DNA of 64,000 nucleotides from an uncultured Acidobacteriota bacterium (lineage in GTDB: Bacteria > Acidobacteriota > Terriglobia > Terriglobales > Acidobacteriaceae): contig CAVZQL010000009.1 of the NCBI GenBank assembly GCA_963777415.1, positions 122,457-186,456 on the forward strand, written 5' to 3'. Below the pieces are notes generated by a model that was not told the origin of the DNA, did no database searches, and was given only the letters and a program-made list of their open reading frames with translations. Positions 1 through 64,000 of the stretch are shown here, piece by piece (position 1 is the first letter of the stretch; every line of letters begins with the position of its first letter). The translations under genes and the position numbers were made by a program.

Positions 1-620
1 TTGTAGTCATGGGTCATGGTTCCGCAACGCCCCTTCTTCAGCGGCAGGCCGGGTTGAGTGCGGTTCAAGGCCTGAATCTGGGTCTTCTCGTCGACGCATA
101 GAACGATCGCCCGTTCGGGTGGATTCAAGTACAACCCGACGACGTCGGTGAGTTTTTCCAGAAACCTTGGATCACGCGAGAGCTTGAAAGTCTTGCTGCG
201 ATGAGGCTTGAGATTGTGGCTCCGCAAGATGTTATTGACCGTCGACTTGCTCACGCCCTGAGCGGCCGCCAAGGTGCGACAACTCCAATGTGTGCTCCCT
301 TTGGGTCTCGATTGCAGGGTGGTGTCGATGACGGCCTTGACACGGTCCGGGCCGTAGGTCGGCTTGCGTCCGCGGCCCGGTGCGATCTCCCACAACCCCT
401 GTAAGCCTTCCCGCCTAAACCGGTCCCGCCAGAGTCGAACCGTTTTGCGATTGACTTTCAGTGCGACCGCGATCTCCAGCTCGGTTCTGCCGCTGCTCGC
501 GGCCAGCACGATACGGCACCGCAGCGCCACCTGCTGGGGTGTTCCCAGCGCTGCCAGCCATTGCTCGATTTGCTCTTGCTGATGTTGCGAAAGGGAAAGC
601 GGAGGCGAAGGTCGCGGCAT
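1..620 (-). CDS. IS630-family transposase, N-terminal ~206 codons (gene continues past the left edge)
   Basis: Own translation of the minus strand from ATG 620-618: MPRPSPPLSLSQHQQEQIEQWLAALGTPQQVALRCRIVLAASSGRTELEIAVALKVNRKTVRLWRDRFRREGLQGL...STHWSCRTLAAAQGVSKSTVNNILRSHNLKPHR...LNPPERAIVLCVDEKTQIQALNR. Paired HTH modules followed by the start of a DDE domain, as in IS630/Tc1-mariner transposases. Absent from the ORF track because it is open at the window edge. Confidence 0.85.
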   Translation of the reverse strand, partial: MPRPSPPLSLSQHQQEQIEQWLAALGTPQQVALRCRIVLAASSGRTELEIAVALKVNRKTVRLWRDRFRREGLQGLWEIAPGRGRKPTYGPDRVKAVIDTTLQSRPKGSTHWSCRTLAAAQGVSKSTVNNILRSHNLKPHRSKTFKLSRDPRFLEKLTDVVGLYLNPPERAIVLCVDEKTQIQALNRTQPGLPLKKGRCGTMTHDY

Positions 621-675
621 AACTAAGTATGCCGCAGTCCCTTTTATATGTCCATCTATTTGTTGGACACTACAC
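1..675 (-). mobile_element. IS630-family insertion sequence, one terminus only
   Basis: Contains the transposase ORF above. The end is placed by inference near 675 because IS630 elements insert at TA and a TA (676-677) follows ...GGACACTACAC. The other inverted repeat is outside the window, so the boundary is unconfirmed. Confidence 0.4.
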
Positions 676-1538
676 TAGCGCGTTGGATGAAGCTCGTCCA
701 TGCTCGGTTCTGGCTCAGCACGCGAGCAATAGTCGGACGAGAGGCGGCAATAAGACTACTCGGATCGCGCGCCCTTTGTGGGAGGGCGCCGGACGGCACC
801 GATGCTGCATATGATTTGATCTATCCCATTTATGACCCCGTGCTTGAAATGGTGCAACCGGACGAACGCCCCGTGTGCTTCCGTGCGATGGACTGGAAAT
901 TCTCAGACGGCGGTCGCGAACGGTGGCTGCGCGGCAGTGATGCAGAGAGTTGGAGCAACTACCCCGACATGATCAACGACTTCTGTATTGTCGGGGAAAG
1001 GACCTATCTCATCAGACCAGACTGGGAATGGCCCCGAGAGGAGCGCCTTCGGGGGCTATATGACGGAGATGCTACCCGGCTAGAGAAAACCTGCCTCGCT
1101 AGTGGGCACGAGCTTACGCACAGCATGTACCTGGCAGAAGCGTCCCAAGACGATGAGCAGCTGGTGATTTGCAATTCAGAGCGCCAACTGGTTGGCCCTA
1201 TGCATAGGTGGGCCGCAATCAATAGCAGGTTCGCTCGCTCTTTGGGATGGCGGCCTTCGCCGGCAGCACCCTTGGAATGGATTGATGCAGATGGAACGCC
1301 AATGGTCAAATCCGTATTCTGGCGCGATGGCTGGATTGGTCTGGAGCCGCCACACATGGAACCACTTGGGGAGGGTTGGATTGTGCTGGCCTCGAAATCT
1401 GCTGTTGATGTCATCAAAGACCGGCGTCCAAATTGCAAAGTGCACCTTTGGGTCGAACGTCATTCCCACGGGGACCATCCCTACGAACAGTTCTGGCATT
1501 TGAATGAGCACCTCTCCGAAAAGTTCACTAAGGATTGA
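648..1538 (+). CDS. hypothetical protein, first gene of a two-gene cassette; start uncertain (648, ATG 687 or ATG 849)
   Basis: ORF track, 296 aa. I recognise no motif. The first codons lie in the presumed IS630 terminus. The promoter-like site at 794-809 favours ATG 849 (MVQPDERP...). There is a 44-nt gap to the next ORF on the same strand. Confidence 0.5.
   Translation: MSIYLLDTTLARWMKLVHARFWLSTRAIVGREAAIRLLGSRALCGRAPDGTDAAYDLIYPIYDPVLEMVQPDERPVCFRAMDWKFSDGGRERWLRGSDAESWSNYPDMINDFCIVGERTYLIRPDWEWPREERLRGLYDGDATRLEKTCLASGHELTHSMYLAEASQDDEQLVICNSERQLVGPMHRWAAINSRFARSLGWRPSPAAPLEWIDADGTPMVKSVFWRDGWIGLEPPHMEPLGEGWIVLASKSAVDVIKDRRPNCKVHLWVERHSHGDHPYEQFWHLNEHLSEKFTKD
794..809 (+). promoter_or_regulatory. 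sigma-54-type promoter-like site upstream of ATG 849
   Basis: CGGCACCGATGCTGCA; GG and GC are 12 nt apart (GGCAC-N6-TGCA). Predicted start ~820. No upstream palindrome found. Confidence 0.35.
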
Positions 1539-1582
1539 GCGTTAAGTAAACACATGCCTCGTGTTGGGTTTCGACATGGGGC

Positions 1583-4500
1583 TTGACGAAGAGGCGATAC
1601 TACCATGTGATGGATCAGACAACCGTCAGCCCGATTCCAGCTCTGTCTTCACGCCTGCAGCCGTACGATGTCGGCTACACCCTAGGTTGTATAGGAGCAC
1701 TGCAGCTCGTTCCGCGAAACGCCGATCAGGCGATCAGGATTGAGGCACTTGCACATGCAGCGGCATGCGTCACGGCAATCGCCGGCAAACCTAATATTAG
1801 CGCCGGGCGCTTACGGCTGATTTGTGACTCTCCCGAATTGTCGAGTTACTCGTGGGCGGAAGATCCCTGCGACGAAATGTTTGTCGAGGAGATGTCATTC
1901 TTCGGTGGTTCCTACCGCGTGATGCCTGGCATCACGGAAGCCGCAACCTTCATCTTGCAGCATCTATCAAAGGCGATATTTCTCGGGTCTCGTGTATTCG
2001 CGCCCAGAGAATTCGTGCGCGAAGCCCGGCTTCTCTTGGGAACTGCTCTCATAATCAGTGAAGAGGTCTCTAGGCGAGCCGGGCTGGCGATCGGCACACT
2101 CCCGATTGCCGCGTATCGCGAGCCGATCGTAGTACCGGATTCAGCTACTTTGCAAAGGCTTCTCGCCGCCGTCACGTTTACGGAGCAAGACTTACGCGAG
2201 TTACTTTCGCGCGCCCGTATACCTGTAGATGTTATCAATACGTACGTCCTGAACAGCGGCAGCATTCGTCCGGAGCAATTCAGCCCCGACTCTGCTCCAT
2301 TACTGTCGCGGCCACTAGTGCGTGCTAATGACAATCTGATCGCGGTTTGTCCGTCTTCTTTGCTGGCCGCTGCTCGTCACGCACTTATCTTGCACGCACA
2401 GCGGCGTGGCGTTCTCGATCAGCTGTCAGAACGCTATAACGCTGCTGTTTGGGACACGCTCAAGACTTCTCTGTCGCATGTTCAGCATGAACCAGTTCCG
2501 TTTGCACCTCCACCGGGCCTGTCGTACGCAGGTTGGAGGGAAGGTCTCTTTCGTTTCGATACAGACAAGCTGATGTACACCATCTTGGTGACGGACCCGC
2601 TGACGGACTACTCTCCAGATGCGGTCTTCGGTAACTGGAGCGATCCCCAGCTGCACGAGGCATTACAGGGCAGGATTCTAGAGGTCGAGACGCAGATATA
2701 TGGCTCCCTACCTTGGGTTAATGAGGTGTTGTTCCTAGTCAGCATGCAAGGGGTCGGCCGCGCTGGCGTTCTTGGTTTCAGCGAGCTGCCGCGCTACTCC
2801 GAACTCCTTGCCGGTTCTGCAGCACACATAGAAACAATGACGCTGGCCGAAGGGGGCGAGCCCCTCGCCCTGTGGAAGTACGCGCAAGCGCGTCGCATAC
2901 TGCGGGATCGTGCGCGTGTAGTGGTTACTTCTGAGGTGGACGAGTTCCAAATGTACCGATCACACAAGCACTCGTTCTACTTCAGCGACGACGTGATGCC
3001 GAATCTGATCTTTATCCCGCCTGGCGAAGGCGGACCTCTGCGTCGAGACGTCGCCGAGAAGCGAGCGTGGCATACCGTGCCTGCCTACGACCGTGGCTAT
3101 TTCCGCAGAGTAACATCCTTGCATGATACGTCTCAAATTCCAATCTATGTTGCTTATCCCCCAGAGTCGAGGCGGGCGGTACTCCTCGAGGGTCTCCCTG
3201 CATACGTTTGGATCATTGCTCCACGCAACTTACCAGAGAACCATGCGTATTTATCCAAGCTCTATGCCCTCATTCTCGACGGCATTGCATATTGGCTATG
3301 GCAGTTCACCCCGTTTTTGCGGCACCGTCTGGAGCCGCTCGCGGGCGAGGTCGTTCGTCTCGATGTGGAATTGGTTCCTGACGCAAAATGGAACGCCGCG
3401 GGCACGGACGAGCAATACACCACTGACGAATTGGCCCAAGCAGTTAAGGTGTCGACTGATCCAGAATTGCGAACGATTTGCGTGAAAGTTACATCGGCCA
3501 TGACTGAGCTACTGGGCACGGCTGACAATCGTGGCGAACGAGAGTTAATGATCCCGATTGTTCGCGCGTTCAACGACATCGTTCCCGAGGAGCGACGTGC
3601 ACTCCTTACCGAAGGAGAACTAGAAATAGCGGCAGACATTTATGCTCCACTTGGACTCAAGAAGATGCTGCTGTTTCTTAAGTCCGAGAACACTCCTCAA
3701 CTTGATCGCCGGGACATCCCTCGCTATCGTCCTGGGCAAGAAGCTGATGTCAACGTTGTATTGGATAGACTCGGTGCACACCTACGTTCTACCCGGCCAG
3801 TCGGCCCAATACTGCCCGAGGAAACCAATGAGGTGATCAAGCACTCAGTTGCATTCTTCATGGCCGAGCTCGAAACCTTGGTCGCTTCACTCTCTCCCAA
3901 GGGGCTCCTTGAGTACTTGATCCGCCAGCATGAAGCGGTGAGCAGGGAGACCGCGTACTCTCGTCTCACACTCCCAACCAGAATCGCTTGCTACGGCTCC
4001 GTCTCCGACATTCGCAACAAGCTGCAAGAGGAGATTCCTGTTCTCTCGAATGCCGCTCTCGCAGGTCGGTTCCTAATTGAGTTTGTGACGGCTGTGCCGG
4101 CCCGAGGCTATCGCCAGATTTCGTTGTCGTGTTTCGATGAGATGCGCGCGCTGGCCTCACACATAGTGAACGACGGGATGTTAAGTGACCTGGTTCACTT
4201 TGAACTCGCAAAGATGAAACTCTCAATCCTCCCCTCTGGACGACTTGGAATTGATGCAGATGAATACAGGTCTGCGATGGACAGCTATTTGGGTGCGTTC
4301 GCGGCCGAGGAAGTGATCAGAAGCCCGCAAAGTTTCTCACTGTCTTGGCGAGACCGATCTGAGAACAAGAGAACAAATTACCTTAACGCACTTGATGCAG
4401 CGACATCTGCGGAATTTGGCACCTCGATTAGCGAACTGTTGGGATTTCTCACCGCGGTAATGAACATCGGATATCAGATCGGACCCGGTGTGTCCGTATT

Positions 4501-5329
4501 GCGCTTCGAAGATCTAATTGCGGAGCTGCGCAGCCAGACTGGGTTTCCCGAGTCGAACGTCAAGCAATACATCGAGCTGTTTTCGCTTGGCCCGCGTACT
4601 CGGTTCTATGACGTGACTCCACCGCACCGCACTGAAGATGTATATCCTTGGCGATTCAATCGTGAGCTGTCGTACCTGAGGCGACCATTGATACGTCGTC
4701 GTCAGATGGATATCGATGAGGTACTTTGGGGTAACAGGCACGTCGAGGATTCAAAGAAGTACCTCTTTCAACTCTGTACATCTGGTCATCTGCGCCCGAG
4801 AACGCCCGAAATGCGTAGGTTTTCCGGAGATACTCATGACCGCCAAGGCGATGCGTTCAATCATGCAGTGGCAGAGTTCTTCCGTTCGCTACCAGGGATG
4901 GGTGTTTGGCCGAAGTTCAAGAAGTTGAAAACACCACATGGCACGTTACGAGCACCGGGCGATATTGACGTGCTTGCTGCTGACCCCAAGCGCGCGTCGA
5001 TATACCCTGTCGAATGCAAGAGCCTGTCTGCTGCCCGCACTCCTTTTGAGCTCGCAACCGAGATGGAGCAACTGCTGGATGGCACGGGAACGCAACGATC
5101 TATGGTCCAGAAGCACATTCTCCGGGTAGAGTGGTGCCAAGAGCACCTACACGAGCTTCTTGGTGTACTGAATCTCGACAGGTCGTTGCGGTGGAAAATC
5201 GTCCCCTATATTGTCGTCGATCAACCTATGGTGACAGTGCATATGAGAAGAAGTCCAATTCCGATTCTCACGTTCAGTGAAATCAAGGAGAGAATGCAGC
5301 AACTTTCAGAGCAGCGTCTGCGTTCATGA
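1583..5329 (+). CDS. large uncharacterised protein (1248 aa) with C-terminal PD-(D/E)xK nuclease-like motif
   Basis: ORF track; TTG at 1583, first ATG at 1610. The C-terminus reads ...AFNHAVAEFF...GDIDVLAADPKRASIYPVECKS... (nt 4958-5020). This fits the D-x(n)-E-x-K core of restriction-endonuclease-fold/NERD-like domains. No Walker A, DEAD/DExH or other familiar motif seen in the first ~1100 residues. Confidence 0.75.
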   Translation: MTKRRYYHVMDQTTVSPIPALSSRLQPYDVGYTLGCIGALQLVPRNADQAIRIEALAHAAACVTAIAGKPNISAGRLRLICDSPELSSYSWAEDPCDEMFVEEMSFFGGSYRVMPGITEAATFILQHLSKAIFLGSRVFAPREFVREARLLLGTALIISEEVSRRAGLAIGTLPIAAYREPIVVPDSATLQRLLAAVTFTEQDLRELLSRARIPVDVINTYVLNSGSIRPEQFSPDSAPLLSRPLVRANDNLIAVCPSSLLAAARHALILHAQRRGVLDQLSERYNAAVWDTLKTSLSHVQHEPVPFAPPPGLSYAGWREGLFRFDTDKLMYTILVTDPLTDYSPDAVFGNWSDPQLHEALQGRILEVETQIYGSLPWVNEVLFLVSMQGVGRAGVLGFSELPRYSELLAGSAAHIETMTLAEGGEPLALWKYAQARRILRDRARVVVTSEVDEFQMYRSHKHSFYFSDDVMPNLIFIPPGEGGPLRRDVAEKRAWHTVPAYDRGYFRRVTSLHDTSQIPIYVAYPPESRRAVLLEGLPAYVWIIAPRNLPENHAYLSKLYALILDGIAYWLWQFTPFLRHRLEPLAGEVVRLDVELVPDAKWNAAGTDEQYTTDELAQAVKVSTDPELRTICVKVTSAMTELLGTADNRGERELMIPIVRAFNDIVPEERRALLTEGELEIAADIYAPLGLKKMLLFLKSENTPQLDRRDIPRYRPGQEADVNVVLDRLGAHLRSTRPVGPILPEETNEVIKHSVAFFMAELETLVASLSPKGLLEYLIRQHEAVSRETAYSRLTLPTRIACYGSVSDIRNKLQEEIPVLSNAALAGRFLIEFVTAVPARGYRQISLSCFDEMRALASHIVNDGMLSDLVHFELAKMKLSILPSGRLGIDADEYRSAMDSYLGAFAAEEVIRSPQSFSLSWRDRSENKRTNYLNALDAATSAEFGTSISELLGFLTAVMNIGYQIGPGVSVLRFEDLIAELRSQTGFPESNVKQYIELFSLGPRTRFYDVTPPHRTEDVYPWRFNRELSYLRRPLIRRRQMDIDEVLWGNRHVEDSKKYLFQLCTSGHLRPRTPEMRRFSGDTHDRQGDAFNHAVAEFFRSLPGMGVWPKFKKLKTPHGTLRAPGDIDVLAADPKRASIYPVECKSLSAARTPFELATEMEQLLDGTGTQRSMVQKHILRVEWCQEHLHELLGVLNLDRSLRWKIVPYIVVDQPMVTVHMRRSPIPILTFSEIKERMQQLSEQRLRS

Positions 5330-5729
5330 ACCCATAGGTTTGTGACAATGTCAGGCCACCCTTGCCAATGGTCTGTTTTCAACAACTTGCCACGGTGTCT
5401 TCAGGCACGCTTCATGGCCGAAAGCGTCATCGGGGCACTGCAAGATGCTGTTCCGGTCAAGGGCGTGTCGGGTTGATTACCACAGAGTAACTGACGTGTA
5501 GCCCGTTATCCGTCCGGGACATAAAAGTCAATCTGCCGCTCGCAGCGGATCGAACGCTGCAGAAAATCGGCGCGTGCAAGGCCCGCCGGGCGCATCCCGA
5601 GAAAGCGGCGCTCGGATCACGCTACACCGGGCAAGCGCCTCTTCATTTCCACTCCGCTTCAATTCTGTCAGAAGCACTTCCGTCGGTACGCAGCGTCAGA
5701 CGCAAGCGAAGTCGTGATTGAAGGTCGAA

Positions 5730-5747
5730 CCGACCGCCAGTGGGCAG
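5730..5747. promoter_or_regulatory. possible enhancer (UAS) palindrome, weak left half
   Basis: CCGACC-GCCAGT-GGGCAG, 10/12 to CTGCCC-N6-GGGCAG, centred 113 bp upstream of the GG at 5851. Confidence 0.25.
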
Positions 5748-5849
5748 TATGTCCATATACCGGCATCACGATATTAATGCGAAGAACAGGCGCCGCTTGT
5801 AAGCCTCGCTACTGCCGCACCTTGCATGATTCTCTTCCTTTGTTTCATG

Positions 5850-5865
5850 TGGCACATTCCGTGCA
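5850..5865 (+). promoter_or_regulatory. sigma-54-type promoter upstream of the TetR/DksA genes
   Basis: TGGCACATTCCGTGCA (TGGCAC-N5-GTGCA). Predicted start ~5876, leader ~100-160 nt. Confidence 0.6.
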
Positions 5866-5972
5866 ACTACAGAAGATGGGCAGACTGCGGGGTTCCGCAT
5901 TGACTGCCCTGCGATGCAAGCAAATGGCTGACACGGGGCGAAAAGCTTCCGACGGCCACATGAGGCGAATGA

Positions 5973-6695
5973 TTGAAGAACGCCAGCACCCCGACAACGA
6001 AGCGACGACCACCGGCAAGGCTCCACTGTACGCCGGTGCGGAGCAATAGTGCCGATGTAATCCTGTCTGCGGCCAAAGAGCTATTTGCGTCGAAGGGATT
6101 TCAGCAGACATCTATTCGCGACATTTGCAGTGCCGCAGGAATTACCCGACCGGTTCTGTACTACTTTTATAAAAACAAAATAGGTCTGTTTCGGGCCGTG
6201 ATGGATAAAGCTCGCCAGCACTTCGCCGAGTACTTTGTTTCGGCAGCCCAAGAGCACCCGCACTTCCGTCAGCAATGTGTTCACCTCACGAGACTGCTCT
6301 TCCATGACGCAGTGAAGAACCCACAGATGTGGCGATTGATGTTACTTAGCGTGTGGTTCGGGGCCACGCCAGCCTGCGATGAACTGCGTGAGTTGCGCGA
6401 AAACATGGTCGGGGTATTGATGCCCGAAAGCAGAAACTTCAGCTCTAGAAACTGCGATCCGCGTGTCAAGGCGGCAGCTTATGCCTATGCCGGCAGCGTG
6501 TCGCTCATGATAGCCAGATATCTGAACACTGGCGAGCCCGACATTTCAAACGTCCAAGCCGAGAGCCTGGTTGCTTCGCTGTTTGACGGGTGCGCAGGTT
6601 TCGCAGCTGGACATGGCTCCTCCTCCACGTCAACAGACAACAAAGGCCAACTCGGCAAGGTTCGCCCCGCTAAGAAAGGACGTCCTCGGCGATAA
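5973..6695 (+). CDS. TetR/AcrR family transcriptional regulator (start may be GTG 6036)
   Basis: N-terminal HTH signature ILSAAKELFASKGFQQTSIRDICSAAGITRPVLYYFYKNKIGLF. Track start 5973 is TTG. GTG at 6036 lies ~10 codons before the HTH, as is usual for TetR proteins. Confidence 0.85.
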   Translation: MKNASTPTTKRRPPARLHCTPVRSNSADVILSAAKELFASKGFQQTSIRDICSAAGITRPVLYYFYKNKIGLFRAVMDKARQHFAEYFVSAAQEHPHFRQQCVHLTRLLFHDAVKNPQMWRLMLLSVWFGATPACDELRELRENMVGVLMPESRNFSSRNCDPRVKAAAYAYAGSVSLMIARYLNTGEPDISNVQAESLVASLFDGCAGFAAGHGSSSTSTDNKGQLGKVRPAKKGRPRR

Positions 6696-6712
6696 CGCCA
6701 ATCGAGGCACTT

Positions 6713-7129
6713 ATGAACAGACGAACTAGCAACATGACCCGATCCCTGCAACACGAGCATTTGCGTGACAGGCTGCGTCACGAAGGCGCTCATCTGCGCA
6801 GTGCATTGAGCGAGGCAGAAGCTCGCTTGAGACAACTGAATGCAACCGATGTGTCGCAGGCAGACGAAACACTGACCAACTGCGATTTGGAATACCTGAC
6901 CAACGCCTACAACCGGCAACGAGAACGGCTCCAGTCGATAGTAGAAAGCCTGGAGCGAATCGAAGAGGGAACGTTCGGCCTGTGTGTCGGCTGCGATGAG
7001 CCGATCGGGGAGAAGCGACTCAAAGCTATGCCGTCGGCCAGATTCTGCATTTCCTGCCAGGAAGAACTGGAGCAGGGTGCGCGCTACCCGGTCGCGTCGG
7101 GAAATGCGTTACTGTCCAGAACATTTTAG
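6713..7129 (+). CDS. DksA/TraR family C4-type zinc-finger protein
   Basis: C-terminal CVGCDEPIGEKRLKAMPSARFCISC (CxxC-N17-CxxC) preceded by a coiled-coil region, the DksA/TraR architecture. Confidence 0.8.
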   Translation: MNRRTSNMTRSLQHEHLRDRLRHEGAHLRSALSEAEARLRQLNATDVSQADETLTNCDLEYLTNAYNRQRERLQSIVESLERIEEGTFGLCVGCDEPIGEKRLKAMPSARFCISCQEELEQGARYPVASGNALLSRTF

Positions 7130-7157
7130 TGCTCGCATCTGTTGCGGAGTTGTAAAG

Positions 7158-7661
7158 ATGGACGCTTTCTTGATCAGCATTCTTCTGTCGGGCGTGGCGA
7201 TGGTTTTATGTCTCTTCTTCAGCGAGCGGATTCGTCCCAGCCCCTCATCATCGTTGCGCGATTTCAGCCGCGCGTCGAGAGAGCTTGAGGGGGTGCTCGA
7301 AGTGATGCTGCCGTTGCCGCACCCGGCCGATGCGCTTCAGCCCGACCAGGCGCTCATTTGGAGTACTCAGATTCCGGCACTTCGATTCGTTAGCGACCGC
7401 GAACCACGAGGTGCTTATTACACGCCATTAAGACTCATATACATCGAGTCTGCGCGCCGCTATCCCGAAATCTACGACGGTTGCACTTTTCAGAACTGGG
7501 TGGAGTTTTACGTCCGCCGGGGGCTGCTTCACTTTGAAGATGATGCGATACATATCACAGCCGCCGGCCGTGAACTGCTTGGGATGTTGGAACGCAGCAC
7601 ACCGAGTGAGTCTGCGGCGCAGGCGCATCTCGGAACCCGGCCGAATACACGCCTTCGCTGA
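7158..7661 (+). CDS. hypothetical membrane-anchored protein
   Basis: Internal ATG of track ORF 6984-7661. MDAFLISILLSGVAMVLCLFF is a single N-terminal TM helix. The upstream part of the track ORF overlaps the DksA-like gene out of frame. Confidence 0.5.
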   Translation: MDAFLISILLSGVAMVLCLFFSERIRPSPSSSLRDFSRASRELEGVLEVMLPLPHPADALQPDQALIWSTQIPALRFVSDREPRGAYYTPLRLIYIESARRYPEIYDGCTFQNWVEFYVRRGLLHFEDDAIHITAAGRELLGMLERSTPSESAAQAHLGTRPNTRLR

Positions 7662-7700
7662 CCTTTTTCACTCTTCACTTGCGTTCTTGCCATCCATGCG

Positions 7701-7718
7701 GTGCCCCAACATGGGCAT
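7701..7718. promoter_or_regulatory. putative enhancer (UAS) palindrome
   Basis: GTGCCC-CAACAT-GGGCAT (10/12), 90 bp upstream of the GG at 7799. Confidence 0.6.
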
Positions 7719-7797
7719 CCGCCCTGCGACGGGCGCAGGTTGCGAGCACAGCGTTGTACAAACGTCTGCGTTGGAATGAGTTACGGGAAGAGGCGAG

Positions 7798-7813
7798 TGG
7801 CAGAGCGTATGCA
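7798..7813 (+). promoter_or_regulatory. sigma-54-type promoter of the Spy/CpxP-like gene
   Basis: TGGCAGAGCGTATGCA. Palindrome GTGCCC-CAACAT-GGGCAT is centred 90 bp upstream of the GG. Confidence 0.7.
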
Positions 7814-7901
7814 CACCATTGTCAGGGATCAGTTACGCACCTGTGGTCGCGGTCACGGGCGGGCGTGCCGACCAGGAGTTTTGAGAAAGAGAGTAGCTCA
7901 T

Positions 7902-8480
7902 ATGAAGCGCTGGATAGTTAGTTTGTTCTTGATCGTTGTTGCAGGTTCAGTGGCGGCAGGGGCACGGGACCATGCCGGTAAGGGTATTTCGAACACGGTG
8001 GTCGCGACCGATGCGGAGAGTGCAGTGGTTCCTAATCTCCCGCCGGCCTCCGCTGAAACAGAGCGCAAGCTACAGGACACACAGGAAAATGCGGAGATGC
8101 AGGTGGATAACGCCCTGGCGATCGTTGTACCGCTTCCACCATTTCCAGCCGATGCCGATGAGCAATTGGTGCAGGATCTCGGACTGAGTCCGGCCCAGAT
8201 CACGGCAATGAAGGCACAAGTGGAAGAGGAGCGCAGGAAGTCGCAGCCGCTGATCGAGGACATCACCAGGATCGAGCGTCGCCTTGTCGCCATCACGCTG
8301 AACGGGAAGTTCGACGAGAAAGAGGTCCGGGAACTCGCAGAGAACGAAGCACACATACTGCAGGAGCTCATCATCTGTAATGTCCGACTCGAGACGGAAC
8401 TCTATAAAATGCTTACCGATCCGCAGCGCCGGCGGATTGATGAACTTCGTGTACAGGCGATAGTTTCGGGCAGGCAGTAG
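7902..8480 (+). CDS. Spy/CpxP-family periplasmic chaperone-like protein (LTxxQ motif)
   Basis: Signal peptide MKRWIVSLFLIVVAGSVAAGA; helical E/Q/R-rich body with LTDPQRRRIDEL. The promoter-like site at 7798-7813 lies inside the longer 259-aa track ORF, so the start is moved to ATG 7902. Confidence 0.65.
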   Translation: MKRWIVSLFLIVVAGSVAAGARDHAGKGISNTVVATDAESAVVPNLPPASAETERKLQDTQENAEMQVDNALAIVVPLPPFPADADEQLVQDLGLSPAQITAMKAQVEEERRKSQPLIEDITRIERRLVAITLNGKFDEKEVRELAENEAHILQELIICNVRLETELYKMLTDPQRRRIDELRVQAIVSGRQ

Positions 8481-8524
8481 TGCCACTCGGCGTGGTTTAT
8501 GTTCTTCGGGGTACAGGACGAGAA

Positions 8525-8552
8525 GGCACGCGGGTACTTACATCTGCGTGCC
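8525..8552. terminator. possible hairpin between convergent Spy-like and activator genes
   Basis: GGCACGC-N14-GCGTGCC. Poor T-tract (CCTTTCC), so the call is weak. Confidence 0.3.
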
Positions 8553-8591
8553 CCTTTCCGAAAGAGTTTGCATAGCCGGTGCGGCGCGGAG

Positions 8592-10655
8592 TTAGTAATC
8601 AGCCCTTGTGATGTTTAGGCGCCGCATCTTGTTCTGTAGGGTAGTCCGCTTGAGTCCGAGGCGCTCTGCGGCGCCTCCGTTTCCGGAGATCCGCCCTGAA
8701 GCCGCCTTGAGGGCGGAGACGATGGCCTGGCGCTCGGCGTCATGGAAGCTGGAAACGAGTTCCGCGCCACGCCCACTGGTTTTACTGAGTTCTGACAGCG
8801 GAACATTCAACTCTTCGCCTTGCGTCAGAATGACAGCTCGCTCAACGAAGTTCTCCAATTCGCGAATGTTGCCCGGCCACGGCGCATTTGCCAGTGCTTC
8901 CATCGCATGCTTGGGGATGGACTTGATGCGTTTTTGCATTCGACGGGCCAATCGCGACACGAAGAAATGGACGAGAAGAGGGATATCCTCGCGACGTTCA
9001 CGAAGCGGGGGGATCTCGATAGGGAACACATTCAGCCGGTAGAACAAATCTTCGCGAAACTGGTTCTCACGGATCATCGCGTGAAGGTCACGATGGGTAG
9101 CAGTGATCAAGCGAACGTCAACGCTGATAGTCCTCCCGCTGCCCAGGCGCTCGAACTCTCGTTCCTGCAATGCTCGCAGTAGCTTCGGCTGTAATTCGAG
9201 GCTGATGTCGCCGATCTCGTCCAGGAACAGCGAGCCGTGGTCGGCCAACTCGAAGCGACCACGTTTCTGCATGAGCGCACCGGTGAATGCGCCTTTCTCG
9301 TGGCCAAACAGTTCGCTCTCCACCAGACCGGAAGGAATCGCTGCACAGTTGAGCCTGACGAAAGTTCGGTCTTTTCTGGGACTCAGACTGTGGATCGCAC
9401 GCGCGATCAGTTCCTTTCCGGTGCCGGTCTCGCCGTGGAGCAAGACCGTGGATGAAGTCGGAGCCACGATAGAGATCTGGTCCAGCACTTTGCGCAGCGC
9501 CGCGCTCTTCCCGACGATGTCTTCGAAGTTGTATTCAGAACGGATTTCCGATTCGAGGTACAGGCGCTCTTCTTCAAGGCGGTGTTTGGAGGCGTTCAGT
9601 CGGCCGAACGCGATCGCGTTCTCCATCGACAAAGCGATCTGGCTGCTGATCTGCGACAACAAGTCCAGATCTGCCTGCCGGAAGCTGTCTGGGTGACGAC
9701 TGCCCATGGTGATCACGCCCAGTGGGCCATTAGCCGTCGCAAGCGGAGCTAGTGCGATCGTCCTGATGGATTCAGCTTCCAACGGTTTACGGAACAGCGA
9801 TGGAAGGTTCTCAATACCATCGCTCGACAGAATTTCATGAGTTCGAGCGCGCATCTTTTCCATATCCTCATCGGTGATCTCCGATACGGGTAGGTCGGCG
9901 AGGAACCCCCTGCTGCTGGGGAAGTCCATGCTGGCGCACTCGAGCTTGTTCGATTCCTTGTCGATGATCCAAAAGCCGGTGAAGTCATTGGCGAAGTATT
10001 TTCGCAACGAAGATGAAGCCGAACAAAACAGCTCGTTCATGTCCAACTTCGAAACAACGTAGTTGTTGATCTCGAGAAGCAGCTTGAGGCGATCACGCTC
10101 CTGCGCGAGTTGGCGCTCGTACGCTCCCGCCGTGTCGATGGCGACGGCACTCTCGATGGCAAGCGCGACGTGCGAGGCCATCGAAGTCATCAGTTCCACT
10201 TCTTCGTCCGTGAACCGTCTCTTTTCAGCGCTGCCAAAGACCAAGGCCCCGAGTCTTCTTCGATGGGTCGAGATCGGGAACAAACACATACTTTGCAGTT
10301 CAACCAGAGGCACACGCGACCGCAGCTCTGGGATTTTCAGCAGTTCGCTTCTCGGGTCGTCGATGAATGCCGGCGTCTGCTCGTCGATTGCACGTCCGAG
10401 TGCCGTACCCGAAAGGGTGATTCGGGGGCTTGGGTTCGGGAGATCGGGAAGGTCGGGAGAACCGTCGAATGCGACGATTCGAGCAGAGCCGGACTGTGAC
10501 TCCAGCAGGAGGAGAGCGGCCAGATCAAAAACGATCACCTGGGATAGAAGCTTGCGCAAGCTGTGCAGGACCGCTTCAACGGTCGGTTGCTCTGCTACAG
10601 TGCTGGATACATCAAGTAAAGTCCGGTAGCGTTCTTCGGTTGCGATGGTCATCAT
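8592..10655 (-). CDS. sigma-54-dependent transcriptional activator, GAF-GAF-AAA+-Fis HTH (FhlA-like architecture)
   Basis: [15 protein letters not shown] (Walker A), [15 protein letters not shown] (GAFTGA sigma-54 contact loop), C-terminal [26 protein letters not shown]. About 380 N-terminal residues have two GAF-like regions. Confidence 0.9.
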   Translation of the reverse strand: MMTIATEERYRTLLDVSSTVAEQPTVEAVLHSLRKLLSQVIVFDLAALLLLESQSGSARIVAFDGSPDLPDLPNPSPRITLSGTALGRAIDEQTPAFIDDPRSELLKIPELRSRVPLVELQSMCLFPISTHRRRLGALVFGSAEKRRFTDEEVELMTSMASHVALAIESAVAIDTAGAYERQLAQERDRLKLLLEINNYVVSKLDMNELFCSASSSLRKYFANDFTGFWIIDKESNKLECASMDFPSSRGFLADLPVSEITDEDMEKMRARTHEILSSDGIENLPSLFRKPLEAESIRTIALAPLATANGPLGVITMGSRHPDSFRQADLDLLSQISSQIALSMENAIAFGRLNASKHRLEEERLYLESEIRSEYNFEDIVGKSAALRKVLDQISIVAPTSSTVLLHGETGTGKELIARAIHSLSPRKDRTFVRLNCAAIPSGLVESELFGHEKGAFTGALMQKRGRFELADHGSLFLDEIGDISLELQPKLLRALQEREFERLGSGRTISVDVRLITATHRDLHAMIRENQFREDLFYRLNVFPIEIPPLRERREDIPLLVHFFVSRLARRMQKRIKSIPKHAMEALANAPWPGNIRELENFVERAVILTQGEELNVPLSELSKTSGRGAELVSSFHDAERQAIVSALKAASGRISGNGGAAERLGLKRTTLQNKMRRLNITRADY

Positions 10656-10747
10656 GTCTTTTTTTTGAAATCACTTCCCAAATAGCCGGCTAGAAACAGC
10701 ATACCTTTCAGTACACAGCACGTCCTTGGCTAACATCCGCAATGACC

Positions 10748-11338
10748 TCAGTTGCACACCGCAGCGTAAGCACAGCACTCTACGAGCATCTGACAATACA
10801 TCGATTCCAGGCACTCAAGGGCAGCGCAGTAGGCTGCTTCGACTGCAGTGCTGCTGACGCCCAGCAACAGAGCAGCTCCAAGCAAGGTACACTTTTCGAC
10901 GCCGCACAAGATCAGGGCGAAACGGGAGAGGATATCCAACCGCATCTCAAGCGCGTCGGAATTTTGAATTAAAGAGTCGAGGAGATCGCCAGCAACTTGT
11001 GGATGACATCGATGAGCGCACGTGCGGCGTTCGTAACTGACAGCTAGTTCTGAAATGCGCCATTGCCGGATCTCGATTGCTGACCTGATAGTAGCGACGC
11101 GCGTCCAGCGTATAAGCCCCTTTTGAAGTACCTGGTCTTGTGCGGTCGCGATATCCACGCTTGCGCTGCCGGATGCGTCGATGACGCAAGCCTCTGCCAC
11201 CTCATCATTACCGGTCAGAAATCCAGCAAGCCACCTGAGTTCGTCCCGATACGACTTGAACGCTCCGCTGATTTCTTCTGCTGTGGCTACCTTCGAAAAG
11301 ATCTCGTCTAATCCGACGGTAATGACTTCGGTTTTCAT
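10748..11338 (-). CDS. divergent ECF-type sigma-factor-like protein, paralog 1 (Cys-rich C-terminus)
   Basis: YRDELRWLAGFLTGNDEVAEACVIDA resembles ECF region 2.1/2.2. WTRVATIRSAIEIRQ resembles region 2.3/2.4. RLDILSRFALILCGVEKCTLLGAALLLGVSSTAVEAAYCAALECL resembles the region 4 HTH. Clear paralogs at 47422-48012 and 57658-58239. Confidence 0.55.
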   Translation of the reverse strand: MKTEVITVGLDEIFSKVATAEEISGAFKSYRDELRWLAGFLTGNDEVAEACVIDASGSASVDIATAQDQVLQKGLIRWTRVATIRSAIEIRQWRISELAVSYERRTCAHRCHPQVAGDLLDSLIQNSDALEMRLDILSRFALILCGVEKCTLLGAALLLGVSSTAVEAAYCAALECLESMYCQMLVECCAYAAVCN

Positions 11339-11364
11339 AAATGACCCTTCCCACCATAAGCCAC

Positions 11365-11380
11365 AGCAAAACCAGTGCCA
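11365..11380 (-). promoter_or_regulatory. sigma-54 promoter of ECF-like paralog 1 (and probably the downstream GAF activator gene)
   Basis: The minus strand reads TGGCACTGGTTTTGCT, a full TGGCAC-N5-TTGC consensus. Predicted start ~16 nt before ATG 11338. Confidence 0.8.
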
Positions 11381-11453
11381 AATGTCCCGCTGCCGTTATG
11401 TCGCTGATTTTCAAGGAACGTCGCGGCAGGTCAGGCACCGGGCGTCTGCCCAA

Positions 11454-11471
11454 CTGCCCATATGCAGGCAC
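11454..11471. promoter_or_regulatory. putative enhancer (UAS) palindrome
   Basis: CTGCCC-ATATGC-AGGCAC (10/12), 84 bp upstream of the minus-strand GG at 11378-11379. A second CTGCCCA copy lies immediately 5-prime (11446-11452). Confidence 0.5.
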
Positions 11472-11645
11472 CACAGTCTCCGAGAACGGATTGACGACCT
11501 CTGCGCATTGTCAAACAGTGGCGCGGTCAGGCTTCTTCCTTCAGGAGAGTGCCCTTTTACAGGCAGCGCGCAAGCACGTCCCATGGGCCAGACTGCCCCG
11601 CACCAAGCACTTAAGGCCGCATTGCGGTTCGGTACTCGACGTTGT

Positions 11646-11663
11646 CTGCCCGTATTTCGGCAC
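11646..11663. promoter_or_regulatory. putative enhancer (UAS) palindrome
   Basis: CTGCCC-GTATTT-CGGCAC (10/12), 74 bp upstream of the GG at 11728. Confidence 0.45.
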
Positions 11664-11726
11664 CGGGACTATGTGCGGCCACAACGTCTAAGTCGTGTTT
11701 TCAAGTAGTTGCCAGAAGTGCCCGAT

Positions 11727-11742
11727 TGGCAAGCGATATGCA
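11727..11742 (+). promoter_or_regulatory. sigma-54-type promoter of the TolC-MFP-RND operon
   Basis: TGGCAAGCGATATGCA. Predicted start ~36 nt before ATG 11789 (GAGG RBS in the leader). Confidence 0.65.
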
Positions 11743-11788
11743 CTAGCGAAGCTCCGTATAGCACGACATTGGTTCAGCTGAGGTTGAA

Positions 11789-13147
11789 ATGAAAGCCAAG
11801 CATTTTCTCTTGATCTTGATGTTTGCGATTGCCGTTCCTGGGATTTCGCAGGGGCAGTCGCAAGCATCTCCGCCGGCATCCGAACCGCCACTGCTCACGA
11901 TGGATGATGCAGTCTCTCTCGCCGTGAAGAATAACCGCCTGGTGAAGAACTCTGCGCTGGAAGCGCAGAAGTTCGACTTCCGACTAGCCACTGCACGCAC
12001 TCGGCGGTTGCCCAATATGCAATTTGCGGTTTTAGGCGGCGAGTTGCTGCAGCCATTTGACTACACGTTCAACAAAGGTGCGTTTGGAACGTTTTCCAGC
12101 ACGGGGCCGATACCGGCGAGCGATACCAAGATCCACAACCCGGCAACCTTTACGGCGTACATAAATGGCGGAATAACCGAACCCCTTTTGCAGCAATACA
12201 AGATTGGACTTGGGATCCGTGCAACGGAGATCGGAAAACAGATCGCTCGTGAAGATGTCCGCGCCGAACGCATTAAAGTCGCCGCCGAAGTCCGTACCGC
12301 CTACTTCCAGATGGTCGCCACACAGGCGGGCGTGGAGGCAGCGCGTGAACAGGTGAAGACGCTGAAAGAGGCACAGCGGGTCACGTCTGAGTACAGGGCG
12401 CAACAAGCAGTGCTCCGCGCCGACGCCCTGGACGTCGATGCACGTCTGGCCAAGAGCGTGTACGAGCTGTCGACGGTGGAAAATGGACTCGCAACACAGC
12501 GCGAATACTTGAATCAACTGTTGGGGCGCGATCTAACAACGCAGTTCCGCGTTGACGAAACACCTGAAAACGAGGCGCCGGACATGAATCTCGCAGCGGC
12601 GCGCCAGCAAGCTCTGGGAAACCGTCCTGAGATCCGGCAAGCGCACCTCAAGGAGAAGCAGGCGGAATACGATCGCCGTATCGCCAAAGCGGACTACCTT
12701 CCCGACCTCAGCCTGGCCGTGCAGTACCTCGGAGTGCAAAACGTTCAGGTGCTACCCGCAAATGTCGCAGTAGCCGGATTCCTTTTGACGTGGGAGCCCT
12801 TCGATTGGGGACGTAAACGCAACAACGTCGCCGAGAAGGCAAAGACCGTGGAACAGGCCCGCAATGGGGCACAAGAGACAGAGTCGATGATCGCGGTGGA
12901 AGTCGGAATGAAGTATCGCAAGTGGCAGGAGGCTGCGTTGCTGCTCAAGGCGTCTCGCATTTCGCAGCAGGCGTCGGCGGAGAAGTTCCGGGTGACCGGC
13001 AACAAGTACAAGGAGCAGGCAGCGCTCATAAAGGATCTGCTGCAGGCGCAGGCGCAGAGCGCAGAGGCTGGCTATAAGTATCAGCAGGCACTCTCCTCCT
13101 ACTGGAGTGCTTTTGCGGAATTACGTCGGGCGATGGGAGAAGAGTGA
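11789..13147 (+). CDS. TolC-family outer-membrane efflux protein
   Basis: Signal peptide MKAKHFLLILMFAIAVPGISQG; two-repeat coiled OEP pattern (LTMDDAVSLAVKNN...). First gene of an efflux triad. Confidence 0.85.
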   Translation: MKAKHFLLILMFAIAVPGISQGQSQASPPASEPPLLTMDDAVSLAVKNNRLVKNSALEAQKFDFRLATARTRRLPNMQFAVLGGELLQPFDYTFNKGAFGTFSSTGPIPASDTKIHNPATFTAYINGGITEPLLQQYKIGLGIRATEIGKQIAREDVRAERIKVAAEVRTAYFQMVATQAGVEAAREQVKTLKEAQRVTSEYRAQQAVLRADALDVDARLAKSVYELSTVENGLATQREYLNQLLGRDLTTQFRVDETPENEAPDMNLAAARQQALGNRPEIRQAHLKEKQAEYDRRIAKADYLPDLSLAVQYLGVQNVQVLPANVAVAGFLLTWEPFDWGRKRNNVAEKAKTVEQARNGAQETESMIAVEVGMKYRKWQEAALLLKASRISQQASAEKFRVTGNKYKEQAALIKDLLQAQAQSAEAGYKYQQALSSYWSAFAELRRAMGEE

Positions 13148-13148
13148 G

Positions 13149-14288
13149 ATGAAGAAATTGATGACGATGGCTTCGGTTGCAGTAGTGATAATGACGGCGG
13201 GAGCCGTGATGACGGGCTGTTCATCGCACGAGCGAATCGAACAGCCACCGCAAGGGGTTCAAGCGCGGGTAATCCAGCCGCATTCCAGCAGCGGTGATGC
13301 AGGTTTGCGCTTCTCCGCGGTTGTAATGCCCGATTCGCAAGTTCCGTTGGGATTCAGAATCCCCGGGTACGTTGTTTCGCTGAAGCAAGTGCGCGGCGAA
13401 AACGGCGGCATGCGCGACATCGGAGAAGGCGACGCAGTAAGCCAGGGCGCGGTCCTGGTGCGGATCCGCCCCGCTGAATATGAACAGAAGGTGCATCAAG
13501 CTTCATCGCAGGTCGAAGCCGCTGAAGCTGCTGCGCAGAGAGCCACGCTGGACTTCGAGCGCGCCAAGCGTCTCTATGACAGCCAGAGCATCACGAAGCC
13601 GGATTTCGACGCCGCGAAAGCGCAGTATGACGCCACACAGGCGGAAGTGCGAGCTGCTCGCGCCGGGACCAGTGAGGCGCAGATCGCCCTGCGCGATACG
13701 TCTCTCGTGGCTCCCTTCAATGGAGACATCGTCAAGAAGAACGTGGAACTCGGCGCGTTCGTCGGCCCTGGATCGCCCCTCCTCTCCATTGCTAAGACGG
13801 ACACGGTGAAAATTGTAATCGGTGTGCCTGACACGACGGTGCGGTCATTGAAGCTGGGTCAGCCCGTCGAGGTTTCGGTCGACGCATTCCCCAATCGCAC
13901 GTTTCACGCTCGCATCAGCCGCATGGCTTCGGCCGCAGATCCTTCAACGCGCAATTTCGAAGTCGAAGTTGCGATACCGAACCGCGACCACATGCTGAAG
14001 GTGGGCATGATCGGGTCGCTGCAATTCGCCAATGTCAGCGACGTTAAGCAAGACGCGTCCGTGATGATTCCTCTTTCGTCAATAGTTCAGGCGCGAGACG
14101 GTAAGTATGGCGTCTTCGTGGTTTCGCAATCCGGCACCGGAGAGACAGCGCAGCTTCGTCCGGTAGAAATCGGGACTGTGAACGGAACCGACATAACGGT
14201 AGTAAGCGGCTTGGCCATCGGCGACAGGATCGTCACCGACGGTGCAAATCTGCTTAAGGACGGACAGCCGGTGGAGGTCCTGAAGTGA
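13149..14288 (+). CDS. efflux RND transporter periplasmic adaptor (MFP/HlyD family)
   Basis: Lipoprotein-like MKKLMTMASVAVVIMTAGAVMTGC; coiled-coil hairpin; LVAPFNGDIVKKNVELGAFV beta-barrel motif. ATG 13149 follows the TolC stop by 1 nt. Confidence 0.85.
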   Translation: MKKLMTMASVAVVIMTAGAVMTGCSSHERIEQPPQGVQARVIQPHSSSGDAGLRFSAVVMPDSQVPLGFRIPGYVVSLKQVRGENGGMRDIGEGDAVSQGAVLVRIRPAEYEQKVHQASSQVEAAEAAAQRATLDFERAKRLYDSQSITKPDFDAAKAQYDATQAEVRAARAGTSEAQIALRDTSLVAPFNGDIVKKNVELGAFVGPGSPLLSIAKTDTVKIVIGVPDTTVRSLKLGQPVEVSVDAFPNRTFHARISRMASAADPSTRNFEVEVAIPNRDHMLKVGMIGSLQFANVSDVKQDASVMIPLSSIVQARDGKYGVFVVSQSGTGETAQLRPVEIGTVNGTDITVVSGLAIGDRIVTDGANLLKDGQPVEVLK

Positions 14289-17200
14289 AAAATTTCAACG
14301 ACAAAAACAGCCGAAACATCGCGCGGTTCTTTACGCAACACCGTCAGATCGCGTGGGTCGCTTTGGCCGCAACGCTGGCCTGGGGCGTGTTCGGCTACAT
14401 GAACATGCCCAAGCGCAAAGACCCCGACATACCTGTGCGCATTGCACTTGCGATCTGCCCGTGGCCCGGTATCCCCGCAGACAAGGTTGAGCAGCTGGTG
14501 ACCCGGAAGATCGAGCAGGCCGCCACCGGGAACAGCAAAGTCGATCGCGTGGAATCCAACACGCAGGACAACATCTCCGTCGTGACGGTGAGGCTGCTCG
14601 ACAACATCAAGAACACGCAACAGGAATTCCAGGACATCGGGCAGCGATTGCAGCAGATCAACGATCTGCCCCAGGGGGCGGGTCCAATCACGTGGATCAG
14701 CGACTTCGGCGACACCGCGGCACTCATGCTGACGGTGGCCAGTCCGCCCATACCGGATATGGAGATCGAGTTGCGCGCGCGCGGCGTGCGCGAAGCCATT
14801 GAGCAAGCGCGCGGCGGAAAGCCGAACCGGGTGTCCGTACTGTATTGCTATCCGGCGTCGGTCTCGCCCGCGGTCGTCCAGCGCCCCTTTGCGATTTTCG
14901 GCGATCAGGCCCAACGCGATGGCATAGCGCGCGATGTGCGTCCCGTATCCGAGGGTAGCTGTTCCGGCATAGATTTTGCCACGACGAAGTCGGACGACGA
15001 AATCGGTGCTTACGGTCAGCAGTTTGTGCGGAAGCGGCTGCAAGAGTACGACTTCCACCCTGACTCATGGGGGCCGATCATCATCCGCGACCCGCAGACA
15101 ACTAAGGAACGCATCGCGGCGGTGGCCAGCAATCGTTACTCCTATCGCCAGCTTGACGACTACACCGATCTGATTCAACGCACGTTGCAGCGCGTGCCCG
15201 AGGTCGCGAAGGTTCAGCGGGCCGGCGTGTTGGGCGAGGCAATCTACCTGGAGTACTCGGACGACCGCCTGGCCGCCTTCAAGATGCAGCCGAGCAAGCT
15301 GAAAGACATTCTGGCTGCTCGGAACATTACGGCTCCGGGCGGACAGATTCAGACGCAATCGCGGAACGTCCTGATCGACCCGACAGGGGAATTCAAGAGC
15401 ACGAAGGAAATCGGCAACGTGCTGGTTGGGGCATCGTCCGATGGGGTGCCGGTGTATCTACGCGACCTCGTCGACGTTTCGCGCGGGTACCAGAGTCCGA
15501 CGCGTTACTTGAACTACATGACGTATCGCGATGCGAGCGGCAACTGGCATCGCAACCGCGCCATCACCCTGGCCGTGCAGATGCGGTCAGGAGAGCAGAT
15601 CTTCAAGTTTGGCGAGGCCGTAGACAAGGCGCTCGCCACCGTGCGCCCGCAACTGCCTGCCGACCTGATTCTTGCTCGCACTTCGGATCAGCCGAAACAA
15701 GTGAAGGATCTTGTTAGTCTGCTGATGTCGAGTCTCTACGAGGCCATTGTGCTCGTCGTCATCGTCGCACTGGTCGGTTTCTGGGACTGGCGTGCCGCTG
15801 CCTTGATGGCCGCGTCGATTCCTCTGACTTTGGCGATGACCTTCGGCATCGTTCACGTTCTCGGCATCGATATTCAACAGGTTTCCATTGCGACGCTGAT
15901 CATAGCTCTCGGCCTGCTGGTGGACATGCCTGTCGTAGCAGGAGATGCCATCAAACGCGAGTTGGCGTCCGGTTCACCCAGGGACCTTGCGTCCTGGATT
16001 GGGCCGACGAAGCTGGCAAAGGCAATCGTGTTTGCCACCGTCACGAACATCGTGGCCTATCTGCCTTTCCTGATGCTGACAGGCGACACCTATTTCTTCC
16101 TTTACAGTTTGCCCGTTGTGATGACTTGCACACTGATCGCGTCGGTAATCGTGTCGTTCACGTTCATGCCGTTGATCGCGTATTACTTGATCAAGCCGCC
16201 GAAAAAGGCGGAAGAGCCCATGGCCCAGCGGCGTTCTCACGGGTTCCCGGGATTCTACTACCGCGTAGGTGATTTCTGCCTCGGACACCGGTGGGGTGTC
16301 TTCGCCGGCTCACTGCTATTCCTGGTTCTCGGTGGGTTCTTGTTTTCCAGGTTGACCCCACAGTTCTTCCCCAAGGACCTCTCGTATCTCTCGTATGTGG
16401 ATGTCTGGCTTCCTCCGGACGCGCCGCTAGGTGCGACCGATGCTGCCGCAAAGCAAGCCGAAACTGTCATTCGCGCGGAGGCCGAGCGGTTTGGGAAGGA
16501 ACATCACGTTAAAGACGTGTTGAAGAGTGTCACCACGTTCGACGGCGGCGGCGGGCCGCGCTTCTGGTTCTCGGTGGACCCGGAGCAGCAGCAACTGAAT
16601 TACGCGCAGCTCATTATCGAGGTAACCGACAAGCACTTAACGAACGAACTGGTCGGTCCCTTGCAGACGGCGCTGAGCCGTGATGTGCCCGGAGCCCGAG
16701 TCGACGTGCGCCAGCTCGAAACCGGCAAACCGGTCGGGATCCCCATTTCGGTACGGATTTCCGGCGCCGATGAAAAGGTGTTGCACCAGCTCTCGAGCGA
16801 AATGCAGGCGATGTTCCGTTCTCAGCCAAACGCCGCCCGTGTACGCGATGACTGGGGAGAACCCGCGATGGCCGTTCGCTTGAGGGTGGACCCCGATCGC
16901 GCAAACCTCTCCGGAGTTACCAATCTCGACGTCGCCTTGTCCTCGACCGCCGCAATGACCGGATTGCCTGTCTCCACTTACCGCGAGCTGGACAAACAGA
17001 TTCCGATCGAGGCCCGCTTGCGAATGGAGGAGCGCGCCGGACTGTCTGACGTTCAAAACACGTACGTGTACTCCTCGACCAGCAACCAGCGGGTGCCTCT
17101 CCGGCAGGTATCGGACGTCACCACTGAGATGAAAATCCCCAAGATCAAACGCCGTAACCAGTTCCGCACCGTAACAGTTTCGGCGTTCCCAGTCCCGGGT

Positions 17201-17881
17201 GTGTTGCCATCTCAAGTTCTCACACCGCTTCTGCCGAAGATCAAGGAGTTCCAGAAGAAACTTCCCCCCGGATATTTCCTGGAGTTCGGTGGCGAGTATG
17301 AGGAACAGGTGAAAGGCTTCAAGCAACTCAGCGTTGTGATGGCCGTTTCGGTAATGCTCATTTACCTTGCCCTGGTCCTCCAGTTCAAAAATGCGATCAA
17401 ACCGCTTCTCGTGTTCGCTGCTATTCCGTACGGCATGACGGGAGCGTTCGCCGGCCTCGTCATCATGGGCCAGCCATTCGGATTCATGGGCTTCCTGGGA
17501 GTAGCGAGCCTCGTGGGCGTGATCGTCAGCCACGTGATCGTGCTGTTCGATTTCATCGAAGAAGCGCATGAACGCGGAGCGCCGTTGCGAGAAGCGCTGC
17601 TCGATGCCGGAATCGTGCGACTGCGCCCCGTGATGATCACGGTCGGTGCAACCGTACTCGGACTCGTGCCGCTGGCCATGCACGGCGGACCGCTGTGGGA
17701 GCCACTCTGCTACGCGCAGATCGGCGGCCTCACCGTCGCAACGTTCGTCACGCTGCTGCTTGTGCCGGTGCTGTACTCGATCTTCGTGCTGGACCTGAAG
17801 CTGATCAAGTGGGGGGAGAAGGAACACGAGGCCATCCCGAACGAAGCGATTGCGACCCAGGGTACAGCGAGTGGGGACTAA
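14285..17881 (+). CDS. efflux RND transporter permease (AcrB/HAE family, 1198 aa)
   Basis: Size, 12-TM pattern with two large periplasmic loops, typical N-terminus IARFFTQHRQIAWVALAATLAWGVFGY. 4-nt overlap with the adaptor gene. Confidence 0.9.
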   Translation: MKNFNDKNSRNIARFFTQHRQIAWVALAATLAWGVFGYMNMPKRKDPDIPVRIALAICPWPGIPADKVEQLVTRKIEQAATGNSKVDRVESNTQDNISVVTVRLLDNIKNTQQEFQDIGQRLQQINDLPQGAGPITWISDFGDTAALMLTVASPPIPDMEIELRARGVREAIEQARGGKPNRVSVLYCYPASVSPAVVQRPFAIFGDQAQRDGIARDVRPVSEGSCSGIDFATTKSDDEIGAYGQQFVRKRLQEYDFHPDSWGPIIIRDPQTTKERIAAVASNRYSYRQLDDYTDLIQRTLQRVPEVAKVQRAGVLGEAIYLEYSDDRLAAFKMQPSKLKDILAARNITAPGGQIQTQSRNVLIDPTGEFKSTKEIGNVLVGASSDGVPVYLRDLVDVSRGYQSPTRYLNYMTYRDASGNWHRNRAITLAVQMRSGEQIFKFGEAVDKALATVRPQLPADLILARTSDQPKQVKDLVSLLMSSLYEAIVLVVIVALVGFWDWRAAALMAASIPLTLAMTFGIVHVLGIDIQQVSIATLIIALGLLVDMPVVAGDAIKRELASGSPRDLASWIGPTKLAKAIVFATVTNIVAYLPFLMLTGDTYFFLYSLPVVMTCTLIASVIVSFTFMPLIAYYLIKPPKKAEEPMAQRRSHGFPGFYYRVGDFCLGHRWGVFAGSLLFLVLGGFLFSRLTPQFFPKDLSYLSYVDVWLPPDAPLGATDAAAKQAETVIRAEAERFGKEHHVKDVLKSVTTFDGGGGPRFWFSVDPEQQQLNYAQLIIEVTDKHLTNELVGPLQTALSRDVPGARVDVRQLETGKPVGIPISVRISGADEKVLHQLSSEMQAMFRSQPNAARVRDDWGEPAMAVRLRVDPDRANLSGVTNLDVALSSTAAMTGLPVSTYRELDKQIPIEARLRMEERAGLSDVQNTYVYSSTSNQRVPLRQVSDVTTEMKIPKIKRRNQFRTVTVSAFPVPGVLPSQVLTPLLPKIKEFQKKLPPGYFLEFGGEYEEQVKGFKQLSVVMAVSVMLIYLALVLQFKNAIKPLLVFAAIPYGMTGAFAGLVIMGQPFGFMGFLGVASLVGVIVSHVIVLFDFIEEAHERGAPLREALLDAGIVRLRPVMITVGATVLGLVPLAMHGGPLWEPLCYAQIGGLTVATFVTLLLVPVLYSIFVLDLKLIKWGEKEHEAIPNEAIATQGTASGD

Positions 17882-17882
17882 C

Positions 17883-19349
17883 ATGGCTCAGCGTTTTGTA
17901 CGTCCACTGCTGTGCCTGGTATGCGCGGCGGGTCTGACGGCAAGTGGTATCTGCCAACAGCCCGCCCGCAAACCGGTGTCGGAAGTCCATGCCGGCAACC
18001 GGGTGATTTCACGATTTTCCGCCGGTACGCTGGCGCAGCTCAGTGACTCGCTACAGGAACTGGCTTGTAAGGTCTCCCCTGCTGTCGTTCAGATCGAGGT
18101 CAGCGGCTTCGGAACCGCCGAGGAGACCGGTCGTAGAAACACGGCCGTTCTCGTGCGCCAACATGCGGTTGGCACTGGAGTCGTCATGGACCCGGACGGG
18201 TACATCATGACGAATGCCCATGTCGTCGAAGGCGCGCAGCGGATCCGCGTGATCCTGTCGGTCGCGCAGCCGACTTTCGATGGCGTGCCCGGTGCCGCGA
18301 AGGTGCAAGTGCTGGAGGCAAAAGTCCTCGGACTGCAAAAGGAGACGGACCTCGCGTTGCTGAAGGTTGAAGCCAAGGCTCTGCCTTCGCTGCCCTTCAA
18401 CATCACGCGTGTCCCGCAACCAGGCGAACTTGTCTTCGCCATCGGCAGCCCGGAGGGTCTGCAAAATTCGGTGACGATGGGCGTCGTAAGCTCGGCCTGG
18501 CGGCAGCCTGATCCTGACAACCCGATGATCTACCTGCAAACCGATGCGCCCATTAATCCCGGCAACAGTGGCGGGCCGTTGGTGGACGTCTCCGGCACCG
18601 TCATCGGCATGAATACTTTTATCCTCAGTAACGGCGGCGGAAGTGAAGGGCTCGGCTTTGCGATTCCGGCCCCGGTCGTGGATTTCGTTTACCATAGCCT
18701 GCGCAAGAAGGGCCGTGTGGATCATGTTGAAATCGGAGTCATAGCACAAACGATCACCCCCACATTGGCTCAAGGACTCGCGCTTCCACAGAACTGGGGC
18801 GTAGTGGTCGTCGACCTGGTGCCATACGGACCTGCGGAAGTAGCCGGCATCAAGCGCGACGACGTCATTCTGGCTGTAGACGGCCAGCCCACGCTGGGCC
18901 TTACGGCGTTTGCCACCTTGCTCTACCGGCACGTGCCCGATCAGGTCGTCAAAGTTGATATCCTGCGAGGCAGACAGAAACTGACATTCAACGTTCCCGC
19001 CGTCCTGGTGGGCAACCGGATGGACACATTCGCCGATATCTCAGACCCGGCAAAGAGCCACATTGATCGGCTGGGACTTGTAGGACTCACTTTCGATGAG
19101 GCCCTCCGTTCCGCACTGCCGAATGTTCGTTTCGGCACGGGTGTACTCGTGGTTGGACGGGCACCGGGATTCGATTCGGTCAGCAACGGCCTGCAACCCG
19201 GTGATCTGATTCACTCGCTGAATCGCACGCCAATCGAGTCCGTTGAGCAACTGAGAGCCGCGCTGGCTACGTTGAAACCTGGCGACGCGGTCGTATTGCA
19301 GATCGAGCGCCAGGCACAACTTCAATACCTCGCGTTCGAAATGGAATAA
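17883..19349 (+). CDS. HtrA/DegP-family serine protease with PDZ domains
   Basis: TNAHVVEGA (His), DLALLKV (Asp), GNSGGPLVD (Ser) catalytic motifs and two C-terminal PDZ-like regions. ATG 17883 lies 1 nt after the RND stop. Confidence 0.9.
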   Translation: MAQRFVRPLLCLVCAAGLTASGICQQPARKPVSEVHAGNRVISRFSAGTLAQLSDSLQELACKVSPAVVQIEVSGFGTAEETGRRNTAVLVRQHAVGTGVVMDPDGYIMTNAHVVEGAQRIRVILSVAQPTFDGVPGAAKVQVLEAKVLGLQKETDLALLKVEAKALPSLPFNITRVPQPGELVFAIGSPEGLQNSVTMGVVSSAWRQPDPDNPMIYLQTDAPINPGNSGGPLVDVSGTVIGMNTFILSNGGGSEGLGFAIPAPVVDFVYHSLRKKGRVDHVEIGVIAQTITPTLAQGLALPQNWGVVVVDLVPYGPAEVAGIKRDDVILAVDGQPTLGLTAFATLLYRHVPDQVVKVDILRGRQKLTFNVPAVLVGNRMDTFADISDPAKSHIDRLGLVGLTFDEALRSALPNVRFGTGVLVVGRAPGFDSVSNGLQPGDLIHSLNRTPIESVEQLRAALATLKPGDAVVLQIERQAQLQYLAFEME

Positions 19350-19408
19350 CGCGGCGACCAACTTACACAGAAACGAGATTCATTAGTTCCGAAGTGGAGG
19401 CGACACCA

Positions 19409-20554
19409 ATGGCGGGAGCAAGGCGGATAGCGATCAATACTGGAGGCGGTGATGCGCCCGGCCTGAATGCGGTCATTCATGGTGCGGTTTACGCGGCACG
19501 AGGCCTGGGCTGGCAGATCTTTGGCATTCGCGACGGTTACGACGGATTTCTCGAACCGCAGAACTATCCTGACGGTGGCCTGATCGAACTCAGGCGCTCT
19601 ACCGTGCGTGACATTTCTCAGTTGGGGGGGACGATCCTGGGCACAACCAATCGCGGCAATCCCTTCTGCCGCCCGACCAAACAGCCGGACGGCACCATGA
19701 AGGAAGTGGACCGTTCCGACGAACTGATGGAGTGTTTTCGCAAGAACGATCTTGACGCGCTCATCGCAGTCGGAGGCGACGGCAGCCTCAGCATTGCGCA
19801 CCAACTCCAGAAGAAGGGCTTATGCGTTGTCGGCGTGCCCAAAACCATCGATAACGATCTTGATTCCACGACTCTCACATTCGGTTTCAATACAGCTGTT
19901 TCTTTCGCAACCGATTGTATTGATCGGCTGCATAGCACGGCTCTAGCGCACCATCGACTCATGGTTGTCGAAGTGATGGGGCGTTACGCAGGATGGATCG
20001 CGATGCACGCCGGTCTGGCGGCAAGGGCCGACGCCATCCTTATTCCCGAGATTCCTTATGACATCGAGAAAGTCGCAGCACATCTTGGCCGGAAGCACCG
20101 CGACGGCAAACCATATTCCATCGTGGTTGTCGCTGAAGGAGCTAAACCCATCGGCGGCGATGTAAGTGTCAGAAGCCGTGAGTTAGGCCGAGCCGAACGC
20201 TTGGGCGGCATCGGTGAGACCGTTACAGCACAGCTTCAGGAACTGACCGGCAAGGAGAGCCGCTGCGTCGTTCTGGGACATCTGCTGCGCGGAGGCTCGC
20301 CTACGGCGCTTGATCGCGTACTGGGTCTTACCTTCGGCGCCGGCGCCATCTACGCGCTCGCTAAGGGCATGAACGGAGTGATGGTGGCGCTCAAGCCTCC
20401 TGTTATCGATTTCGTTCCCATCGAGGAGGCCATCGCAAAGCTGAGGCTGGTTCCAATTGACAGCGAGTTTGTTCTCACATCCCGGGCGCTCGACATCTGT
20501 TTGGGAGATACTGATGGCACTCCGGCAGCTCTGGCCAAGCAGATGTCGATATGA
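19409..20554 (+). CDS. pfkA: ATP-dependent 6-phosphofructokinase
   Basis: RIAINTGGGDAPGLNAVI, IAVGGDGSLSIA (GGDGS form typical of ATP-dependent enzymes), GVPKTIDNDL. GGAGG sits 8 nt upstream of ATG 19409. Confidence 0.88.
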   Translation: MAGARRIAINTGGGDAPGLNAVIHGAVYAARGLGWQIFGIRDGYDGFLEPQNYPDGGLIELRRSTVRDISQLGGTILGTTNRGNPFCRPTKQPDGTMKEVDRSDELMECFRKNDLDALIAVGGDGSLSIAHQLQKKGLCVVGVPKTIDNDLDSTTLTFGFNTAVSFATDCIDRLHSTALAHHRLMVVEVMGRYAGWIAMHAGLAARADAILIPEIPYDIEKVAAHLGRKHRDGKPYSIVVVAEGAKPIGGDVSVRSRELGRAERLGGIGETVTAQLQELTGKESRCVVLGHLLRGGSPTALDRVLGLTFGAGAIYALAKGMNGVMVALKPPVIDFVPIEEAIAKLRLVPIDSEFVLTSRALDICLGDTDGTPAALAKQMSI

Positions 20555-21159
20555 ATGATGTCGTTCATTTCCTTACGAGGCACGGTTATTCCATTCTGTT
20601 TGGTGCAGTGTTTGCACGCCAGATAGGCTTGCCGGTACCGGCGAACCTGTTTCTGCTTGCGGCCGGAGCACTAGCAGCCACAGGCAAGCTCGAATTCATC
20701 GCCACTCTCTCGCTGGCTGTGATTGCGTGTTTGATAGCTGATTGGATGTGGTACGAGGCTGGCCGGCAACGGGGCGACAAGGTCCTGCACTTCCTCCACG
20801 GCTTCACACGAGATCCGGACTTGCATGACCGCAGGGCGAAGGCGACGTTTGCCAAATATGGCCCTCCACTGCTCGTTTTTGCTAAGTTCGTCCCTGGACT
20901 GGACGCCGTCGCGCCTCCGCTCGCCGGAACGTCCCAGACCAGCCGCCTGCGTTTTCTGATCTTTGAAATAGTTGGCGCCAGCCTCTGGTCCTGTGCTTAT
21001 GCGGGTCTCGGCTTTGTCTTCAGTCACGACCTGAATCGTGCGGCTGTCTATATAGCCAGAACCGGAAGAACTGTGACAGTTGTTGCGCTGTTAGCGATCT
21101 GCATCCTGGTCGGCCGCAAGCTGGCTCAGTATATGCGCCAGCAGAGGTCTGCTGACTGA
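20551..21159 (+). CDS. DedA-family membrane protein
   Basis: HGYSILFGAVFARQIGLPVPANLFLLAAGALAATG and a later KFVPGLDAVAPPLAG motif typical of DedA/SNARE-associated proteins. 4-nt overlap with pfk. Confidence 0.8.
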   Translation: MNDVVHFLTRHGYSILFGAVFARQIGLPVPANLFLLAAGALAATGKLEFIATLSLAVIACLIADWMWYEAGRQRGDKVLHFLHGFTRDPDLHDRRAKATFAKYGPPLLVFAKFVPGLDAVAPPLAGTSQTSRLRFLIFEIVGASLWSCAYAGLGFVFSHDLNRAAVYIARTGRTVTVVALLAICILVGRKLAQYMRQQRSAD

Positions 21160-21167
21160 AAATTGGC

Positions 21168-22808
21168 TTATCTGAAAAACGGATATGTCAGTAACTGCGC
21201 GAGAATGATCTTCGCAATGGTCGTGAACGGATACACAGCAGCGTAGGCGATGTTAGGTGCGTCGCAGTCTGCTTCGCGAGTGGCGTAAGCGAGACAGGCG
21301 GGCTGAGTCTGGATACCGGAAACCAAGCCCATGAGGGATGCGAACGGAATCTTGAGCACCTTGTAACCCACGATCAACGAGACTTCCGTCACCACGATTG
21401 TAACGACCGCCCCCGCCAGCAGCATCGCCAGTCCGTTCTCGCGAAGCGTTTGCGCGAATGGATACCCGGAGCGGATACCGACACTGGCGAGAAAGAACAC
21501 TAACCCAAGCTGCCGCAGAGTGAGATTGGAGTGCAGCGGCATGATCCACGTGACGCGGCCAGTGTGCTCCAGCTTGCCTAGAATGAGAGCGACCAGCAGT
21601 GGGCCGCCCGCGAATCCAAGATGAATCGTGCCCCCGGGCAGCGGGATCGGCACAAGGCCGACGAGCACACCAAGAACCATGCCGAGGGCAACGGAACCGA
21701 AGTCGGTTTCCGCGGTGCCGCGAATTGAGTCACCGAAGAAGTTCGAGATCGCCGAAAAGTTTTCCCGGCGGGTGAGCACGCGCACGCGGTCGCCGAGTTC
21801 GAGTCGCGTCTCCTGCGTAGGAACACAGTCCACATCGCCGCGGCGCAGGCGGGTGATTGTGGCGCCCAGAGTTTCCTCCAGCTTTAGCTCACGGATGCGC
21901 TTGCCGACAATTGCCGGTCGAGAGACGAAAACACGGCGGAAGTCGAGCTGACGCCGGTCCTCTTCGACGTGGGCCTCCAAGGGGCGGCCAAACATCTCTT
22001 CGGCGCGGCCCATCGCCTCGTCCTGTCCTACGGCAACGACGATATCCCCCTGCTCGAATCGTGTATCGCCGCGCGGGATATCACTCGCTTCCCCGTGCTG
22101 GATGCGGCTGATTACGAATCCGGCCTTGCCTTGCGAACGCAGAACTTCCTCGACTGAGTGCCCGATCACGGCAGGATTGATCACCTCGAAGTTACAGACA
22201 CGGATCTCCGGATTTTCCGCGAGCGGCTTCATTTCCGGTTTCCACCGGCGGCGCAGCACGGCAAACGAGAGTAGTACGCCAATGACGCCCACCGGATAAG
22301 CAATGGTGTAGGCGACCACTGGGTCGGCGGACATCGCGTGAAGCTGCTCGGGAGGCAGTCCAGCGGCGCGACCGCGCACGTTCAAGAGATCGCGCACGGC
22401 AGCCAGCGCTGGCGTGCTAGTCATAGCACCCGCAAAGAGTCCAGCCGCGCGAGAATGGGTCAAGTGCGCCGGGCGCGAGACCAGCATCGTGAGTCCCGCC
22501 CCCAAGACAACCATCATCAGTGCAAAGACACTCTGGCGATAACCTCGCCTTAAAGACTTGAAAAACTCGGGACCGCTCTGTATCCCGATCGTGTAGATGA
22601 AAAGAATCAGCCCCAGCGTGGAAATCACTTCCGGAACCGTGATCGAAGCGCCGAGCGAACCCACGGCCAGTCCAACGAAAAGGACTCCGACAATACCGAA
22701 GCGAAATCCAAAGAAAGAAATCTCGCCTAACAGATATCCCAGCCCAATCACGACGAAGAGCGTGAGGATCGGATTTTCCGCTAGCGCCGTGACAATAAAG
22801 CTGTGCAT
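21168..22808 (-). CDS. YidE/YbjL-type (AAE family) transporter with two internal RCK_C/TrkA-C domains
   Basis: N-terminus MHSFIVTALAENPILTLFVVIGLGYLLGEISFFGFRFG. Duplicated membrane halves flank two soluble TrkA-C-like segments. Confidence 0.8.
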   Translation of the reverse strand: MHSFIVTALAENPILTLFVVIGLGYLLGEISFFGFRFGIVGVLFVGLAVGSLGASITVPEVISTLGLILFIYTIGIQSGPEFFKSLRRGYRQSVFALMMVVLGAGLTMLVSRPAHLTHSRAAGLFAGAMTSTPALAAVRDLLNVRGRAAGLPPEQLHAMSADPVVAYTIAYPVGVIGVLLSFAVLRRRWKPEMKPLAENPEIRVCNFEVINPAVIGHSVEEVLRSQGKAGFVISRIQHGEASDIPRGDTRFEQGDIVVAVGQDEAMGRAEEMFGRPLEAHVEEDRRQLDFRRVFVSRPAIVGKRIRELKLEETLGATITRLRRGDVDCVPTQETRLELGDRVRVLTRRENFSAISNFFGDSIRGTAETDFGSVALGMVLGVLVGLVPIPLPGGTIHLGFAGGPLLVALILGKLEHTGRVTWIMPLHSNLTLRQLGLVFFLASVGIRSGYPFAQTLRENGLAMLLAGAVVTIVVTEVSLIVGYKVLKIPFASLMGLVSGIQTQPACLAYATREADCDAPNIAYAAVYPFTTIAKIILAQLLTYPFFR

Positions 22809-22870
22809 CGTCGATGAACCCTCACTTCTTCGGTTGAGGCGGGTTATTCTTGAAAAGCTTCGGCATCATT

Positions 22871-22884
22871 TTTTGCGCGCAAAA
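22871..22884. repeat. 14-bp perfect palindrome TTTTGCGCGCAAAA
   Basis: Read directly. Lies between the glgP stop (22894) and the YidE-type transporter start (22808). Confidence 0.6.
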
Positions 22885-22893
22885 TTAACTTTG

Positions 22894-25395
22894 CTAAGGT
22901 ACCGGGCATGGCTTCACACCCCATATTTCCGTTGCGTACTCGGCGATGGTGCGATCGCTGGAGAACCTTCCGGAGCCGGCCACGTTCAAAATCGCCTTGC
23001 GCGCCCACTCGTTGGGGTCGGCGTACAACGCGCGCAGCTGATCGTCTGCCTCGAGGTACGAGGTCAGGTCGGCAAGATGCATGTAGTGATCGTGGGCCAG
23101 CAAGATGTCGGCAAAGGGTGCGAAGAGGCCCGGTTCATTGCGGCTGAAGTAGTCTGAGAATATTAGGTCCAACGCCTTGCGGGTTTCGGGTTCGTTCTCG
23201 TAGTGCCAGCGCGGGTTGTACCAACTGCGACTCTCGGCCACCTGTTGTGCTGTGAGACCAAAGAGGAAGAAATTCTCCTCGCCGGCTTCCGCAGCCATCT
23301 CGATCGTCGCGCCATCGCGCGTGCCGATCGTCAGGGCACCGTTCATCATGAACTTCATATTGCTTGTGCCGCTGGCTTCGTAGCCTGCAGTCGAAATCTG
23401 GTTGGAAACGTCGCTGGCCGGAATCAAGTGTTCCGCAACCGAGACGCAGTACTCGGGCAGAAAGACGACTTTAAGCCGTCTACGTGCAACGGGATCACCG
23501 TCGATGGTGCCCGCAAGATTGTTGATGAACTTGATGATCAGTTTGGCCAGCCGGTACGCAGGGGCCGCTTTACCGGCGAAGAAGAAAACCCTGGGAGGCA
23601 TGTCCATTGAAGGGTTTTCTCGTAGGCGGTTGTAAAGCACCACTACTCTGAGTGCATTCAGGAGTTGGCGTTTGTACTCGTGGATGCGTTTCACCTGGCA
23701 ATCGAAAATCGCATCCGGATCGAGAATATGGCCGGTTGACCATCTGTACCATTCGCAAAAGTTGCGTTTGCCGTTGCGCTTGGCCGTTCGAAAGCCATCG
23801 CGGAAACTACTGTCTTCTGTGAATGCCTTCAGCTTCTCCAGTTCCCCCAGGTCACTGATCCAGCCTTCTCCGATCGCATCCGTAATCAATTCGGAGAGGT
23901 CAGGGTTGCATAGTCGCAACCAGCGGCGAGGCGTCACTCCGTTAGTCTTGTTGTTGAAACGTTCAGGAAAGATATCCGCCAGATCGTTGAGTGTCGTCTC
24001 GCGCAACAGGTTAGAGTGGATCGCGGCCACTCCGTTCGTGCTATGGGAACCTACCACCGCCAGATTGGCCATCCGAACTTTCTTGCCGCACGGTGCTTCT
24101 TCGATCAGGCTCACGCGTTGAACGCGACCATCATCGCCGGGAAACTGCCGGCGAACATCTCCCAGAAAACGGCGATTGATCTCGTGAATGATCTCAAGCT
24201 GTCTCGGCAGCATGTCTCTAAACCAGTCCACCGGCCACTTTTCGAGCGCTTCGGGCAGCAAGGTGTGGTTCGTGTATGCCAGCGTCTTCTGTGTGATCTC
24301 CCAGGCATTGTCCCAACCAAGGCGCACCTGATCGACAAGGATTCGCATCAGCTCCGGGACTGCAAGAGCCGGGTGCGTATCGTTCATCTGCATCGCAGCT
24401 TTGTCCGGGAACGAGCGCCAGTCTCGGTTGCTGCATTGGAAGCGGCGCACCGCATCTGCGAGCGAGCAGGCGACCAGAAAGTGCTCCTGCAATAGGCGTA
24501 GGCCTTGGCCCTGGATTCTTGAGTCGTCTGGATAAAGGACGCGGGTCAGTGTTTCAGCCGAGAGGTTCTGAGCGAATGCTTCTATGAAATCTCCGTGCGA
24601 GAACTCTTCAAAGCTGAAAAAGTCCGGCGCACTTGCGGCCCAGAGACGGAGCGTGTTGATCGTCTTCCCACCGTACCCAATCACAGGGCGGTCGTACGGA
24701 ATTCCGATCAGAGTGGATGGTCGCCCGGGCACTGGGCGCAGACTGCCTCCGCTCAGTTCGAACGAGCAACCTAGTCTAATTTCTACTTTCTCGTTCGGAC
24801 GAGCGATCTCCCACGGGTCGGGAGAACGCAGCCAATTATCCGGCGCCTCCTGTTGCCATCCGTTCTCGATCGATTGCCTGAAAATGCCGTACTCGTATCG
24901 CAGTCCGTAGCCCATGGCCGGAAGCTGCATCGTCGCGGCGGATTCCATAAAGCACGCTGCCAAGCGTCCCAGCCCACCATTGCCTAGTCCAGCGTCGGGC
25001 TCCTGTTCCAGAATCTCCACCAGGTCGAGTCCCTTGTCCTCGAGGACCTGGGTCGCGAGCGGAGAGAGGAGAAGATTCATGACGTTGTTTGAGAGCGAGC
25101 GTCCAATGAGGAACTCCATCGAGAGGTAATACAGCCGCTTAGGATTGCTCTGCTGGTAGGTCTTTTCCGTTAAGAGCCATCGCTGTGACAGAATGTCACG
25201 CACGGAACGCGCGAGGGCCTCGAAGCGGTCGCGCGCGGTCGCGGCTGCCACATCGACGCCATTGTCAAACAGCAGGTGTCGCTCATACAGGGCGTCGCTT
25301 CTCCCGGCAAAGTGCACAGGGCCGCATCCATAACGTGTATCGAGTAGCTCGGCAGCACCCGACAACTCCTTCTTCGTTTCAGCCTTGATCGACAT
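22894..25395 (-). CDS. glgP: glycogen/alpha-glucan phosphorylase
   Basis: 833 aa; PLP-site motif EASGTSNMKFMMNGALTIGTRDGA and conserved GLGNGGLGRLAACF. Confidence 0.95.
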   Translation of the reverse strand: MSIKAETKKELSGAAELLDTRYGCGPVHFAGRSDALYERHLLFDNGVDVAAATARDRFEALARSVRDILSQRWLLTEKTYQQSNPKRLYYLSMEFLIGRSLSNNVMNLLLSPLATQVLEDKGLDLVEILEQEPDAGLGNGGLGRLAACFMESAATMQLPAMGYGLRYEYGIFRQSIENGWQQEAPDNWLRSPDPWEIARPNEKVEIRLGCSFELSGGSLRPVPGRPSTLIGIPYDRPVIGYGGKTINTLRLWAASAPDFFSFEEFSHGDFIEAFAQNLSAETLTRVLYPDDSRIQGQGLRLLQEHFLVACSLADAVRRFQCSNRDWRSFPDKAAMQMNDTHPALAVPELMRILVDQVRLGWDNAWEITQKTLAYTNHTLLPEALEKWPVDWFRDMLPRQLEIIHEINRRFLGDVRRQFPGDDGRVQRVSLIEEAPCGKKVRMANLAVVGSHSTNGVAAIHSNLLRETTLNDLADIFPERFNNKTNGVTPRRWLRLCNPDLSELITDAIGEGWISDLGELEKLKAFTEDSSFRDGFRTAKRNGKRNFCEWYRWSTGHILDPDAIFDCQVKRIHEYKRQLLNALRVVVLYNRLRENPSMDMPPRVFFFAGKAAPAYRLAKLIIKFINNLAGTIDGDPVARRRLKVVFLPEYCVSVAEHLIPASDVSNQISTAGYEASGTSNMKFMMNGALTIGTRDGATIEMAAEAGEENFFLFGLTAQQVAESRSWYNPRWHYENEPETRKALDLIFSDYFSRNEPGLFAPFADILLAHDHYMHLADLTSYLEADDQLRALYADPNEWARKAILNVAGSGRFSSDRTIAEYATEIWGVKPCPVP

Positions 25396-25465
25396 TTCAA
25401 ATCCCTTCCAAGGGAGCCTTCACTAACAACGCTCCTAATCGGTTGATCACATCGGGGACACATAA

Positions 25466-25481
25466 TGCAGGTGATGTGCCA
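25466..25481 (-). promoter_or_regulatory. sigma-54-type promoter of glgP
   Basis: The minus strand reads TGGCACATCACCTGCA. Palindrome CTGCCG-CAATGC-GGGCGG is centred 92 bp upstream. Confidence 0.7.
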
Positions 25482-25562
25482 ACCCCGAATTGAGAGGAAG
25501 TGCCGGAAACAATGGGCCTTACACTGCGGACCCGCAACGGAGCGATTGCGCAATAGCGGCAG

Positions 25563-25580
25563 CTGCCGCAATGCGGGCGG
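25563..25580. promoter_or_regulatory. putative enhancer (UAS) palindrome
   Basis: CTGCCG-CAATGC-GGGCGG (10/12), 92 bp upstream of the glgP GG. The first 11 nt are identical to the site at 52198. Confidence 0.5.
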
Positions 25581-25675
25581 GCACTCCTCAGATGCCTGAA
25601 TGTGGGCAACCGAAGAAGGGCCGGGAGCGCAGAGGCGGCGGTGATTTGGTGTGTTTTATGGGCACTTTCAGCTGA

Positions 25676-25693
25676 GGCAATCGAACGATTGCC
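25676..25693. promoter_or_regulatory. perfect inverted repeat GGCAATCG-AA-CGATTGCC upstream of the STAS/Mla operon
   Basis: Read directly. 8+2+8 palindrome with the opposite half-site order (GGCA...TGCC) to the common motif. Confidence 0.4.
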
Positions 25694-25766
25694 TACATAC
25701 GGGCACTAAACAAGCGCGCACGATCATTGGTTCTCCTTAACGGCGCCTTTTCAATCACTTGGAAGT

Positions 25767-25782
25767 TGGTATCCGAACTGCA
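25767..25782 (+). promoter_or_regulatory. weak sigma-54-like site before the STAS/Mla operon
   Basis: TGGTATCCGAACTGCA. It would leave only a ~7-nt leader before ATG 25800, so it is doubtful. A different palindrome (25676-25693) lies 84 bp upstream. Confidence 0.25.
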
Positions 25783-25799
25783 CTCATGGGTAAAGAAAC

Positions 25800-26150
25800 A
25801 TGAACCCCAACGAGCTTCAAATCGCGGTGACGCAAGGCGACAAAGCTATGGTTCTGTCCTTATCGGGGCGGGTCAGTGTGGATTCGTCACCGATTTTACG
25901 GGAGCAGCTGTTGCGTGTGTTGCGGTCGGAAACAGCAACGGCGGTCACCGTTGATTTGACCGGGAGCCGGTCTGTTGATTGCTCCGGTATCGCAACCCTG
26001 GTCGAAGCGCTCAAGATCGCGCGAAAACGCAATGTCGCTCTGCAACTCACCGGACTGCAGGGCCGGCTCAAGAAGTTGTTCGAAGTCACTGGGGTGTTGT
26101 GCCTGTTCGAAGAAAACTCGCAAGCAAAACCATCGACGGAGGCCTCTTGA
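25800..26150 (+). CDS. STAS-domain protein (MlaB-like / anti-sigma antagonist fold)
   Basis: VDLTGSRSVDCSGIATLVEALKIARKRNVALQLTGLQGRLKKLFEVTGV. ATGA overlap with the MlaE gene. Confidence 0.8.
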   Translation: MNPNELQIAVTQGDKAMVLSLSGRVSVDSSPILREQLLRVLRSETATAVTVDLTGSRSVDCSGIATLVEALKIARKRNVALQLTGLQGRLKKLFEVTGVLCLFEENSQAKPSTEAS

Positions 26151-26953
26151 TGGCAACTCACCTCGAACGCGTTGGCAGGACAACGCTCGACCGGCTCGAG
26201 TACGTTGGGAGCCTCAATATTCAGCTGTGGAACACGCTGCGGTCGATGACCAGGGCTCTGCCGTTTGTGGGAAATCGGTACAGGTGGAAGACCGCGCTTC
26301 ACCAAATGCTTCAGATCGGCGTGGATGCGCTGCCGATGGTGGCGCTGATGGCAATCTCCACCGGCTTCATTCTCGCAATGCAGGGAGCAGCCGAGCTGCG
26401 CCGGTTCGGCGCTATTCACTACGTCATCGATCTCGTTGCCGTCGGCTTCACGCGTGAAATCGGCCCACTGCTTACGGCCATTGCCGTCAGCGGTCGCTCA
26501 GGATCAGCCTTCGCTGCTGAAATTGGAACAATGAAGGTCACCGAGGAAGTTGATGCGCTTCGGGTGATGGCTTTCGATCCAGTTGAGTTCGTACTCGCGC
26601 CCAAATTTCTGGCCGCGCTAGTCGCTGTGCCGTGCCTCAGTATCCTCTGCGGCTTATTTGGCATCGTCGCTGGTGGAGTGTTCATGTTCTTCAGCACGCA
26701 TCTCAGCTTTCCCCTGTACATGCGATACGTGCTTACTTCCATCCAGTTGCGTGATGTCGTCAGCGGAATGATCAAGAGCCTCGCGTTTGCAACGATCATA
26801 GCCCAGGTGGGCGGACTGGAAGGATTTCGCGTCCGCGGAGGTCCCGATGCCGTCGGGCGCTCAACAACCGCGGCAGTCGTGAAAGCCACGTTCCTCGTCA
26901 TCATCGCGGACGCCGTCTTCACCGCAATCTTCTATTTCATGGGGACACTCTGA
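26150..26953 (+). CDS. mlaE: MlaE-family ABC transporter permease
   Basis: Internal start MATHLERVGRTTLDRLEYVG of track ORF 25979-26953. Conserved GVDALPMVALMAISTGFILAMQ and EIGTMKVTEEVDAL. Confidence 0.88.
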   Translation: MATHLERVGRTTLDRLEYVGSLNIQLWNTLRSMTRALPFVGNRYRWKTALHQMLQIGVDALPMVALMAISTGFILAMQGAAELRRFGAIHYVIDLVAVGFTREIGPLLTAIAVSGRSGSAFAAEIGTMKVTEEVDALRVMAFDPVEFVLAPKFLAALVAVPCLSILCGLFGIVAGGVFMFFSTHLSFPLYMRYVLTSIQLRDVVSGMIKSLAFATIIAQVGGLEGFRVRGGPDAVGRSTTAAVVKATFLVIIADAVFTAIFYFMGTL

Positions 26954-27756
26954 TGGCGATCATCTCCATCCGCGACCTGGTGGTCGAATACGACGGACGG
27001 CGCGTTCTGGACCGGCTCAGCCTCGATATCGAACAGGGCGAAACAATGGTTCTCCTGGGTGGCAGCGGGTCAGGGAAGAGCACGCTCTTGCGGCAAGTCA
27101 TCGGCCTTGAGAAGCCGGAGTCAGGAACTATCGTTGTGAAAGGAACTGATATCACTCACTGCTCGCAATCAGAACTCAGTTTTGTCCGGCGCTCTATCGG
27201 AGTGGCATTTCAGAGTGGGGCCTTATTCAATTCACTCACGCTCGAAGAGAACGTCGCGCTCAATTTACGCGAACATACGCAGCTGGCCCCGCCGATCATT
27301 GACTTGACCGTATCGATGTTGCTGGCCGCGGTTGGCTTGTCGGAATTCGGCAAGTTGCACCCCCGCGAGCTCTCCGGCGGAATGAAGAAACGCGGCGCCG
27401 TGGCTCGCGCCCTCGCCCTTGACCCGGAAATACTCGTGTTCGACGAACCTTCCGCTGGGCTGGACCCGGTTGTCGCCGCCGAATTGGACGAGATGATTTT
27501 GCTGCTGAAGCAGGTTTACCAGATGACCATCGTCGTCGTAACTCATGAAATGAGAAGTGCCTTCAAGATCGCCGACCGCATAGCAATGCTGTACGACGGA
27601 GCGTTCGTGGCCGTCGGGTCAAAAGAAGAGATCACGAACAACAACGACCCTCGCGTACAGCAATTTCTCCGCGGGATTCCAAGCAACGTAGCAAAGACCG
27701 CTGAAATAGCCGGCGTTTTCGAACGTTATCTCGCCGCACCGGAGGTGAACCAGTGA
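26953..27756 (+). CDS. mlaF: ABC transporter ATP-binding protein (MlaF-like)
   Basis: Walker A GGSGSGKST, signature LSGGMKKR, Walker B ILVFDEP. Confidence 0.9.
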   Translation: MAIISIRDLVVEYDGRRVLDRLSLDIEQGETMVLLGGSGSGKSTLLRQVIGLEKPESGTIVVKGTDITHCSQSELSFVRRSIGVAFQSGALFNSLTLEENVALNLREHTQLAPPIIDLTVSMLLAAVGLSEFGKLHPRELSGGMKKRGAVARALALDPEILVFDEPSAGLDPVVAAELDEMILLLKQVYQMTIVVVTHEMRSAFKIADRIAMLYDGAFVAVGSKEEITNNNDPRVQQFLRGIPSNVAKTAEIAGVFERYLAAPEVNQ

Positions 27757-28676
27757 GCACGGAAGCAAAAGTCGGCGCGTTCGTTCTGGGGTGTTTTGCC
27801 ATTCTGGCGTTCACCGTTGTGTACCTGATGCATGCGCAGTTCGGGAACAATACCTCACCGTTTAGAAGCTACCTCCGGTACGCTGGCGGACTCCAGCCCG
27901 GAGCGCAGGTTCTGTTTGGCGGTATAGCTGTGGGCGAAGTTAAGGCCGTCAGACCCTGGGCCTCTGACCCCACCCGCATCGAGATTTTGTTCGATGTGAC
28001 GAAAGGCACGCCCCTGAACGAAAAGTCCGTCGCCAAGCTGGGCCTCGTGAGCATCATGAACAGCGCAGCGCTCTCGATCAGCACAGGCAGCAACGAAGCC
28101 AAGCGGCTGCCACCGAACTCGACCGTTCCTTCGCAGGAAGCCGCCAGCCTGGATGAGATCGCCGGCAAGATGGCCACGGTCGCCGACAGTGCCGACGCGC
28201 TCATTAAGCAGGCACAAGGCGAACTGGACGGCATAACTACAGATGCCCGAGGTGTCCTCGCTAATCTGAACAACATGACGGGTGCCCCTAACCAGCGGCG
28301 CGTACAAACGATATTGAGCCGCGTTGACGGACTGCTCGCCACCGAAGGCCCGAAGATAGACCGCCTCACTGACCAACTGCTCCTGGTTACCAAGCACGCC
28401 GATGGAACCATACAGAACGTCGATGGCACCGTCACCGAACTGCGCGAGCCAATGCGCAAAGACCTTGTCGAACTGCAGCAAACCTTGCAGGAAGCCCACG
28501 CTCTGATGGAGAACATGCAAGCGATCGTGCGGACGAACGACGGCAAGATCAATGACACCATGGAGAACTTGCGCACCACAACCGACAACCTGCAGCAATT
28601 GACAGATTCGCTGAAACAGCGGCCCTGGAGCCTGATTCGGATCAAGCCGCCAGAGGACCGAAAGGTCCCACGCTGA
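27753..28676 (+). CDS. mlaD: MlaD/MCE-domain protein
   Basis: N-terminal TM (KVGAFVLGCFAILAFTVVYL), MCE fold region GGIAVGEVKAV, long helical C-terminus. GTGA overlap with mlaF. Confidence 0.85.
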   Translation: MSTEAKVGAFVLGCFAILAFTVVYLMHAQFGNNTSPFRSYLRYAGGLQPGAQVLFGGIAVGEVKAVRPWASDPTRIEILFDVTKGTPLNEKSVAKLGLVSIMNSAALSISTGSNEAKRLPPNSTVPSQEAASLDEIAGKMATVADSADALIKQAQGELDGITTDARGVLANLNNMTGAPNQRRVQTILSRVDGLLATEGPKIDRLTDQLLLVTKHADGTIQNVDGTVTELREPMRKDLVELQQTLQEAHALMENMQAIVRTNDGKINDTMENLRTTTDNLQQLTDSLKQRPWSLIRIKPPEDRKVPR

Positions 28677-28690
28677 GGGGGAGAAGAATT

Positions 28691-29308
28691 ATGAAGCAAC
28701 GTCTTACAACAACACTTTTGACGGTCGCGATCACGCTCATGCTGGCGGGCTGCTTTGGCGGAAAGGTAAAGTACCCCGCCTACTACACCCTCCATGTCCC
28801 GCCGCCACCGGATCCGCCCGCAGCGGAGACTGTGCGGCCAACACCAACACTGGCGCTGCGCGAATTCACATCACCGGCGTACTTGCGTCAAGGAGCCATC
28901 GTGTACCGCGTCTCGCCAGAGCAGATCGGGTTCTACGACTACCATCGCTGGGCGATCGATCCGCGCGAGTTGGTCACCAACGCTATCGCTGATCATCTAC
29001 GTGCCGGCGGCAAATTCGCCGCGGTAAAGCTCTATGACGGTCATGCCGACGTCGACTACGTTCTTAATGGGCGTCTGGAGAAGCTGGAAGAATTGGACTA
29101 CGGCGGCGGCGTTCGAGTCGAAGTAGCGATGTCTGCCCAGATCACCAATATCAAAACCGGCGCTACGGTCTGGACCAATGCCGTTAACGACGTCGAGAAA
29201 GTTGAACAGCGCAGCGTGCCTGGCGTTGTGTCCGAAATGAATCTGGCAATGGAGCGAAGCGTCGCGAAACTCTTATCTTCTGTCCGAATCCCCCCGGCGG
29301 CCCGGTAG
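28691..29308 (+). CDS. ABC-transport auxiliary lipoprotein (PqiC/YmbA-like, DUF330)
   Basis: Lipobox LMLAGC; YYTL...LREFTSPAYLRQGAIVYR...YDYHRWAIDPRELV pattern of PqiC-like proteins. Last gene of the Mla-type operon. Confidence 0.75.
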   Translation: MKQRLTTTLLTVAITLMLAGCFGGKVKYPAYYTLHVPPPPDPPAAETVRPTPTLALREFTSPAYLRQGAIVYRVSPEQIGFYDYHRWAIDPRELVTNAIADHLRAGGKFAAVKLYDGHADVDYVLNGRLEKLEELDYGGGVRVEVAMSAQITNIKTGATVWTNAVNDVEKVEQRSVPGVVSEMNLAMERSVAKLLSSVRIPPAAR

Positions 29309-29343
29309 GCGAGGCCTGCGGCCCGGAGGTATCCAGGGCAGAT

Positions 29344-29820
29344 TTAGGCGTGAGTATGACACTCGCTTGTGACTGGCGCTGTAAGTCGCGAAATAACGCG
29401 GGGGAACACGTTCACGAAGTCCACCTTGTCAATGAACGTGTCCGCGCCCGAAGCGCGAATCTGCTCGTCGATGAAGCATGACGGACAGGCCGACATGAGC
29501 ACGATTGAGACTTGCGGAAATCGCTGCCGGATCAGCGCCGCTGCGGTCGGCCCATCCATTGTGGGCATCTGCACGTCCATAACAACCAGGTCGGGCCTGA
29601 GGCTAGCGACGGCCTCTACTGCTTCCCTGCCGTTTGTTGCGCGCCCGATCAATTCAAGACGATCATCCATTGAGACGAACATCGAGACCAGTTCCAGAAT
29701 ATCTGGGGTATCATCCACCACGAGCGTGCGGATGACTGGCGCTCTCCGCCCGCTTAGTTCACCTATTCCCGCCACGTAGCCGGTCCCAAGTTGTGGGACA
29801 TGTGTTGCCATCGTTTTCAT
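29344..29820 (-). CDS. stand-alone response-regulator receiver protein
   Basis: VVDDTPDILELV...PDLVVMDVQMPTMDG...IVLMSA...DKV receiver motifs. Start moved to ATG 29820 (MKTMATH) because the longer track ORF would include the promoter-like site at 29898-29913. Confidence 0.8.
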   Translation of the reverse strand: MKTMATHVPQLGTGYVAGIGELSGRRAPVIRTLVVDDTPDILELVSMFVSMDDRLELIGRATNGREAVEAVASLRPDLVVMDVQMPTMDGPTAAALIRQRFPQVSIVLMSACPSCFIDEQIRASGADTFIDKVDFVNVFPRVISRLTAPVTSECHTHA

Positions 29821-29897
29821 TCGTTCCTTGTTTCTGATCGTGCTGGACCGCGCCGGATAGACTCGTGCGCGAGCGCGTGACGGTCGTAATGCTGTAC

Positions 29898-29913
29898 TGC
29901 AGGTGTCGTGCCG
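29898..29913 (-). promoter_or_regulatory. sigma-54-type promoter of the orphan receiver gene
   Basis: The minus strand reads CGGCACGACACCTGCA, almost the same as the glgP site. Leader ~67 nt. Confidence 0.55.
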
Positions 29914-30139
29914 AATCCCGAGCGTCGCTAAATGCTTGAAGAACAGCAGTATCGCCGACCCTCGGCTGCCCAACTGTTAGCCCTGATACGGTCAGCTGCC
30001 AACCTGAGGTCGCCGAGCGCACCACGGACGATCACGAGCACGCGATTGAAAACGCAGCCAAAAATCGTGTCGCGCCTGTAAGAACAGGGGGATGGTTGCG
30101 TTTGGAAACGGAAGTGCCTCTACATGATTCGGGAAGGAG

Positions 30140-30679
30140 ATGATTGTGAGCACAAAGAACAGTAGAACCACAATGCGAATCGCATTCATCACCGTGTTAG
30201 CTGTTATGCTGGCCGGCACTTTTGCGGCGGCGCAGGAATACTCCTGTGATTACAGCAAGGCAGATTTCTCTCAGTTCAAAACATATGCCTGGGCCAGTGG
30301 CCATCCCGTCGAGGATAAGCTCGCGAACGATAGCATCGTCAGTTCGATCGATGCGCAGCTCTCGGCCAAAGGGCTAACCAGGGTCAGCCCCAGCGAGAAT
30401 CCCGATGTGCTGGTCTCTTACAGCGTTGTTTTCGACCGCGACGTTCGCCCCACTGGTTTCAAGGACGGTTTGCGGAACCTGCGTTGGAGCCCCAGTTCCA
30501 GGAAATTTGTCACCCTGGGCATGCTCGTGGTGAATATTGTGGACGCGGACGATGGCGCGATGCTGTGGCGCGGGATGGTTACCGGAGACGTCGACGCGAA
30601 CGCTAGCCCTGAAAAGCGGGACAAGAAAACCAGCGATGTTGTTCAGGAGATGTTCCGCAATTACCCGCCGGAAAAGTAG
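30140..30679 (+). CDS. DUF4136-type lipoprotein (start may be GTG 30146 or ATG 30173)
   Basis: Signal peptide MRIAFITVLAVMLAGTFAAAQ; FKTYAW...DVLVSYSV...LVVNIVDADDGAMLWRG pattern typical of DUF4136. Confidence 0.75.
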   Translation: MIVSTKNSRTTMRIAFITVLAVMLAGTFAAAQEYSCDYSKADFSQFKTYAWASGHPVEDKLANDSIVSSIDAQLSAKGLTRVSPSENPDVLVSYSVVFDRDVRPTGFKDGLRNLRWSPSSRKFVTLGMLVVNIVDADDGAMLWRGMVTGDVDANASPEKRDKKTSDVVQEMFRNYPPEK

Positions 30680-30705
30680 TGGAGAGCGAACAACTCCACA
30701 CGAAG

Positions 30706-30739
30706 ACACCGCCTACCTCCGGCGGTGTTCTTTGTTTCT
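30706..30739 (+). terminator. rho-independent terminator after the DUF4136 gene
   Basis: ACACCGCC-tacctcc-GGCGGTGT hairpin followed by TCTTTGTTTCT. Confidence 0.7.
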
Positions 30740-30748
30740 GCCACGGGT

Positions 30749-30940
30749 CTATTCCACTTCTTCTACCCAGTGCGGACGCATGATGATCCGGCCGTGGGAA
30801 TCAGTATCTGGCGCCCACCGCATCCGGAGCGCCTTGTCTTCACTCCACCTGATTCGTAGCTCCTGGATCGTGTCCTCCGTGCGGGCCTCAATAACTCCGA
30901 CTCCCCCGAAGCTCTGAGCGTTCGTCGCCAAAGTAGCCAT
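30749..30940 (-). CDS. small hypothetical protein (63 aa)
   Basis: G/C-rich third codon positions, GGAAGG upstream of the ATG, and a full-consensus sigma-54-type promoter about 20 nt upstream (30971-30986). Confidence 0.45.
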   Translation of the reverse strand: MATLATNAQSFGGVGVIEARTEDTIQELRIRWSEDKALRMRWAPDTDSHGRIIMRPHWVEEVE

Positions 30941-30970
30941 TCTCTTTGCCTACCTTCCGATATTGTTTGT

Positions 30971-30986
30971 AGCAACTGCAGTGCCA
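30971..30986 (-). promoter_or_regulatory. sigma-54 promoter of the 63-aa ORF
   Basis: The minus strand reads TGGCACTGCAGTTGCT (full consensus). Leader ~20 nt containing GGAAGG. Confidence 0.75.
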
Positions 30987-31064
30987 CGAAGTAGGGAGTC
31001 CACACTTGCGGCACATAGTGCTATGGAGTCGATCCGCACTCCCGCCGCTGCTGATCCAGCTGCT

Positions 31065-31082
31065 TGCCCTCCGCCCAAGGCA
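31065..31082. promoter_or_regulatory. variant palindrome between divergent promoters
   Basis: TGCC-N10-GGCA (spacing 10 rather than 8), centred 89 and 91 bp from the two GG elements at 30984-30985 and 31164-31165. Confidence 0.35.
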
Positions 31083-31162
31083 TTTGACCATCGCGGGGCA
31101 TTGATACCAAGGACACTGTCTCAAATCCCTTCGCTCTCATTCACTTAGCCGCACGATTGGAT

Positions 31163-31178
31163 TGGCACTCCCTGTGCA
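31163..31178 (+). promoter_or_regulatory. sigma-54-type promoter of the secreted-protein gene 31209-31853
   Basis: TGGCACTCCCTGTGCA. Leader ~20 nt containing GAGGAG. Confidence 0.7.
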
Positions 31179-31208
31179 CTTCCCCTTGTGTTGTTGAGGA
31201 GATGAACC

Positions 31209-31853
31209 GTGAAACGCTTTTTGATCATTGCATCGTTAGTGAGTGGACTGCTGCTGGCTTCCGCCAATGCTCGCGAGAACAGCGGCACAGACGTTACGAA
31301 TACTGGTGTTGCGAGTGCATCGCGCCAACAGTCGAGCATGCCGACGACGCCCGACGCAGCGGGGAGCCCGCAACCGAGTAGCGAGGCAAACGAAGGAAGA
31401 ATCGTGGTTGATGTGTGGTCCCACGCGCCAGACGAAGCAGAGAACAACAGCCTGTCCCGCGATTTTGCCCGTGCGGCTTTGAGTACCGCGTTCAGGATGC
31501 GATCGACCCAGCGCGCCCTCGAGAATTGCATCAAAAAGCGCTATCCGCTCGGCGAGTACTGGATCCGCTCCGAAATGGACTCGATCGATGAATCGCTCAA
31601 ATTGGCAAATCTCTCCGCCACCAACGACGCTGATCGACAGGCGTTGCAGCAACTCGAAAACGAAAATGGCAAACTCCGCGCCTGGACCGATTGGCTGATC
31701 GACGCGAACCGGAACCTCCGCCTGGCCGACTACTACATGTCCGAGTCGAAACTGGATAACGACGAGCAGTTCCAGAGCAACACGGCTTGCGCCGGCTTCC
31801 TGGTTTCAATGCTGTCGAGCGGCAAAGTGAAAGAAGGCTACGGTTGCCGGTAA
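31209..31853 (+). CDS. secreted hypothetical protein
   Basis: GTG start 7 nt after GAGGAG; signal peptide VKRFLIIASLVSGLLLASANA; helical body with no motif I recognise. Confidence 0.65.
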   Translation: MKRFLIIASLVSGLLLASANARENSGTDVTNTGVASASRQQSSMPTTPDAAGSPQPSSEANEGRIVVDVWSHAPDEAENNSLSRDFARAALSTAFRMRSTQRALENCIKKRYPLGEYWIRSEMDSIDESLKLANLSATNDADRQALQQLENENGKLRAWTDWLIDANRNLRLADYYMSESKLDNDEQFQSNTACAGFLVSMLSSGKVKEGYGCR

Positions 31854-31864
31854 GCCTTGGCCCG

Positions 31865-31923
31865 ACCCGCCCTCATGTTTTCGTCAATGCGGAAGCCAGT
31901 TTTGACCTAAAATGAGGGCGGGT
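31865..31923. repeat. 12-bp inverted repeat with 35-nt spacer upstream of the kinase gene
   Basis: ACCCGCCCTCAT ... ATGAGGGCGGGT, read directly. Lies between gene 31209-31853 and ATG 31954. Confidence 0.5.
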
Positions 31924-31953
31924 TCCGGCCCTTTCGGCCGCAAAGGTGCGAAA

Positions 31954-34900
31954 ATGGCTTCTCGCCGACGGCTTCTGCTGCACTCCATCTGGCCCCGTAC
32001 AAACGGTTGGGCTCAGGTTGTTCTGGGTCTGCTGGCCAGCATCTTGATCCCTTCTGTTCACGCACTATCGCATCCAGCACAGTACGTCACTACGGTTTGG
32101 CAAACCGAACAAGGTCTTCCCAACAACACGATCGATGCGATGGTGCAGGACAACGAAGGCTATCTGTGGGCAGCGACCAATGCGGGGCTCGCGCGGTTTG
32201 ACGGCGTGCGCTTCAGAGTATTCGCCGCGGAAGATTTTCCCAGCCTTCAATCCAGTCGATTTCAGTCTCTCTACGCAAGCCGCTCCGGAGAGTTGTGGAT
32301 CGGAACCCGGAATGGGGGCCTCATCCGATTGCACGACGGCAGCGTCACCACATACATGGAGCGCGACGGCTTGCCGAGCAAGAACATCAGGTCGATCCGC
32401 GAAGATGCCGAAGGCAAGCTCTGGATCAACACCATCAGCGGCGTAGCTTGCTGCGCCGGCGCGAAGCTACAGCCTGTCACTGCTTACCGAGGGAAACCGG
32501 TCAGCGAATTCTTCTTGCAAGCGCGGGACGCAAGCATGTGGTTTCGCTCCGGAACGGATGTCGTGCGTTTCGGTGCTGATGGCTCCATTGCGACTTTGGC
32601 GGGCGGCTCTATGGCAGCCGAAGCTCGCGACGGGAGCGTGTGGATTGCTTTTCAATCTCAGTCTCGCCTGGTGCGCTATCACCAGGGCGCGTTTTCCGAG
32701 ATAGCTCTCCCAAGCGCCGGACTGCGGCAATGGACGGCCGCGGACCCCTGGCAAGGTGTTGCCATGGAGGGGAATCCCCGACAGGCCGTGCTGGGCATGG
32801 CGACAGACACCGACGGCGAGTTGCTGCTGCTGACAGCCGCCGGATTGATTCGGGTGGTGGACGGCAAACTCGGTCCGCCCGAAGCCCTGCCGCTGCCTGC
32901 CAACAGTGATGCCCCTCCTCGAGTGCTCAGCCTCTTGGTCGATCGTCAAGGCAATCGCTGGGTGGGAACGGTTGGCAGAGGCATGTTTCGTTTTCGCCCA
33001 GCACCGTTGACCGCCTATGGCAAGGACGAGGGCTTGTCGGACGCGCCTTTCCGTGCCGTATTTCAGGATCGCGAGGCCCGCATCTGGCTGGGCGGAGATG
33101 ACGGGATCTACTGGTTCGATGGAAACACCTTCAATCGGGTTCCCGGCCTCGCGCAAATCGGCACCATCACCCAGACAAACGATGGGGACCTGTGGTTTGG
33201 AGGAGCAGGTTCTGTCTACCGCTGGCGCTCGGGCGTGGTGACCCGGTTCAGTATAGATTCGTCAGCCGTGTTCCAAATGTTCCAGGACCGCGAGGGAACG
33301 CTCTGGGCCGTTGCTCCTATGCGCGAGCAAAAATGGCAGCTTCACCGTTTCCGTGACGGGAAGTTCGAGCAGGCGGACGCGGACGCTGTCAATGTCGTGG
33401 AGGACCGCGGCGGTGGCCTATGGATCGCCGGCGTGAACCCGCCAGCGATTCGCTTAGTTCGTGGCGGCAAAACCATCCTTCGATACGACGTGTCGAGTGG
33501 TATGCCCCCCAACGGGGTGCACAGCTTTTGGCAGGATCCGAACGGCGCTTTCTGGTTTTCAACCGCGACCGGACTTTACCGTTTACGAGATGGCAAATTC
33601 GCCGCAATTACGGCCAGAAAAGGCCTGACCACCGAAATCACAAGCATCCTGGATGACGGCGCGGGCAATCTCTGGCTGCCCTCCGAGCACGGAATCTTTC
33701 GCCTCAGTCTGCAGGAGCTGAATGATCTTGCCGACGGAAAACTCCCATCTATTCCGCCCATTTCCTATGGGATCGCCGAAGGCATGAAGAATACCGAATG
33801 CAACGGGGGAGCACCCGGTTCTCTCAAAGCTCGGGACGGACGGTTATGGTTCCCGACCATGCGCGGCGTGGTGGCGGTTGACCCCAATGTCGTTACCGGT
33901 CCTCCGCCTGTCGTGCTGGAGGACGCTTGGGCAAAAAAAGCAAAGCTCGGGCGCAATGATCGGACCTCCGTAACCGCGGGCAACGACACCTTTGATTTCA
34001 CCTTCACGGCCCTGGATCTCTCGGCGCCCGATCGACTTAGGTTCAGGTATCGGCTCGTGCCCTACGACAAGGAGTGGGTGGACGCCGGTACGCGACGTAC
34101 CGCTCACTATACGAACATGCCGCCGGGAGAATACTCGTTCGAGGTCATCGCGGCCAACAGCTTCGGTGTCTGGAGTAACCACGCCGCCGGCGTGCGTTTC
34201 GTTCTGCAGCCGCACTATTACCAGACGAACTGGTTTCGCGCGCTCTGCGTGTTTCTGTTCCTGGCACTGTTGTGGGCCTTCTATGAGTTGCGTGTCCGGA
34301 AATTGCAGCATCAGTTCGAACTTCGCAAGCGCGCCGACGAAGAACGACGCCAAAGTGCGGAACGTTTCCGTGCCATCGCGGATTACACGTACGACTGGGA
34401 AAATTGGTTCGGGGTCGATGGAAAGTTGCTCTGGGTAAACCCCGCCGTTGAGCGTATCACCGGGTACTCGGTCACTGAATGCATGGCCATGCCCGACTTT
34501 CCTGTGCCGATTGTCGCAGACGCTGATCGGGACGCGGTCGCAAGAGAGTTAGCGCAAGCGGTTCAGGGGTCCAGCACGAACGATTTCGAGTTCCGAGTGC
34601 GTCACAAACACGGCTCTCTCGCATGGGTGGCCGCCTCGTGGCAACCAATATACGACTCGCAAGGCGCCAGACTTGGATATCGCGCCAGTCTTCGCGATAT
34701 CGGCAAGCGTAAACAGGCCGAGGAGGCTTTGCAGCAGAGTGAAGCGTATCTGGCGGAAGCGCAACGGCTGAGCCACTCCGGTAGCTGGGCATTGGACTTG
34801 GCCAACGGAATGTACGATTACATTTCCGAAGAAGACTTCCGGATTTTTGGATTAGATCAGCAGGACGGTTCACCAAGCAGGGAGACAGTCTTCCAACGGA

Positions 34901-37776
34901 TCCACCCCGACGATCGGAGCAGGGTGGAACAGAATCTTAAGACGACCGTGCGCGACAAAGTAGATACGCACGACGAATACAGGATTGTGCTCCCTGACGG
35001 AACGGTCAAACATATCTTCACGATCCGCCACCCCATCCTCGATGATGCCGGAAATGTGGTTCGATTAGTCGGCACCTCGGCCGATATCACGGAACGCAAA
35101 CGCGCCGAAGAGGCCCTGCAGCGGACCACGACTTACCTTGGCGACGCCCACAGGCTGACCCATACTGGTGCTTGGGCGGTTGATACCAGCATGGAGCCGT
35201 TGTACTGGTCAGAGGAAGTATTCCGGGTCTTTGGATTTGATCCGCAACAGGGATTACCTACAGCGCTGCAAATGCTGCAGCGAGTACACCCCGATGACCG
35301 GGAAGAGGCGATTCGGACCTTCGGCAGGGCCATGAAGGGGAAAGTAGATGACGAGATCGAGTTCAGAACCGTGTTGCCGGATGCAAGCGTAAAACACCTC
35401 CACGTTTTAGGTCGCCCCGTCTTGGACGACCATGGAGAAGTCGTTGAGGTTGTCGGCACGGTCGTCGACATTACCGAGCGCAAGCGCGCCGAAGAAGCGC
35501 TTCGCGAGAATGAGGTTCGTTTCCGAACCTTCGTTGACCACGCGGCCGATGCACTCTTCATTTTGGATTTTGAGCAAGGCACCATCGTTGATGTGAACCA
35601 AAGCGCTTGCGATACGCTTGGCTACACTCGGCAGGAACTTATCGGCTCGGTCCCGCACTTCTTTCACCTGGATTCGTACCGAGCAGAAGTGGGTTCAGTA
35701 GCGGAACGAGCGGCGCAGGGTGAGACCCTGTTCGACACGCACTTGCATCGACGCAAGGACGGCACCACGTTCCCTGTCGAAGTCAGCACGAGTTCGTTTT
35801 GGCATGGCGGACGTCGTTTTCTGCTGAAATTGGCGCGCGATATCAGCGACCGTGTACGGGCGGAAGAAGCTATCCGTCAGAGCGAAAAGCAACTTCGAGA
35901 GGCGATCGACACGATCCCGGCGAATGTGTGGAGTGCTCAGCCGGATGGCACAGTCGAGTTTATCAATCGGCGCATTCTGGAATTCAGCGGTTTGCCTTTC
36001 GAACAGGCCATTGGCAACGGTTGGCGAGACGCGATTCACCCTGATGATCGTGCGCCTTACCTCAATGTACAAGATGCCGCCGTTGCGGCGGGAAAGGACT
36101 TCGAAGTTGAAGCGCGCCTCCTCAGGGCCGATGGTGAGTATCGCTGGATGCTGTTCCGTAGTGTGCCTCTGCGTGACGAGACGGGTACCGTCGTCAAGCG
36201 GTACGGGGTAAGTACTGACATCGACGATAGAAAACGCGCGGAGCAAGCTCTGAAGCGAAGCGAGGCTTATTTGTCGGAAGGACAACGGCTAAGCCACACA
36301 GGCAGTTGGGCGTGGGACCCCGCTAGTCGTCAGTCGCTCTATTGGTCTGAGGAGATGTTAAGGATCTTCGGTTTCGATCCAAACAATAGTGCACCCTCCG
36401 CGGAGGTGTTCTGGAAGCGAATTCATCCTGATGACTTCGAACGCACCTACGAACTGCTCGTGAAGGCAGCCGATGGAAATATGGATTACGAGCATGAGCA
36501 CCGGATCGTGTTGCCCGACGGAACCGTCAAGCACATCCACGCGATCGGTCATCCAGTTCTCGGCAACAACGGAGTTGTCGTCGAATATGTAGGAACCGCG
36601 GTCGACGTTACGGATCGCAAGCGCTCCGAGCAAGCTTTGCGACGAATCGAAGGTTACTTGGCCGAGGCGCAGAGGCTGACCCACACTGGTGCTTGGGCTA
36701 CCGATGCCACGCCGACGCCGTTGTACTGGTCTGAGGAATTGTTCCGGCTTTATGGATTCGATCCGAAGCAGGGAATTCCAAAGCATGAACAGGCAGTGCA
36801 GTGCGTACATCCCGAAGACCGCCAGAGATACGAGCGGGCCTTCCGTAAGATACTCGACCAGAAGGTGGATTCCGACGTCGAGTTTAGAACCGTGTTGCCC
36901 GATGGAACGATTCGGTGGCTGTACGGTCTCGGTCATCCCGTTTTGAACGCCAGCGGAGATGTAGTTGAAATCGTCGGAACGACCGTCGATATTACGGAAC
37001 GGAAACGCGCCGAAGAAGAGCGCACGAGACTTCGCCATCTCGAAGCGGATCTCGCGCATATCAACCGGGTGAGCATGCTGGGCGAACTGACCGCCTCCAT
37101 CGCGCACGAAGTCAACCAGCCTCTGGCGGGCATAGTCGGCAATGCTAGTGCCGGGCTCCGTTGGCTGGCCGCAGACGTGCCCAATCTGGACGAAGCGCGC
37201 GAAGGTCTGCGCCGCATCGTTCGCGACGGCAAGCGAGCCGCTGAGGTGATCTCGCGTACCCGTGCGCTGACGAAAAAGACTGTGGCCCAGACAGAAAAAG
37301 TGGATGTGAATGACACCATCAGCCAGGTTCTCGCGCTCGTCACCGACGAAGCGAAGAGGAGGAGCGTGGCCATCGAAACCCGCTTCGCTGAGGACCTTTC
37401 ACCGGTTCTCGGCGATCGCGTCCAGTTGCAGCAGGTGACGCTCAACCTGGTGATGAACGCTATCGAAGCCATGGCGAGTGCAAGTGAGCGACAACTCGTG
37501 ATCACCACCCAAAATGGCGAGGCCGATAGGATCCAGGTGATGGTGGAAGATTCGGGGGTCGGTCTCGACCCAAAGGCTCTTTCCAAGATCTTCGATCCGT
37601 TCTATACCACGAAGCCGGACGGGATGGGCATGGGGCTCTCAATAAGCACTTCCATCATTCAGGCGCACGGAGGACGGTTGTGGGCCACAACTAAAACTAG
37701 TCCGGGTACAGTATTTTGCTTTACCCTTCCAAGGTATGAAGAACAAGGAGCGCCTGCGGGAGCCGGGGGAGTATGA
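31954..37776 (+). CDS. sensor histidine kinase: periplasmic beta-propeller/Y_Y_Y sensor, TM, ~8 PAS domains, HisKA, HATPase_c
   Basis: Repeated GxLWxGTxxGL propeller blades (GYLWAATNAGLARFDG, GELWIGTRNGGLIRL...). TM WFRALCVFLFLALLWAFYEL. Repeated PAS units ending ITERKRAEEAL. H-box SIAHEVNQPL. G-boxes DSGVGL and GMGMGLSIS. ATG 31954 chosen (MASRRRLLLH). Confidence 0.9.
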   Translation: MASRRRLLLHSIWPRTNGWAQVVLGLLASILIPSVHALSHPAQYVTTVWQTEQGLPNNTIDAMVQDNEGYLWAATNAGLARFDGVRFRVFAAEDFPSLQSSRFQSLYASRSGELWIGTRNGGLIRLHDGSVTTYMERDGLPSKNIRSIREDAEGKLWINTISGVACCAGAKLQPVTAYRGKPVSEFFLQARDASMWFRSGTDVVRFGADGSIATLAGGSMAAEARDGSVWIAFQSQSRLVRYHQGAFSEIALPSAGLRQWTAADPWQGVAMEGNPRQAVLGMATDTDGELLLLTAAGLIRVVDGKLGPPEALPLPANSDAPPRVLSLLVDRQGNRWVGTVGRGMFRFRPAPLTAYGKDEGLSDAPFRAVFQDREARIWLGGDDGIYWFDGNTFNRVPGLAQIGTITQTNDGDLWFGGAGSVYRWRSGVVTRFSIDSSAVFQMFQDREGTLWAVAPMREQKWQLHRFRDGKFEQADADAVNVVEDRGGGLWIAGVNPPAIRLVRGGKTILRYDVSSGMPPNGVHSFWQDPNGAFWFSTATGLYRLRDGKFAAITARKGLTTEITSILDDGAGNLWLPSEHGIFRLSLQELNDLADGKLPSIPPISYGIAEGMKNTECNGGAPGSLKARDGRLWFPTMRGVVAVDPNVVTGPPPVVLEDAWAKKAKLGRNDRTSVTAGNDTFDFTFTALDLSAPDRLRFRYRLVPYDKEWVDAGTRRTAHYTNMPPGEYSFEVIAANSFGVWSNHAAGVRFVLQPHYYQTNWFRALCVFLFLALLWAFYELRVRKLQHQFELRKRADEERRQSAERFRAIADYTYDWENWFGVDGKLLWVNPAVERITGYSVTECMAMPDFPVPIVADADRDAVARELAQAVQGSSTNDFEFRVRHKHGSLAWVAASWQPIYDSQGARLGYRASLRDIGKRKQAEEALQQSEAYLAEAQRLSHSGSWALDLANGMYDYISEEDFRIFGLDQQDGSPSRETVFQRIHPDDRSRVEQNLKTTVRDKVDTHDEYRIVLPDGTVKHIFTIRHPILDDAGNVVRLVGTSADITERKRAEEALQRTTTYLGDAHRLTHTGAWAVDTSMEPLYWSEEVFRVFGFDPQQGLPTALQMLQRVHPDDREEAIRTFGRAMKGKVDDEIEFRTVLPDASVKHLHVLGRPVLDDHGEVVEVVGTVVDITERKRAEEALRENEVRFRTFVDHAADALFILDFEQGTIVDVNQSACDTLGYTRQELIGSVPHFFHLDSYRAEVGSVAERAAQGETLFDTHLHRRKDGTTFPVEVSTSSFWHGGRRFLLKLARDISDRVRAEEAIRQSEKQLREAIDTIPANVWSAQPDGTVEFINRRILEFSGLPFEQAIGNGWRDAIHPDDRAPYLNVQDAAVAAGKDFEVEARLLRADGEYRWMLFRSVPLRDETGTVVKRYGVSTDIDDRKRAEQALKRSEAYLSEGQRLSHTGSWAWDPASRQSLYWSEEMLRIFGFDPNNSAPSAEVFWKRIHPDDFERTYELLVKAADGNMDYEHEHRIVLPDGTVKHIHAIGHPVLGNNGVVVEYVGTAVDVTDRKRSEQALRRIEGYLAEAQRLTHTGAWATDATPTPLYWSEELFRLYGFDPKQGIPKHEQAVQCVHPEDRQRYERAFRKILDQKVDSDVEFRTVLPDGTIRWLYGLGHPVLNASGDVVEIVGTTVDITERKRAEEERTRLRHLEADLAHINRVSMLGELTASIAHEVNQPLAGIVGNASAGLRWLAADVPNLDEAREGLRRIVRDGKRAAEVISRTRALTKKTVAQTEKVDVNDTISQVLALVTDEAKRRSVAIETRFAEDLSPVLGDRVQLQQVTLNLVMNAIEAMASASERQLVITTQNGEADRIQVMVEDSGVGLDPKALSKIFDPFYTTKPDGMGMGLSISTSIIQAHGGRLWATTKTSPGTVFCFTLPRYEEQGAPAGAGGV
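34711..37005 (+). repeat. internal duplication of a two-PAS module (A-B ... A-B) within the kinase gene
   Basis: Units A1 ~34711-35097 and A2 ~36231-36615 share ...AYL(A/S)E(A/G)QRLSH(S/T)GSWA...RIHPDD...(E/H)(Y/H)RIVLPDGTVKHI... Units B1 ~35098-35480 and B2 ~36616-37005 share ...RLTHTGAWA...PLYWSEE(V/L)FR...GFDP(Q/K)QG(L/I)P...VHP(D/E)DR...(I/V)EFRTVLPD...ITERKRAEE... Confidence 0.75.
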
Positions 37777-38398
37777 GGCGGTCATCGCGATTGTTGACGA
37801 TGACGAGTCGGCCCGCGAGGGACTGAGTAGCCTCCTTCGCTCAGCCGGCTTGCACGTTCAAACCTTCTCGTCCGCCCAGGATTTCCTCGCCCGCGCGCGT
37901 GCCAACGCCCCCAGTTGTCTGCTGTTGGATTTACAAATGCCAGGTCTGAGCGGTCTCGACCTGCAGAAGCGAATGGCCGAATTCGAGCTTAATGTCCCTA
38001 TCGTGTTTCTCACGGGGCATGGCGATATCCCAGCTTCCGTGCAGGCAATGAAGGCCGGAGCGATTGAGTTTCTTACGAAACCCTTCGACGAACACACATT
38101 GCTCCGAGCGATTCAAGAGGCCCTGGAGCGTGCTCAGTTTACACGCACGCAACGCGCGCAAATGAGTGAGTTGCGCGACCGCTACGAATCGTTGACCGCC
38201 CGCGAGCAGCAGGTGATGCAGCAGGTGGTTTCGGGCCTGCTTAACAAACAGATTGCAGCCGAACTGAACATAGCGGAATACACGGTGAAGATCCATCGCG
38301 GTCGAGTAATGCGTAAGATGCACGCCGATTCACTCGCCGACTTGGTGAGAATGGCCCAGCGCCTGGACATCCATTCCAACAAATCGTCCCAAACCTAG
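37736..38398 (+). CDS. FixJ/LuxR-type response regulator (REC + LuxR HTH)
   Basis: IAIVDDDESAREGL...LLLDLQMPGLSGL...FLTGHGD...TKP receiver, plus LTAREQQVMQQVVSGLLNKQIAAELNIAEYTVKIHRGRVMRKM. Overlaps the kinase stop by 41 nt if ATG 37736 is used. Confidence 0.88.
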   Translation: MKNKERLREPGEYEAVIAIVDDDESAREGLSSLLRSAGLHVQTFSSAQDFLARARANAPSCLLLDLQMPGLSGLDLQKRMAEFELNVPIVFLTGHGDIPASVQAMKAGAIEFLTKPFDEHTLLRAIQEALERAQFTRTQRAQMSELRDRYESLTAREQQVMQQVVSGLLNKQIAAELNIAEYTVKIHRGRVMRKMHADSLADLVRMAQRLDIHSNKSSQT

Positions 38399-38490
38399 AA
38401 CCAACTCCCAACTACTCAGGCCAAAACCTACCACCAAGGTGTAATAGACTCGCCTCCCGGCCGGTGCTATTCATTGAACAGGACGGACAA

Positions 38491-38868
38491 ATGGCATCCT
38501 TGGTTGCAGTAGTCGATGATGATATCTCGGTTCGCGAGTCGCTCGAGAGCCTTATCCGATCCATTGGCCTGGAAGTGAAAGCCTTTGAGTCGGCGGAGGA
38601 GTTTTTGGACGCACCCCAGCCCCGCAAAGCGGACTGTCTCATTTTGGACGTACGCCTGCCAGGCATGACCGGCATCGAACTACACCGTGAATTGATGTCC
38701 CGTAAGTGCAAGGTGCCCGTTGTCTTTATAACGGCACATGCATCCGACGATCGTTCGCGGGCGGAAGCATCTTCCAAATGGACAGTTGCTTACCTGCCCA
38801 AACCGTTCAGTGAAGATGAATTACTTGACGCCGTCAACGCGGCTTTGGAATGGAAACCTAGCACTTAA
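38491..38868 (+). CDS. single-domain response regulator (REC only)
   Basis: MASLVAVVDDDISVRESL...LILDVRLPGMTGIEL...FITAHAS...PKP. Start at ATG 38491. Confidence 0.85.
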   Translation: MASLVAVVDDDISVRESLESLIRSIGLEVKAFESAEEFLDAPQPRKADCLILDVRLPGMTGIELHRELMSRKCKVPVVFITAHASDDRSRAEASSKWTVAYLPKPFSEDELLDAVNAALEWKPST

Positions 38869-38899
38869 CACAAGATAGCGGGACCAGGGGGAGGTTCCA

Positions 38900-40306
38900 A
38901 TGAGTCACACAGGAGCTTTGGTTTACGTAGTCGATGACGACGTTTCGGCGCGCGAAGGAGTAGCGAACCTGCTCCGTTCCGCTGGGCTGATTACAAAGAC
39001 TTTTACCTCAGCTGAGGAGTTCCTGGCTGCGCCGCGAACCAAGCCGCCGAGCTGTCTTGTGCTGGACGTGAATCTCCCTGGCTTAAGCGGCCTCGAACTG
39101 CAAGAGGAACTTGCAAAAACCAGTGGCAATGTCCCGATCATCTTCCTCACGGGCCACGGCGATATCCCGATGACAGTGCGCGCGGTCAGAGCTGGCGCGG
39201 TGAATTTCCTTACCAAGCCTGTCGACGATGAAGAACTCTTGAACGCGATCGAGCAGTGTGTCGCGACCTATGAAGATGAGCTTCGTTCCGATCTGAATGT
39301 GGGAAACATGGTCGGCGAGAGCGCGGCGTTCCAAGACGTCCTGAGAGCCCTCCAGATCGTGGCCCCTACCGACTCGACCGTGCTCATCGAAGGCGAAACC
39401 GGTACCGGAAAGGAACTGGTGGCACGCGCTATCCACGGCCTTAGCAGCAGAAGTAAGCGTCCGTTCGTGATGCTGAATTGCGCCGCTATCCCCGCCACCC
39501 TGCTCGAAAGCGAGCTGTTTGGCCACGAAAAAGGCGCCTTCACGGGGGCCTTCGCGCAGAAGATCGGGCGTTATGAAATGGCGCACCAGGGAACCCTGTT
39601 TCTCGATGAGATTGGCGAAATGCCGGTCGAACTCCAGCCCAAGCTGTTACGCGTTCTTCAGGAGCAGGAGTTTGAGCGCCTGGGCGGCACTCGAACCATT
39701 CGCGTGGATGTCCGCATCATCGCCGCAACAAATCGCAAACTGACGCAAATGGTCGATGAAGGAAAGTTCCGCAGCGACCTGTACTATCGTCTGCACGTGT
39801 TCCCCCTCACAGTACCGTCCTTGCGCCAGCGCCGCGAGGATATCCCCCTGCTGGTCCGGCACTTCACGCTCAAGTACGCGAAGAAGTTGAACCGCGTTAT
39901 CGACGAGATCCCTCCCGAGTCGATCGAAGCGCTCACCCGGTACGCCTGGCCCGGCAACATTCGCGAGTTGCAGAACACGGTCGAACGCTCCGTCATCCTG
40001 AGCCCCGGACGCGTGCTGCAGATTACTCCCCCGAACCGCGCCGTCAGTGGCCCCGCCGTGGAGCCAGCGAATGTGCAGCTGAACAACTCAGCTCACAGCC
40101 CTGAGGGCCAAAGCGTATCGACTTTCCGCGATGCCGAACGAATTGCCATCATTCACGCGCTGAAAGCTGCTGCGGGAAAGGTCGCCGGCGCAGGCGGAGC
40201 GGCAGAACGTCTAGGCCTGAAACGCACCACACTGCAGAACAAGATGCGGCTGCTGCAAATTTCCCGTTCGGACTACGTATCAGAATCGCCCAACGCACGC
40301 ATGTGA
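38900..40306 (+). CDS. NtrC-family sigma-54-dependent response regulator (REC-AAA+-Fis HTH)
   Basis: [14 protein letters not shown]...[13 protein letters not shown] receiver, [31 protein letters not shown]-terminal [23 protein letters not shown]. Confidence 0.92.
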
Positions 40307-40352
40307 TCGAAGTTGCAGTGATTGGCCAGGCGGGCATTCGGCCGCCTGAATC

Positions 40353-41183
40353 TCACAGCCTCACCCTGAGCGACAGCGGAAAGTGGTCGGACGCGCCGAC
40401 GAAACCATGAACCCACTCATCTGCTGTTCCCAGCGAAGCTTTCGTCAGGATCGAGTCGATTGTCAGGTCGCGATGCCCGAAGCGCGGCCGTGTCGTGGCG
40501 ACCCGCAGATGCTCGAACGGATTGCGGAACTCCATGCTCTTGATGGCCGACGCTGCAGGGTCCTCGGTGAGGTCGAAGTTGAAGTCGCCGGCTACCAGAA
40601 CCGGCACATCACTGTCATACCGCCGAGTGTCATCCCACAATTCGGCCAACTGCGCCTGCCGGCAGTTCTCGTCGCGGCTCTCCAAGTGCACGTTGTAAAC
40701 CACCAGCACTTTGTCCCAAACTTTCAAGTGAGTTACAAGCGCAATACGGCCGCCCAACCTTCTTTGAAATACAGCCAGCCTCGGAATCGCCCAATGCGGC
40801 TTCCAAAACCGTGATTGAGCGCGAAAGCGGAGCACGCGAGAGTGCTCGATCGGCAAAAGCGACAACGTAGCCTGGCCATGATAGGCCGGCGATCCTCTTG
40901 AACCTTGGGCCAACTCTTCGAACTCAATCCCGAACGCGTAATTCGCTCCAAGTTCCGCAGCGAGTTCCGCTGCGACATTGCGGAACCGGGTGCGACGAGC
41001 GTTGCAGTCCGACTCCTGCAGGCATATAACATGGGCGTGGGTTTCAGCCAAAAACGCGGCGATCTCATCAAAGCGCGAGCCGCGCGCTATGTTCCAACTC
41101 ACCACGCGGATCTCGTCGGTGCAGTCGGGCTTGCAACACGCAACAGAGCCAGTCTCGACCAGGTCTAAGGACATAGCCATCAA
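40353..41183 (-). CDS. endonuclease/exonuclease/phosphatase (EEP) family hydrolase
   Basis: VVSWNIARGSRFDEI...HVICLQESD...VAGDFNF...SDHFPLSL motifs of the EEP fold. Confidence 0.8.
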   Translation of the reverse strand: MMAMSLDLVETGSVACCKPDCTDEIRVVSWNIARGSRFDEIAAFLAETHAHVICLQESDCNARRTRFRNVAAELAAELGANYAFGIEFEELAQGSRGSPAYHGQATLSLLPIEHSRVLRFRAQSRFWKPHWAIPRLAVFQRRLGGRIALVTHLKVWDKVLVVYNVHLESRDENCRQAQLAELWDDTRRYDSDVPVLVAGDFNFDLTEDPAASAIKSMEFRNPFEHLRVATTRPRFGHRDLTIDSILTKASLGTADEWVHGFVGASDHFPLSLRVRL

Positions 41184-41226
41184 TCAGTCTTCTGTCTTAC
41201 GATGCGCATCAAAGCGCTCAGTCAAA

Positions 41227-43593
41227 TCAATCCCCGCTGTAAGCAACTTCACACGCAGGCCTGCGACCGGAGAAAGCGAAGGACGAGTACAACGCTATCG
41301 TCCAAACCAGGTTAGCGCCCACCGCCGTCGCCACGAATGCAAACCTCGTGAGATTGAACAGCGCGAAGAACAGTAACGCATAGGGGAAGAAACAGCGGCG
41401 AATGATGAACTCACAGTGTCTTCCCAGGAACAGCAGCGGGTTGAATCCCTGACTCTCTGCCTTCTTTTGCCATACTTTCAGGAAGGCGTCAGGGCGATCC
41501 TGCGACATTCGATGTCGTAAATGACTGACGACCACGAAGCTAAGAGCTGCTCCGACCAAAAGCGCCGCTCCCCATCCCAGATAAGCGTTGCTGCCTGAGC
41601 CCTTGTTCAACCCGACAGCGATCCCAACGAATACCAGCAAGTAGTAGAGATAATCGCAGATCGTGTCCAGCCAGCAACCGAAGTCGGACGACAGGAGTTT
41701 CATGCGCGCGACCTCGCCATCGCAGCCATCGAGGATACTGGCCCAGACCGACAGCAACGCGCCAATGAGCATGTCCCAGTAGCCCCCACGCGAAAAGTAG
41801 AAGCCCGAAGCAATGCTCACGCCCAGGATCAAAAGCGTGACCATGTTCGGAGTAAGAGGCGTCTTGATCAGCTGCCGGCTGATTGGGATCGAGATCCTCC
41901 GATTCATACGGGCATACACGCCATCGGTGGGCTTTACCAGCCAGCTGTCCAATTTACGTTCAGCAGCGCGAACCGTTTCCGGCGAGGATATCTTCTGCCA
42001 TTCCTGCTCCGGTGCTTGCAGCGTCTCGCCAGAGCAGAGTGATCGGATCGCCTCATCAATACTTTCGAAGTTGTCGACCTTGCTCGCGATCCGAAGAGCC
42101 CCTTCTCGCGACATACCGCAGATCCCGACAGCTTCACTGTCTGTTTCATAGACAAAACTCTCGGAGTCCTCGGCTTTCCAATCATTGACCACCTGCAGCA
42201 AACAGGGCTTGAAAGTAGTTGATCCGGAAAGCAGAACGACGCGAGCCGCAGTGCTGGCCGCCTCCCGGATCAGCGACGAAAGGGCTTCGTCCGACGCTCG
42301 CTCATGCCATTCCAGCGCATCAGGAAGACGTCCTGTCCGGAGCAACTCCTTCTTCACGATGCGAGCGATCGATGAAGGCAACGAAACGATCGTGCGCGAC
42401 GGCCGGAGGCTTTGCGCAGACAAAACGTTGCGCAGCACAACGGGAAGTGACCCAACCCGTGCCAGTGCCGGGATGAATGTCCCAGTGTCACAGAAGCTCT
42501 CCACGACGATAATCACAGCGAGCGAGCCATTTTCCCAAAACTGCTCGCCCCCCATCGCTGTATCGGGTTGCGAACTCTCCAGATATCCCTGCATGTTTTG
42601 CTCCTTTCGACGAGACAATCCAATAAGGCACAATGCGCCGATACCGGCCCAGAATAGGGTGCGTGCCCTGCGGCAGAGTGCCAGCGTCAGACCGGCACCA
42701 GGCGTGTAGCCGAGCATCCTCGAAAGCAGCAGATTGCCGCCCTCATAAGTCCCGATGTTTCCTGGATTCACTGCTCCGACGACGTTGATCAACTTGGTGA
42801 ATCCTTCGATCACCAAGGCCGCAACAGGCGTGACGTTAACGCCCATGAATCGCAACACGAGATAAACTTCGCCTAGCGCCAGTATCTGCGAGCTGAGGTT
42901 CAAGACCACGGCTCCCCAGAAAGCCATCGGCGCATGAGAATGGAAACTGAGAAGACTTTCCTCCGCGGATTCGATCACCACGAGCTTGTTTTCCAGCCAA
43001 CGCCTCGCCCATGGCAATCTTTGGAGCGCGCGCGCACTAGCCGAGAGAAGGCGCCACCGCCTCTTGAACGCCATCCCCGTCAGCACGAGCACTGCTGCGA
43101 TGCTGGCCGCGAACACAATGGCGCAAACGCGCCACGCGCCAGTCAGCGAAAGCAGAACTAATGACGCGAGAACTCCTGCGATCCCGATGACGGCGGAGCA
43201 CACCGTGTAAATTCCACGATCAAGCGCAACCGACGAAATGCGATCCGCGATTGGCAGCACCGGTCCCAGCAGCGTTACCCGCAGCGTATCTCCGACGACC
43301 TGGCCCGCTACGCCGAGAACTCCGATGGCCTCCGAGATCAGACGCAGCATGAAGGTGCGCCACAGAGACAAACCCCGCAGGTCGGAACGGAACGTGAGCC
43401 GCCAGGCCCAGGCGCGGATCAGATGTGAGAGGCCTCCCAAGGCGAGGATCACGAGCATGCCCCAGCCTACGGCCCTCACGTGCGCGATCACGTTGCCCAC
43501 ACCCGTGCGGACGATGAAGTAGCCTAAAAGCCCGACTCCCATCAGCACGGCCGCGAGGCGAAGCGGCTTTCGTTTTGTAGAGTCTCTAGACAT
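41227..43593 (-). CDS. fusion protein: flippase-like (LPG_synthase_TM/UPF0104) membrane domain + degenerate nucleotidyltransferase-like middle region + CDP-alcohol phosphatidyltransferase
   Basis: The N-terminal ~330 aa are polytopic with the lysyl-PG-synthase-TM-like pattern. The C-terminus carries the full CDP-alcohol motif DGCDGEVAR-x8-G-x3-D-x3-D (nt 41653-41730). The middle segment LAVIIVVESFCDTGTF...VGSLPVVLRNVL resembles an NTP-transferase fold lacking the GxGxR signature (inference). Confidence 0.8.
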   Translation of the reverse strand: MSRDSTKRKPLRLAAVLMGVGLLGYFIVRTGVGNVIAHVRAVGWGMLVILALGGLSHLIRAWAWRLTFRSDLRGLSLWRTFMLRLISEAIGVLGVAGQVVGDTLRVTLLGPVLPIADRISSVALDRGIYTVCSAVIGIAGVLASLVLLSLTGAWRVCAIVFAASIAAVLVLTGMAFKRRWRLLSASARALQRLPWARRWLENKLVVIESAEESLLSFHSHAPMAFWGAVVLNLSSQILALGEVYLVLRFMGVNVTPVAALVIEGFTKLINVVGAVNPGNIGTYEGGNLLLSRMLGYTPGAGLTLALCRRARTLFWAGIGALCLIGLSRRKEQNMQGYLESSQPDTAMGGEQFWENGSLAVIIVVESFCDTGTFIPALARVGSLPVVLRNVLSAQSLRPSRTIVSLPSSIARIVKKELLRTGRLPDALEWHERASDEALSSLIREAASTAARVVLLSGSTTFKPCLLQVVNDWKAEDSESFVYETDSEAVGICGMSREGALRIASKVDNFESIDEAIRSLCSGETLQAPEQEWQKISSPETVRAAERKLDSWLVKPTDGVYARMNRRISIPISRQLIKTPLTPNMVTLLILGVSIASGFYFSRGGYWDMLIGALLSVWASILDGCDGEVARMKLLSSDFGCWLDTICDYLYYLLVFVGIAVGLNKGSGSNAYLGWGAALLVGAALSFVVVSHLRHRMSQDRPDAFLKVWQKKAESQGFNPLLFLGRHCEFIIRRCFFPYALLFFALFNLTRFAFVATAVGANLVWTIALYSSFAFSGRRPACEVAYSGD

Positions 43594-44353
43594 AAGCGAG
43601 TTCGGGCGTCATTGGGTCATAGCGGTACGGCTCCCCAAAAATACGTTCAGCGTGAGCAAGCGCCTCGGGAGTATCTACGTCCTGCCACAGTCCACTCCCA
43701 ATATCGAACGCCCGCAATTTGCGTTTCTGGGCCAGCAGGCGCATGCCGTCCGAGAGCGAACAGTTGCCGTTCACCATGACCCGCTCGAGCGCTGTAAACA
43801 CCGCCGGAGTACACAAGAACATCCCGGTATCTACCGCGTCATACTGGAGAATCTCTTTTCCGATTCCGGCAATGAACTCGCCGTGGCACAGCACCTTCGT
43901 CGCATCGTCCATATCAAAGATGCGCTCCAACTTCCGATCGACCGCCAGGATCACTGAATCCGGCTCCAAAGGTTGTTCAAGCAGGGCTGTTGCCGTTTCC
44001 GGTTCAAAGATATGGTCGGCCATCAGCAACAAGAAGGGCTCCGCAATCAGGTCTCGTGCGGTTAGAACCGAAACTCCGTTCGCTTTGTCGTATCGGGGAT
44101 TCTCGATCACTTCGATCGTCGTTCCCTCGAACTGGCGGCTTGCCGCCCACGAACGCATCGCGTTAGCCCGGAAGCCGGCGACGATGACGAATCGTTCTAT
44201 CCCTGCGTGACGTGCGCCCAGCACGATGTGTTCGATCAGCGGCTGACCATGCAGTTCGACCAGCGGTTTAGGCATGGCGGACTGCAACAAGGGGACGAGT
44301 CGGCTGCCGTTCCCGGCAGCCAGGATCAATGCGGTCTTGGGTGGCTTTGACAT
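43586..44353 (-). CDS. sugar/alcohol-phosphate nucleotidyltransferase (NTP_transferase family)
   Basis: ALILAAGNGSRL...PKPLVELHGQPLIEHIV...MADHIF...DVDTPEAL. ATG 44353 (MSKPPK) has GAGGAA upstream. Overlaps the downstream fusion gene by 8 nt. Confidence 0.85.
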   Translation of the reverse strand: MSKPPKTALILAAGNGSRLVPLLQSAMPKPLVELHGQPLIEHIVLGARHAGIERFVIVAGFRANAMRSWAASRQFEGTTIEVIENPRYDKANGVSVLTARDLIAEPFLLLMADHIFEPETATALLEQPLEPDSVILAVDRKLERIFDMDDATKVLCHGEFIAGIGKEILQYDAVDTGMFLCTPAVFTALERVMVNGNCSLSDGMRLLAQKRKLRAFDIGSGLWQDVDTPEALAHAERIFGEPYRYDPMTPELAYV

Positions 44354-44370
44354 ATTTCCTCTTCTCATTG

Positions 44371-46878
44371 CTAGAACTCGAACACGAGCTTTCCCCTGTA
44401 CTCACGCCACGCATCGTTGAAGAACTGCCCGAATTGCGGGCTCTGCTGGATGCTCTGCACGTCGCGGGGATTGTAATGACCGAGCAGGTTGAAGATGGTG
44501 AATCCGGCGCGTGCCTTGATGTGCTTGATTTTGATTTCGCGCAGCACCTGCACATCGACCGACGAGAATCGCGGGAATCGCTCCGTATTTCGCGGACCTA
44601 CGTACTGGCGATACGCATCCTGGACGGAGTACGGGAAGCCCGTATGCACGTCCATTACTGGAATCGCCGTGAACTTCTTCGGCAGTTTGAATTCGCCCCA
44701 AACCAGGAATCGGTTCGGCGCGTCGTAAGGAAGCCGACCTCGGCTGTTTGGCTGCACGACTGCCTTGGCGTTGTTCCCGTAGAACTGGAAGAAGTCGTTC
44801 AGATCGCCGTAAGCTCTCGAGCGCACATAGGAAGCGTTAAGCGTGTGCTTGTGGAACTGATAACGGGTGCGGACCTGAAATTCGCGGTACGTCTGCTCGC
44901 CCGAGTTTTCCAGACTCAAAATGCAGGATGCGGCACACACCGGCGACACCACGAAATCATCCTTCGTGCGGCGCCATTCGTAGCCGACTTCGGCTGCCAA
45001 TCCGGGCAGAATCTGGCGACTGAGCGCAGCGTTCCACGATGTGCTGCGAGGGTTTTGTAGTCCGCCTACCACCTCGTTCCGGTAAAAGGTCGAACTTGTC
45101 TCCTGCCCATCGGAACCGAGTACAGAGACGGTGCGCCCCGGCAGGTCGGGGAAGGACGCGACCATCAGGGGCACGCGGTCGTAGAAGATTCCCACTCCGC
45201 CCTTCAGAAGTGTCTTTCCATCCCCGGTCAGAGCAAGGTGAAAACCTGCGCGAGGAGAGGCGTGGGTCGCGTCGGTGATGCTGTCCCTATCGAACCTCAA
45301 CCCGACATCGAAAGAGAGCCGAGACGCAACCGCCCAGTGATCGGAGGCGAACCAGCTCGCTTCATTCTGCCCGAGGGTCGAAGAACTCGGGGCCGTGAAT
45401 GTGATGCGCTCGATCGACTGATTCGAAGTGCCATCGACTTGCACCGGACGGAACGCGTTCTGGCTGTCGTACGACGAGTGCGCGTAGTTGAGTCCAACCT
45501 TCCACTGATGAGTTCCCAGGAAGTGGCGAGGTGATGCCTGGTAGATTTCCTGCCAGTCCACTCGTGACGATTGCCGCGATTGTGTGTTGAAGTATGAACC
45601 TTCAGTCGTCTCCACCGTCATCTGGTACGCGCCGCTGCCGTGGGCTGTCACGTCGGCGTCAAAAGTCTTGTAACTGAACTGCGACGTCAGCAAACTGTCT
45701 TTTCCGATTGCGTACCGGTGCTGAAAGTAGACTTGATACCCGCGCTGGTGGTAGTCAGAAGTGGACGGCTGGGGCGTGAACGTGTTCAGGCCCGAGTACC
45801 GCAATTTTTGCGGATAGATTGAAAACGAAGCGGTCGCCGTCTGCTTTTGCGTAAGGTTTAGATCCAGTTGCGTATAGGAGTTCGTGCTTTCGCTCGTGGT
45901 GTCGCGCTGAGAACCAGGCAGGCTGTTCACCGGTGTTCTTATGTATCGGTATTCGAGTGACTGGGTAAAAGCGATGCGGTCTTTCAGCAGTGGGCCAGTG
46001 ATCGTCATTCGCGGCGTGGCCCCGCCAACGCCTAAAATCGACCCGTCCCGCACGCGTACGCGCGGCATGATGTTCTGAATCGAGAAATGAAGCTTTTCGT
46101 AGTTGCCGGTTTTTGTTTCGATGCTCGACACTGCACCGGTCAACTTCCCGTATTGCGGATCATAAGGATTCGAGATGACCTGGACCGACTCCACCACGTC
46201 GATCGGGAGGTCCATGCCTGGTGAACCCGTGCCAGGATCGGTCACGTTCGCGCTGTTGACCAGCGCTCCGCTCTGCGTATTGCGCGCACCCTTCATGTTG
46301 ATGCGCCCGTCCGGCCCGCGCACAACGCCCGGAACCAGAGGCAGAAGACTTTCAGCGCGATCGTTGGAATTGGGAGCGTCTCGGACCACTTTCTGCGGAA
46401 TCGTCTGAGCGGTTTGATCCGAAGCAGTCTGCTGAACCTGGTCCTCGGTTGCGTTGACGGAGATCGAACTCTTCACGGCCGCAGGCTTCACTTCGAGCGC
46501 GATCTGAGCAACACTGCCGGAATTCACGTCCACGAGTTCGGTCGCCTCGAGCCCCTCGAAGTTGGCCTTGATCGCATAAGTGCCCGCCGGCACGTCGGCG
46601 AAGAGGCACTTGCCTTCTCCATTTGTCTTTGCCGTAAGCTCGCTGGGCCCGCTCAAAGAGATATTGGCCTGGGCGACTACCATCCGTCCCTGGGAGTTGT
46701 TGACGAAAACCGTGCATTCAACACGCCCGGGAGGCGGAGTGGTTTGTGCCTTCATCCACGAAGGCAAAAGCATCGAGAGCACAACGAATGCCCAGGCCAG
46801 GTGCAACGATTTTGTGTGAACAGCAATCACCGAATCCTCCAAAGTATTGGGGCCGACGTTCAGCAAGGGAGTGCGCAA
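44371..46878 (-). CDS. TonB-dependent-receptor-like outer-membrane protein with N-terminal CarboxypepD_reg domain
   Basis: Signal peptide, then the GRVECTVFVNNSQG...GEGKCLFADVPAGTYAIKA beta-sandwich, a plug-like LLPLVPGVVRGPDGRINMKGAR, a long beta-strand-rich body, and C-terminal ...YRGKLVFEF. Confidence 0.85.
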   Translation of the reverse strand: MRTPLLNVGPNTLEDSVIAVHTKSLHLAWAFVVLSMLLPSWMKAQTTPPPGRVECTVFVNNSQGRMVVAQANISLSGPSELTAKTNGEGKCLFADVPAGTYAIKANFEGLEATELVDVNSGSVAQIALEVKPAAVKSSISVNATEDQVQQTASDQTAQTIPQKVVRDAPNSNDRAESLLPLVPGVVRGPDGRINMKGARNTQSGALVNSANVTDPGTGSPGMDLPIDVVESVQVISNPYDPQYGKLTGAVSSIETKTGNYEKLHFSIQNIMPRVRVRDGSILGVGGATPRMTITGPLLKDRIAFTQSLEYRYIRTPVNSLPGSQRDTTSESTNSYTQLDLNLTQKQTATASFSIYPQKLRYSGLNTFTPQPSTSDYHQRGYQVYFQHRYAIGKDSLLTSQFSYKTFDADVTAHGSGAYQMTVETTEGSYFNTQSRQSSRVDWQEIYQASPRHFLGTHQWKVGLNYAHSSYDSQNAFRPVQVDGTSNQSIERITFTAPSSSTLGQNEASWFASDHWAVASRLSFDVGLRFDRDSITDATHASPRAGFHLALTGDGKTLLKGGVGIFYDRVPLMVASFPDLPGRTVSVLGSDGQETSSTFYRNEVVGGLQNPRSTSWNAALSRQILPGLAAEVGYEWRRTKDDFVVSPVCAASCILSLENSGEQTYREFQVRTRYQFHKHTLNASYVRSRAYGDLNDFFQFYGNNAKAVVQPNSRGRLPYDAPNRFLVWGEFKLPKKFTAIPVMDVHTGFPYSVQDAYRQYVGPRNTERFPRFSSVDVQVLREIKIKHIKARAGFTIFNLLGHYNPRDVQSIQQSPQFGQFFNDAWREYRGKLVFEF

Positions 46879-47098
46879 TGTCCTGGTGCAGCCAGAGCCG
46901 CATTGCGCTTGAACTTGTCCCGTGGACGTCGGCCGCGGGTTTGATATTTAACCAAAGGACCGTCGAGTGACTGTCGTGTCTGTCCATCCATAGTTCGCTC
47001 GGGAAATGCAATCCTCGATGTCCTTCAGGCTGTCCCAGCGAATCGCACGCGGTTGCTGGTTCACATCCGAGTGTCGATTCCCAAACACTCTAGGAACT

Positions 47099-47114
47099 TG
47101 CATTCGCCACGCCA
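47099..47114 (-). promoter_or_regulatory. sigma-54-type promoter upstream of the TonB-dependent-like receptor gene
   Basis: The minus strand reads TGGCGTGGCGAATGCA. The perfect palindrome CTGCCC-TAAGTA-GGGCAG is centred 93 bp upstream. Leader ~210 nt. Confidence 0.55.
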
Positions 47115-47196
47115 AAACACTCCGTGTAAGAAGCTGCCTGTTTTCAATGCTCTTGCTGTCGCGACCGCTTTCTTTGCCCGCATCGCGGCAGCAAAG

Positions 47197-47214
47197 CTGC
47201 CCTAAGTAGGGCAG
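47197..47214. promoter_or_regulatory. putative enhancer (UAS) palindrome, or hairpin
   Basis: CTGCCC-TAAGTA-GGGCAG (12/12), extended to GCTGCCCTA-AG-TAGGGCAGC. Lies 93 bp upstream of the GG at 47112-47113 and 207 nt downstream of the paralog-2 stop. Confidence 0.6.
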
Positions 47215-47421
47215 CAGGCAGGCACACTGCCCACATCGCCCGACTCAGCGCAGACGGATGGAATTGATGGACAAGCGGAGGGAGATAAGACTGGTGGGAA
47301 AAGCTCAGCGGGACTGCTACTTTGCGGGACTATGCGGGCTCTGCCGTTTCGACTGAGCGAGTCGTGAGAGAACATCGGTGATCCGATCGACCGTTGCTGA
47401 TCTTCTGATCCTTCGAGTCCA

Positions 47422-48012
47422 TCAGCGGGCGCAGTCGGCCACTGGGCTGACGATCTCATCCACCAACTCCACAAGGTCGCGATTGAGCAACGCGAACGAT
47501 TCCAGGGCTGCGCAATAGGCGGCGTCCAGTGATCTGCGGCTTATGTTCAGCATCGACGCAGCCTCAGAAGCGTCATGGCCCTGCACGCCGCGCAGCACGA
47601 TCGCAAACCGGCAGAGAACATCCATCCTGTGCTTGGCGAAGGCAGAGACTTGCTTCAGCACTTCGCTGACGTGTGGCGCAAGCGGTTCATGGGAATAATG
47701 AAGACAAGGACGTTTCTCGTAAGCATGGGAAAGCGCTGTCAAGCGCCTCTGTTGCATCTCGATCGCAGATCGCACAGTGGCCCTCTTGAGCCAGTCTCCG
47801 AGCCACTCCTGCGCGAGGTACGTCTGCCTCGTTGCGAGCGCGCATGCATCGACGATGCATGCCTCTGCCATCATCCCATCCGCGGTCAAAAAGAAGGCCA
47901 GCCAGTCCAGCTCTGCGCGAGACTGAGTCACCGCTCGCGTGATGTCATCCGTGGTTGCGTAAAAAGCTTCTGACGCTCCCGCTGGCGCGCTTTTCGTGGA
48001 CAAGAAAGCCAT
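47422..48012 (-). CDS. divergent ECF-type sigma-factor-like protein, paralog 2
   Basis: SRAELDWLAFFLTADGMMAEACIVDACALA / WLKRATVRSAIEMQQ / YEKRPCLHYSHEP / MDVLCRFAIVLRGVQGHDASEAASMLNISRRSLDAAYCAALESF. Block-for-block match to 10748-11338 and 57658-58239. Confidence 0.55.
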   Translation of the reverse strand: MAFLSTKSAPAGASEAFYATTDDITRAVTQSRAELDWLAFFLTADGMMAEACIVDACALATRQTYLAQEWLGDWLKRATVRSAIEMQQRRLTALSHAYEKRPCLHYSHEPLAPHVSEVLKQVSAFAKHRMDVLCRFAIVLRGVQGHDASEAASMLNISRRSLDAAYCAALESFALLNRDLVELVDEIVSPVADCAR

Positions 48013-48042
48013 AAAACCTCTTTCGGCGCGAATTGCGATTCG

Positions 48043-49419
48043 CTATTCGAAGCTCCGCGCGCCGCTTCCGAATCCGTTCTTCGCCTGTTTCCAGATCCAC
48101 TTGATCACGCGCGCGTCGTTGTAGCAGTACGCAAGGTTGTGGTTGAGCGTGGAGAAGCAATGCCGCTGGCACGTCTCCTTGATCCCGTTCAACTGCGCGT
48201 AGTCGAACCGGATATCTTCTATGTTTCCCCAGTCGAATGTTGCCGGATACAGGGGGAAGCACGGGGCCAGCGTCCCATCTGTTCGAATCACCACATTGTT
48301 CTGACCCGCACGGCAGTTCCAGTCCGCGAAATGAAGCTCGCCGTCCTCTTCCTGCACGATTCCTGGATTGCAGCGCAGCATCTCTTCCAGTTCGCCGTCT
48401 TTGCCGGTGCCGTCACCGTTCCACCCGACCTCGCGCAGATCCAGACCGGAGGACATGCGCATGAACGTCTTCATTTCCAGCAGCCGCGGCACCGAGTTCA
48501 CCATCTGGTATCCCGCTTTGTTCTTCTCGACGATCCAGTCAACCAGTTCGTCCACCGCCCGCCAATCTTCCGGGCCAATGTAGGTCGGATTATCTTCCAG
48601 GTGCCGGAAGTGGTCGCTCTGATCCAGCATGGGACTTTCATTGATGTGGTAGTCGGTCGCGATGCGGTGCTCGCGCGCCCATTCGGTCAACAGCTTTACG
48701 TCTTCATGGTTATTGCGGCAGATATTGATGTTGAAGAAGGTCAGGTATCCGTGAACGTACTGTTTCCTCAGGGCGTACTCGAGCTTCTTCTGGATCGGAA
48801 CGAACGATTTCGGAAGACTCTCTCTTTCCTCCCATGAATCCACAGCGATATTGAACACGGCTACGCCCGCATCACCCAGCCGATCCGTCAGCTCGGGGCT
48901 CAGCAGACGAGCATTGGTCGCGACATAAACCCACATGCCCTTCTTCGCGGCGTAGTACACGAGCTTATGAATGAACTTGGGACGAAGCAACGGCTCGCCA
49001 CCCATCAGCGCCAGCACACGACCGCCGCGATCATACAGCCAGTCGATCGAGCGGCGCGCGATGTCCTCGCTCATGCCCTTGACCTTGTTATTGAACGAGG
49101 GGCAGTACCAGCAATCCAGATTGCACTTGTACTCGACGAACAGATACGCCGTTATCGGATGAAAATTTCCTGGCAACAACCGCGACCGCAAATAAGGCAC
49201 CAACCATCCGCGCGCACTTCGCGCTAATTGGCCAGCCGTCCACTTGCGCTTTTCCGGCGCCACTTCAGGCCCGGGGTCGCTGCACCTCTCAGGAAAACGT
49301 GGATAGACTGCTTCTGGAAATGACTCGCCACGTTCTTCTGGTGGCAACGGCTGAACGCTTGAGTTCGTCAGCAGGTCGTTCATCGCAACATCGATACGAA
49401 ACTTTGCGGCAGTCACCAT
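48043..49419 (-). CDS. radical SAM protein with C-terminal Cys-rich (SPASM-like) region
   Basis: CNLDCWYC (CxxxCxxC, nt 49102-49125), GGEPLL, and a C-terminal WNCRAGQNNVVIRTDGTLAPCFPLY...CQRHCFSTL. Start moved to ATG 49419 (or 49383) because the upstream 160 codons of the track ORF are R/C/H/W-rich and contain a promoter-like site. Confidence 0.8.
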   Translation of the reverse strand: MVTAAKFRIDVAMNDLLTNSSVQPLPPEERGESFPEAVYPRFPERCSDPGPEVAPEKRKWTAGQLARSARGWLVPYLRSRLLPGNFHPITAYLFVEYKCNLDCWYCPSFNNKVKGMSEDIARRSIDWLYDRGGRVLALMGGEPLLRPKFIHKLVYYAAKKGMWVYVATNARLLSPELTDRLGDAGVAVFNIAVDSWEERESLPKSFVPIQKKLEYALRKQYVHGYLTFFNINICRNNHEDVKLLTEWAREHRIATDYHINESPMLDQSDHFRHLEDNPTYIGPEDWRAVDELVDWIVEKNKAGYQMVNSVPRLLEMKTFMRMSSGLDLREVGWNGDGTGKDGELEEMLRCNPGIVQEEDGELHFADWNCRAGQNNVVIRTDGTLAPCFPLYPATFDWGNIEDIRFDYAQLNGIKETCQRHCFSTLNHNLAYCYNDARVIKWIWKQAKNGFGSGARSFE

Positions 49420-49587
49420 GGGAGTCGATTTTGTCCTTCCTTTCACCGGATTTAGGCTCGTAAACACGGGCCCGAGGATGCGCCTGCTATGGGGTGGAAC
49501 GCACCCTCGGTCGCCTACTTTGCCCGTGCAGACAAGGCCTACTGCCCCGCTCCAAGTTCGGTGCAGTACGCCCCGGCATTTCCAAGA

Positions 49588-49603
49588 AGCACGATGTTTG
49601 CCA
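49588..49603 (-). promoter_or_regulatory. sigma-54-type promoter upstream of radical SAM / ECF-like paralog 2
   Basis: The minus strand reads TGGCAAACATCGTGCT. TTGCCG-ATATTC-AGGCAC is centred 92 bp upstream. Leader ~160 nt. Confidence 0.5.
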
Positions 49604-49605
49604 AA

Positions 49606-49638
49606 GCAGAATGCGTGCAGAATGCGTGCAGAATGCGG
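49606..49638. repeat. 3 x 11-bp tandem repeat
   Basis: GCAGAATGCGT GCAGAATGCGT GCAGAATGCGG, directly adjoining the -24 element at 49598-49603. Confidence 0.8.
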
Positions 49639-49684
49639 AAATTCCGGTGTTTTCATCCAAGCTGCCGGCCCAGCGCCTAGTGCC

Positions 49685-49702
49685 TTGCCGATATTCAGGC
49701 AC
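49685..49702. promoter_or_regulatory. putative enhancer (UAS) palindrome
   Basis: TTGCCG-ATATTC-AGGCAC (8/12, core TGCC-N8-GGCA intact), 92 bp upstream of the GG at 49601-49602. Confidence 0.4.
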
Positions 49703-49946
49703 TTGGACCAGATGTGGTCATCTGCAACGCGAGGGGCCGCCGCCTTGAAAATTAAATCGGGCGCTCGATCATGCAGTTCGAGCGTCCAGGGAGGCGGAAT
49801 GCGCGCTGTTTCAGGAGGCGATGTGGTCACCGCAGCGCGTCCGCATGAGGGAGGTTTTTGTCGAGTCGCTGCGGTATGAACAGCTCTCCTCTTGCCCACT
49901 CGAGTCTGAGATGTTCATCCGCAGTGACATAACGCCGCTCGATTCG

Positions 49947-50531
49947 TTAGAAGTTAAAGACCAGACCGATGGACGGTACGGCCGTGTGCGTTGTCTTGTC
50001 GACGTTGAAAGCGTTGACGTCAAAGTCCGGCGCCTTGTAAACGAAGCCACGGTACTGAACTCGTGCGGCCACGTGCTTCAGGATCGGATAGTCAAGGCCG
50101 CCACCATAAACGAACATGCCGCGGGTCTGGGAACTGAATGCGGAATTGTTGCGTGGGTCAAAGACGATCGCGCCGCCACCGGCGAGCACGTAGGGTTTGA
50201 AGGTCCAACGTACGGGGAGTTTGTAGACGAGGTTCCCAGACACCGCATTAACATTCGTCTGTAGTTGCGAAAACGCTGTGCTCTTGATGTATTTTTGCGA
50301 ATTACTGAAGTAATCGTAAGTCGCTTCAACCGAGAACGACTTGCTCAAGTTGTAGCGATAGCTGGCGACGAGTCCGCCCGACTGCGTCGATTTCTGCGTC
50401 ATGCCGGCGTTCGTCGATTCCTTGCCAAAGAAACCACTACCCTGAATACTGACCTCGTGTTTGCCCTCCTGTGCAAAAACACTCGCGCACAAACAGAACA
50501 GCAGAACCACCGCAATCACTACTCTCTTCAT
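49947..50531 (-). CDS. outer-membrane beta-barrel protein (OmpA-like barrel/porin family)
   Basis: Signal peptide MKRVVIAVVLLFCLCASVFAQ, alternating beta-strand pattern, C-terminal IGLVFNF. GGAGG lies upstream of ATG 50531. Confidence 0.75.
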   Translation of the reverse strand: MKRVVIAVVLLFCLCASVFAQEGKHEVSIQGSGFFGKESTNAGMTQKSTQSGGLVASYRYNLSKSFSVEATYDYFSNSQKYIKSTAFSQLQTNVNAVSGNLVYKLPVRWTFKPYVLAGGGAIVFDPRNNSAFSSQTRGMFVYGGGLDYPILKHVAARVQYRGFVYKAPDFDVNAFNVDKTTHTAVPSIGLVFNF

Positions 50532-50584
50532 TTTGTTCGTCCTCCAAGGGGTCGTTATCTGAAACTCATTACGCCTGGGATTAA

Positions 50585-50600
50585 GGCACGGCGGTTGCCA
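50585..50600 (-). promoter_or_regulatory. sigma-54-type promoter of the OMP barrel gene
   Basis: The minus strand reads TGGCAACCGCCGTGCC. Leader ~43 nt with GGAGG. Confidence 0.45.
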
Positions 50601-50674
50601 ACTTTGGAGGACGTACAAAGCTGAACAAACACAAGTGGTTACGCATAATCACAACAACGAGACTGCCGCTTTGT

Positions 50675-50692
50675 TTGCCCGAATGTCGGCCA
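50675..50692. promoter_or_regulatory. weak enhancer-like palindrome
   Basis: TTGCCC-GAATGT-CGGCCA (8/12), 85 bp upstream of the GG at 50598-50599. Confidence 0.3.
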
Positions 50693-50759
50693 CGTGCCCG
50701 TCTACTGTCATCAAACTGCTCGTGCAGCGCAACACCGTCGCACGGTTTCGCCATGTTCG

Positions 50760-51178
50760 TTAGCGCTCTTTGTTCCGTTCGGTTTTAAGCTGGAACTCAA
50801 TCAGCGTTTGTTGACCTTCCCTGAGGTCCACCGATTTCGTCAGCACGCTGTAGCCTCTGCTGACGGCAGTTGCCGCACACTCGCCGCTGGTCAAGTGGTC
50901 CAACTGAAACACGCCTTCTTCATCTGTGACTGTCGAGCGCGTGTTGGATGATCGATCAAAGCATTCGAGCTCTATCCGCGCGCCCGGCAACTGGATACGT
51001 TCTCCGGAGGACGAGAGGCCGACGACGGTGCCCTGACGCTTGCTGCGGCAGTTTCACAACGAGAGGGGAAACAGTAGAAGAGAAGAATAAGCGCGGTGAT
51101 GCCGATACATCGCCAACCGGGGGCGAAGATGCCATGCAAGACTGCTCGCCATGCCACATCAACTTTAGGCGGCCTCAT
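50760..51178 (-). pseudogene. small CarboxypepD_reg-domain protein split by a 1-nt frameshift (pseudogene, assembly error or recoding)
   Basis: One frame gives MRPPKVDVAWRAVLHGIFAPGWRCIGITALILLFYCFPSRCETAAAS (signal-peptide-like; ATGA overlap with the upstream gene stop at 51175-51178). Another frame continues QGTVVGLSSSGERIQLPGARIELECFDRSSNTRSTVTDEEGVFQLDHLTSGECAATAVSRGYS... The switch lies near 51040-51050. Confidence 0.55.
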
Positions 51179-51972
51179 GGCTGCAACCGCTCCAGCGAAC
51201 TGAGACCAGTTCTCGGCGAACACGCCGCGTTCATCGGAGGCTGAGTGTCATAGATGACATCCCAGTTGAATTGCCCAGCCACTGAATAACTCTCAGCATC
51301 ATCAACATCGGCCCAGGGCAGATCCTGCGTGGACGCACACGAAACTTCCGCGCCTTTATGAATGAGGTGTTCGACTGCCGCGCTGTACAGCTCGCGCTCG
51401 CGCCGTGAAGTCAGCAGCAACTCCATCTCTCGGACTAGTGCAATCATCTCCAACGATCCGCATACCATCGCACCCGCGTACGTCCCCGAGGCTCGTTCCG
51501 GCGGAACGTTCTTAGAAACCTCGAGTACGTGCCCCTCTCGAACCGAGACCTTCACTGCATCTTGGCGATACTTGCCGTCCACGAGCATACAAATCCCAGC
51601 CGAAGATCCCATCGCGGACAAGGGGATTCGCGGGTGGAACAATATATCCGAATCCAGGCAAATGGCCCTGCGGTTCCCGATCCATTCGCTTGCCAACCAG
51701 AGGGAATAGATATTGTCGGTCTGGTCGAAAATGGGGTTGCTGATGAAGGTGATGTCATCCAGCAACTCGAGTTGATGCCGGACCACGTGCTCTACGACTT
51801 CCGCACCCTTGTAGCCGACGACGATCGCAAACTCGCCAATGCCGGCAGCTCTCAATGCCTGCAGTTGATAATCGATGATTGCTTGCCCATTGAATCTCAG
51901 CAGGCATTTGGGGGAGGATGTGACGGCACTGATTCGGGCGCCCGTGCCAGCAGCGAGTATTACGGCTTTCAT
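51175..51972 (-). CDS. NTP_transferase-family nucleotidyltransferase (second copy)
   Basis: MKAVILAAGTGARI...PKCLLRFNGQAIIDYQLQAL...DSDILF...ADVDDAESY. Confidence 0.8.
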   Translation of the reverse strand: MKAVILAAGTGARISAVTSSPKCLLRFNGQAIIDYQLQALRAAGIGEFAIVVGYKGAEVVEHVVRHQLELLDDITFISNPIFDQTDNIYSLWLASEWIGNRRAICLDSDILFHPRIPLSAMGSSAGICMLVDGKYRQDAVKVSVREGHVLEVSKNVPPERASGTYAGAMVCGSLEMIALVREMELLLTSRRERELYSAAVEHLIHKGAEVSCASTQDLPWADVDDAESYSVAGQFNWDVIYDTQPPMNAACSPRTGLSSLERLQP

Positions 51973-52104
51973 AAAGGTTCGCCTCCAACATCAACAGTTC
52001 TTCCGGACCGAATGGGCGAAACGGGTGGCTCCGGAACAACCTCACCGTAATGCAGCCACCGTCAAGATGCCCAGCCACGGCCCCATTCCCGACACTAGTG
52101 TTCG

Positions 52105-52120
52105 TGCAACCGAACCGCCA
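52105..52120 (-). promoter_or_regulatory. sigma-54-type promoter of NTP-transferase gene 51175-51972
   Basis: The minus strand reads TGGCGGTTCGGTTGCA. The shared palindrome is centred 88 bp upstream. Confidence 0.6.
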
Positions 52121-52197
52121 TAACGACGCGCAACAGTAAGCCCTTGTCGATTCTGGCTCATTTTCTTTACGAGCACATGCCGGCGATCGCCGCCATT

Positions 52198-52215
52198 CTG
52201 CCGCAATGAAGGCAG
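52198..52215. promoter_or_regulatory. putative enhancer (UAS) palindrome shared by divergent promoters
   Basis: CTGCCG-CAATGA-AGGCAG (10/12), 88 bp from the minus-strand GG (52118-52119) and 98 bp from the plus-strand GG (52304-52305). Confidence 0.55.
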
Positions 52216-52302
52216 TTGCCGGGATTCGGGCAAAGTTCCCCGCGCTTCGCCAGGAATCGGTCATTTTCCCGGCACAACTCGCGTGCATTAAGCCATTTCG
52301 GT

Positions 52303-52318
52303 TGGCAGGTGAATTGCG
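52303..52318 (+). promoter_or_regulatory. sigma-54-type promoter of the LolA-like gene
   Basis: TGGCAGGTGAATTGCG. The shared palindrome is centred 98 bp upstream. Leader ~69 nt. Confidence 0.65.
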
Positions 52319-52397
52319 TTACTGCACAGCGGGACACGTCCCGCGCAGAGAAGTCGAGCTCTTCTGTAGAATTTAGCTCTCTAGAGGTGGTGCGGTA

Positions 52398-53147
52398 ATG
52401 CCTACAAAGCCAGGTTCATCAATTTTCAGTGCATGTCTTCTTCTTGCACTGTTTCACTTCGTAGTTCCTGTTATTGGAAACGCCCAGGAGCCGGCGCGAT
52501 TAACCGTCGATGAAATTGTCGGGCGCATGATCGCTATGGACGCTCAGCGCGCCGCAAAGAACCAGGGCTACCACGGTGTCCGTCACTACACCGTTGACTA
52601 TAAGGGCTTCCCGGGCGACAAACACGCCGAGATGGTGGTCAACGTCGTTGCCACCCAGAACCACAAGGAGTTCACGACCGTCTCCCAAAGTGGATCGCAG
52701 TTCCTGCTCAATCGGGTCGTCCGCAAGCTCCTCGATAGCGAAAGCGAAGCCGCCGATAGCAAGAATCGACGCGAAGTGAAGCTCACTCCCGAAAATTATG
52801 ACTTCTCCCTGCTCGGAACCGAGAACGTACAGAACCGCCGCTGTTACGTCCTGGAAGTGAAGCCCAAGCGAGACAACAAGTTTCTTTACAAGGGCAAAGT
52901 GTGGATCGACGCCGAAGAGTTCGCCGTTATGCAGATTTCGGCCAAGCCCTCCAAGAATCCATCCTTCTGGATCTCATCCGTCGAGATCGAGCACCAGTAC
53001 GAGAAAGTTGGAGATCTTTGGTTGCCTCGCAGCAATCAATCCACTTCGAAGGTTAAGTTAGGTGGCCACGCGCTACTGACCATCGACTACCAGAAGTACG
53101 AGCTCACAGATTCTAAAACCGTCGCAGAAGCTATCCAGAACCAATGA
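52398..53147 (+). CDS. LolA-like outer-membrane lipoprotein-sorting-type protein
   Basis: Signal peptide; YVLEVKPKRDNKFLYKGKVWIDAEEFAVMQI...WLPRSNQ pattern as in LolA_like family proteins (recognition from memory, moderate). Confidence 0.55.
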   Translation: MPTKPGSSIFSACLLLALFHFVVPVIGNAQEPARLTVDEIVGRMIAMDAQRAAKNQGYHGVRHYTVDYKGFPGDKHAEMVVNVVATQNHKEFTTVSQSGSQFLLNRVVRKLLDSESEAADSKNRREVKLTPENYDFSLLGTENVQNRRCYVLEVKPKRDNKFLYKGKVWIDAEEFAVMQISAKPSKNPSFWISSVEIEHQYEKVGDLWLPRSNQSTSKVKLGGHALLTIDYQKYELTDSKTVAEAIQNQ

Positions 53148-53180
53148 GGGCCAGCAATAAGCGAGAGCTCGCAAATGAAT

Positions 53181-53216
53181 AACGGGTGGTCGCTCAAGCG
53201 ACCACCCGTTTTGTTT
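53181..53216 (+). terminator. rho-independent terminator between convergent genes
   Basis: AACGGGTGGTCGC-tcaa-GCGACCACCCGTT (13-bp stem) followed by TTGTTT. Lies between the LolA-like (+) and DUF2934 (-) genes. Confidence 0.8.
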
Positions 53217-53251
53217 CACGTGGGGAAAAGTTTGAGTATCAGGATGCTCCG

Positions 53252-53437
53252 CTACTTGCGGGAATTAACTACTTCTTCTTCGGCCGCCAGCCAGTCTTCG
53301 GAGTCGCGTCCGTTCTCCCGCCCTCTCTGTTCATAGAGCTCGTACGCTCGCCGGCGGATCTCTTCCTGCTGTTCCTCCGTAATTTGAATCTGCTTCTTAG
53401 CGCTGGCGGCTTTCGTTGTGCGCTTCTTCATCCACAT
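53252..53437 (-). CDS. DUF2934-family small protein
   Basis: EEIRRRAYELYEQRGRENGRDSEDWLAAEEEV matches the DUF2934 signature. Confidence 0.75.
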   Translation of the reverse strand: MWMKKRTTKAASAKKQIQITEEQQEEIRRRAYELYEQRGRENGRDSEDWLAAEEEVVNSRK

Positions 53438-53484
53438 AACCTCCCTTTGACTATATTGAGCCGCTCAATCTACGGCATGCTTAC

Positions 53485-53516
53485 TTTGAAACCTTGAAAC
53501 TTTGAAACCTTGAGAC
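53485..53516. repeat. 4 x 8-bp tandem repeat upstream of the DUF2934 gene
   Basis: TTTGAAAC CTTGAAAC TTTGAAAC CTTGAGAC, 48-80 bp upstream of ATG 53437 (minus-strand gene). Confidence 0.8.
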
Positions 53517-53862
53517 CTGCAGGAATGCACTCGGCGCATCTGACGGAGGCGGGGTGGCAGACTGTCGCTCACCCGTATTTGGCTTATGCGCCGAGTGCAA
53601 ACAGGTCCGCGAACAAGACGATCACGAACCAACTCGAAATTCGATTTCTTAAATTCGCTTCCACGAAACCGGCGGCTCCGAACATGATTCCCTGTCCTAT
53701 ATCAGTGCTATACGTTCCCACCCGATTGGGTCGCCCGTCTGCGATCGCTCCCGGGGGAGACGGAAATTCACCTCGAAAGCGGTCGCAGACTGCCAAGCGA
53801 ACCGGTGCTCCCGGGGACAAACCCGCTCGGCTCGCTACCGGGACAACACCGCACTCTGTCAA

Positions 53863-53878
53863 TGCAGCTCTCGTGCCA
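53863..53878 (-). promoter_or_regulatory. orphan sigma-54-type promoter in a gene-poor 550-bp gap
   Basis: The minus strand reads TGGCACGAGAGCTGCA. The next annotated minus-strand start (53437) is ~415 nt downstream. Confidence 0.55.
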
Positions 53879-53939
53879 CTCGAAACAAGTTGTAAGTCTT
53901 TGATTTTCCGCACCCACCCGAAGCGCTCTTTCTGTTTCG

Positions 53940-53957
53940 GCGCCCAAATGCAGGCAG
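53940..53957. promoter_or_regulatory. weak enhancer-like palindrome
   Basis: GCGCCC-AAATGC-AGGCAG (9/12), 72 bp upstream of the orphan promoter GG at 53876-53877. Confidence 0.25.
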
Positions 53958-53994
53958 GTGTCAGACTGTGGGCACCGGGTAAGCCGCTTGGGCC

Positions 53995-54894
53995 TTAACG
54001 GGATCGAATGGTCAGCACAGGGCATGGGGCTTCGGACACGATTCTGTACGCATGTCTCCACGGCAGATGATCGGCCAGCGGCGTCCGATTCTTCAGACCC
54101 ATGATGACCAGGTCGCTCGTTTCCTCCCATGCATAGTTGAGGATCGTTTCCTCAACAGGTCCGACCGCAACTTCGAATCTGGCGGACACCTTCTCACCCC
54201 CTGCCGAAGCGAGCAACGCCCGTAGTCGCGCTTGCAACGCCACTACGGTTTCGAAATCATCATGCGACTGGTTCTTCACGTCTTGCACAACATGCAGCAG
54301 CGTCAGTTCAGCTTCGTGTTCCATCGCAACAGAGATCGCGTAAGGAATCGCCAGCGCGGAATCGGCCGTCAAATCTGTCGGAAAGAGAATGCGGCCTAGC
54401 TTTCTTGTGCGCGGCTTCGAAGGCGAGCATGGGCCGATCGTCAGCACGGGGATGGACGCATGTCGAAACACGGTTTCGGCCCCCGAGCCTACCACTAGTT
54501 TGGAGACTCCGCTTCGGCCACGAGTGCCGATCACGATCAAGTCAACGTCTTCCGTCGCGGCGATCCGGCTAAGTTCCCGCCAGAGATCTCCAGCGGCGAT
54601 CAGAACCTCGTGCTGTAGCCCTTCCACAACACCGCATTCCTCGAACTTCCCCTCGCAACGGATCAGCTCCTCGAGCGCCAATCTGAACCGATCTACGTAG
54701 CCATCGTATAAAGACTTCTGCAACGCAGCAGGGGGGATCACGTTTGCCAAGTAAAACTTGGCTCCATATCGCCGCGCAAGTATCACGGCGTAACTGAGCG
54801 CCTTCTCAGATGTCTCCGAGAAGTCAGTTGCCACCAGGACTTTTGAGATCATGGAACTCACAACCGTATCGGCCGCCTCAATCGAAGCTTCCAT
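53995..54894 (-). CDS. tandem universal stress protein (UspA family)
   Basis: Two Usp repeats: KVLVATDFSETSEKAL...DLIVIGTRGRSG and RILFPTDLTADS...DLVIMG. Confidence 0.85.
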   Translation of the reverse strand: MEASIEAADTVVSSMISKVLVATDFSETSEKALSYAVILARRYGAKFYLANVIPPAALQKSLYDGYVDRFRLALEELIRCEGKFEECGVVEGLQHEVLIAAGDLWRELSRIAATEDVDLIVIGTRGRSGVSKLVVGSGAETVFRHASIPVLTIGPCSPSKPRTRKLGRILFPTDLTADSALAIPYAISVAMEHEAELTLLHVVQDVKNQSHDDFETVVALQARLRALLASAGGEKVSARFEVAVGPVEETILNYAWEETSDLVIMGLKNRTPLADHLPWRHAYRIVSEAPCPVLTIRSR

Positions 54895-54898
54895 ATGG

Positions 54899-56986
54899 TT
54901 ACCTCGAACCCTTTGCCGATCCCTCTACGAGGGGGGCGACCAGCACAACAACTGAGTGTGGCTGGGCACAAAAATGGCTGTCCATTACAAGAGGCGCTTG
55001 TTCCGTATCGACGATATCGCAGGGCGAGTCCTGGCCGGTGTCGATCCAGCGCCGCCAGCCACCCTTTTGAAACGGCAGTTCGAAACGGAGTGGGTCCCAA
55101 TAGGCGTTCAAAATCGCGCACATCGCTATTTTTTCCGGGGGAATCTCGCCGCTGAGAGCCAGGCTATGAGAGTAGTAGCTCCAGTCCGGCTGGCCCAGCG
55201 CCACTCCATGCCACTCCTTGTACGTACTGCCGAGCAGTTGCTTGAGCGTCCATCGAGCACGCTCCGGCTGGTCATCGCGCCTCACCCTATATGCACAAAG
55301 CCGACTGAAGAATCGAAGCAGGTCGGCGTGCTCGTTCAGCAGTCCCCAGTCGAACCAGGTAGTCTCGTCGTCGTGGCAATAAGCGTTGTTATTTCCACCC
55401 TGAGTGCGACGCACTTCGTCGCCCATGGAAAACATCGGCACGCCCAAAGCCAGTGTGGTGACCGTAATGAGGTTTTTCACTTGCCGCTCCCGAAACTTCT
55501 CGACTTCCGGGTTCGTGGACGGCCCTTCTACGCCAAAGTTGTAACTTCGATTGTCGTCGGCGCCGTCGCGGTTATTTTCCTTGTTTGCCTCATTGTGTTT
55601 CGTGTTGTACGAGACAAGGTCGTTCAGCGTGAATCCGTCATGGCAGGTCACGAAATTGATACTCTGCTCCGCTTCTCTTTCTCCCTGTTCGTAAATCTTG
55701 GGGCTCCCCATCAAACCGTCGGCAAACCCCTGCACGGAGCCATTGTCGCCCCGAAAGAAGCTGCGAACCTCGTCACGAAAGCGTCCGTTCCACTCTTTCC
55801 AACTGTCTCCCGGAAAACTGCCCACCTGGTAAAGCCCTGCCGCGTCCCATGCTTCCGCGATCAGCTTCACGCCGGCCAAAAACGGATCCGTCTCTATGTC
55901 CCACAGCAGCGGCGGATTGGCCAGAACCTGCCCGCATGAGTCCCGCGCCATGATCGAGGCCAGATCGAATCGAAATCCGTCCACATGCATCTCGCTCACC
56001 CAGTAGCGCAGGCTGTCCAGTATCATGCGCCGCACAATCGGATGATTGCCATTGATCGTGTTTCCCGTACCCGTGTAGTCGGCATACCGAGTCTTATCAC
56101 CTTCGAGGATGTAGTAAGCGCAGTTGTCGATTCCCCGCAGGCTGAAAGTCGGTCCCTTCTGATCGCCTTCCGCGGTGTGATTAAAGACCACATCCAGGAT
56201 CACCTCGATCCCGGCGCGATGTAGAACCTTTACCATGTCGCGGAATTCATCAAGCGCCCCCATGCAACTCGCGCGCGAGCTATACGCCCGATGCGGGGCG
56301 AAGAACGACACCGGCGCATATCCCCAGTAGTTGACCAGCCCCGGTGGACAATCCTGGGCGTCGAATTGAAACACCGGCATCAGCTCGACCGCTGTAATAC
56401 CCAGTTCCTTCAGGTACGGAATCTTCTCGCACAATCCCGCATACGTTCCGCCAATACCCGCGCCGACGTTGGAACTTGGATGCCGCGTAAATCCCCGTAC
56501 GTGCAGTTCATAAATAATGGTCTGACACCACGGTCGCCGCAGCGGCACATCGCCTTCCCAATCGTAGGTGCTCGTGTCCACCACCACGCCCTTCATCGCA
56601 CCTGCGGTGTTGTCACCCGCTTCAGCCGCAGCGGCACGACTGTAGTGACGCGGCACGATCACGGAACGCGCGTAAGGGTCCAGCAGAACCTTCTCTGGGT
56701 CGAAGCGCATTCCCTTGCACGGCTCGAACGGCCCTCGGACTCGGTATCCATACAGCTGTCCCGCCTTGAGTCCGGGCACGAATAAATGCCAGTAGTAGTA
56801 AGTGCGATTGACGTCCGGATCCAGGCAAATCGTCCTGCTTGGCCTCGCGCAATCTTCGCTGTCAAAGAGGAGCAGTTCTACCCCGGTGGCGTGTCGTGAA
56901 TACAGACTGAAGTTCACGCCGGATTCCTGCACCGTCGCGCCCAGAGGAAAGCTTCTTCCGACCTGTTGAGTAGAGTTCGTTCTCAC
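54899..56986 (-). CDS. glgX: glycogen debranching enzyme
   Basis: FPLGATVQESGVNFSLYSRHATGVELLLFD N-terminus, GH13 motifs DVVFNHT, GFRFDLA, EAWD, FVTCHD. GTG start at 56986 without an obvious SD. Confidence 0.92.
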   Translation of the reverse strand: MRTNSTQQVGRSFPLGATVQESGVNFSLYSRHATGVELLLFDSEDCARPSRTICLDPDVNRTYYYWHLFVPGLKAGQLYGYRVRGPFEPCKGMRFDPEKVLLDPYARSVIVPRHYSRAAAAEAGDNTAGAMKGVVVDTSTYDWEGDVPLRRPWCQTIIYELHVRGFTRHPSSNVGAGIGGTYAGLCEKIPYLKELGITAVELMPVFQFDAQDCPPGLVNYWGYAPVSFFAPHRAYSSRASCMGALDEFRDMVKVLHRAGIEVILDVVFNHTAEGDQKGPTFSLRGIDNCAYYILEGDKTRYADYTGTGNTINGNHPIVRRMILDSLRYWVSEMHVDGFRFDLASIMARDSCGQVLANPPLLWDIETDPFLAGVKLIAEAWDAAGLYQVGSFPGDSWKEWNGRFRDEVRSFFRGDNGSVQGFADGLMGSPKIYEQGEREAEQSINFVTCHDGFTLNDLVSYNTKHNEANKENNRDGADDNRSYNFGVEGPSTNPEVEKFRERQVKNLITVTTLALGVPMFSMGDEVRRTQGGNNNAYCHDDETTWFDWGLLNEHADLLRFFSRLCAYRVRRDDQPERARWTLKQLLGSTYKEWHGVALGQPDWSYYSHSLALSGEIPPEKIAMCAILNAYWDPLRFELPFQKGGWRRWIDTGQDSPCDIVDTEQAPLVMDSHFCAQPHSVVVLVAPLVEGSAKGSR

Positions 56987-56998
56987 GCCAGAACACCG

Positions 56999-57014
56999 TG
57001 CACGAGAGTTGCCA
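56999..57014 (-). promoter_or_regulatory. sigma-54-like site immediately upstream of glgX
   Basis: The minus strand reads TGGCAACTCTCGTGCA. The sequence match is good and a palindrome lies 83 bp upstream, but the predicted start is only ~2 nt before GTG 56986. Confidence 0.35.
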
Positions 57015-57086
57015 CACGCTGCGCTTCATACCCTGAGCCGAATCAGCGGTTCCTGCCCACTGTCACGAAGCGCCGTTCTCGCCTGG

Positions 57087-57104
57087 CTGCCATCATGCGG
57101 GCAT
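57087..57104. promoter_or_regulatory. putative enhancer (UAS) palindrome shared by divergent promoters
   Basis: CTGCCA-TCATGC-GGGCAT (10/12), 92 bp from the plus-strand GG (57187-57188) and 83 bp from the minus-strand GG (57012-57013). Confidence 0.55.
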
Positions 57105-57185
57105 CTCGCCCGTTCTTGGGCACTAACCGCGGCTTCGCCGGCGACCAAGTCCCATTGCCACAAGCAGTTGTGATCCCTCGCCCTT

Positions 57186-57201
57186 GGGCATTCTACGTGC
57201 A
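57186..57201 (+). promoter_or_regulatory. sigma-54-type promoter of the zinc-ribbon ORF / ECF-like paralog 3
   Basis: GGGCATTCTACGTGCA. Palindrome CTGCCA-TCATGC-GGGCAT is centred 92 bp upstream. Leader ~50 nt. Confidence 0.55.
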
Positions 57202-57261
57202 TTCTCTAAAACGTGCGGTTGAGGGAGCCTGCCGGGCCGACTCGACCAGTAGGAGCCGCCA

Positions 57262-57471
57262 ATGAAAAGTCTAACGAAGGTAGTCGATTACTTGTTCGGG
57301 TGTCATCACGAACATCTCAGTCGTGTATTCACGATCAACAAGCGCAGTTATCGCGTCTGCTGTGATTGCGGCGCAAACTTCGATTTTTCGCTGATCACAA
57401 TGAAAACGCGCTCTGACGCTCGTGACCGCAGCGCCGCGTTCCAGTCGAACGCGCAGCTGAAGGCTGTTTGA
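57262..57471 (+). CDS. small Cys/His-rich (zinc-ribbon-like) hypothetical protein
   Basis: GCHHEH...YRVCCDCG gives CHH plus CxxC ligands. Promoter-like site 50 nt upstream. Precedes ECF-like paralog 3. Confidence 0.45.
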   Translation: MKSLTKVVDYLFGCHHEHLSRVFTINKRSYRVCCDCGANFDFSLITMKTRSDARDRSAAFQSNAQLKAV

Positions 57472-57657
57472 GCCGAACGCTGAAGGCATGAGGGCGATCA
57501 CTCTCAACACGAAGTTTACCCATGCGGGCCCTCGTCGTACTTGGACTCGTCGAAGGTCCGCATCGGCGCACGGGCCGACTGATCGCAATCAACGAGGGTG
57601 CGGACACCCCACCGCATCCTGGCCCGTGCCAAATCTGGACAGAAGAGGGCCCCGACA

Positions 57658-58239
57658 ATGAGACCGTTTTTTTTGAAAGCGCAGCGAAATCCGATCCTGA
57701 ACACCCAGCGCGCGACGCCGGAACAACTTCATAACGTCTTCATAGATCATCGACAAGATCTCTACTGGCTGGCCTTGTTCTTGACCGGCGATGAAATTAC
57801 GGCCGAGGCCTGCATCGTCGATGCCTGTGCCCTCGCGACGACCGGCAATAAGGTATTCGCAGAATGGCTTGAGCACTGGGCTCGCAGGTCCACCGTGCGT
57901 TCGGCGATCGACACACAGAAGGGGAGGATCGCCCAGCTCGCGGCTTCCTACGAGCGCCGCCCCTGCTCTCATCGTGACCACCAGCCGTTAGCGCCGGAGA
58001 GCATCACGCTCCTTCGGGACAGCGGTCTCGCTCCTCTTCGCATGGACGCTCTCTGCCGGTTCGCAATCGTCCTACGCGGAATCGAAGGCTATTCCGCTCA
58101 CGAATCCGCCCTGTTGCTGAACATAAGCAGAGCCGTATTCGACGCCGCCTATTGTGCAGCAATGGACACGCTCACGATCTTCCTTGGTGCCGCCCAAGCC
58201 CAACCGGGAGAGGCGGCACTATGCGCCATGACGTGCTGA
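57658..58239 (+). CDS. divergent ECF-type sigma-factor-like protein, paralog 3
   Basis: HRQDLYWLALFLTGDEITAEACIVDACALA / WARRSTVRSAIDTQK / YERRPCSHRDHQP / MDALCRFAIVLRGIEGYSAHESALLLNISRAVFDAAYCAAMDTL. ATG 57658 gives the same length (~193 aa) as the paralogs. Confidence 0.55.
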   Translation: MRPFFLKAQRNPILNTQRATPEQLHNVFIDHRQDLYWLALFLTGDEITAEACIVDACALATTGNKVFAEWLEHWARRSTVRSAIDTQKGRIAQLAASYERRPCSHRDHQPLAPESITLLRDSGLAPLRMDALCRFAIVLRGIEGYSAHESALLLNISRAVFDAAYCAAMDTLTIFLGAAQAQPGEAALCAMTC

Positions 58240-58303
58240 TCGCAACACGAGCGACAGTTTCGACAGCTCACTTTATTGAAAGACGAGACCAAGGGTCATC
58301 TGT

Positions 58304-59212
58304 ATGAAAAACGTAAAGCTAATCGCACTATCGCTTGTCCTCGCTGCCGTCTGGCTCAGTTTGCCGGGGACGGCTCGCGGCCAGTCCATCACGCGAATTG
58401 ACGGCGTTGATGATTTGGGTGACCCCACCCTCGCGCCCGTGTGCGCGAATGCCACGATGGACGCAAGCGTAAAAGAGGCCTTGCGACTCGTGTGTCGTCG
58501 AGAACCCTTCCGGACACAAGACCCTATGCTCGATAACGCGATCGTCATCGGCTTTGTCGGGGGATTCGTTAAGGCCGGGGACGAAAAGCATCCTGAAGTT
58601 CAGTTTGCTTCCTTCCTTCGCCACAGCTACCCATCGGTCGTTCGCGCCCAGGTCTTCTCCAACCACGACGGCCACAAGGCCCTTCGCCGTGTATTGCAGT
58701 TGTTGGACGACAACGAGGATGGAGTCCTTACCGCCACTGAGAAACAGCAAGCCAAAATCATCATCTACGGCCACAGCTGGGGTGCTTCACAAGCAGTCAC
58801 ATTGGCTCGCCAACTGGAGCAGGAAGGAGTTCCAGTCCTGCTCACCATCCTGGTGGACAGCGTTCACAAGCCAGGCCACCACGATTCCACAATACCTCCG
58901 AACGTCAGAATGGCTGTCAACTTCTACCAGACCAAAGGTCCTATCCATGGGCGATCGACCATCAAGGTCCAGGATCCGGAGCGCACCAGAATGTTAGGCA
59001 ATTTTCGGATGACCTACGGCGATCGCCGAATCAGCACCGACAATTACCCCTGGATTTCTCGCCACCTGAACAAACCGCACCACGAGATTGAAAACGATCC
59101 CCAACTTTGGGACGAGATCGCTTCGTTGATTGACTCACAATTGTTCGTGAGGACGTCAGTGGCAGCCGCCTTACCAGCCGGCTCGGCACATGGCGGTTCG
59201 ACCGGCAATTAG
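58304..59212 (+). CDS. secreted alpha/beta-hydrolase-like protein (GHSWG nucleophile elbow)
   Basis: Signal peptide MKNVKLIALSLVLAAVWLSLPGTARG; IIIYGHSWGASQAV fits the GxSxG motif. Confidence 0.55.
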   Translation: MKNVKLIALSLVLAAVWLSLPGTARGQSITRIDGVDDLGDPTLAPVCANATMDASVKEALRLVCRREPFRTQDPMLDNAIVIGFVGGFVKAGDEKHPEVQFASFLRHSYPSVVRAQVFSNHDGHKALRRVLQLLDDNEDGVLTATEKQQAKIIIYGHSWGASQAVTLARQLEQEGVPVLLTILVDSVHKPGHHDSTIPPNVRMAVNFYQTKGPIHGRSTIKVQDPERTRMLGNFRMTYGDRRISTDNYPWISRHLNKPHHEIENDPQLWDEIASLIDSQLFVRTSVAAALPAGSAHGGSTGN

Positions 59213-59265
59213 GGACAGTCCTGCCGCGACTTCCGTCCAGGCAACAGAGCAATGAGTTCGGAGGG

Positions 59266-59670
59266 TTATGCCGTTGCGTGATAGCTCTTAAGCTGCTGCG
59301 CACCCGCCGGCCGCCGATCGCTGACCGCCAACTTCTCCACCACTTGCGCAATTCGTGGTGACTCGTTCTTCATGATGCAATCGTCCACCAGCGAAAGAAT
59401 GCGTTGGGGGACATCGGAATAGGCCGACAGCAGAATAATAGGTAGCCGAGGATGCCGTCGCTTTAGATGAAACGCCACCGCTCCCGAATCCATGCCCTCC
59501 CAACTGTACTCGATCACCACCGCGTCAATGGGCATCTCTTCAAGCAGAACCAGCGCGGCCGTTACGCTGGTGGCCGTCACGACCGTAAAGCCCATCTTCT
59601 CAAGATTTGTCTTCCGCACCTGTAACAGTTGCTGGCTGTAATCCACACACAGCAGGACAGGAGAGCACAT
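59266..59670 (-). CDS. degenerate receiver-domain protein (phospho-acceptor Asp replaced by Glu)
   Basis: LLCVDYSQ...IDAVVIEYSWEGMDS...IILLSAY...IMKNESP aligns to the CheY fold, but the position of the phosphorylated Asp (xxLLD) reads VIE. Confidence 0.65.
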   Translation of the reverse strand: MCSPVLLCVDYSQQLLQVRKTNLEKMGFTVVTATSVTAALVLLEEMPIDAVVIEYSWEGMDSGAVAFHLKRRHPRLPIILLSAYSDVPQRILSLVDDCIMKNESPRIAQVVEKLAVSDRRPAGAQQLKSYHATA

Positions 59671-59722
59671 GTATACACCTCCCTGACCTTCTCAGTCAGA
59701 TAAGCTTTCCCACTCGTGTTAA

Positions 59723-59738
59723 AGCACTTGGATTTCCA
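59723..59738 (-). promoter_or_regulatory. sigma-54-like site of the pseudo-receiver gene
   Basis: The minus strand reads TGGAAATCCAAGTGCT (weak -24). The perfect palindrome CTGCCC-GCGGAT-GGGCAG is centred 90 bp upstream. Confidence 0.45.
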
Positions 59739-59817
59739 ATGCCCATCCCACGCAAGTTGCTGGATTCAAAGCACACACTCGCTGCACGAGCGCGCCGGCC
59801 CTGACTTCATCTTGGCA

Positions 59818-59835
59818 CTGCCCGCGGATGGGCAG
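59818..59835. promoter_or_regulatory. putative enhancer (UAS) palindrome
   Basis: CTGCCC-GCGGAT-GGGCAG (12/12; extended CACTGCCC/GGGCAGTG), 90 bp upstream of the GG at 59736-59737. Confidence 0.6.
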
Positions 59836-59873
59836 TGAACTCCTGTGTCGCGGCCCGATATTCCGGCCGCGGC

Positions 59874-60227
59874 CTAATGAACTGTGTGGCTGCGGTGCGC
59901 CGTCCTCACTTCCATCGGCGCAATGGGATGCGTGCGAGCGGGTTCGCCCAGTAGAGCGAGTTGCAGCCGCTCGCAGAGATGCCGCGCGTAGGAGCTCTCC
60001 GCAATGAACGTCGCTCCAATGCGCTTCAACCAATGCAACGCCGCCTCGCCCGCCGAATCGGCGAAGGTTACTTCCGACAGATCCACTACCAGATTTGAAC
60101 TGATATTCCTGGTCGCGAGCAGTTGGATCGTTTCCTCCGCAAAAGAACCGACGAATCGACCCTCTATGCGCATAGTGAGGTCATTGGGCCGTTCCTCAAA
60201 GCTGATACGAAACATTCTGATCTCCAT
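59874..60227 (-). CDS. STAS-domain protein (anti-sigma-antagonist fold)
   Basis: LTMRIEGRFVGSFAEE...NLVVDLSEVTFADSAGEAALHWLKRIGATFIAES. Confidence 0.7.
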   Translation of the reverse strand: MEIRMFRISFEERPNDLTMRIEGRFVGSFAEETIQLLATRNISSNLVVDLSEVTFADSAGEAALHWLKRIGATFIAESSYARHLCERLQLALLGEPARTHPIAPMEVRTAHRSHTVH

Positions 60228-60258
60228 CGGAGGCTTGCCGCCTCACACAACCTGAAGG

Positions 60259-60274
60259 TGCAGTCCGCATACCA
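60259..60274 (-). promoter_or_regulatory. sigma-54-like site of the STAS gene 59874-60227
   Basis: The minus strand reads TGGTATGCGGACTGCA. No matching upstream palindrome. Confidence 0.3.
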
Positions 60275-60513
60275 ACGGAAATCATTGATAACACTCGACT
60301 CGCAAGGAGCAGGTCGTCCTCCGGCGGGCACGTCGCCCGCCGATGGTCAATGGATCTCTAGCGTGGCGTACCGTACGTAGACCTGGAGAAAAGTGCGGGC
60401 ACCGTTAAGCGGCGCCCGCTGAGCAACGTGAGTAGCGGGTTGTGGAAGATTCAAGAGCGGTAGTTGCGGTTTGTGAAAACAGGAGATTCAAGCGGTAGCT
60501 GTGGTCTCGCTCC

Positions 60514-60876
60514 TCACGCTGCATTTGCGAACGAAATCTGATCTATGCTCCGGACGATCGCGGGCCGAGAGGCTGAAGTGATCGGCACCACAGGCGCCGG
60601 CTGAGAACCACCTATCGGTGCCGCTAATCGCCGCGGCAGACCCATGACGCGCTCCCACCGTCGCCAGAAGTAATCGGCAACCCGCGGAGTTGCGGCGGAC
60701 AGCTCCGCTGCATTTCGCCACTCGATTGCTGCGGTGTACTGGAAGCCATTGCGCTCATCGCGCTCGGCGGCGCAGCCGTAATGAAGAGCCTTCGCGGCAA
60801 CAACGACATGCGACAACCACCATGCTGTGATGGCTGTGATTGCTGGGTTCCTCTTGTTGTTGTTGCCGCTTGTCAT
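60514..60876 (-). CDS. hypothetical protein (120 aa)
   Basis: ATG 60876 (MTSGNNNK) is preceded by GAGGAGAAGGG and lies ~31 nt after a strong sigma-54-type promoter at 60918-60933. No motif recognised. Confidence 0.5.
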   Translation of the reverse strand: MTSGNNNKRNPAITAITAWWLSHVVVAAKALHYGCAAERDERNGFQYTAAIEWRNAAELSAATPRVADYFWRRWERVMGLPRRLAAPIGGSQPAPVVPITSASRPAIVRSIDQISFANAA

Positions 60877-60917
60877 TGCCCTTCTCCTCGTTTTCAGCCT
60901 CGTACGCACATAGGTAG

Positions 60918-60933
60918 AGCAAGGGCAATGCCA
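60918..60933 (-). promoter_or_regulatory. sigma-54 promoter of hypothetical gene 60514-60876
   Basis: The minus strand reads TGGCATTGCCCTTGCT (TGGCA-N6-TTGCT). Palindrome CTGCCC-GTCGAT-GGGCAT is centred 101 bp upstream. Confidence 0.7.
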
Positions 60934-60966
60934 AAAGTTTCACGGCGCTAAATCATTGAGAGGGGA

Positions 60967-61773
60967 TTAGATGGCGGGCTTTTTGTTCGGCGCGACCGAA
61001 CTCGAACTCGGAAATGCCAACTGCTGCCCGTCGATGGGCATTTGAGCCGTGGCACTGGGCATCGCGACTGACATTATTTCGGCGCGAACTACTCACGGGA
61101 GTTACGGGAAACACACCTCGCGGCTACAGCGGCGTAGACAAAAGACTGCGTGGCATACGGGCTAGCGTCCACGAATCCGGCACTCACTCCCGGTTGTGTC
61201 TGGTTGGTCGCATGGATGAACCAACCCCCGGTGAGGCGGTTAGCAAGCGCCTGCTGGCGCGCTTGGGCGCGCTGTGCAGGAACGGCCAGATCCGAAGCTG
61301 AACACGTGCTTGCGGTTGTAATCCACTTTGCCGTAGCTTACGTTCTTGTCCACCCCGAAGTTAGTCGTAGGCATAATCAGATGCCTTCGAGAAGGTGTAG
61401 AACGCAGTGAACTGCAGGCCCTTGCTGAACCGTTTATCCACGCGGTTTGGCATGAGTTGTACTTGCTGTTTGCATCCGGCGAAACGAAGGACAGGTCGCC
61501 GTCGCAGCACTGCGCAACCGTACGGTCGCTATAGGTCTAGTTATACCGGTTGTGGTGGGCGCGGCGACTCAGGGTCGTGCCTGAGCCCACTCTGGCCTGG
61601 TTCATGTTGTATCCGGCATTACCGGCGTAGACCGCTTCGCCCCAGTTGCCCACGTAGGCGACTTCAGCCGTCAGCGTGTTGGTGAACTGGAACTAAAGAC
61701 TGGCGTTCCAGGAATCCACGGTGGGCAACTGCATCTTGCTTGGACGCACCGAGGGATAGCTCACGCCATTCTG
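60967..61773 (-). pseudogene. decayed C-terminal remnant of a TonB-dependent-receptor-like OMP
   Basis: Own minus-strand translation: PTVDSWNASL*FQFTNTLTAEVAYVGNWGEAVYAGNAGYNMNQ...N*TYSD..., then after a frameshift DKRFSKGLQFTAFYTFSKASDYAYD*, then NFGVDKNVSYGKVDYNRKHVFSFG and LANRLTGGWFIHATNQTQPGVSAGF. These are classical TBDR C-terminal blocks, interrupted by stops and frameshifts. The N-terminal ~800 codons are missing. Confidence 0.7.
61024..61041. promoter_or_regulatory. putative enhancer (UAS) palindrome
   Basis: CTGCCC-GTCGAT-GGGCAT (11/12), 101 bp upstream of the GG at 60931-60932. Lies inside the TBDR remnant. Confidence 0.6.
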
Positions 61774-61958
61774 CTACGGAATGGTGCCTTGCTTAAGAGG
61801 GTCGAGAAGGTGTACGCCGTTGTACAGCCGCGAAGCCACATCCTGCCACTGCAAGCCCAAGCACTCCGAAATCCGACGCACGGCGGCGCGTTCACGAAAA
61901 CCAACCAGCCGCATGATAGAGGTCAAAAGAGTAACAAGTCATTAAGCGTTGCAAGCGA

Positions 61959-63971
61959 CTACGCGCGGGCAGACACTACACTTTCACAGAAGATCTGTAA
62001 TTGTCGGTAACAGTCCAAGGTCTTTTGTATAATTGTCGGCTGCGCGATGTGCGCCGCCTCGAACGGCTGATCACCTGCATCCTCTCTCGGCTCCGCATCA
62101 TTCCAGGCAGGTTGTTCGAGAGAACAAGCGAGTGACTGCAAACCATTTGCGATGTTTTCGCGAACTGATTCCAGCTTTGCGTACCAAGGGTTTGCGTCTG
62201 TTTCATGCGGCCATGCACTCACACACAAGACCAGGTCCGCGGAAGTGGACATCGCGGCAAGAATCTCATTGCTAAGTGCCATGTCGGCCGTGCGGTCCGG
62301 GTCGAATTCGTAGCTAACGACCTCCGCGTAGCCATGCTCCGCGAGAACCAGTCGCTCGATTTGCGTTCTAAGCCCGATGAGCTTGGGTGACAGAGCCACG
62401 GCTCCTGCTTCTTGTCCCATGAGGCGCACGAGTTCTGCTTTCGTACGAAGGATGCGAGCGAGGGTAGTCCGCATCGTGTCGACCGTACGCTCGGGATGTA
62501 CCTGGTGGAAAATGATGAGCATTACGATCAGGCCGAGCATAATGGACAAAATTCGATCCCTGGCCACGATGATTTCGGTTGGAGTCGAAAGGCGTTCATA
62601 CGCCAGCAGAGAAAAAGAATAAAAAAGCTGCAAGCCGATGTAGCTGAAGTACGGACTCGCGGCCATCCACGCTCCTACAAAGGTCACCGCGGCGACCACA
62701 AGAAGGAACGGCGTCACAGATTCAATGTTGGGGAATACAAAGGCGAGGCACCCTAAACCAATGAAGACGCCGCCAATGATGTTCCCAATGAATCGAAACA
62801 ATAACTTTCGATTGGTTGCGCCTGTTGTGCTGAGGCCGGTGAAGAAGACGGTGTAATAACACGCGGATATGCCAGGCCACCCCAACGCGTTGTAGACCAC
62901 AAAAACTATCGCGCCACATACTGAGAGCTTGAAGGCGTACATGAAATAAGCAGGGTTGGTAAACGCGTCCGGAACAAGCAGGGAACGAAGAACTGTAGTG
63001 CGTGACGGAGGCGCTGTGGCGCGATCGCAAGGTATCGGCTCTGCCGTGTCTGCCATTTCACGCAAAGTGCGCTCGAATTGATCGAGTTCTTCGCTGCCGT
63101 GCTGTTCAAAAGGGCCGAGAACGATCACTATTTCTTCGAAGGTCCCTTTGCGGGCAGCCGTCAGTGCATGGCGAATTCGGTCCAGTCGTTCTGAGTCGAT
63201 CTGCTCAAAACGCTCATACATGGAGAAGGCGGCGCCTAGATCGAGTAATCGCGCCATCAAAAGAGTCCTTCTCTCCAGAGTTTGCAGAGACGAGTTGTCG
63301 ATCGCCTGGCGATTTCTGACGCGCTCCAACAAGGCCTGGCCGGGTTCCCGGCCTGTCACTACCAAGCGCTTGAGTTTCATCGATTGGCGGCGGATCTGTT
63401 TCTCACCTGCATTGGTCGCGAAGAGGGTGAATAGCTGCTCGAAAGCGCCAAAGCGGGTGCTCATCTCGCGTTTCAAAACCACCAATGGATCGTTGCGGTT
63501 CAGCAGAAATTCGACAAGCACTGAGCACAGCGCTACCGTCGACAAGGTGCCCATTGGCCACAGCGAAAAATGCAAGATCTGCTCCGGCCGGATCTGCATC
63601 TCCCAAAGCGAAATGACCATATAGCTCAAAGCGCCGAAAGCCATCGAAACAAGAGGAATGAGCGACGCGCGGAAGAAGTACATTGACACAAACGTGCACA
63701 CGGCCAGTCCCAGCACCCGAGCGATTGGTTCATTTCCAGTGCAGATGATCAGGACCAGCCCTGCCGCCGTTCCAAGCAAAGCACCTGTGAGGCACTGGAT
63801 AAGCCCCCCGAAACAACGCTGTGGCGTGTCGTGCGGCACCAGAAACAGCATGTAGAGCGAGGGAGCGATGAAGAAAACCGGGGGCTGCAGGATTAGCAAC
63901 ACGAGGACTGCGAGTGCCATCGACAAGGTAATGCGCAGGCTCGCAGCCATACGTTGGGGAGAGAAGGCCAT
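61959..63971 (-). CDS. FUSC-family (fusaric-acid-resistance/aromatic-acid exporter-like) membrane protein
   Basis: 670 aa. Two polytopic membrane blocks separated by a large cytoplasmic helical region; N-terminus MAASLRITLSMALAVLVLLILQPP is typical of FUSC/AaeB-like proteins. Confidence 0.75.
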   Translation of the reverse strand: MAFSPQRMAASLRITLSMALAVLVLLILQPPVFFIAPSLYMLFLVPHDTPQRCFGGLIQCLTGALLGTAAGLVLIICTGNEPIARVLGLAVCTFVSMYFFRASLIPLVSMAFGALSYMVISLWEMQIRPEQILHFSLWPMGTLSTVALCSVLVEFLLNRNDPLVVLKREMSTRFGAFEQLFTLFATNAGEKQIRRQSMKLKRLVVTGREPGQALLERVRNRQAIDNSSLQTLERRTLLMARLLDLGAAFSMYERFEQIDSERLDRIRHALTAARKGTFEEIVIVLGPFEQHGSEELDQFERTLREMADTAEPIPCDRATAPPSRTTVLRSLLVPDAFTNPAYFMYAFKLSVCGAIVFVVYNALGWPGISACYYTVFFTGLSTTGATNRKLLFRFIGNIIGGVFIGLGCLAFVFPNIESVTPFLLVVAAVTFVGAWMAASPYFSYIGLQLFYSFSLLAYERLSTPTEIIVARDRILSIMLGLIVMLIIFHQVHPERTVDTMRTTLARILRTKAELVRLMGQEAGAVALSPKLIGLRTQIERLVLAEHGYAEVVSYEFDPDRTADMALSNEILAAMSTSADLVLCVSAWPHETDANPWYAKLESVRENIANGLQSLACSLEQPAWNDAEPREDAGDQPFEAAHIAQPTIIQKTLDCYRQLQIFCESVVSARA

Positions 63972-64000
63972 CTCCCGACGGAAGAACTCGAAGCCTGAAA

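What the first reader, a model, noticed from the sequence alone, without database searches (positions are those of the whole stretch)
10748..11338. Family of three paralogous ~195-aa ECF-like sigma factors with conserved Cys/His positions and no adjacent anti-sigma gene
ORFs 10748-11338 (-), 47422-48012 (-) and 57658-58239 (+) align block for block:
- L(R/D/Y)WLA(G/F/L)FLT(G/A)(N/D)...AEAC(V/I)(I/V)DA
- (T/L/A)R(V/R)(A/S)T(I/V)RSAI(E/D)
- YE(R/K)R(T/P)C(A/L/S)H(R/Y)(C/S/D)H
- (L/M)D(I/V/A)L(S/C)RFA(L/I)(I/V)L(C/R)G(V/I)
- A(V/L/F)(E/D)AAYCAA(L/M)

The layout mimics ECF regions 2 and 4: LTGD...AEd.v.d, then W....R.ai, then an HTH of the form R.a..L....G.s..E.A..L.iS. The usual acidic and aromatic residues are replaced, and Cys are invariant at AEAC, at the C-x-H-x2-H site and at AYCAA. 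The tails are Cys-containing (YCQMLVECCAYAAVCN; CAMTC; ADCAR).

This recalls anti-sigma-independent, Cys-rich-tail ECFs of the CorE type, where metal or redox state controls activity. That link is inference. Three copies in 64 kb, each behind or within a sigma-54-type transcription unit, is unusual.
Basis: partly seen in the sequence, partly recalled or inferred. Interest (0 to 1): 0.66.

Follow-up and report, generated by a model that had tools for sequence, protein, structure and literature searches.

The report
Divergent cysteine/histidine-bearing ECF-like sigma paralogs
Three related genes in this acidobacterial window encode a very divergent, uncharacterised branch of the small "ECF" sigma-factor family, switched on by a sigma-54 promoter in the best case, with a probable built-in metal-binding site; the residues that normally grip RNA polymerase and DNA are missing, so they may not be working sigma factors.

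Summary
The three ORFs exist as described and are true paralogs (36-44% identity); every listed block and Cys/His position checks out. About 370 representative clusters at 50% identity match the profile at E<=1e-10. All 20 related genome loci are Acidobacteriota, mostly Terriglobia, MAGs.

Homology to ECF sigma factors is real but distant:
- All curated HMM hits fall below cut-off.
- Pfam Sigma70_r2 never matches.
- A confident AlphaFold2 model (pLDDT 89.7, pTM 0.84) hits almost only ECF sigma and PhyR sigma-like structures.

Two canonical functional signatures are absent: the acidic DAED core-binding motif of region 2.2 and the basic residues of the region 4.2 recognition helix.

The linker motif C-x-H-x2-H never occurs without the Cys of "AYCAA" (98 of 98 sequences). 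This suggests a Cys2His2 site tying the linker to sigma-4. A second Cys set (AEAC, DVLCR, C-terminal tail) varies together.

Copy 1 has a perfect sigma-54 promoter and sits upstream of a GAF-GAF sigma-54 activator; the same promoter recurs in seven other loci. Copy 2 follows a radical SAM/SPASM gene. Copy 3 follows a small conserved Cys/His protein.

No canonical anti-sigma gene is present, but STAS-like and small Cys/His-protein neighbours recur.

Best reading: sigma-54-driven, metal- or redox-gated ECF-like regulators. A sigma-mimic is a serious rival.

The parts
10748..11338 (-). ECF-like paralog 1 (196 aa, 11 Cys, pI 4.75). It has AEAC, C107-x-H109-x2-H112 and AYC171; the sigma-4.1 Cys is Ser.
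11365..11380 (-). Sigma-54 (-24/-12) promoter TGGCACTGGTTTTGCT, 27 nt upstream of the paralog 1 ATG.
   Evidence: The same element lies 35-50 nt upstream of homologs in L002, L009, L010, L012, L013, L015 and L018.
8592..10655 (-). GAF-GAF-AAA+-HTH_8 sigma-54 enhancer-binding protein, 92 nt downstream of paralog 1 on the same strand, with no terminator-like site between them.
   Evidence: ECF-like followed by EBP also occurs in L016 and L015; an EBP is nearby in L001, L010, L025 and L026.
47422..48012 (-). ECF-like paralog 2 (196 aa) with the full ligand pattern C52, C103, H105, H108, C134, C167. It was the query for the AF2 model.
48043..49419 (-). Radical SAM/SPASM-type gene (458 aa from the ATG at 49419) ending 31 nt upstream of paralog 2. 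Probably the same transcript.
   Evidence: The order rSAM then ECF-like also occurs in L001, L003, L025 and L026.
49588..49603 (-). Weak sigma-54-like site TGGCAAACATCGTGCT upstream of the rSAM gene, preceded by three tandem 11-nt repeats (49606-49636).
   Evidence: Not conserved in the other rSAM loci, so doubtful.
57658..58239 (+). ECF-like paralog 3 (193 aa) with the full ligand pattern.
57262..57471 (+). Small, very conserved Cys/His protein (69 aa; LFGCHH...YRVCCDCG) 187 nt upstream of paralog 3, with no terminator-like site between them.
   Evidence: It lies within 6 kb of the ECF-like gene in 14 of 26 loci.
57186..57201 (+). Sigma-54-like site GGGCATTCTACGTGCA upstream of the small Cys/His gene.
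   Evidence: GG-N10-GC sites of the same type precede most homologs of the small gene in other loci (for example L002, L009, L012, L021, L024, L026).
59874..60227 (-). STAS-like (anti-sigma-antagonist fold) small protein 1.6 kb from paralog 3.
   Evidence: It is adjacent to ECF-like genes in L003, L005, L010, L016 and L025 and within about 3 kb in L026.

Best explanation
The three genes encode members of an uncharacterised, Acidobacteriota-restricted clade derived from ECF (group 4) sigma factors.

**Proposed working**
- The genes are second-tier regulators of a sigma-54 regulon. A GAF-domain enhancer-binding protein activates a sigma-54 promoter directly upstream of the gene, or of the operon carrying it, as hrpL is driven by HrpRS.
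- The protein is then controlled by built-in ligand sets, not by a separate anti-sigma factor.
- Site 1 is a Cys-x-His-x2-His motif in the sigma-2/sigma-4 linker plus the Cys of the sigma-4.2 helix (AYCAA). It is a putative Cys2His2 metal site that would pin the linker onto sigma-4 and hold a compact form.
- Site 2 is a second set of Cys: AEAC in sigma-2.2, DVLCR in sigma-4.1 and the C-terminal tail.
- Metal loss or gain, or thiol oxidation, would shift the protein between the compact state and a state able to engage its target.

**Shown:** paralogy, ECF homology and fold, sigma-54 promoters, gene neighbourhoods, and co-conservation of the ligand residues.

**Inferred:** metal binding, the latch mechanism, and sigma activity itself.
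For: **Homology and fold**
- TIGR02983 (SigE family) matches residues 20-165 of copies 2 and 3 (E 5e-5 and 2e-6).
- It also matches 34 of 47 distant family members, best E 6.7e-11.
- Sigma70_r4_2 matches 28 of 45 close members.
- PDB profile hits are SigE, SigD sigma-4, CnrH, SigG1 and PhyR.
- The AF2 model has pLDDT 89.7 and pTM 0.84, with linker blocks at pLDDT 94-96.
- The top 30 Foldseek hits are all ECF sigma factors or PhyR.

**Sigma-54 control**
- An exact promoter precedes copy 1 and is conserved in seven other loci.
- EBP genes are adjacent.
- No terminator-like site separates the copies from their same-strand neighbours.

**Ligand sets**
- All 98 sequences with the linker C-H-H also have C167. 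Eighteen keep C167 alone and 30 have neither.
- Joint losses occur in several separate relatives (P0036, P0046, P0050).
- The sigma-4.1 Cys occurs only together with the AEAC Cys (49 against 0).
- A Cys in the last six residues is enriched when both are present (41 of 69 against 14 of 77).

**Selection**
- In one ortholog set, third-codon-position changes dominate (331 against 153 and 115).

**Precedents from the literature**
- CorE and CorE2 use a linker motif plus a Cys-rich tail. HrpL is sigma-54/EBP driven and has no anti-sigma. ECF43 lacks DAED yet is a real sigma (PMC8999054).
Against: - Pfam Sigma70_r2 never matches, and all curated hits fall below cut-off.
- The DAED position reads x-A-(E/K/A/T)-(A/V)-C.
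- The sigma-4.2 helix reads AVEAAYCAALE where canonical ECFs have basic residues. Compare SigD AVRVAQHRALQRL. Mean K+R is 1.4 and mean net charge about -0.2 over 20 residues.
- The best PDB sequence hit for the close family is the non-DNA-binding PhyR sigma-like domain.
- No model coordinates were available, so clustering of the ligands in 3D is untested.
- Co-conservation is confounded by phylogeny.
- The ligand site is dispensable in some lineages, such as the L007-L014 orthologs and P0050.
- No target promoter motif was found.
- Sigma-54 sites for copies 2 and 3 are weak.
Confidence: 0.45

Rival explanations
1. **Stand-alone sigma mimic (pseudo-sigma).** The protein keeps the ECF fold but no longer binds RNAP core or promoter DNA. 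It acts by protein-protein interaction, as the sigma-like domain of PhyR titrates NepR. Its partner could be an unidentified anti-sigma-like protein, the recurrent STAS-like or small Cys/His neighbours, or the adjacent enhancer-binding protein. The Cys/His site would set its conformation.
For: - The DAED motif and the basic sigma-4.2 residues are lost.
- The top PDB profile hit of the close family is the PhyR sigma-like domain (2lfw, E 0.003).
- Pfam PhyR_sigma-like matches 23 of 45 members.
- TM-scores are better to closed, partner-bound forms (SigW/RsiW, CnrH/CnrY, NepR complexes, PhyR; TMq 0.40-0.48) than to holoenzyme-bound sigmas (0.25-0.30).
- The proteins are acidic (pI 4.75-6.6).
- STAS-like genes lie directly beside the gene in L005, L010 and L016.
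- Most distant relatives keep basic recognition helices (for example AAKARALEQ and ARARALERI). The loss is therefore derived.
Against: - There is no receiver domain or other known input domain.
- No NepR-like or other anti-sigma gene and no canonical ECF gene lie in the neighbourhoods examined.
- ECF43 shows that lack of DAED does not exclude sigma function (PMC8999054).
- The invariant Arg of sigma-4.1 is kept, and the Ser-Arg at the start of the 4.2 helix is kept in most members.
- All PhyR hits are below cut-off.
Confidence: 0.35
2. **Ordinary ECF sigma factor.** The protein is a divergent but conventional ECF sigma. Its Cys/His residues are structural only, for example a constitutive zinc site. 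Regulation would be purely transcriptional, through sigma-54/EBP or the host operon.
For: - The fold and homology are ECF.
- JGI names several members as sigma-24 family proteins.
- A sigma-54 promoter is present.
- HrpL is a precedent for purely transcriptional control.
Against: - The same losses of core-binding and DNA-binding signatures apply.
- The ligand sets are lost repeatedly in close relatives, which does not fit an essential structural site.
Confidence: 0.12
3. **Substrate or partner of the radical SAM enzyme.** For the copy-2 type, the Cys-bearing ECF-like protein is modified by, or works with, the radical SAM/SPASM enzyme encoded 31 nt upstream. The modification could be a thioether or another Cys change.
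For: - The order rSAM then ECF-like is conserved in five loci (W2, L001, L003, L025, L026).
- The best NCBIfam hits include Cys-peptide maturases, all far below cut-off.
Against: - Most family members have no rSAM neighbour.
- The rSAM protein is far more conserved (73-87%) than the ECF-like protein (45-52%).
- It sits beside lipid and nucleotidyl-transferase genes, so it more likely has a metabolic role.
Confidence: 0.04

Closest known systems
CorE / CorE2 of Myxococcus xanthus (former ECF44, now ECF238)
   Same: An anti-sigma-independent ECF-type protein with a conserved Cys motif in the sigma-2/sigma-4 linker and a short Cys-bearing C-terminal tail. In CorE and CorE2 both elements are needed for metal-dependent activity (PMC8999054, PMC7826278).
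   Different: - The linker motif here is C-x-H-x2-H, not CxC.
- Further ligands lie inside sigma-2.2, sigma-4.1 and the sigma-4.2 helix.
- No sequence-level grouping with CorE was shown.
- CorE-type proteins are canonical enough to be classified as ECFs; these fall below every curated cut-off.
- Control here is by sigma-54.
HrpL of Pseudomonas syringae (ECF32)
   Same: An ECF-type gene with no anti-sigma factor, transcribed from a sigma-54 promoter under an enhancer-binding protein (PMC8999054). This matches copy 1 and seven homologous loci.
   Different: - HrpL has canonical sigma regions and no Cys/His sites.
- Here the EBP gene lies downstream in the same putative operon.
- The family occurs as several paralogs placed in different operons.
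PhyR sigma-like domain (alphaproteobacterial general stress response)
   Same: An ECF-derived two-domain fold with degenerate core-binding and DNA-binding residues. It is the best PDB sequence hit for the close family (2lfw), and Pfam PF22233 matches 23 of 45 members below cut-off.
   Different: - There is no fused receiver domain and no NepR or EcfG partners nearby.
- The phylum is different.
- Cys/His ligand sets are absent from PhyR.
ECF43 (EcfP) and M. tuberculosis SigC/SigK
   Same: - ECF43 lacks DAED and needs a modification to bind core.
- SigC is thought to be auto-inhibited by sigma-2/sigma-4 contact.
- SigK has a redox-sensing Cys pair (PMC8999054, PMC7826278).
- All three are precedents for intramolecular control.
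   Different: - No Ser/Thr kinase gene was seen next to the genes examined.
- The motifs differ.
- No sequence-level membership was shown.

Membership tests
ECF (group 4) sigma-70 family sigma factors | Two-domain architecture: sigma-2 plus sigma-4 only, about 170-220 aa | tested here: met
   The proteins are 193-196 aa. The AF2 model has two helical bundles joined by a linker. Foldseek top hits are all ECF sigmas or PhyR, with probability up to 1.0.
ECF (group 4) sigma-70 family sigma factors | Matches to Sigma70_r2 (PF04542) and Sigma70_r4_2 (PF08281), or to TIGR02937, above the curated cut-offs | tested here: not met
   - Sigma70_r2 has no hit in any of 92 members scanned.
- Sigma70_r4_2 scores 14.9-17.2 bits in the window copies against a cut-off of 25.7.
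- TIGR02937 scores 13 bits against 42.9.
- TIGR02983 scores 23-28 bits against 141.

ECF (group 4) sigma-70 family sigma factors | Acidic DAED-type motif in region 2.2 for binding the beta-prime clamp helices | tested here: not met
   The alignment to M. tuberculosis SigE places DAED opposite L-A-E-A. Across the family the position reads x-A-(E/K/A/T/S)-(A/V/T)-C.
ECF (group 4) sigma-70 family sigma factors | Basic residues on the region 4.2 recognition helix that contact the -35 element | tested here: not met
   The helix reads AVEAAYCAALES against SigD AVRVAQHRALQRL. Mean K+R is 1.4 over 20 residues. The canonical residue pattern is taken from established knowledge of the sigma-E/-35 complex.
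ECF (group 4) sigma-70 family sigma factors | Binds RNAP core and directs promoter-specific initiation | not testable with these tools
   This needs biochemistry or ChIP/RNA-seq. No target motif was found.
ECF Hub classification (Casas-Pastor 2021 groups) | Assignment by the group-specific HMMs | not testable with these tools
   The ECF Hub HMMs are not available here. The paper text mentions no matching group with a C-x-H-x2-H linker, STAS or sigma-54 context in Acidobacteria.
CorE-like (ECF44/ECF238) | CxC motif in the sigma-2/sigma-4 linker | tested here: not met
   The linker reads YER(R/K)(P/T)C-x-H-x2-H.
CorE-like (ECF44/ECF238) | Cys-rich C-terminal extension of about 20-38 aa | tested here: inconclusive
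   Tails of about 20-26 aa after AYCAAL carry 1-5 Cys, and many homologs end in CC, CN or CS. The tails are short, variable, and lack Cys in many members.
PhyR-type sigma-like (anti-anti-sigma) proteins | Sigma-like domain fused to a C-terminal receiver domain | tested here: not met
   The proteins end about 25 aa after sigma-4 and have no Response_reg hit.
PhyR-type sigma-like (anti-anti-sigma) proteins | NepR and EcfG partner genes nearby | tested here: not met
   None were seen among the neighbours of 26 loci. NepR is very short and could have been missed.
HrpL-like sigma-54-dependent ECFs (works-like, not sequence membership) | Sigma-54 promoter directly upstream and EBP control | tested here: met
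   Met for copy 1 and seven homologous loci. Evidence is weak for copies 2 and 3. EBP dependence itself is inferred.

The most novel reading that the evidence does not exclude
These proteins may be free-standing sigma mimics. On this reading an ECF fold has lost RNAP and DNA binding and gained an intramolecular Cys2His2 latch between the linker and the sigma-4.2 helix, plus a second Cys site. Several paralogs would be deployed in sigma-54 operons of Terriglobia as metal- or redox-switched decoys or co-regulators. Their partners would be as yet unrecognised; the STAS-like or small Cys/His proteins are candidates. That would be a sigma-mimicry system outside Alphaproteobacteria, with a non-phosphoryl input.
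Probability: 0.3. Interest if true: 0.75.

Novelty: new variant of a known kind. Interest (0 to 1): 0.52.

Why it matters
- ECF sigma factors are among the main bacterial signalling systems, and their modes of control are still being catalogued.
- This clade would add a control mode that needs no anti-sigma factor: a metal or thiol site built from the inter-domain linker and the DNA-recognition helix itself.
- It would also link the sigma-54 and sigma-70 families in a cascade in Acidobacteria, an abundant soil phylum whose regulation is almost unstudied.
- If the proteins prove to be sigma mimics, sigma mimicry would no longer be limited to the alphaproteobacterial PhyR system.
- Current annotation either leaves these proteins unnamed or calls them sigma-24. 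Either practice could mislead regulon predictions.

Tried and rejected
- **hhalign of the family profile against a single E. coli RpoE sequence.** Probability was 5.8% and only sigma-4 aligned. A single-sequence template is uninformative, so I relied on HMM and fold evidence.
- **Model coordinates.** They are not exposed, so ligand distances could not be measured.
- **AF2 of the small Cys/His protein.** pLDDT was 59.9, too low for a meaningful fold search, so none was run.
- **Names from public sources.** None exist for the NCBI members.
- **Rfam scans of the window and of the rSAM leader.** No family matched.
- **Sigma-54 promoter upstream of the rSAM gene in other loci.** It is not conserved, so sigma-54 control of copy 2 is unproven.
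- **Small Cys/His protein as a dedicated partner.** Rejected as a strict rule. The family is much wider (193 clusters) and occurs without an ECF-like gene in L021-L023.
- **PDB sequence search of the rSAM protein.** Only generic radical SAM cores such as viperin were found.
- **Pseudogene or decay.** Rejected, because orthologs show mainly third-position change and the family is large.
- **Literature searches.** No description of this clade was found.

Full report
**1. Observation**

- The three ORFs are present at the stated coordinates.
- They align over their full length (A1). Global identities are 36.9% (copies 1/2), 36.2% (1/3) and 43.9% (2/3).
- A family HMM scores them at E of 1e-70 to 1e-77 and finds no fourth copy in the window.
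The one slip is that copy 2 has K rather than R in "LKRATV".
- The Cys of DVLCR is Ser in copy 1.

**2. Family and taxonomy**

- A word-indexed search returned 44 clusters at 33-54% identity. Several are named "sigma24 family" by JGI and none by NCBI.
- A full HMM scan of 1.84 billion representatives gave 1043 hits at E<=1e-3, 371 at <=1e-10 and 69 at <=1e-30. The family is sizeable.
- All 20 loci recovered from species-representative genomes are Acidobacteriota MAGs (Terriglobia, Acidobacteriaceae, Korobacteraceae, Acidoferrum), some named as bog or peatland samples.
- The nearest relatives of the window copies are only 52-68% identical.
- One other contig carries two copies about 37 kb apart (L002 and L018), so paralog clustering recurs.
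- Orthologs change mainly at third codon positions: 331 changes against 153 and 115. The genes are under purifying, if relaxed, selection.

**3. Relation to ECF sigma factors**

Sequence evidence is consistent but always below curated cut-offs.
- Sigma70_r4_2 matches the window copies at E 0.004-0.02, and 28 of 45 close members at best 6e-7.
- PhyR_sigma-like matches 23 of 45 close members.
- Sigma70_r2 never matches.
- NCBIfam TIGR02983 (SigE family) aligns residues 20-165 of copies 2 and 3 (E 5e-5 and 2e-6). It matches 34 of 47 distant members, best E 6.7e-11.
- Profile searches of PDB sequences return only sigma-type proteins at the top. These are the PhyR sigma-like domain, CnrH and M. tuberculosis SigE (full length) for the close family. 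For the wider family they are SigD sigma-4, PhyR and SigG1.

Structural evidence agrees.
- An AF2 model of copy 2 built on the 45-sequence alignment is confident: pLDDT 89.7 and pTM 0.84. The non-helical linker (residues 100-112) falls in blocks of pLDDT 94-96.
- The best 30 Foldseek hits in the PDB are all ECF sigma factors or PhyR. Probability reaches 1.0 and E is about 1e-3 to 1e-1.
- TM-scores are higher to closed or partner-bound forms (0.40-0.48) than to holoenzyme-bound sigmas (0.25-0.30).

Homology and the sigma-2/sigma-4 fold are therefore established. Membership by curated criteria is not.

**4. What is missing**

- In the alignment to M. tuberculosis SigE, the region 2.2 "DAED" motif falls opposite "LAEA", followed by the conserved Cys. 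Across the family even the Glu varies. The review PMC8999054 records that these acidic residues normally contact beta-prime, and that ECF43, which lacks them, needs phosphorylation.
- In region 4.2 the recognition helix reads "(S/R)xAVEAAYCAALE". SigD has "GAVRVAQHRALQRL" and Pfam's consensus is similarly basic.
- Over 20 residues the family averages 1.4 Lys+Arg and a net charge of about -0.2.
- Most of the most distant relatives still carry basic helices such as AAKARALEQ and ARARALERI. The loss is therefore derived within this clade.
- The three window proteins are acidic, with pI 4.75, 5.86 and 6.58.

**5. The Cys/His positions**

In copy 2 numbering the candidates are C52 (AEAC, sigma-2.2), C103-x-H105-x2-H108 (linker), C134 (DVLCR, sigma-4.1) and C167 (AYCAA, sigma-4.2). 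Counts below cover 146 full-length family sequences.
- The complete pattern occurs in 49.
- All 98 sequences with the linker C-H-H also have C167. Eighteen keep C167 without the linker motif, and 30 have neither.
- Joint losses appear in separate close relatives, for example P0036, P0046 and P0050, which is 57% identical to copy 1.
- C134 occurs only where C52 is present (49 against 0). Both are often Ser or Ala (SCHHAC 16 times).
- A Cys within the last six residues is enriched when C52 and C134 are both present (41 of 69 against 14 of 77).

I read this as two coupled sites.
- Site 1 is a Cys2His2 site linking the linker to the sigma-4.2 helix.
- Site 2 is a Cys site linking sigma-2.2, sigma-4.1 and the tail.

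This is inference. Co-conservation is confounded by phylogeny, and I could not obtain model coordinates to measure distances.

**6. Genomic context**

*Copy 1*
- An exact TGGCAC-N5-TTGC lies at 11366-11380 (-), 27 nt upstream of the ATG. Only two exact matches occur in the window against 0.15 expected.
- The same element lies 35-50 nt upstream of the start codon in L002, L009, L010, L012, L013, L015 and L018.
- Ninety-two nt downstream, with no terminator-like site between, is a GAF-GAF-AAA+-HTH_8 enhancer-binding protein.
- EBP genes also flank homologs in L001, L010, L015, L016, L025 and L026.

*Copy 2*
- It starts 31 nt after a radical SAM/SPASM-type gene. The same order occurs in L001, L003, L025 and L026.
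- The only sigma-54-like site upstream of that gene (49588-49603) is weak and not conserved.

*Copy 3*
- It lies 187 nt after a 69-aa protein with an invariant LFGCHH...YRVCCDCG core.
- That gene is preceded by a GG-N10-GC site (57186-57201). Sites of the same type precede most of its homologs in other loci.
- The small protein family is much wider than the ECF-like family (193 clusters).
- It can occur with EBPs but without an ECF-like gene (L021-L023). It is a regulon companion, not a proven partner.

*Other recurrent neighbours*
- A STAS-like protein matches SpoIIAA and TM1442 at E 2e-4 to 3e-3, and its phospho-Ser position is not conserved.
- It lies directly beside the ECF-like gene in L005, L010 and L016. 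It lies upstream of rSAM then ECF-like in L003 and L025. It is 1.6 kb from copy 3.
- No canonical anti-sigma domain was found in the flanking genes scanned.
- Efflux (OEP) operons, Usp and glycogen genes (GlgX, GlgP) also recur.

**7. Interpretation**

- The best-supported account is a sigma-54 to ECF-like regulatory tier, as with HrpRS and HrpL. The product would be gated by intrinsic metal or thiol sites, functionally like CorE and CorE2 (PMC8999054; PMC7826278).
- The proteins lack both hallmark interaction surfaces, and the close family's best PDB sequence match is PhyR's sigma-like domain. A stand-alone sigma mimic is therefore nearly as likely.
- My confidences are about 0.45 for the gated-regulator reading and 0.35 for the mimic. 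A plain, constitutively active ECF gets about 0.12.
- A role as rSAM substrate is unlikely in general, because most members lack that neighbour.

**8. Novelty**

- The text of the ECF re-classification paper (PMC7826278) and the non-canonical ECF review (PMC8999054) describes no group with a C-x-H-x2-H linker. Neither describes a STAS or radical SAM association, and Acidobacteria appear only in unrelated groups.
- Three literature searches found no description of this clade.
- I could not run the ECF Hub HMMs, so an existing unnamed group cannot be excluded.
- I rate the finding a new variant of a known kind. It is of moderate interest, and higher if the mimic or latch reading is confirmed.

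Noticed in passing
window 49460-49535 (-), upstream of the radical SAM gene; also L026 about 4470-4550, L003, L025, L001: A conserved nested inverted repeat (CACGGGC ... GGGTGCG-loop-CGCACCC .. GCCCGTG) lies about 50-110 nt before the rSAM start codon in five loci. RNAalifold predicts 17 pairs, 3 of them with compensatory changes. There is no Rfam match. It may be a leader RNA or attenuator.
   Followed up: partly
window 49606-49636 (-): Three tandem copies of an 11-nt unit (GCATTCTGCAC) lie immediately upstream of the weak sigma-54-like site at 49588-49603. They may be a regulator binding array.
   Followed up: no
window 57262-57471 (+): A 69-aa protein has an invariant core LFGCHH..LSRVFTI....YRVCCDCG. 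Among 56 aligned homologs (51% mean column identity), 20 columns are invariant. It matches no Pfam or NCBIfam family. It is usually preceded by a sigma-54-type site and often lies near GAF-EBPs and glycogen phosphorylase. The AF2 model was low confidence (pLDDT 60), with a helix plus three strands resembling a zinc ribbon.
   Followed up: partly
window 59874-60227 (-): A STAS-like small protein family has a conserved Cys near the C-terminus and no conserved phospho-Ser. It recurs next to the ECF-like and rSAM genes in other loci.
   Followed up: partly
window 30972-30986 (-) and ORF 30749-30940 (-): The second exact sigma-54 promoter in the window (TGGCACTGCAGTTGC) lies about 32 nt upstream of a 63-aa ORF of unknown function.
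   Followed up: no
whole window, e.g. 5850, 11727, 25481, 31163, 53878, 57014, 60933: The window is enriched in sigma-54 promoter-like sites: 21 with up to 2 mismatches against 13 expected, a count reached by 1 of 100 shuffles. Several lie just upstream of gene starts: the OEP efflux operon at 11789, glgX at 56986 and the TetR gene at 5973. A second EBP gene lies at 38900-40306.
   Followed up: partly
window 41227-44368 (-) and 51175-51972 (-): A fused HpnL-like membrane protein and CDP-alcohol (inositol-phosphate type) phosphatidyltransferase, together with two nucleotidyltransferases, flank the rSAM and copy 2 region. This suggests a membrane-lipid head-group cluster around the radical SAM gene.
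   Followed up: no
window 1583-5329 (+) and 31912-37776 (+): There are two very large ORFs of 1248 aa and 1954 aa. The first has no Pfam match at E<=1e-3. The second was not examined.
   Followed up: no
L007, L009, L011-L014 (ECF-like genes at about 5970-6552): In this ortholog group, which sits next to glycogen genes and the small Cys/His protein, the linker Cys is lost (YEKSEPAHLKH) while AYC is mostly kept. L012 also has AYS. This looks like stepwise decay of the putative metal site.
   Followed up: partly

What the first reader, a model, noticed from the sequence alone, without database searches (positions are those of the whole stretch)
40353..51972. Eleven-kilobase minus-strand cluster combining radical SAM, two NTP-transferases, a CDP-alcohol transferase fusion, an EEP hydrolase and three outer-membrane proteins: candidate polar-lipid or head-group pathway
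All on the minus strand, in order:
- NTP-transferase (51972-51175)
- frameshifted CarboxypepD_reg gene
- OMP barrel (50531-49947)
- radical SAM/SPASM-like (49419-48043)
- ECF-like paralog 2
- TonB-dependent-like receptor (46878-44371)
- NTP-transferase (44353-43586; separated from the receptor stop by ~17 nt and overlapping the next gene by 8 nt)
- flippase-like/CDP-alcohol phosphatidyltransferase fusion (43593-41227)
- EEP phosphodiesterase-type hydrolase (41183-40353)

A cytidylyltransferase plus a CDP-alcohol transferase is the chemistry used for CDP-activated alcohol head groups. Examples are the IPCT/DIPPS pair of di-myo-inositol-phosphate synthesis and phosphatidylinositol-phosphate synthases. 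EEP enzymes include inositol-phosphate and sphingomyelin phosphodiesterases. A flippase-like domain suggests the product crosses the membrane.

The radical SAM enzyme could modify the lipid or alcohol moiety. Radical SAM enzymes make membrane-spanning and ether lipids in other phyla, but I cannot assert homology. Four sigma-54/palindrome units punctuate the cluster (52105, 50585, 49588, 47099).

The overall combination is not a pathway I can name.
Basis: inference. Interest (0 to 1): 0.66.

Follow-up and report, generated by a model that had tools for sequence, protein, structure and literature searches.

The report
Conserved acidobacterial CDP-alcohol lipid head-group operon
Only four of the nine listed genes (plus a LolA-like gene) form a unit, an uncharacterised operon found across soil Acidobacteria that most likely attaches a CDP-activated inositol-type phosphate head group to a membrane lipid and sends it outward.

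Summary

Across 80 Acidobacteriota genomes only five genes travel together, usually in this order:
- a CarboxypepD_reg/TonB-receptor-like outer-membrane protein
- a LolA-like periplasmic protein
- an IPCT-like cytidylyltransferase
- an 800-aa fusion protein
- an EEP phosphoesterase

In the window this core is 46878-40353 (minus strand), behind a sigma-54-type promoter. No LolA-like gene lies inside it; a divergent family member sits at 52398-53147 (+).

The radical SAM gene, ECF-like gene, small OMP barrel, frameshifted CarboxypepD_reg gene and second NTP-transferase are not co-conserved with it.

The fusion has three parts: a PF03706 (MprF-flippase-like) domain, a catalytically degenerate IPCT-like domain, and a DIPPS/AF2299-type CDP-alcohol phosphotransferase with an intact signature.

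Best reading (about 0.5): a Kennedy-type pathway making a phospho-inositol ("phosphohexose") membrane lipid, flipped and passed to the outer membrane. That head group is reported in Acidobacteria, including on brGDGTs. No myo-inositol-phosphate synthase gene lies nearby, so the alcohol is unproven, as are the acceptor and the EEP step.

Closest analogues are the unconfirmed Bacteroides "alternative" inositol-lipid cluster, archaeal IPCT/DIPPS, and E. coli ybhP-clsB-ybhN. I rate it a new variant of a known kind.

The parts
47099..47114 (-). Sigma-54-type -24/-12 promoter element (TGGCGTGGCGAATGCA) upstream of the operon
   Evidence: Exact match to TGGC-N8-TGCW. A relaxed form of the motif occurs within 450 nt upstream of the OMP gene in 28 of 71 related loci. 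My rough estimate of the chance expectation is about 2.
44371..46878 (-). First gene of the operon: outer-membrane protein with an N-terminal CarboxypepD_reg domain, a weak Plug hit and a TonB-receptor-like barrel. Probable true start is the GTG at 46830, giving 819 aa with a signal peptide.
   Evidence: Pfam hits: PF25183 E 2e-17, PF00593 E 1e-8, PF13620 E 2e-6, Plug 20.7 bits (below its cut-off of 23.9). Present next to the fusion gene in 73-74 of 80 loci.
43586..44368 (-). IPCT-like nucleotidyl(cytidylyl)transferase with intact LAAGNGSRL and PKPL motifs. Proposed maker of the CDP-activated alcohol.
   Evidence: The best NCBIfam hit is the IPCT half of NF041135 (E 1.8e-37), ahead of the next family at 1.7e-23. 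The three best PDB hits are IPCTs (2xme 1.4e-22, 4mnd, 4jd0); the next hit is at 5.5e-10. 41 of 60 family-invariant residues are identical in A. fulgidus IPCT, against 31% identity overall. Present in 80 of 80 loci.
42652..43557 (-). Fusion protein, N-terminal domain (aa 13-314): PF03706 / MprF-flippase-like ('PplT', HpnL-like) multi-helix membrane domain
   Evidence: PF03706 E 8e-18, 65 bits against a cut-off of 33. TIGR03476 HpnL scores 114 bits, below its cut-off of 196. The AlphaFold model is all-helical here with pLDDT above 90.
41938..42531 (-). Fusion protein, middle cytoplasmic domain (aa 355-552): nucleotidyltransferase fold homologous to the upstream IPCT-like gene, but lacking the GxGxR and Lys signature. 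Probably non-catalytic.
   Evidence: hhalign of the NTP-transferase family against the fusion family gives E 2.7e-5 and probability 74% over 198 columns. Foldseek matches many nucleotidyltransferases and the cytidylyltransferase-like domains of AF2299 and IPCT-DIPPS. The alignment of 58 homologues has no invariant residue in the stretch that aligns to the GxGxR loop of the transferase.
41269..41931 (-). Fusion protein, C-terminal domain (aa 555-775): class I CDP-alcohol phosphotransferase of AF2299/DIPPS type, with an intact D-x2-DG-x2-AR-x8-G-x3-D-x3-D signature and the NRxxSxxxSR juxtamembrane motif
   Evidence: PF01066 E 1e-10. PDB hits: AF2299 2.7e-17, IPCT-DIPPS 2.7e-13. Foldseek: AF2299 target-normalised TM-score 0.76, E 6e-12. 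The signature residues are invariant in 58 homologues.
40353..41183 (-). Last gene of the operon: cytoplasmic EEP-fold Mg-dependent phosphoesterase with a complete catalytic set (WN, QE, GDFN, SDH). Probable start is the ATG at 41180.
   Evidence: PF03372 E 1e-17. The catalytic residues are invariant in 50 homologues. AlphaFold pLDDT is 88. Foldseek gives generic EEP matches only: TDP2, nocturnin, sphingomyelinase. The best NCBIfam hit is the YbhP-type model. Identity to E. coli YbhP is 28%. No signal peptide is visible in the translation. Present in 69-72 of 80 loci.
52398..53147 (+). Secreted LolA-like protein (PF17131, resembling a segment of DUF5686) of the family that normally sits between the OMP and the transferase. 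Here it is displaced and divergent, and may be a paralogue rather than the operon's own copy.
   Evidence: PF17131 scores 35.4 bits against a cut-off of 30; DUF5686 gives E 4e-9. A signal peptide is visible. A family member is embedded in the operon in most loci (67 of 80 within 10 kb; canonical order in 39). It is only 39% identical to the embedded copy of the nearest relative L082, where the other genes are 58-72% identical.
38900..40306 (+). NtrC-type sigma-54 activator (response regulator), convergent with the operon. Candidate regulator, assigned by inference only.
   Evidence: TIGR01818 E 9e-129. Syntenic in L082 together with the PAS kinase and LuxR regulator. A sigma-54 activator lies within 10 kb in 18 of 80 loci.

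Best explanation
**What it is.** The functional unit is a sigma-54-dependent operon at 46878-40353 on the minus strand. It is the local version of a five-gene operon conserved across Terriglobia (Acidobacteriota).

**Proposed mechanism.**
1. The IPCT-like enzyme uses CTP and a phosphorylated polyol, most likely L-myo-inositol-1-phosphate, to make a soluble CDP-alcohol in the cytoplasm. The family assignment is shown by homology; the substrate is inferred.
2. The DIPPS/AF2299-type domain of the fusion protein transfers the alcohol-phosphate from CDP onto a hydroxyl of a membrane lipid. The acceptor could be diacylglycerol, a dialkyl-glycerol, or an iso-diabolic-acid or tetraether core. The product is a phospho-inositol ('phosphohexose') lipid. 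An intact catalytic signature is shown; the acceptor is inferred.
3. The degenerate IPCT-like middle domain serves as a scaffold or docking domain, as in AF2299.
4. The N-terminal PF03706 domain binds or flips the lipid to the outer leaflet. This rests on analogy to MprF.
5. The periplasmic LolA-like protein and the CarboxypepD_reg/TonB-receptor-like barrel carry the lipid to, or insert it into, the outer membrane. This is inferred from co-conservation.
6. The cytoplasmic EEP enzyme either removes a terminal phosphate from a phosphorylated intermediate, as the phosphatases of the DIP and PI pathways do, or remodels the phosphodiester. This step is unresolved.

**What is not part of it.** The radical SAM, ECF-like, OMP-barrel, CarboxypepD_reg-fragment and second NTP-transferase genes are neighbours, not parts of the pathway.
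For: **Co-conservation and operon structure.**
- Counts in 80 loci: transferase 80/80, OMP 73-74, EEP 69-72, LolA-like 67.
- The canonical order occurs in 39 loci, with overlapping or tiny gene gaps.
- The operon is present in the cultured Edaphobacter aggregans DSM 19364 and Tunturiibacter gelidiferens.

**Enzyme assignments.**
- The transferase's best hits are IPCTs, by a margin of 12 or more orders of magnitude in E-value.
- 41 of its 60 family-invariant residues are identical in A. fulgidus IPCT.
- The fusion's C-terminal half matches AF2299 and IPCT-DIPPS by sequence and by fold, with an invariant CDP-alcohol signature.
- The middle domain is a degenerate paralogue of the transferase.

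**Lipid context.**
- PF03706 passes its Pfam threshold.
- In E. coli a PF03706 protein (YbhN) and an EEP protein (YbhP) flank cardiolipin synthase B in one operon, and the window's EEP is 28% identical to YbhP.
- The unconfirmed Bacteroides 'alternative' inositol-lipid cluster combines an NTP-transferase, a CDP-alcohol transferase and a hydrolase. A lysyl-PG-synthase-like protein and a CarboxypepD_reg protein lie nearby (PMC9246714).

**The predicted product exists in these organisms.**
- Phosphohexose is a major intact polar lipid in Acidisarcina (PMC6252331).
- Phosphatidylinositol is reported in Occallatibacter (PMC12935467).
- Phosphohexose is the commonest head group of brGDGT and iso-C15 diether lipids in Solibacter usitatus (bioRxiv 10.1101/2022.04.07.487437).

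**Promoter.** Sigma-54-type elements are found in the window and upstream of the OMP gene in related loci.
Against: - **No inositol-phosphate source nearby.** No myo-inositol-1-phosphate synthase gene is in the 64-kb window or within 10 kb in any of 80 loci. It usually clusters with IPCT/DIPPS and with the Bacteroides clusters.
- **Substrate not established.** The transferase is only about 31% identical to a real IPCT, and all NCBIfam scores are far below the equivalog cut-offs. The alcohol could be glycerol, another polyol or a hexose phosphate.
- **Relatives act on soluble substrates.** The closest characterised relatives, AfDIPPS and Af2299, do not process lipids (PMC4634129).
- **No extra C-terminal helices.** CDP-alcohol transferases with lipid acceptors typically have 3-4 extra C-terminal helices (PMC4634129). 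The fusion has none after its six-helix core. Only the N-terminal PF03706 module could fill that role.
- **The EEP step is unexplained.** A direct CDP-inositol plus lipid reaction needs no hydrolase, so the conserved EEP has no clear role in the simplest version. The structure search could not say whether it is a phosphatase or a phosphodiesterase.
- **Transport is untested.** Nothing tests outward transport by the OMP and LolA-like pair. TonB-type receptors normally import.
- **LolA-like copy in doubt.** The window has no LolA-like gene inside the operon, and its distant family member is divergent.
Confidence: 0.5

Rival explanations
1. A pathway for a soluble phosphodiester solute, of di-myo-inositol-phosphate, glycero-phospho-inositol or diglycerol-phosphate type. 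The transferase makes a CDP-polyol. The DIPPS-like domain joins it to a second polyol phosphate. The EEP enzyme removes the remaining phosphate. This is the chemistry of the closest characterised relatives.
For: - The best characterised homologues, AfIPCT/DIPPS and Af2299, use soluble donors and acceptors (PMC4634129).
- The fusion has the six-helix architecture of soluble-acceptor enzymes, with no extra C-terminal helices.
- Several arginines are invariant in the last helices (R693, R725, R732, R733). By my own analogy to the phosphate-binding arginines of PIP synthases, they could bind a phosphorylated acceptor. No residue-level structural alignment was possible.
- A conserved hydrolase is then needed as the terminal phosphatase, and the EEP supplies a complete catalytic set.
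Against: - It gives no role to the fused PF03706 lipid-flippase-like domain, the LolA-like hydrophobic-ligand carrier or the outer-membrane barrel, all of which are co-conserved.
- To my knowledge, DIP-type solutes are known only from (hyper)thermophiles, whereas these are soil Terriglobia.
- The EEP's nearest named family is YbhP, which sits in a phospholipid operon.
Confidence: 0.17
2. Decoration of another envelope molecule rather than a glycerolipid, followed by export. The CDP-derived polyol-phosphate group would go onto a hopanoid polyol, lipopolysaccharide or lipid A, a capsule or exopolysaccharide, or a lipid-linked intermediate.
For: - The N-terminal domain's best NCBIfam hit is the hopanoid-locus protein HpnL (E 7.7e-33).
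- To my knowledge, the lineages that carry the operon (Acidobacteriaceae, Bryobacterales) are the acidobacterial hopanoid producers.
- PF03706 domains are fused to many kinds of envelope-modifying enzymes (bioRxiv 10.1101/2022.03.11.483950).
- The OMP and periplasmic carrier fit a surface-destined product.
Against: - The HpnL score is below its cut-off (114 against 196 bits).
- No hopanoid, LPS or polysaccharide genes recur next to the operon.
- Phosphohexose glycerolipids, which fit the simpler explanation, are documented.
Confidence: 0.13
3. One reading: one 11-kb pathway in which the radical SAM enzyme, both NTP-transferases, the ECF-like protein and all three outer-membrane proteins cooperate to build and modify a lipid.
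For: - The genes lie on one strand in the window.
- The radical SAM gene also lies within a few kb of the operon in the nearest relative L082 (78% identical). In L053 it sits directly upstream of a LolA-like gene.
- All units carry sigma-54-type promoter elements.
Against: - The radical SAM gene is present near the operon in 1 of 80 genome loci, the ECF-like gene in 5 of 80 and the OMP barrel in 5 of 80.
- Radical SAM homologues at about 70% identity sit alone in unrelated housekeeping contexts.
- Its orientation relative to the operon differs between the window and L082.
- The second NTP-transferase has almost no detectable relatives.
- Each unit has its own promoter element.
Confidence: 0.05
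4. Uptake and salvage. The TonB-type receptor imports an external compound, for example a soil inositol phosphate or a lipid. The compound is trimmed by the EEP enzyme, CDP-activated, and incorporated into the membrane.
For: - The OMP has TonB-receptor barrel and weak Plug similarity.
- The EEP fold includes inositol-polyphosphate phosphatases (established knowledge of the family).
- The absence of an inositol-phosphate synthase from the neighbourhood would be explained by an external supply.
Against: - No inner-membrane importer or kinase is conserved in the operon.
- The EEP has no signal peptide.
- A LolA-like carrier suggests a hydrophobic cargo, not a polyphosphate.
Confidence: 0.08

Closest known systems
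Archaeal/thermophile IPCT-DIPPS (di-myo-inositol-phosphate synthesis; PDB 4MND, 2XME, 4JD0) and AF2299 (PDB 4O6M)
   Same: - An IPCT-like cytidylyltransferase is paired with a class I CDP-alcohol phosphotransferase.
- That transferase carries a cytidylyltransferase-like cytoplasmic domain, the same catalytic signature and the NRxxSxxxSR juxtamembrane motif.
- These are the best sequence and fold matches.
- A separate hydrolase follows, as the DIPP phosphatase does in that pathway.
   Different: - The active cytidylyltransferase is a separate gene here, and the fused copy has lost its GxGxR and Lys motifs.
- An eight-helix PF03706 domain is added at the N-terminus.
- The hydrolase has an EEP fold, not the IMPase type.
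- The operon also carries an outer-membrane barrel and a LolA-like protein.
- The hosts are soil Acidobacteria.
- No inositol-phosphate synthase is linked.
Putative 'alternative' inositol-lipid cluster of Bacteroides vulgatus and Prevotella (Heaver et al. 2022, PMC9246714)
   Same: - The kinds of parts are the same: an NTP-transferase, a CDP-alcohol phosphatidyltransferase and a hydrolase.
- A lysyl-PG-synthase-like (PF03706-type) protein and a CarboxypepD_reg-domain protein lie in the vicinity.
- It is proposed to act through CDP-inositol in a Kennedy-type route.
   Different: - That cluster includes the inositol-phosphate synthase; this one does not.
- Its hydrolase is a HAD, where this one is EEP.
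- Its PF03706 protein is separate, where this one is fused.
- Its function is itself unconfirmed.
- Direct homology of the outer-membrane components to BT_1527 could not be tested here.
E. coli ybhP-clsB-ybhN operon
   Same: It has the same triad: an EEP protein, a phospholipid head-group transferase and a PF03706 membrane protein. The window's EEP is 28% identical to YbhP (E 3e-7), and its best NCBIfam hit is the YbhP-type model.
   Different: - The transferase there is a PLD-type cardiolipin synthase, not a CDP-alcohol enzyme.
- It has no cytidylyltransferase, OMP or LolA-like gene.
- The roles of YbhP and YbhN are themselves unknown.
MprF (aminoacyl-phosphatidylglycerol synthase with flippase domain)
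   Same: One polypeptide joins a PF03706 membrane domain to the enzyme that makes the lipid head group. This suggests that synthesis and flipping are coupled (bioRxiv 10.1101/2022.03.11.483950).
   Different: The catalytic domain and the chemistry are unrelated. Here the PF03706 domain is N-terminal to a membrane-embedded transferase.

Membership tests
IPCT (CTP:L-myo-inositol-1-phosphate cytidylyltransferase) | Nucleotidyltransferase fold with the G-x-G-[ST]-R-L loop and the catalytic Lys (PKPL) | tested here: met
   LAAGNGSRL and PKPL are present and invariant in 21 orthologues.
IPCT (CTP:L-myo-inositol-1-phosphate cytidylyltransferase) | Closer to characterised IPCTs than to other sugar or polyol nucleotidyltransferases | tested here: met
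   The top three PDB hits are IPCTs (1.4e-22 to 7e-19); the next hit is at 5.5e-10. The NCBIfam IPCT half scores 1.8e-37 against 1.7e-23 for the next family. 41 of 60 family-invariant residues are shared with 2XME.
IPCT (CTP:L-myo-inositol-1-phosphate cytidylyltransferase) | Reaches the curated equivalog score | tested here: not met
   129 bits against a cut-off of 580 for NF041135. That model covers the bifunctional protein, so the comparison is only partly fair.
IPCT (CTP:L-myo-inositol-1-phosphate cytidylyltransferase) | A source of inositol-1-phosphate (MIPS) in the same locus or genome | tested here: not met
   No MIPS domain was found among the window's ORFs. No recurrent MIPS-like family was found within 10 kb in 80 loci. 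Genome-wide presence could not be tested.
IPCT (CTP:L-myo-inositol-1-phosphate cytidylyltransferase) | Enzyme activity with CTP and inositol-1-phosphate | not testable with these tools
   Needs a biochemical assay.
Class I CDP-alcohol phosphotransferase, AF2299/DIPPS subgroup | Signature D-x2-D-G-x2-A-R-x8-G-x3-D-x3-D on TM2-TM3 | tested here: met
   DGCDGEVARMKLLSSDFGCWLDTICD is present. D622, G623, D625, G626, A629, R630, G639 and D647 are invariant in 58 homologues; the third Asp is Asp or Glu.
Class I CDP-alcohol phosphotransferase, AF2299/DIPPS subgroup | Six-helix core preceded by a juxtamembrane helix and a cytidylyltransferase-like cytoplasmic domain | tested here: met
   AlphaFold model with pLDDT 86.9. 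Foldseek gives AF2299 a target-normalised TM-score of 0.76 over 433 columns and aligns IPCT-DIPPS over 460 columns. hhalign links the middle domain to the transferase family.
Class I CDP-alcohol phosphotransferase, AF2299/DIPPS subgroup | DIPPS equivalog score, and use of CDP-inositol plus inositol-1-phosphate | tested here: not met
   69.6 bits against a cut-off of 580. Substrates are not testable with these tools.
PF03706 / PplT (MprF flippase-like) and HpnL | Pfam gathering score for PF03706 | tested here: met
   65.3 bits against 33.4, covering residues 13-314.
PF03706 / PplT (MprF flippase-like) and HpnL | HpnL subfamily score and a hopanoid-locus context | tested here: not met
   114 bits against a cut-off of 195.65. 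No hopanoid genes recur in 80 loci.
Bacteroides-type alternative inositol-lipid cluster (Heaver 2022) | MIPS + NTP-transferase + CDP-alcohol transferase + HAD hydrolase, with PF03706 and CarboxypepD_reg proteins nearby | tested here: inconclusive
   The NTP-transferase, CDP-alcohol transferase, PF03706 domain (fused) and CarboxypepD_reg-domain OMP are present. MIPS is absent and the hydrolase is EEP, not HAD. Sequence homology to the Bacteroides proteins could not be tested.
TonB-dependent receptor | Plug domain plus a 22-strand barrel above the Pfam thresholds | tested here: inconclusive
   The barrel models pass (PF25183 63 bits against 30; PF00593 36 against 27). Plug is below threshold (20.7 against 23.9). 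The only PDB sequence hit is the colicin I receptor at E 0.008.
Lipid-tail radical SAM enzymes (Tes/GDGT-MAS, MSS), considered for 48043-49419 | Sequence similarity to GDGT-MAS/Tes or MSS, and linkage to lipid genes | tested here: not met
   There is no GDGT-MAS hit in the PDB at E below 0.01; only generic radical SAM cores match. No NCBIfam equivalog was reached. It is not co-conserved with the operon.

The most novel reading that the evidence does not exclude
This operon is the missing head-group machinery for the 'phosphohexose' intact polar lipids of Acidobacteria, including the phosphohexose-brGDGTs used as palaeoclimate biomarkers.
- The 'hexose' would in fact be inositol, installed by a Kennedy-type CDP-inositol route rather than the usual bacterial route through CDP-diacylglycerol and PIP.
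- The fused flippase-like domain would let the cell cap or translocate membrane-spanning lipids.
- A dedicated LolA-like carrier and barrel would deliver them to the outer membrane.
Probability: 0.2. Interest if true: 0.8.

Novelty: new variant of a known kind. Interest (0 to 1): 0.58.

Why it matters
- **Ecological weight.** Terriglobia are among the most abundant soil bacteria. Their unusual lipids (iso-diabolic acid lipids and brGDGTs) underpin widely used palaeotemperature and pH proxies.
- **An apparent gap.** In the literature I could search, no genes are assigned to the phosphohexose head groups of these lipids. The membrane-spanning lipid pathway in Acidobacteria is described as unresolved.
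- **A testable candidate.** This is a tightly conserved, compact operon, and it is present in cultured strains such as Edaphobacter aggregans.
- **What it would show if confirmed.**
  - A CDP-inositol (Kennedy-type) route to bacterial inositol lipids, so far only hypothesised for Bacteroides.
  - A second case, after MprF, of a PF03706 flippase-like domain fused to the enzyme that makes its cargo.
  - A possible lipid-specific route to the outer membrane.

Tried and rejected
- **Search for an inositol-phosphate synthase.**
  - Pfam scans of most large ORFs of the window found none.
  - Clustering all ORFs of 80 loci found no recurrent family beyond the five core genes and various regulators.
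- **EEP subfamily.**
  - The PDB sequence search found nothing.
  - The AlphaFold model was good.
  - Foldseek returned TDP2, nocturnin, sphingomyelinase and ExoIII at similar scores. Phosphatase and phosphodiesterase therefore could not be told apart.
- **Link from the LolA-like protein to Bacteroides DUF5686/BT_1527.**
  - An exhaustive HMMER search returned only stand-alone proteins of about 250 aa among the best 150.
  - The OMP shows no DUF5686 hit even at E 5.
  - The resemblance rests only on sub-threshold Pfam hits of the LolA-like genes.
- **Radical SAM identity.**
  - There is no equivalog and no GDGT-MAS match.
  - Contexts of homologues are unrelated.
  - The look-up of its paralogue on the same contig failed.
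- **Second NTP-transferase.** The metagenome scan gave one weak relative.
- **Source names.** The cluster-member look-up for organism names returned none.
- **DIPPS structure paper.** It is not held in the library, so residue-level comparison of the acceptor pocket was not possible.
- **YbhN comparison.** Pairwise BLAST of the PF03706 domain against E. coli YbhN showed no significant similarity. The relationship is at Pfam level only.

Full report
**1. What is in the sequence**

| Gene | Coordinates | Evidence |
|---|---|---|
| EEP hydrolase | 40353-41183 | PF03372, E 1e-17 |
| Fusion protein (788 aa) | 41227-43593 | PF03706 at residues 13-314; PF01066 at residues 581-696 |
| NTP-transferase ("NTP1") | 43586-44368 | Overlaps the fusion start by 8 nt |
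| TonB-receptor-like OMP | 44371-46878 | CarboxypepD_reg, a weak Plug hit and a barrel |
| ECF-like protein | 47422-48012 | Only weak region-4 similarity |
| Radical SAM | 48043-49419 | CNLDCWYC motif; weak SPASM hit |
| OMP barrel | 49947-50531 | PF13505 |
| Small CarboxypepD_reg gene | 50760-51162 | Split over two reading frames |
| Second NTP-transferase ("NTP2") | 51175-51972 | |

- The OMP most likely starts at the in-frame GTG at 46830, behind a GGAGGA. That gives 819 aa with a signal peptide.
- Sigma-54-type -24/-12 elements (TGGC-N8-TGCW) lie at 47099, 49588 and 52105, with a near match at about 50585.
- The window has 16 such elements against 5.4 expected, and 0 of 100 shuffles reached 16.
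- The anatomy is therefore confirmed. Whether it is one system is a separate question.

**2. The real unit**

The fusion protein has more than 490 full-length homologues of about 800 aa. The nearest is 66% identical.

A scan of one genome per species returned 165 relatives. The 80 best are nearly all labelled Acidobacteriota: Acidobacteriaceae, Acidoferrales, Bryobacterales and Solibacteraceae. A few metagenome bins carry other labels. Two cultured strains are included, Tunturiibacter gelidiferens M8UP28 and Edaphobacter aggregans DSM 19364.

I searched these loci (10 kb each side) with every protein of the region, and separately clustered all their ORFs. Both approaches give the same answer. 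Five genes travel together:

- NTP1, 80/80
- the OMP, 73-74/80
- the EEP, 69-72/80
- a LolA-like protein of about 250 aa, 67/80
- the fusion itself

The canonical order is OMP, LolA-like, NTP1, fusion, EEP. It occurs in 39 loci, with overlapping or very short gaps. The remaining loci show rearranged or partial versions of this set.

The other genes of the finding are not co-conserved:

- radical SAM, 1/80
- ECF-like, 5/80
- OMP barrel, 5/80
- NTP2 gave only cross-hits onto NTP1.

The remaining recurrent neighbours are regulators: sigma-54 activators, Reg_prop/Y_Y_Y kinases, LuxR regulators, an ECF sigma factor and a universal stress protein.

A relaxed sigma-54 motif lies within 450 nt upstream of the OMP gene in 28 of 71 loci. 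By my own rough estimate, about 2 would be expected by chance.

In the window the operon has no LolA-like gene inside it; the OMP stop is 2-17 nt from the NTP1 start. This variant is seen in about a dozen other loci. A LolA-like family member lies at 52398-53147 on the plus strand. It is only 39% identical to the embedded copy of the nearest relative, where the other four genes are 58-72% identical. It may therefore be a paralogue.

**3. The radical SAM gene and other neighbours**

- The radical SAM protein belongs to a very large and very conserved family: 2970 hits, with the best 120 being 67-87% identical and about 460 aa long.
- Homologues at about 70% identity sit alone between unrelated housekeeping genes. 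Two examples are an RNase J-like gene next to trpD, and an RND pump next to secA.
- The gene lies near the operon in the closest relative L082, but in the opposite orientation. It also lies near the operon in L053.
- That makes two independent adjacencies out of 83 loci, which is too few to claim a functional link.
- It matches no NCBIfam equivalog. In the PDB it matches only generic radical SAM cores, not GDGT-MAS.
- NTP2 has intact catalytic motifs but almost no detectable relatives.

**4. What the core enzymes are**

*NTP1.*
- Its best NCBIfam hit is the cytidylyltransferase half of the bifunctional IPCT/DIPPS model (E 1.8e-37). The next family is at 1.7e-23.
- Its three best PDB hits are the three solved IPCTs: 2XME at 1.4e-22, then 4MND and 4JD0. 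The next hit is at 5.5e-10.
- Of the 60 residues invariant in 21 acidobacterial orthologues, 41 are identical in A. fulgidus IPCT. Overall identity is 31%.

*The fusion's C-terminal half.*
- It matches AF2299 (2.7e-17) and IPCT-DIPPS (2.7e-13).
- It carries the complete CDP-alcohol signature, invariant across 58 homologues.

*The fusion as a whole.*
- An AlphaFold model (pLDDT 86.9) matches AF2299 with a target-normalised TM-score of 0.76. It aligns to IPCT-DIPPS over 430-460 columns.
- Its middle domain matches dozens of nucleotidyltransferases.
- Profile-profile comparison aligns the NTP1 family to fusion residues 355-552 (E 2.7e-5). In that alignment the GxGxR loop and the catalytic Lys are replaced by unconserved residues, while the C-terminal W-x-[DI]-x-TP-x-D motif is kept.
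- The fusion is therefore PF03706, then a dead IPCT domain, then a DIPPS-type transferase. It looks like a descendant of a bifunctional IPCT/DIPPS whose cytidylyltransferase job has passed to the stand-alone paralogue just upstream.

*The EEP protein.*
- It has the full catalytic set, invariant in 50 homologues, and no signal peptide.
- Its model is confident (pLDDT 88), but fold matches are generic.
- Its best named family is the E. coli YbhP type.

**5. Mechanism**

The shown facts are an IPCT-type enzyme, an AF2299/DIPPS-type transferase, a lipid-flippase-like domain, a cytoplasmic phosphoesterase, a periplasmic LolA-like protein and an outer-membrane barrel. All are co-inherited and probably co-transcribed from a sigma-54 promoter.

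The most economical reading is a Kennedy-type head-group pathway, followed by outward lipid traffic:
1. CTP plus a polyol phosphate gives a CDP-alcohol.
2. The alcohol-phosphate is transferred to a membrane-lipid hydroxyl.
3. The PF03706 domain flips the product.
4. The LolA-like protein and the barrel hand it to the outer membrane.

Three lines of outside evidence favour a lipid product with an inositol-type head group.

- **Heaver et al. (PMC9246714).**
  - It has an NTP-transferase, a CDP-alcohol transferase and a hydrolase.
  - A lysyl-PG-synthase-like protein and a CarboxypepD_reg protein lie nearby.
  - These are the same kinds of parts as here.
- **E. coli ybhP-clsB-ybhN.** A PF03706 protein and an EEP protein are encoded with a phospholipid synthase.
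- **Lipid chemistry of these organisms.**
  - Acidobacteriaceae contain major "phosphohexose" lipids (PMC6252331).
  - They also contain some phosphatidylinositol (PMC12935467).
  - Phosphohexose is the commonest head group of brGDGT and diether lipids in Solibacter usitatus.
  - To my knowledge, inositol and hexose have the same mass, so the MS-based "phosphohexose" label does not tell them apart.

**6. Weak points**

- No inositol-phosphate synthase is linked in any locus.
- NTP1 is far below any equivalog threshold.
- The nearest characterised relatives act on soluble substrates.
- According to Clarke et al. (PMC4634129), lipid-acceptor members of the family have extra C-terminal helices. 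The fusion lacks these. The N-terminal PF03706 module might substitute for them.
- A direct CDP-inositol plus lipid reaction needs no hydrolase. Yet a hydrolase is conserved here (EEP) and in Bacteroides (HAD).
- This points either to a phosphorylated acceptor or intermediate, as in DIP and PI synthesis, or to a remodelling step.
- I therefore hold the lipid head-group explanation at about 0.5.

**7. Novelty and verdict**

- I found no paper describing this operon or this fusion. The PplT preprint lists other PF03706 fusions but not this one.
- Searches linking brGDGT head groups to genes returned nothing.
- The chemistry class is known. The new features are the architecture, the non-homologous hydrolase, the outer-membrane components and the phylum-wide conservation in Terriglobia. 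I rate it a new variant of a known kind.
The head-group core is right. The extent of the cluster and the radical SAM link are not.

Noticed in passing
window 48043-49419 (-): This radical SAM protein of about 460 aa belongs to a very large family (2970 hits). The best 120 are 67-87% identical, far more conserved than the neighbouring operon. A paralogue lies on the same 222-kb contig. It reaches no NCBIfam equivalog and has no specific PDB relative. The literature says the acidobacterial membrane-spanning-lipid synthase is still unknown, with no MSS homologues and Tes in only 3 of 14 genomes (PMC13159169). This family may deserve a look, but nothing here links it to lipids.
   Followed up: partly
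window 47422-48012 (-), 57598-58239 (+), 10748-11338 (-): There are three paralogous proteins of about 196-213 aa, 40-48% identical to each other. They have only a faint sigma-70 region-4 or SigE-family resemblance. L082 has two more copies flanking its radical SAM gene. Their function is unknown.
   Followed up: partly
window, whole: Sigma-54-type -24/-12 elements are about three times enriched (16 against 5.4 expected). Many lie in intergenic regions upstream of genes, for example 5850, 11365, 11727, 25466, 30971, 31163, 53863, 56999 and 60918. The window also encodes two sigma-54 activators, at 8592-10655 and 38900-40306.
   Followed up: partly
window 50760-51162 (-): A small secreted CarboxypepD_reg-domain gene is split between two frames. 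The signal-peptide part is in one frame and the domain in another, near 51000. This is an apparent single-base frameshift or a sequencing error.
   Followed up: partly
window 51175-51972 (-): A second IPCT-like nucleotidyltransferase with intact GxGxR and Lys motifs and its own sigma-54-type promoter at 52105-52120. A metagenome scan found only one weak (38%) relative. It appears to be an orphan, and its partner transferase, if any, is unknown.
   Followed up: partly
window 31912-40306 (+), compared with L082 13399-21612: A block made up of a giant PAS/Reg_prop histidine kinase (1954 aa), a LuxR-type regulator, a single-domain receiver and an NtrC-type activator is syntenic with the nearest relative. 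There too it lies next to the operon, although the operon is inverted relative to it. It may be the operon's regulatory module.
   Followed up: partly
window 53181-53210: A perfect 13-bp GC-rich hairpin with T-runs on both strands lies directly after the LolA-like gene. It looks like a bidirectional intrinsic terminator.
   Followed up: no
window 648-1538 (+) and 1583-5329 (+): Two adjacent ORFs of 296 aa and 1248 aa have no Pfam match at E 1e-4.
   Followed up: no
window 25979-29308 (+): A complete Mla-type phospholipid transport set (MlaE, ATPase, MlaD, auxiliary lipoprotein) lies about 11 kb from the operon. It is unrelated by conservation, but it is another lipid-traffic system in the window.
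   Followed up: no
L081 (E. coli K-12 NC_000913.3, 821542-824497): The ybhP-clsB-ybhN operon shows the same triad of an EEP protein, a phospholipid synthase and a PF03706 protein as the acidobacterial operon. This suggests a recurrent functional module whose EEP role is unexplained in both.
   Followed up: partly
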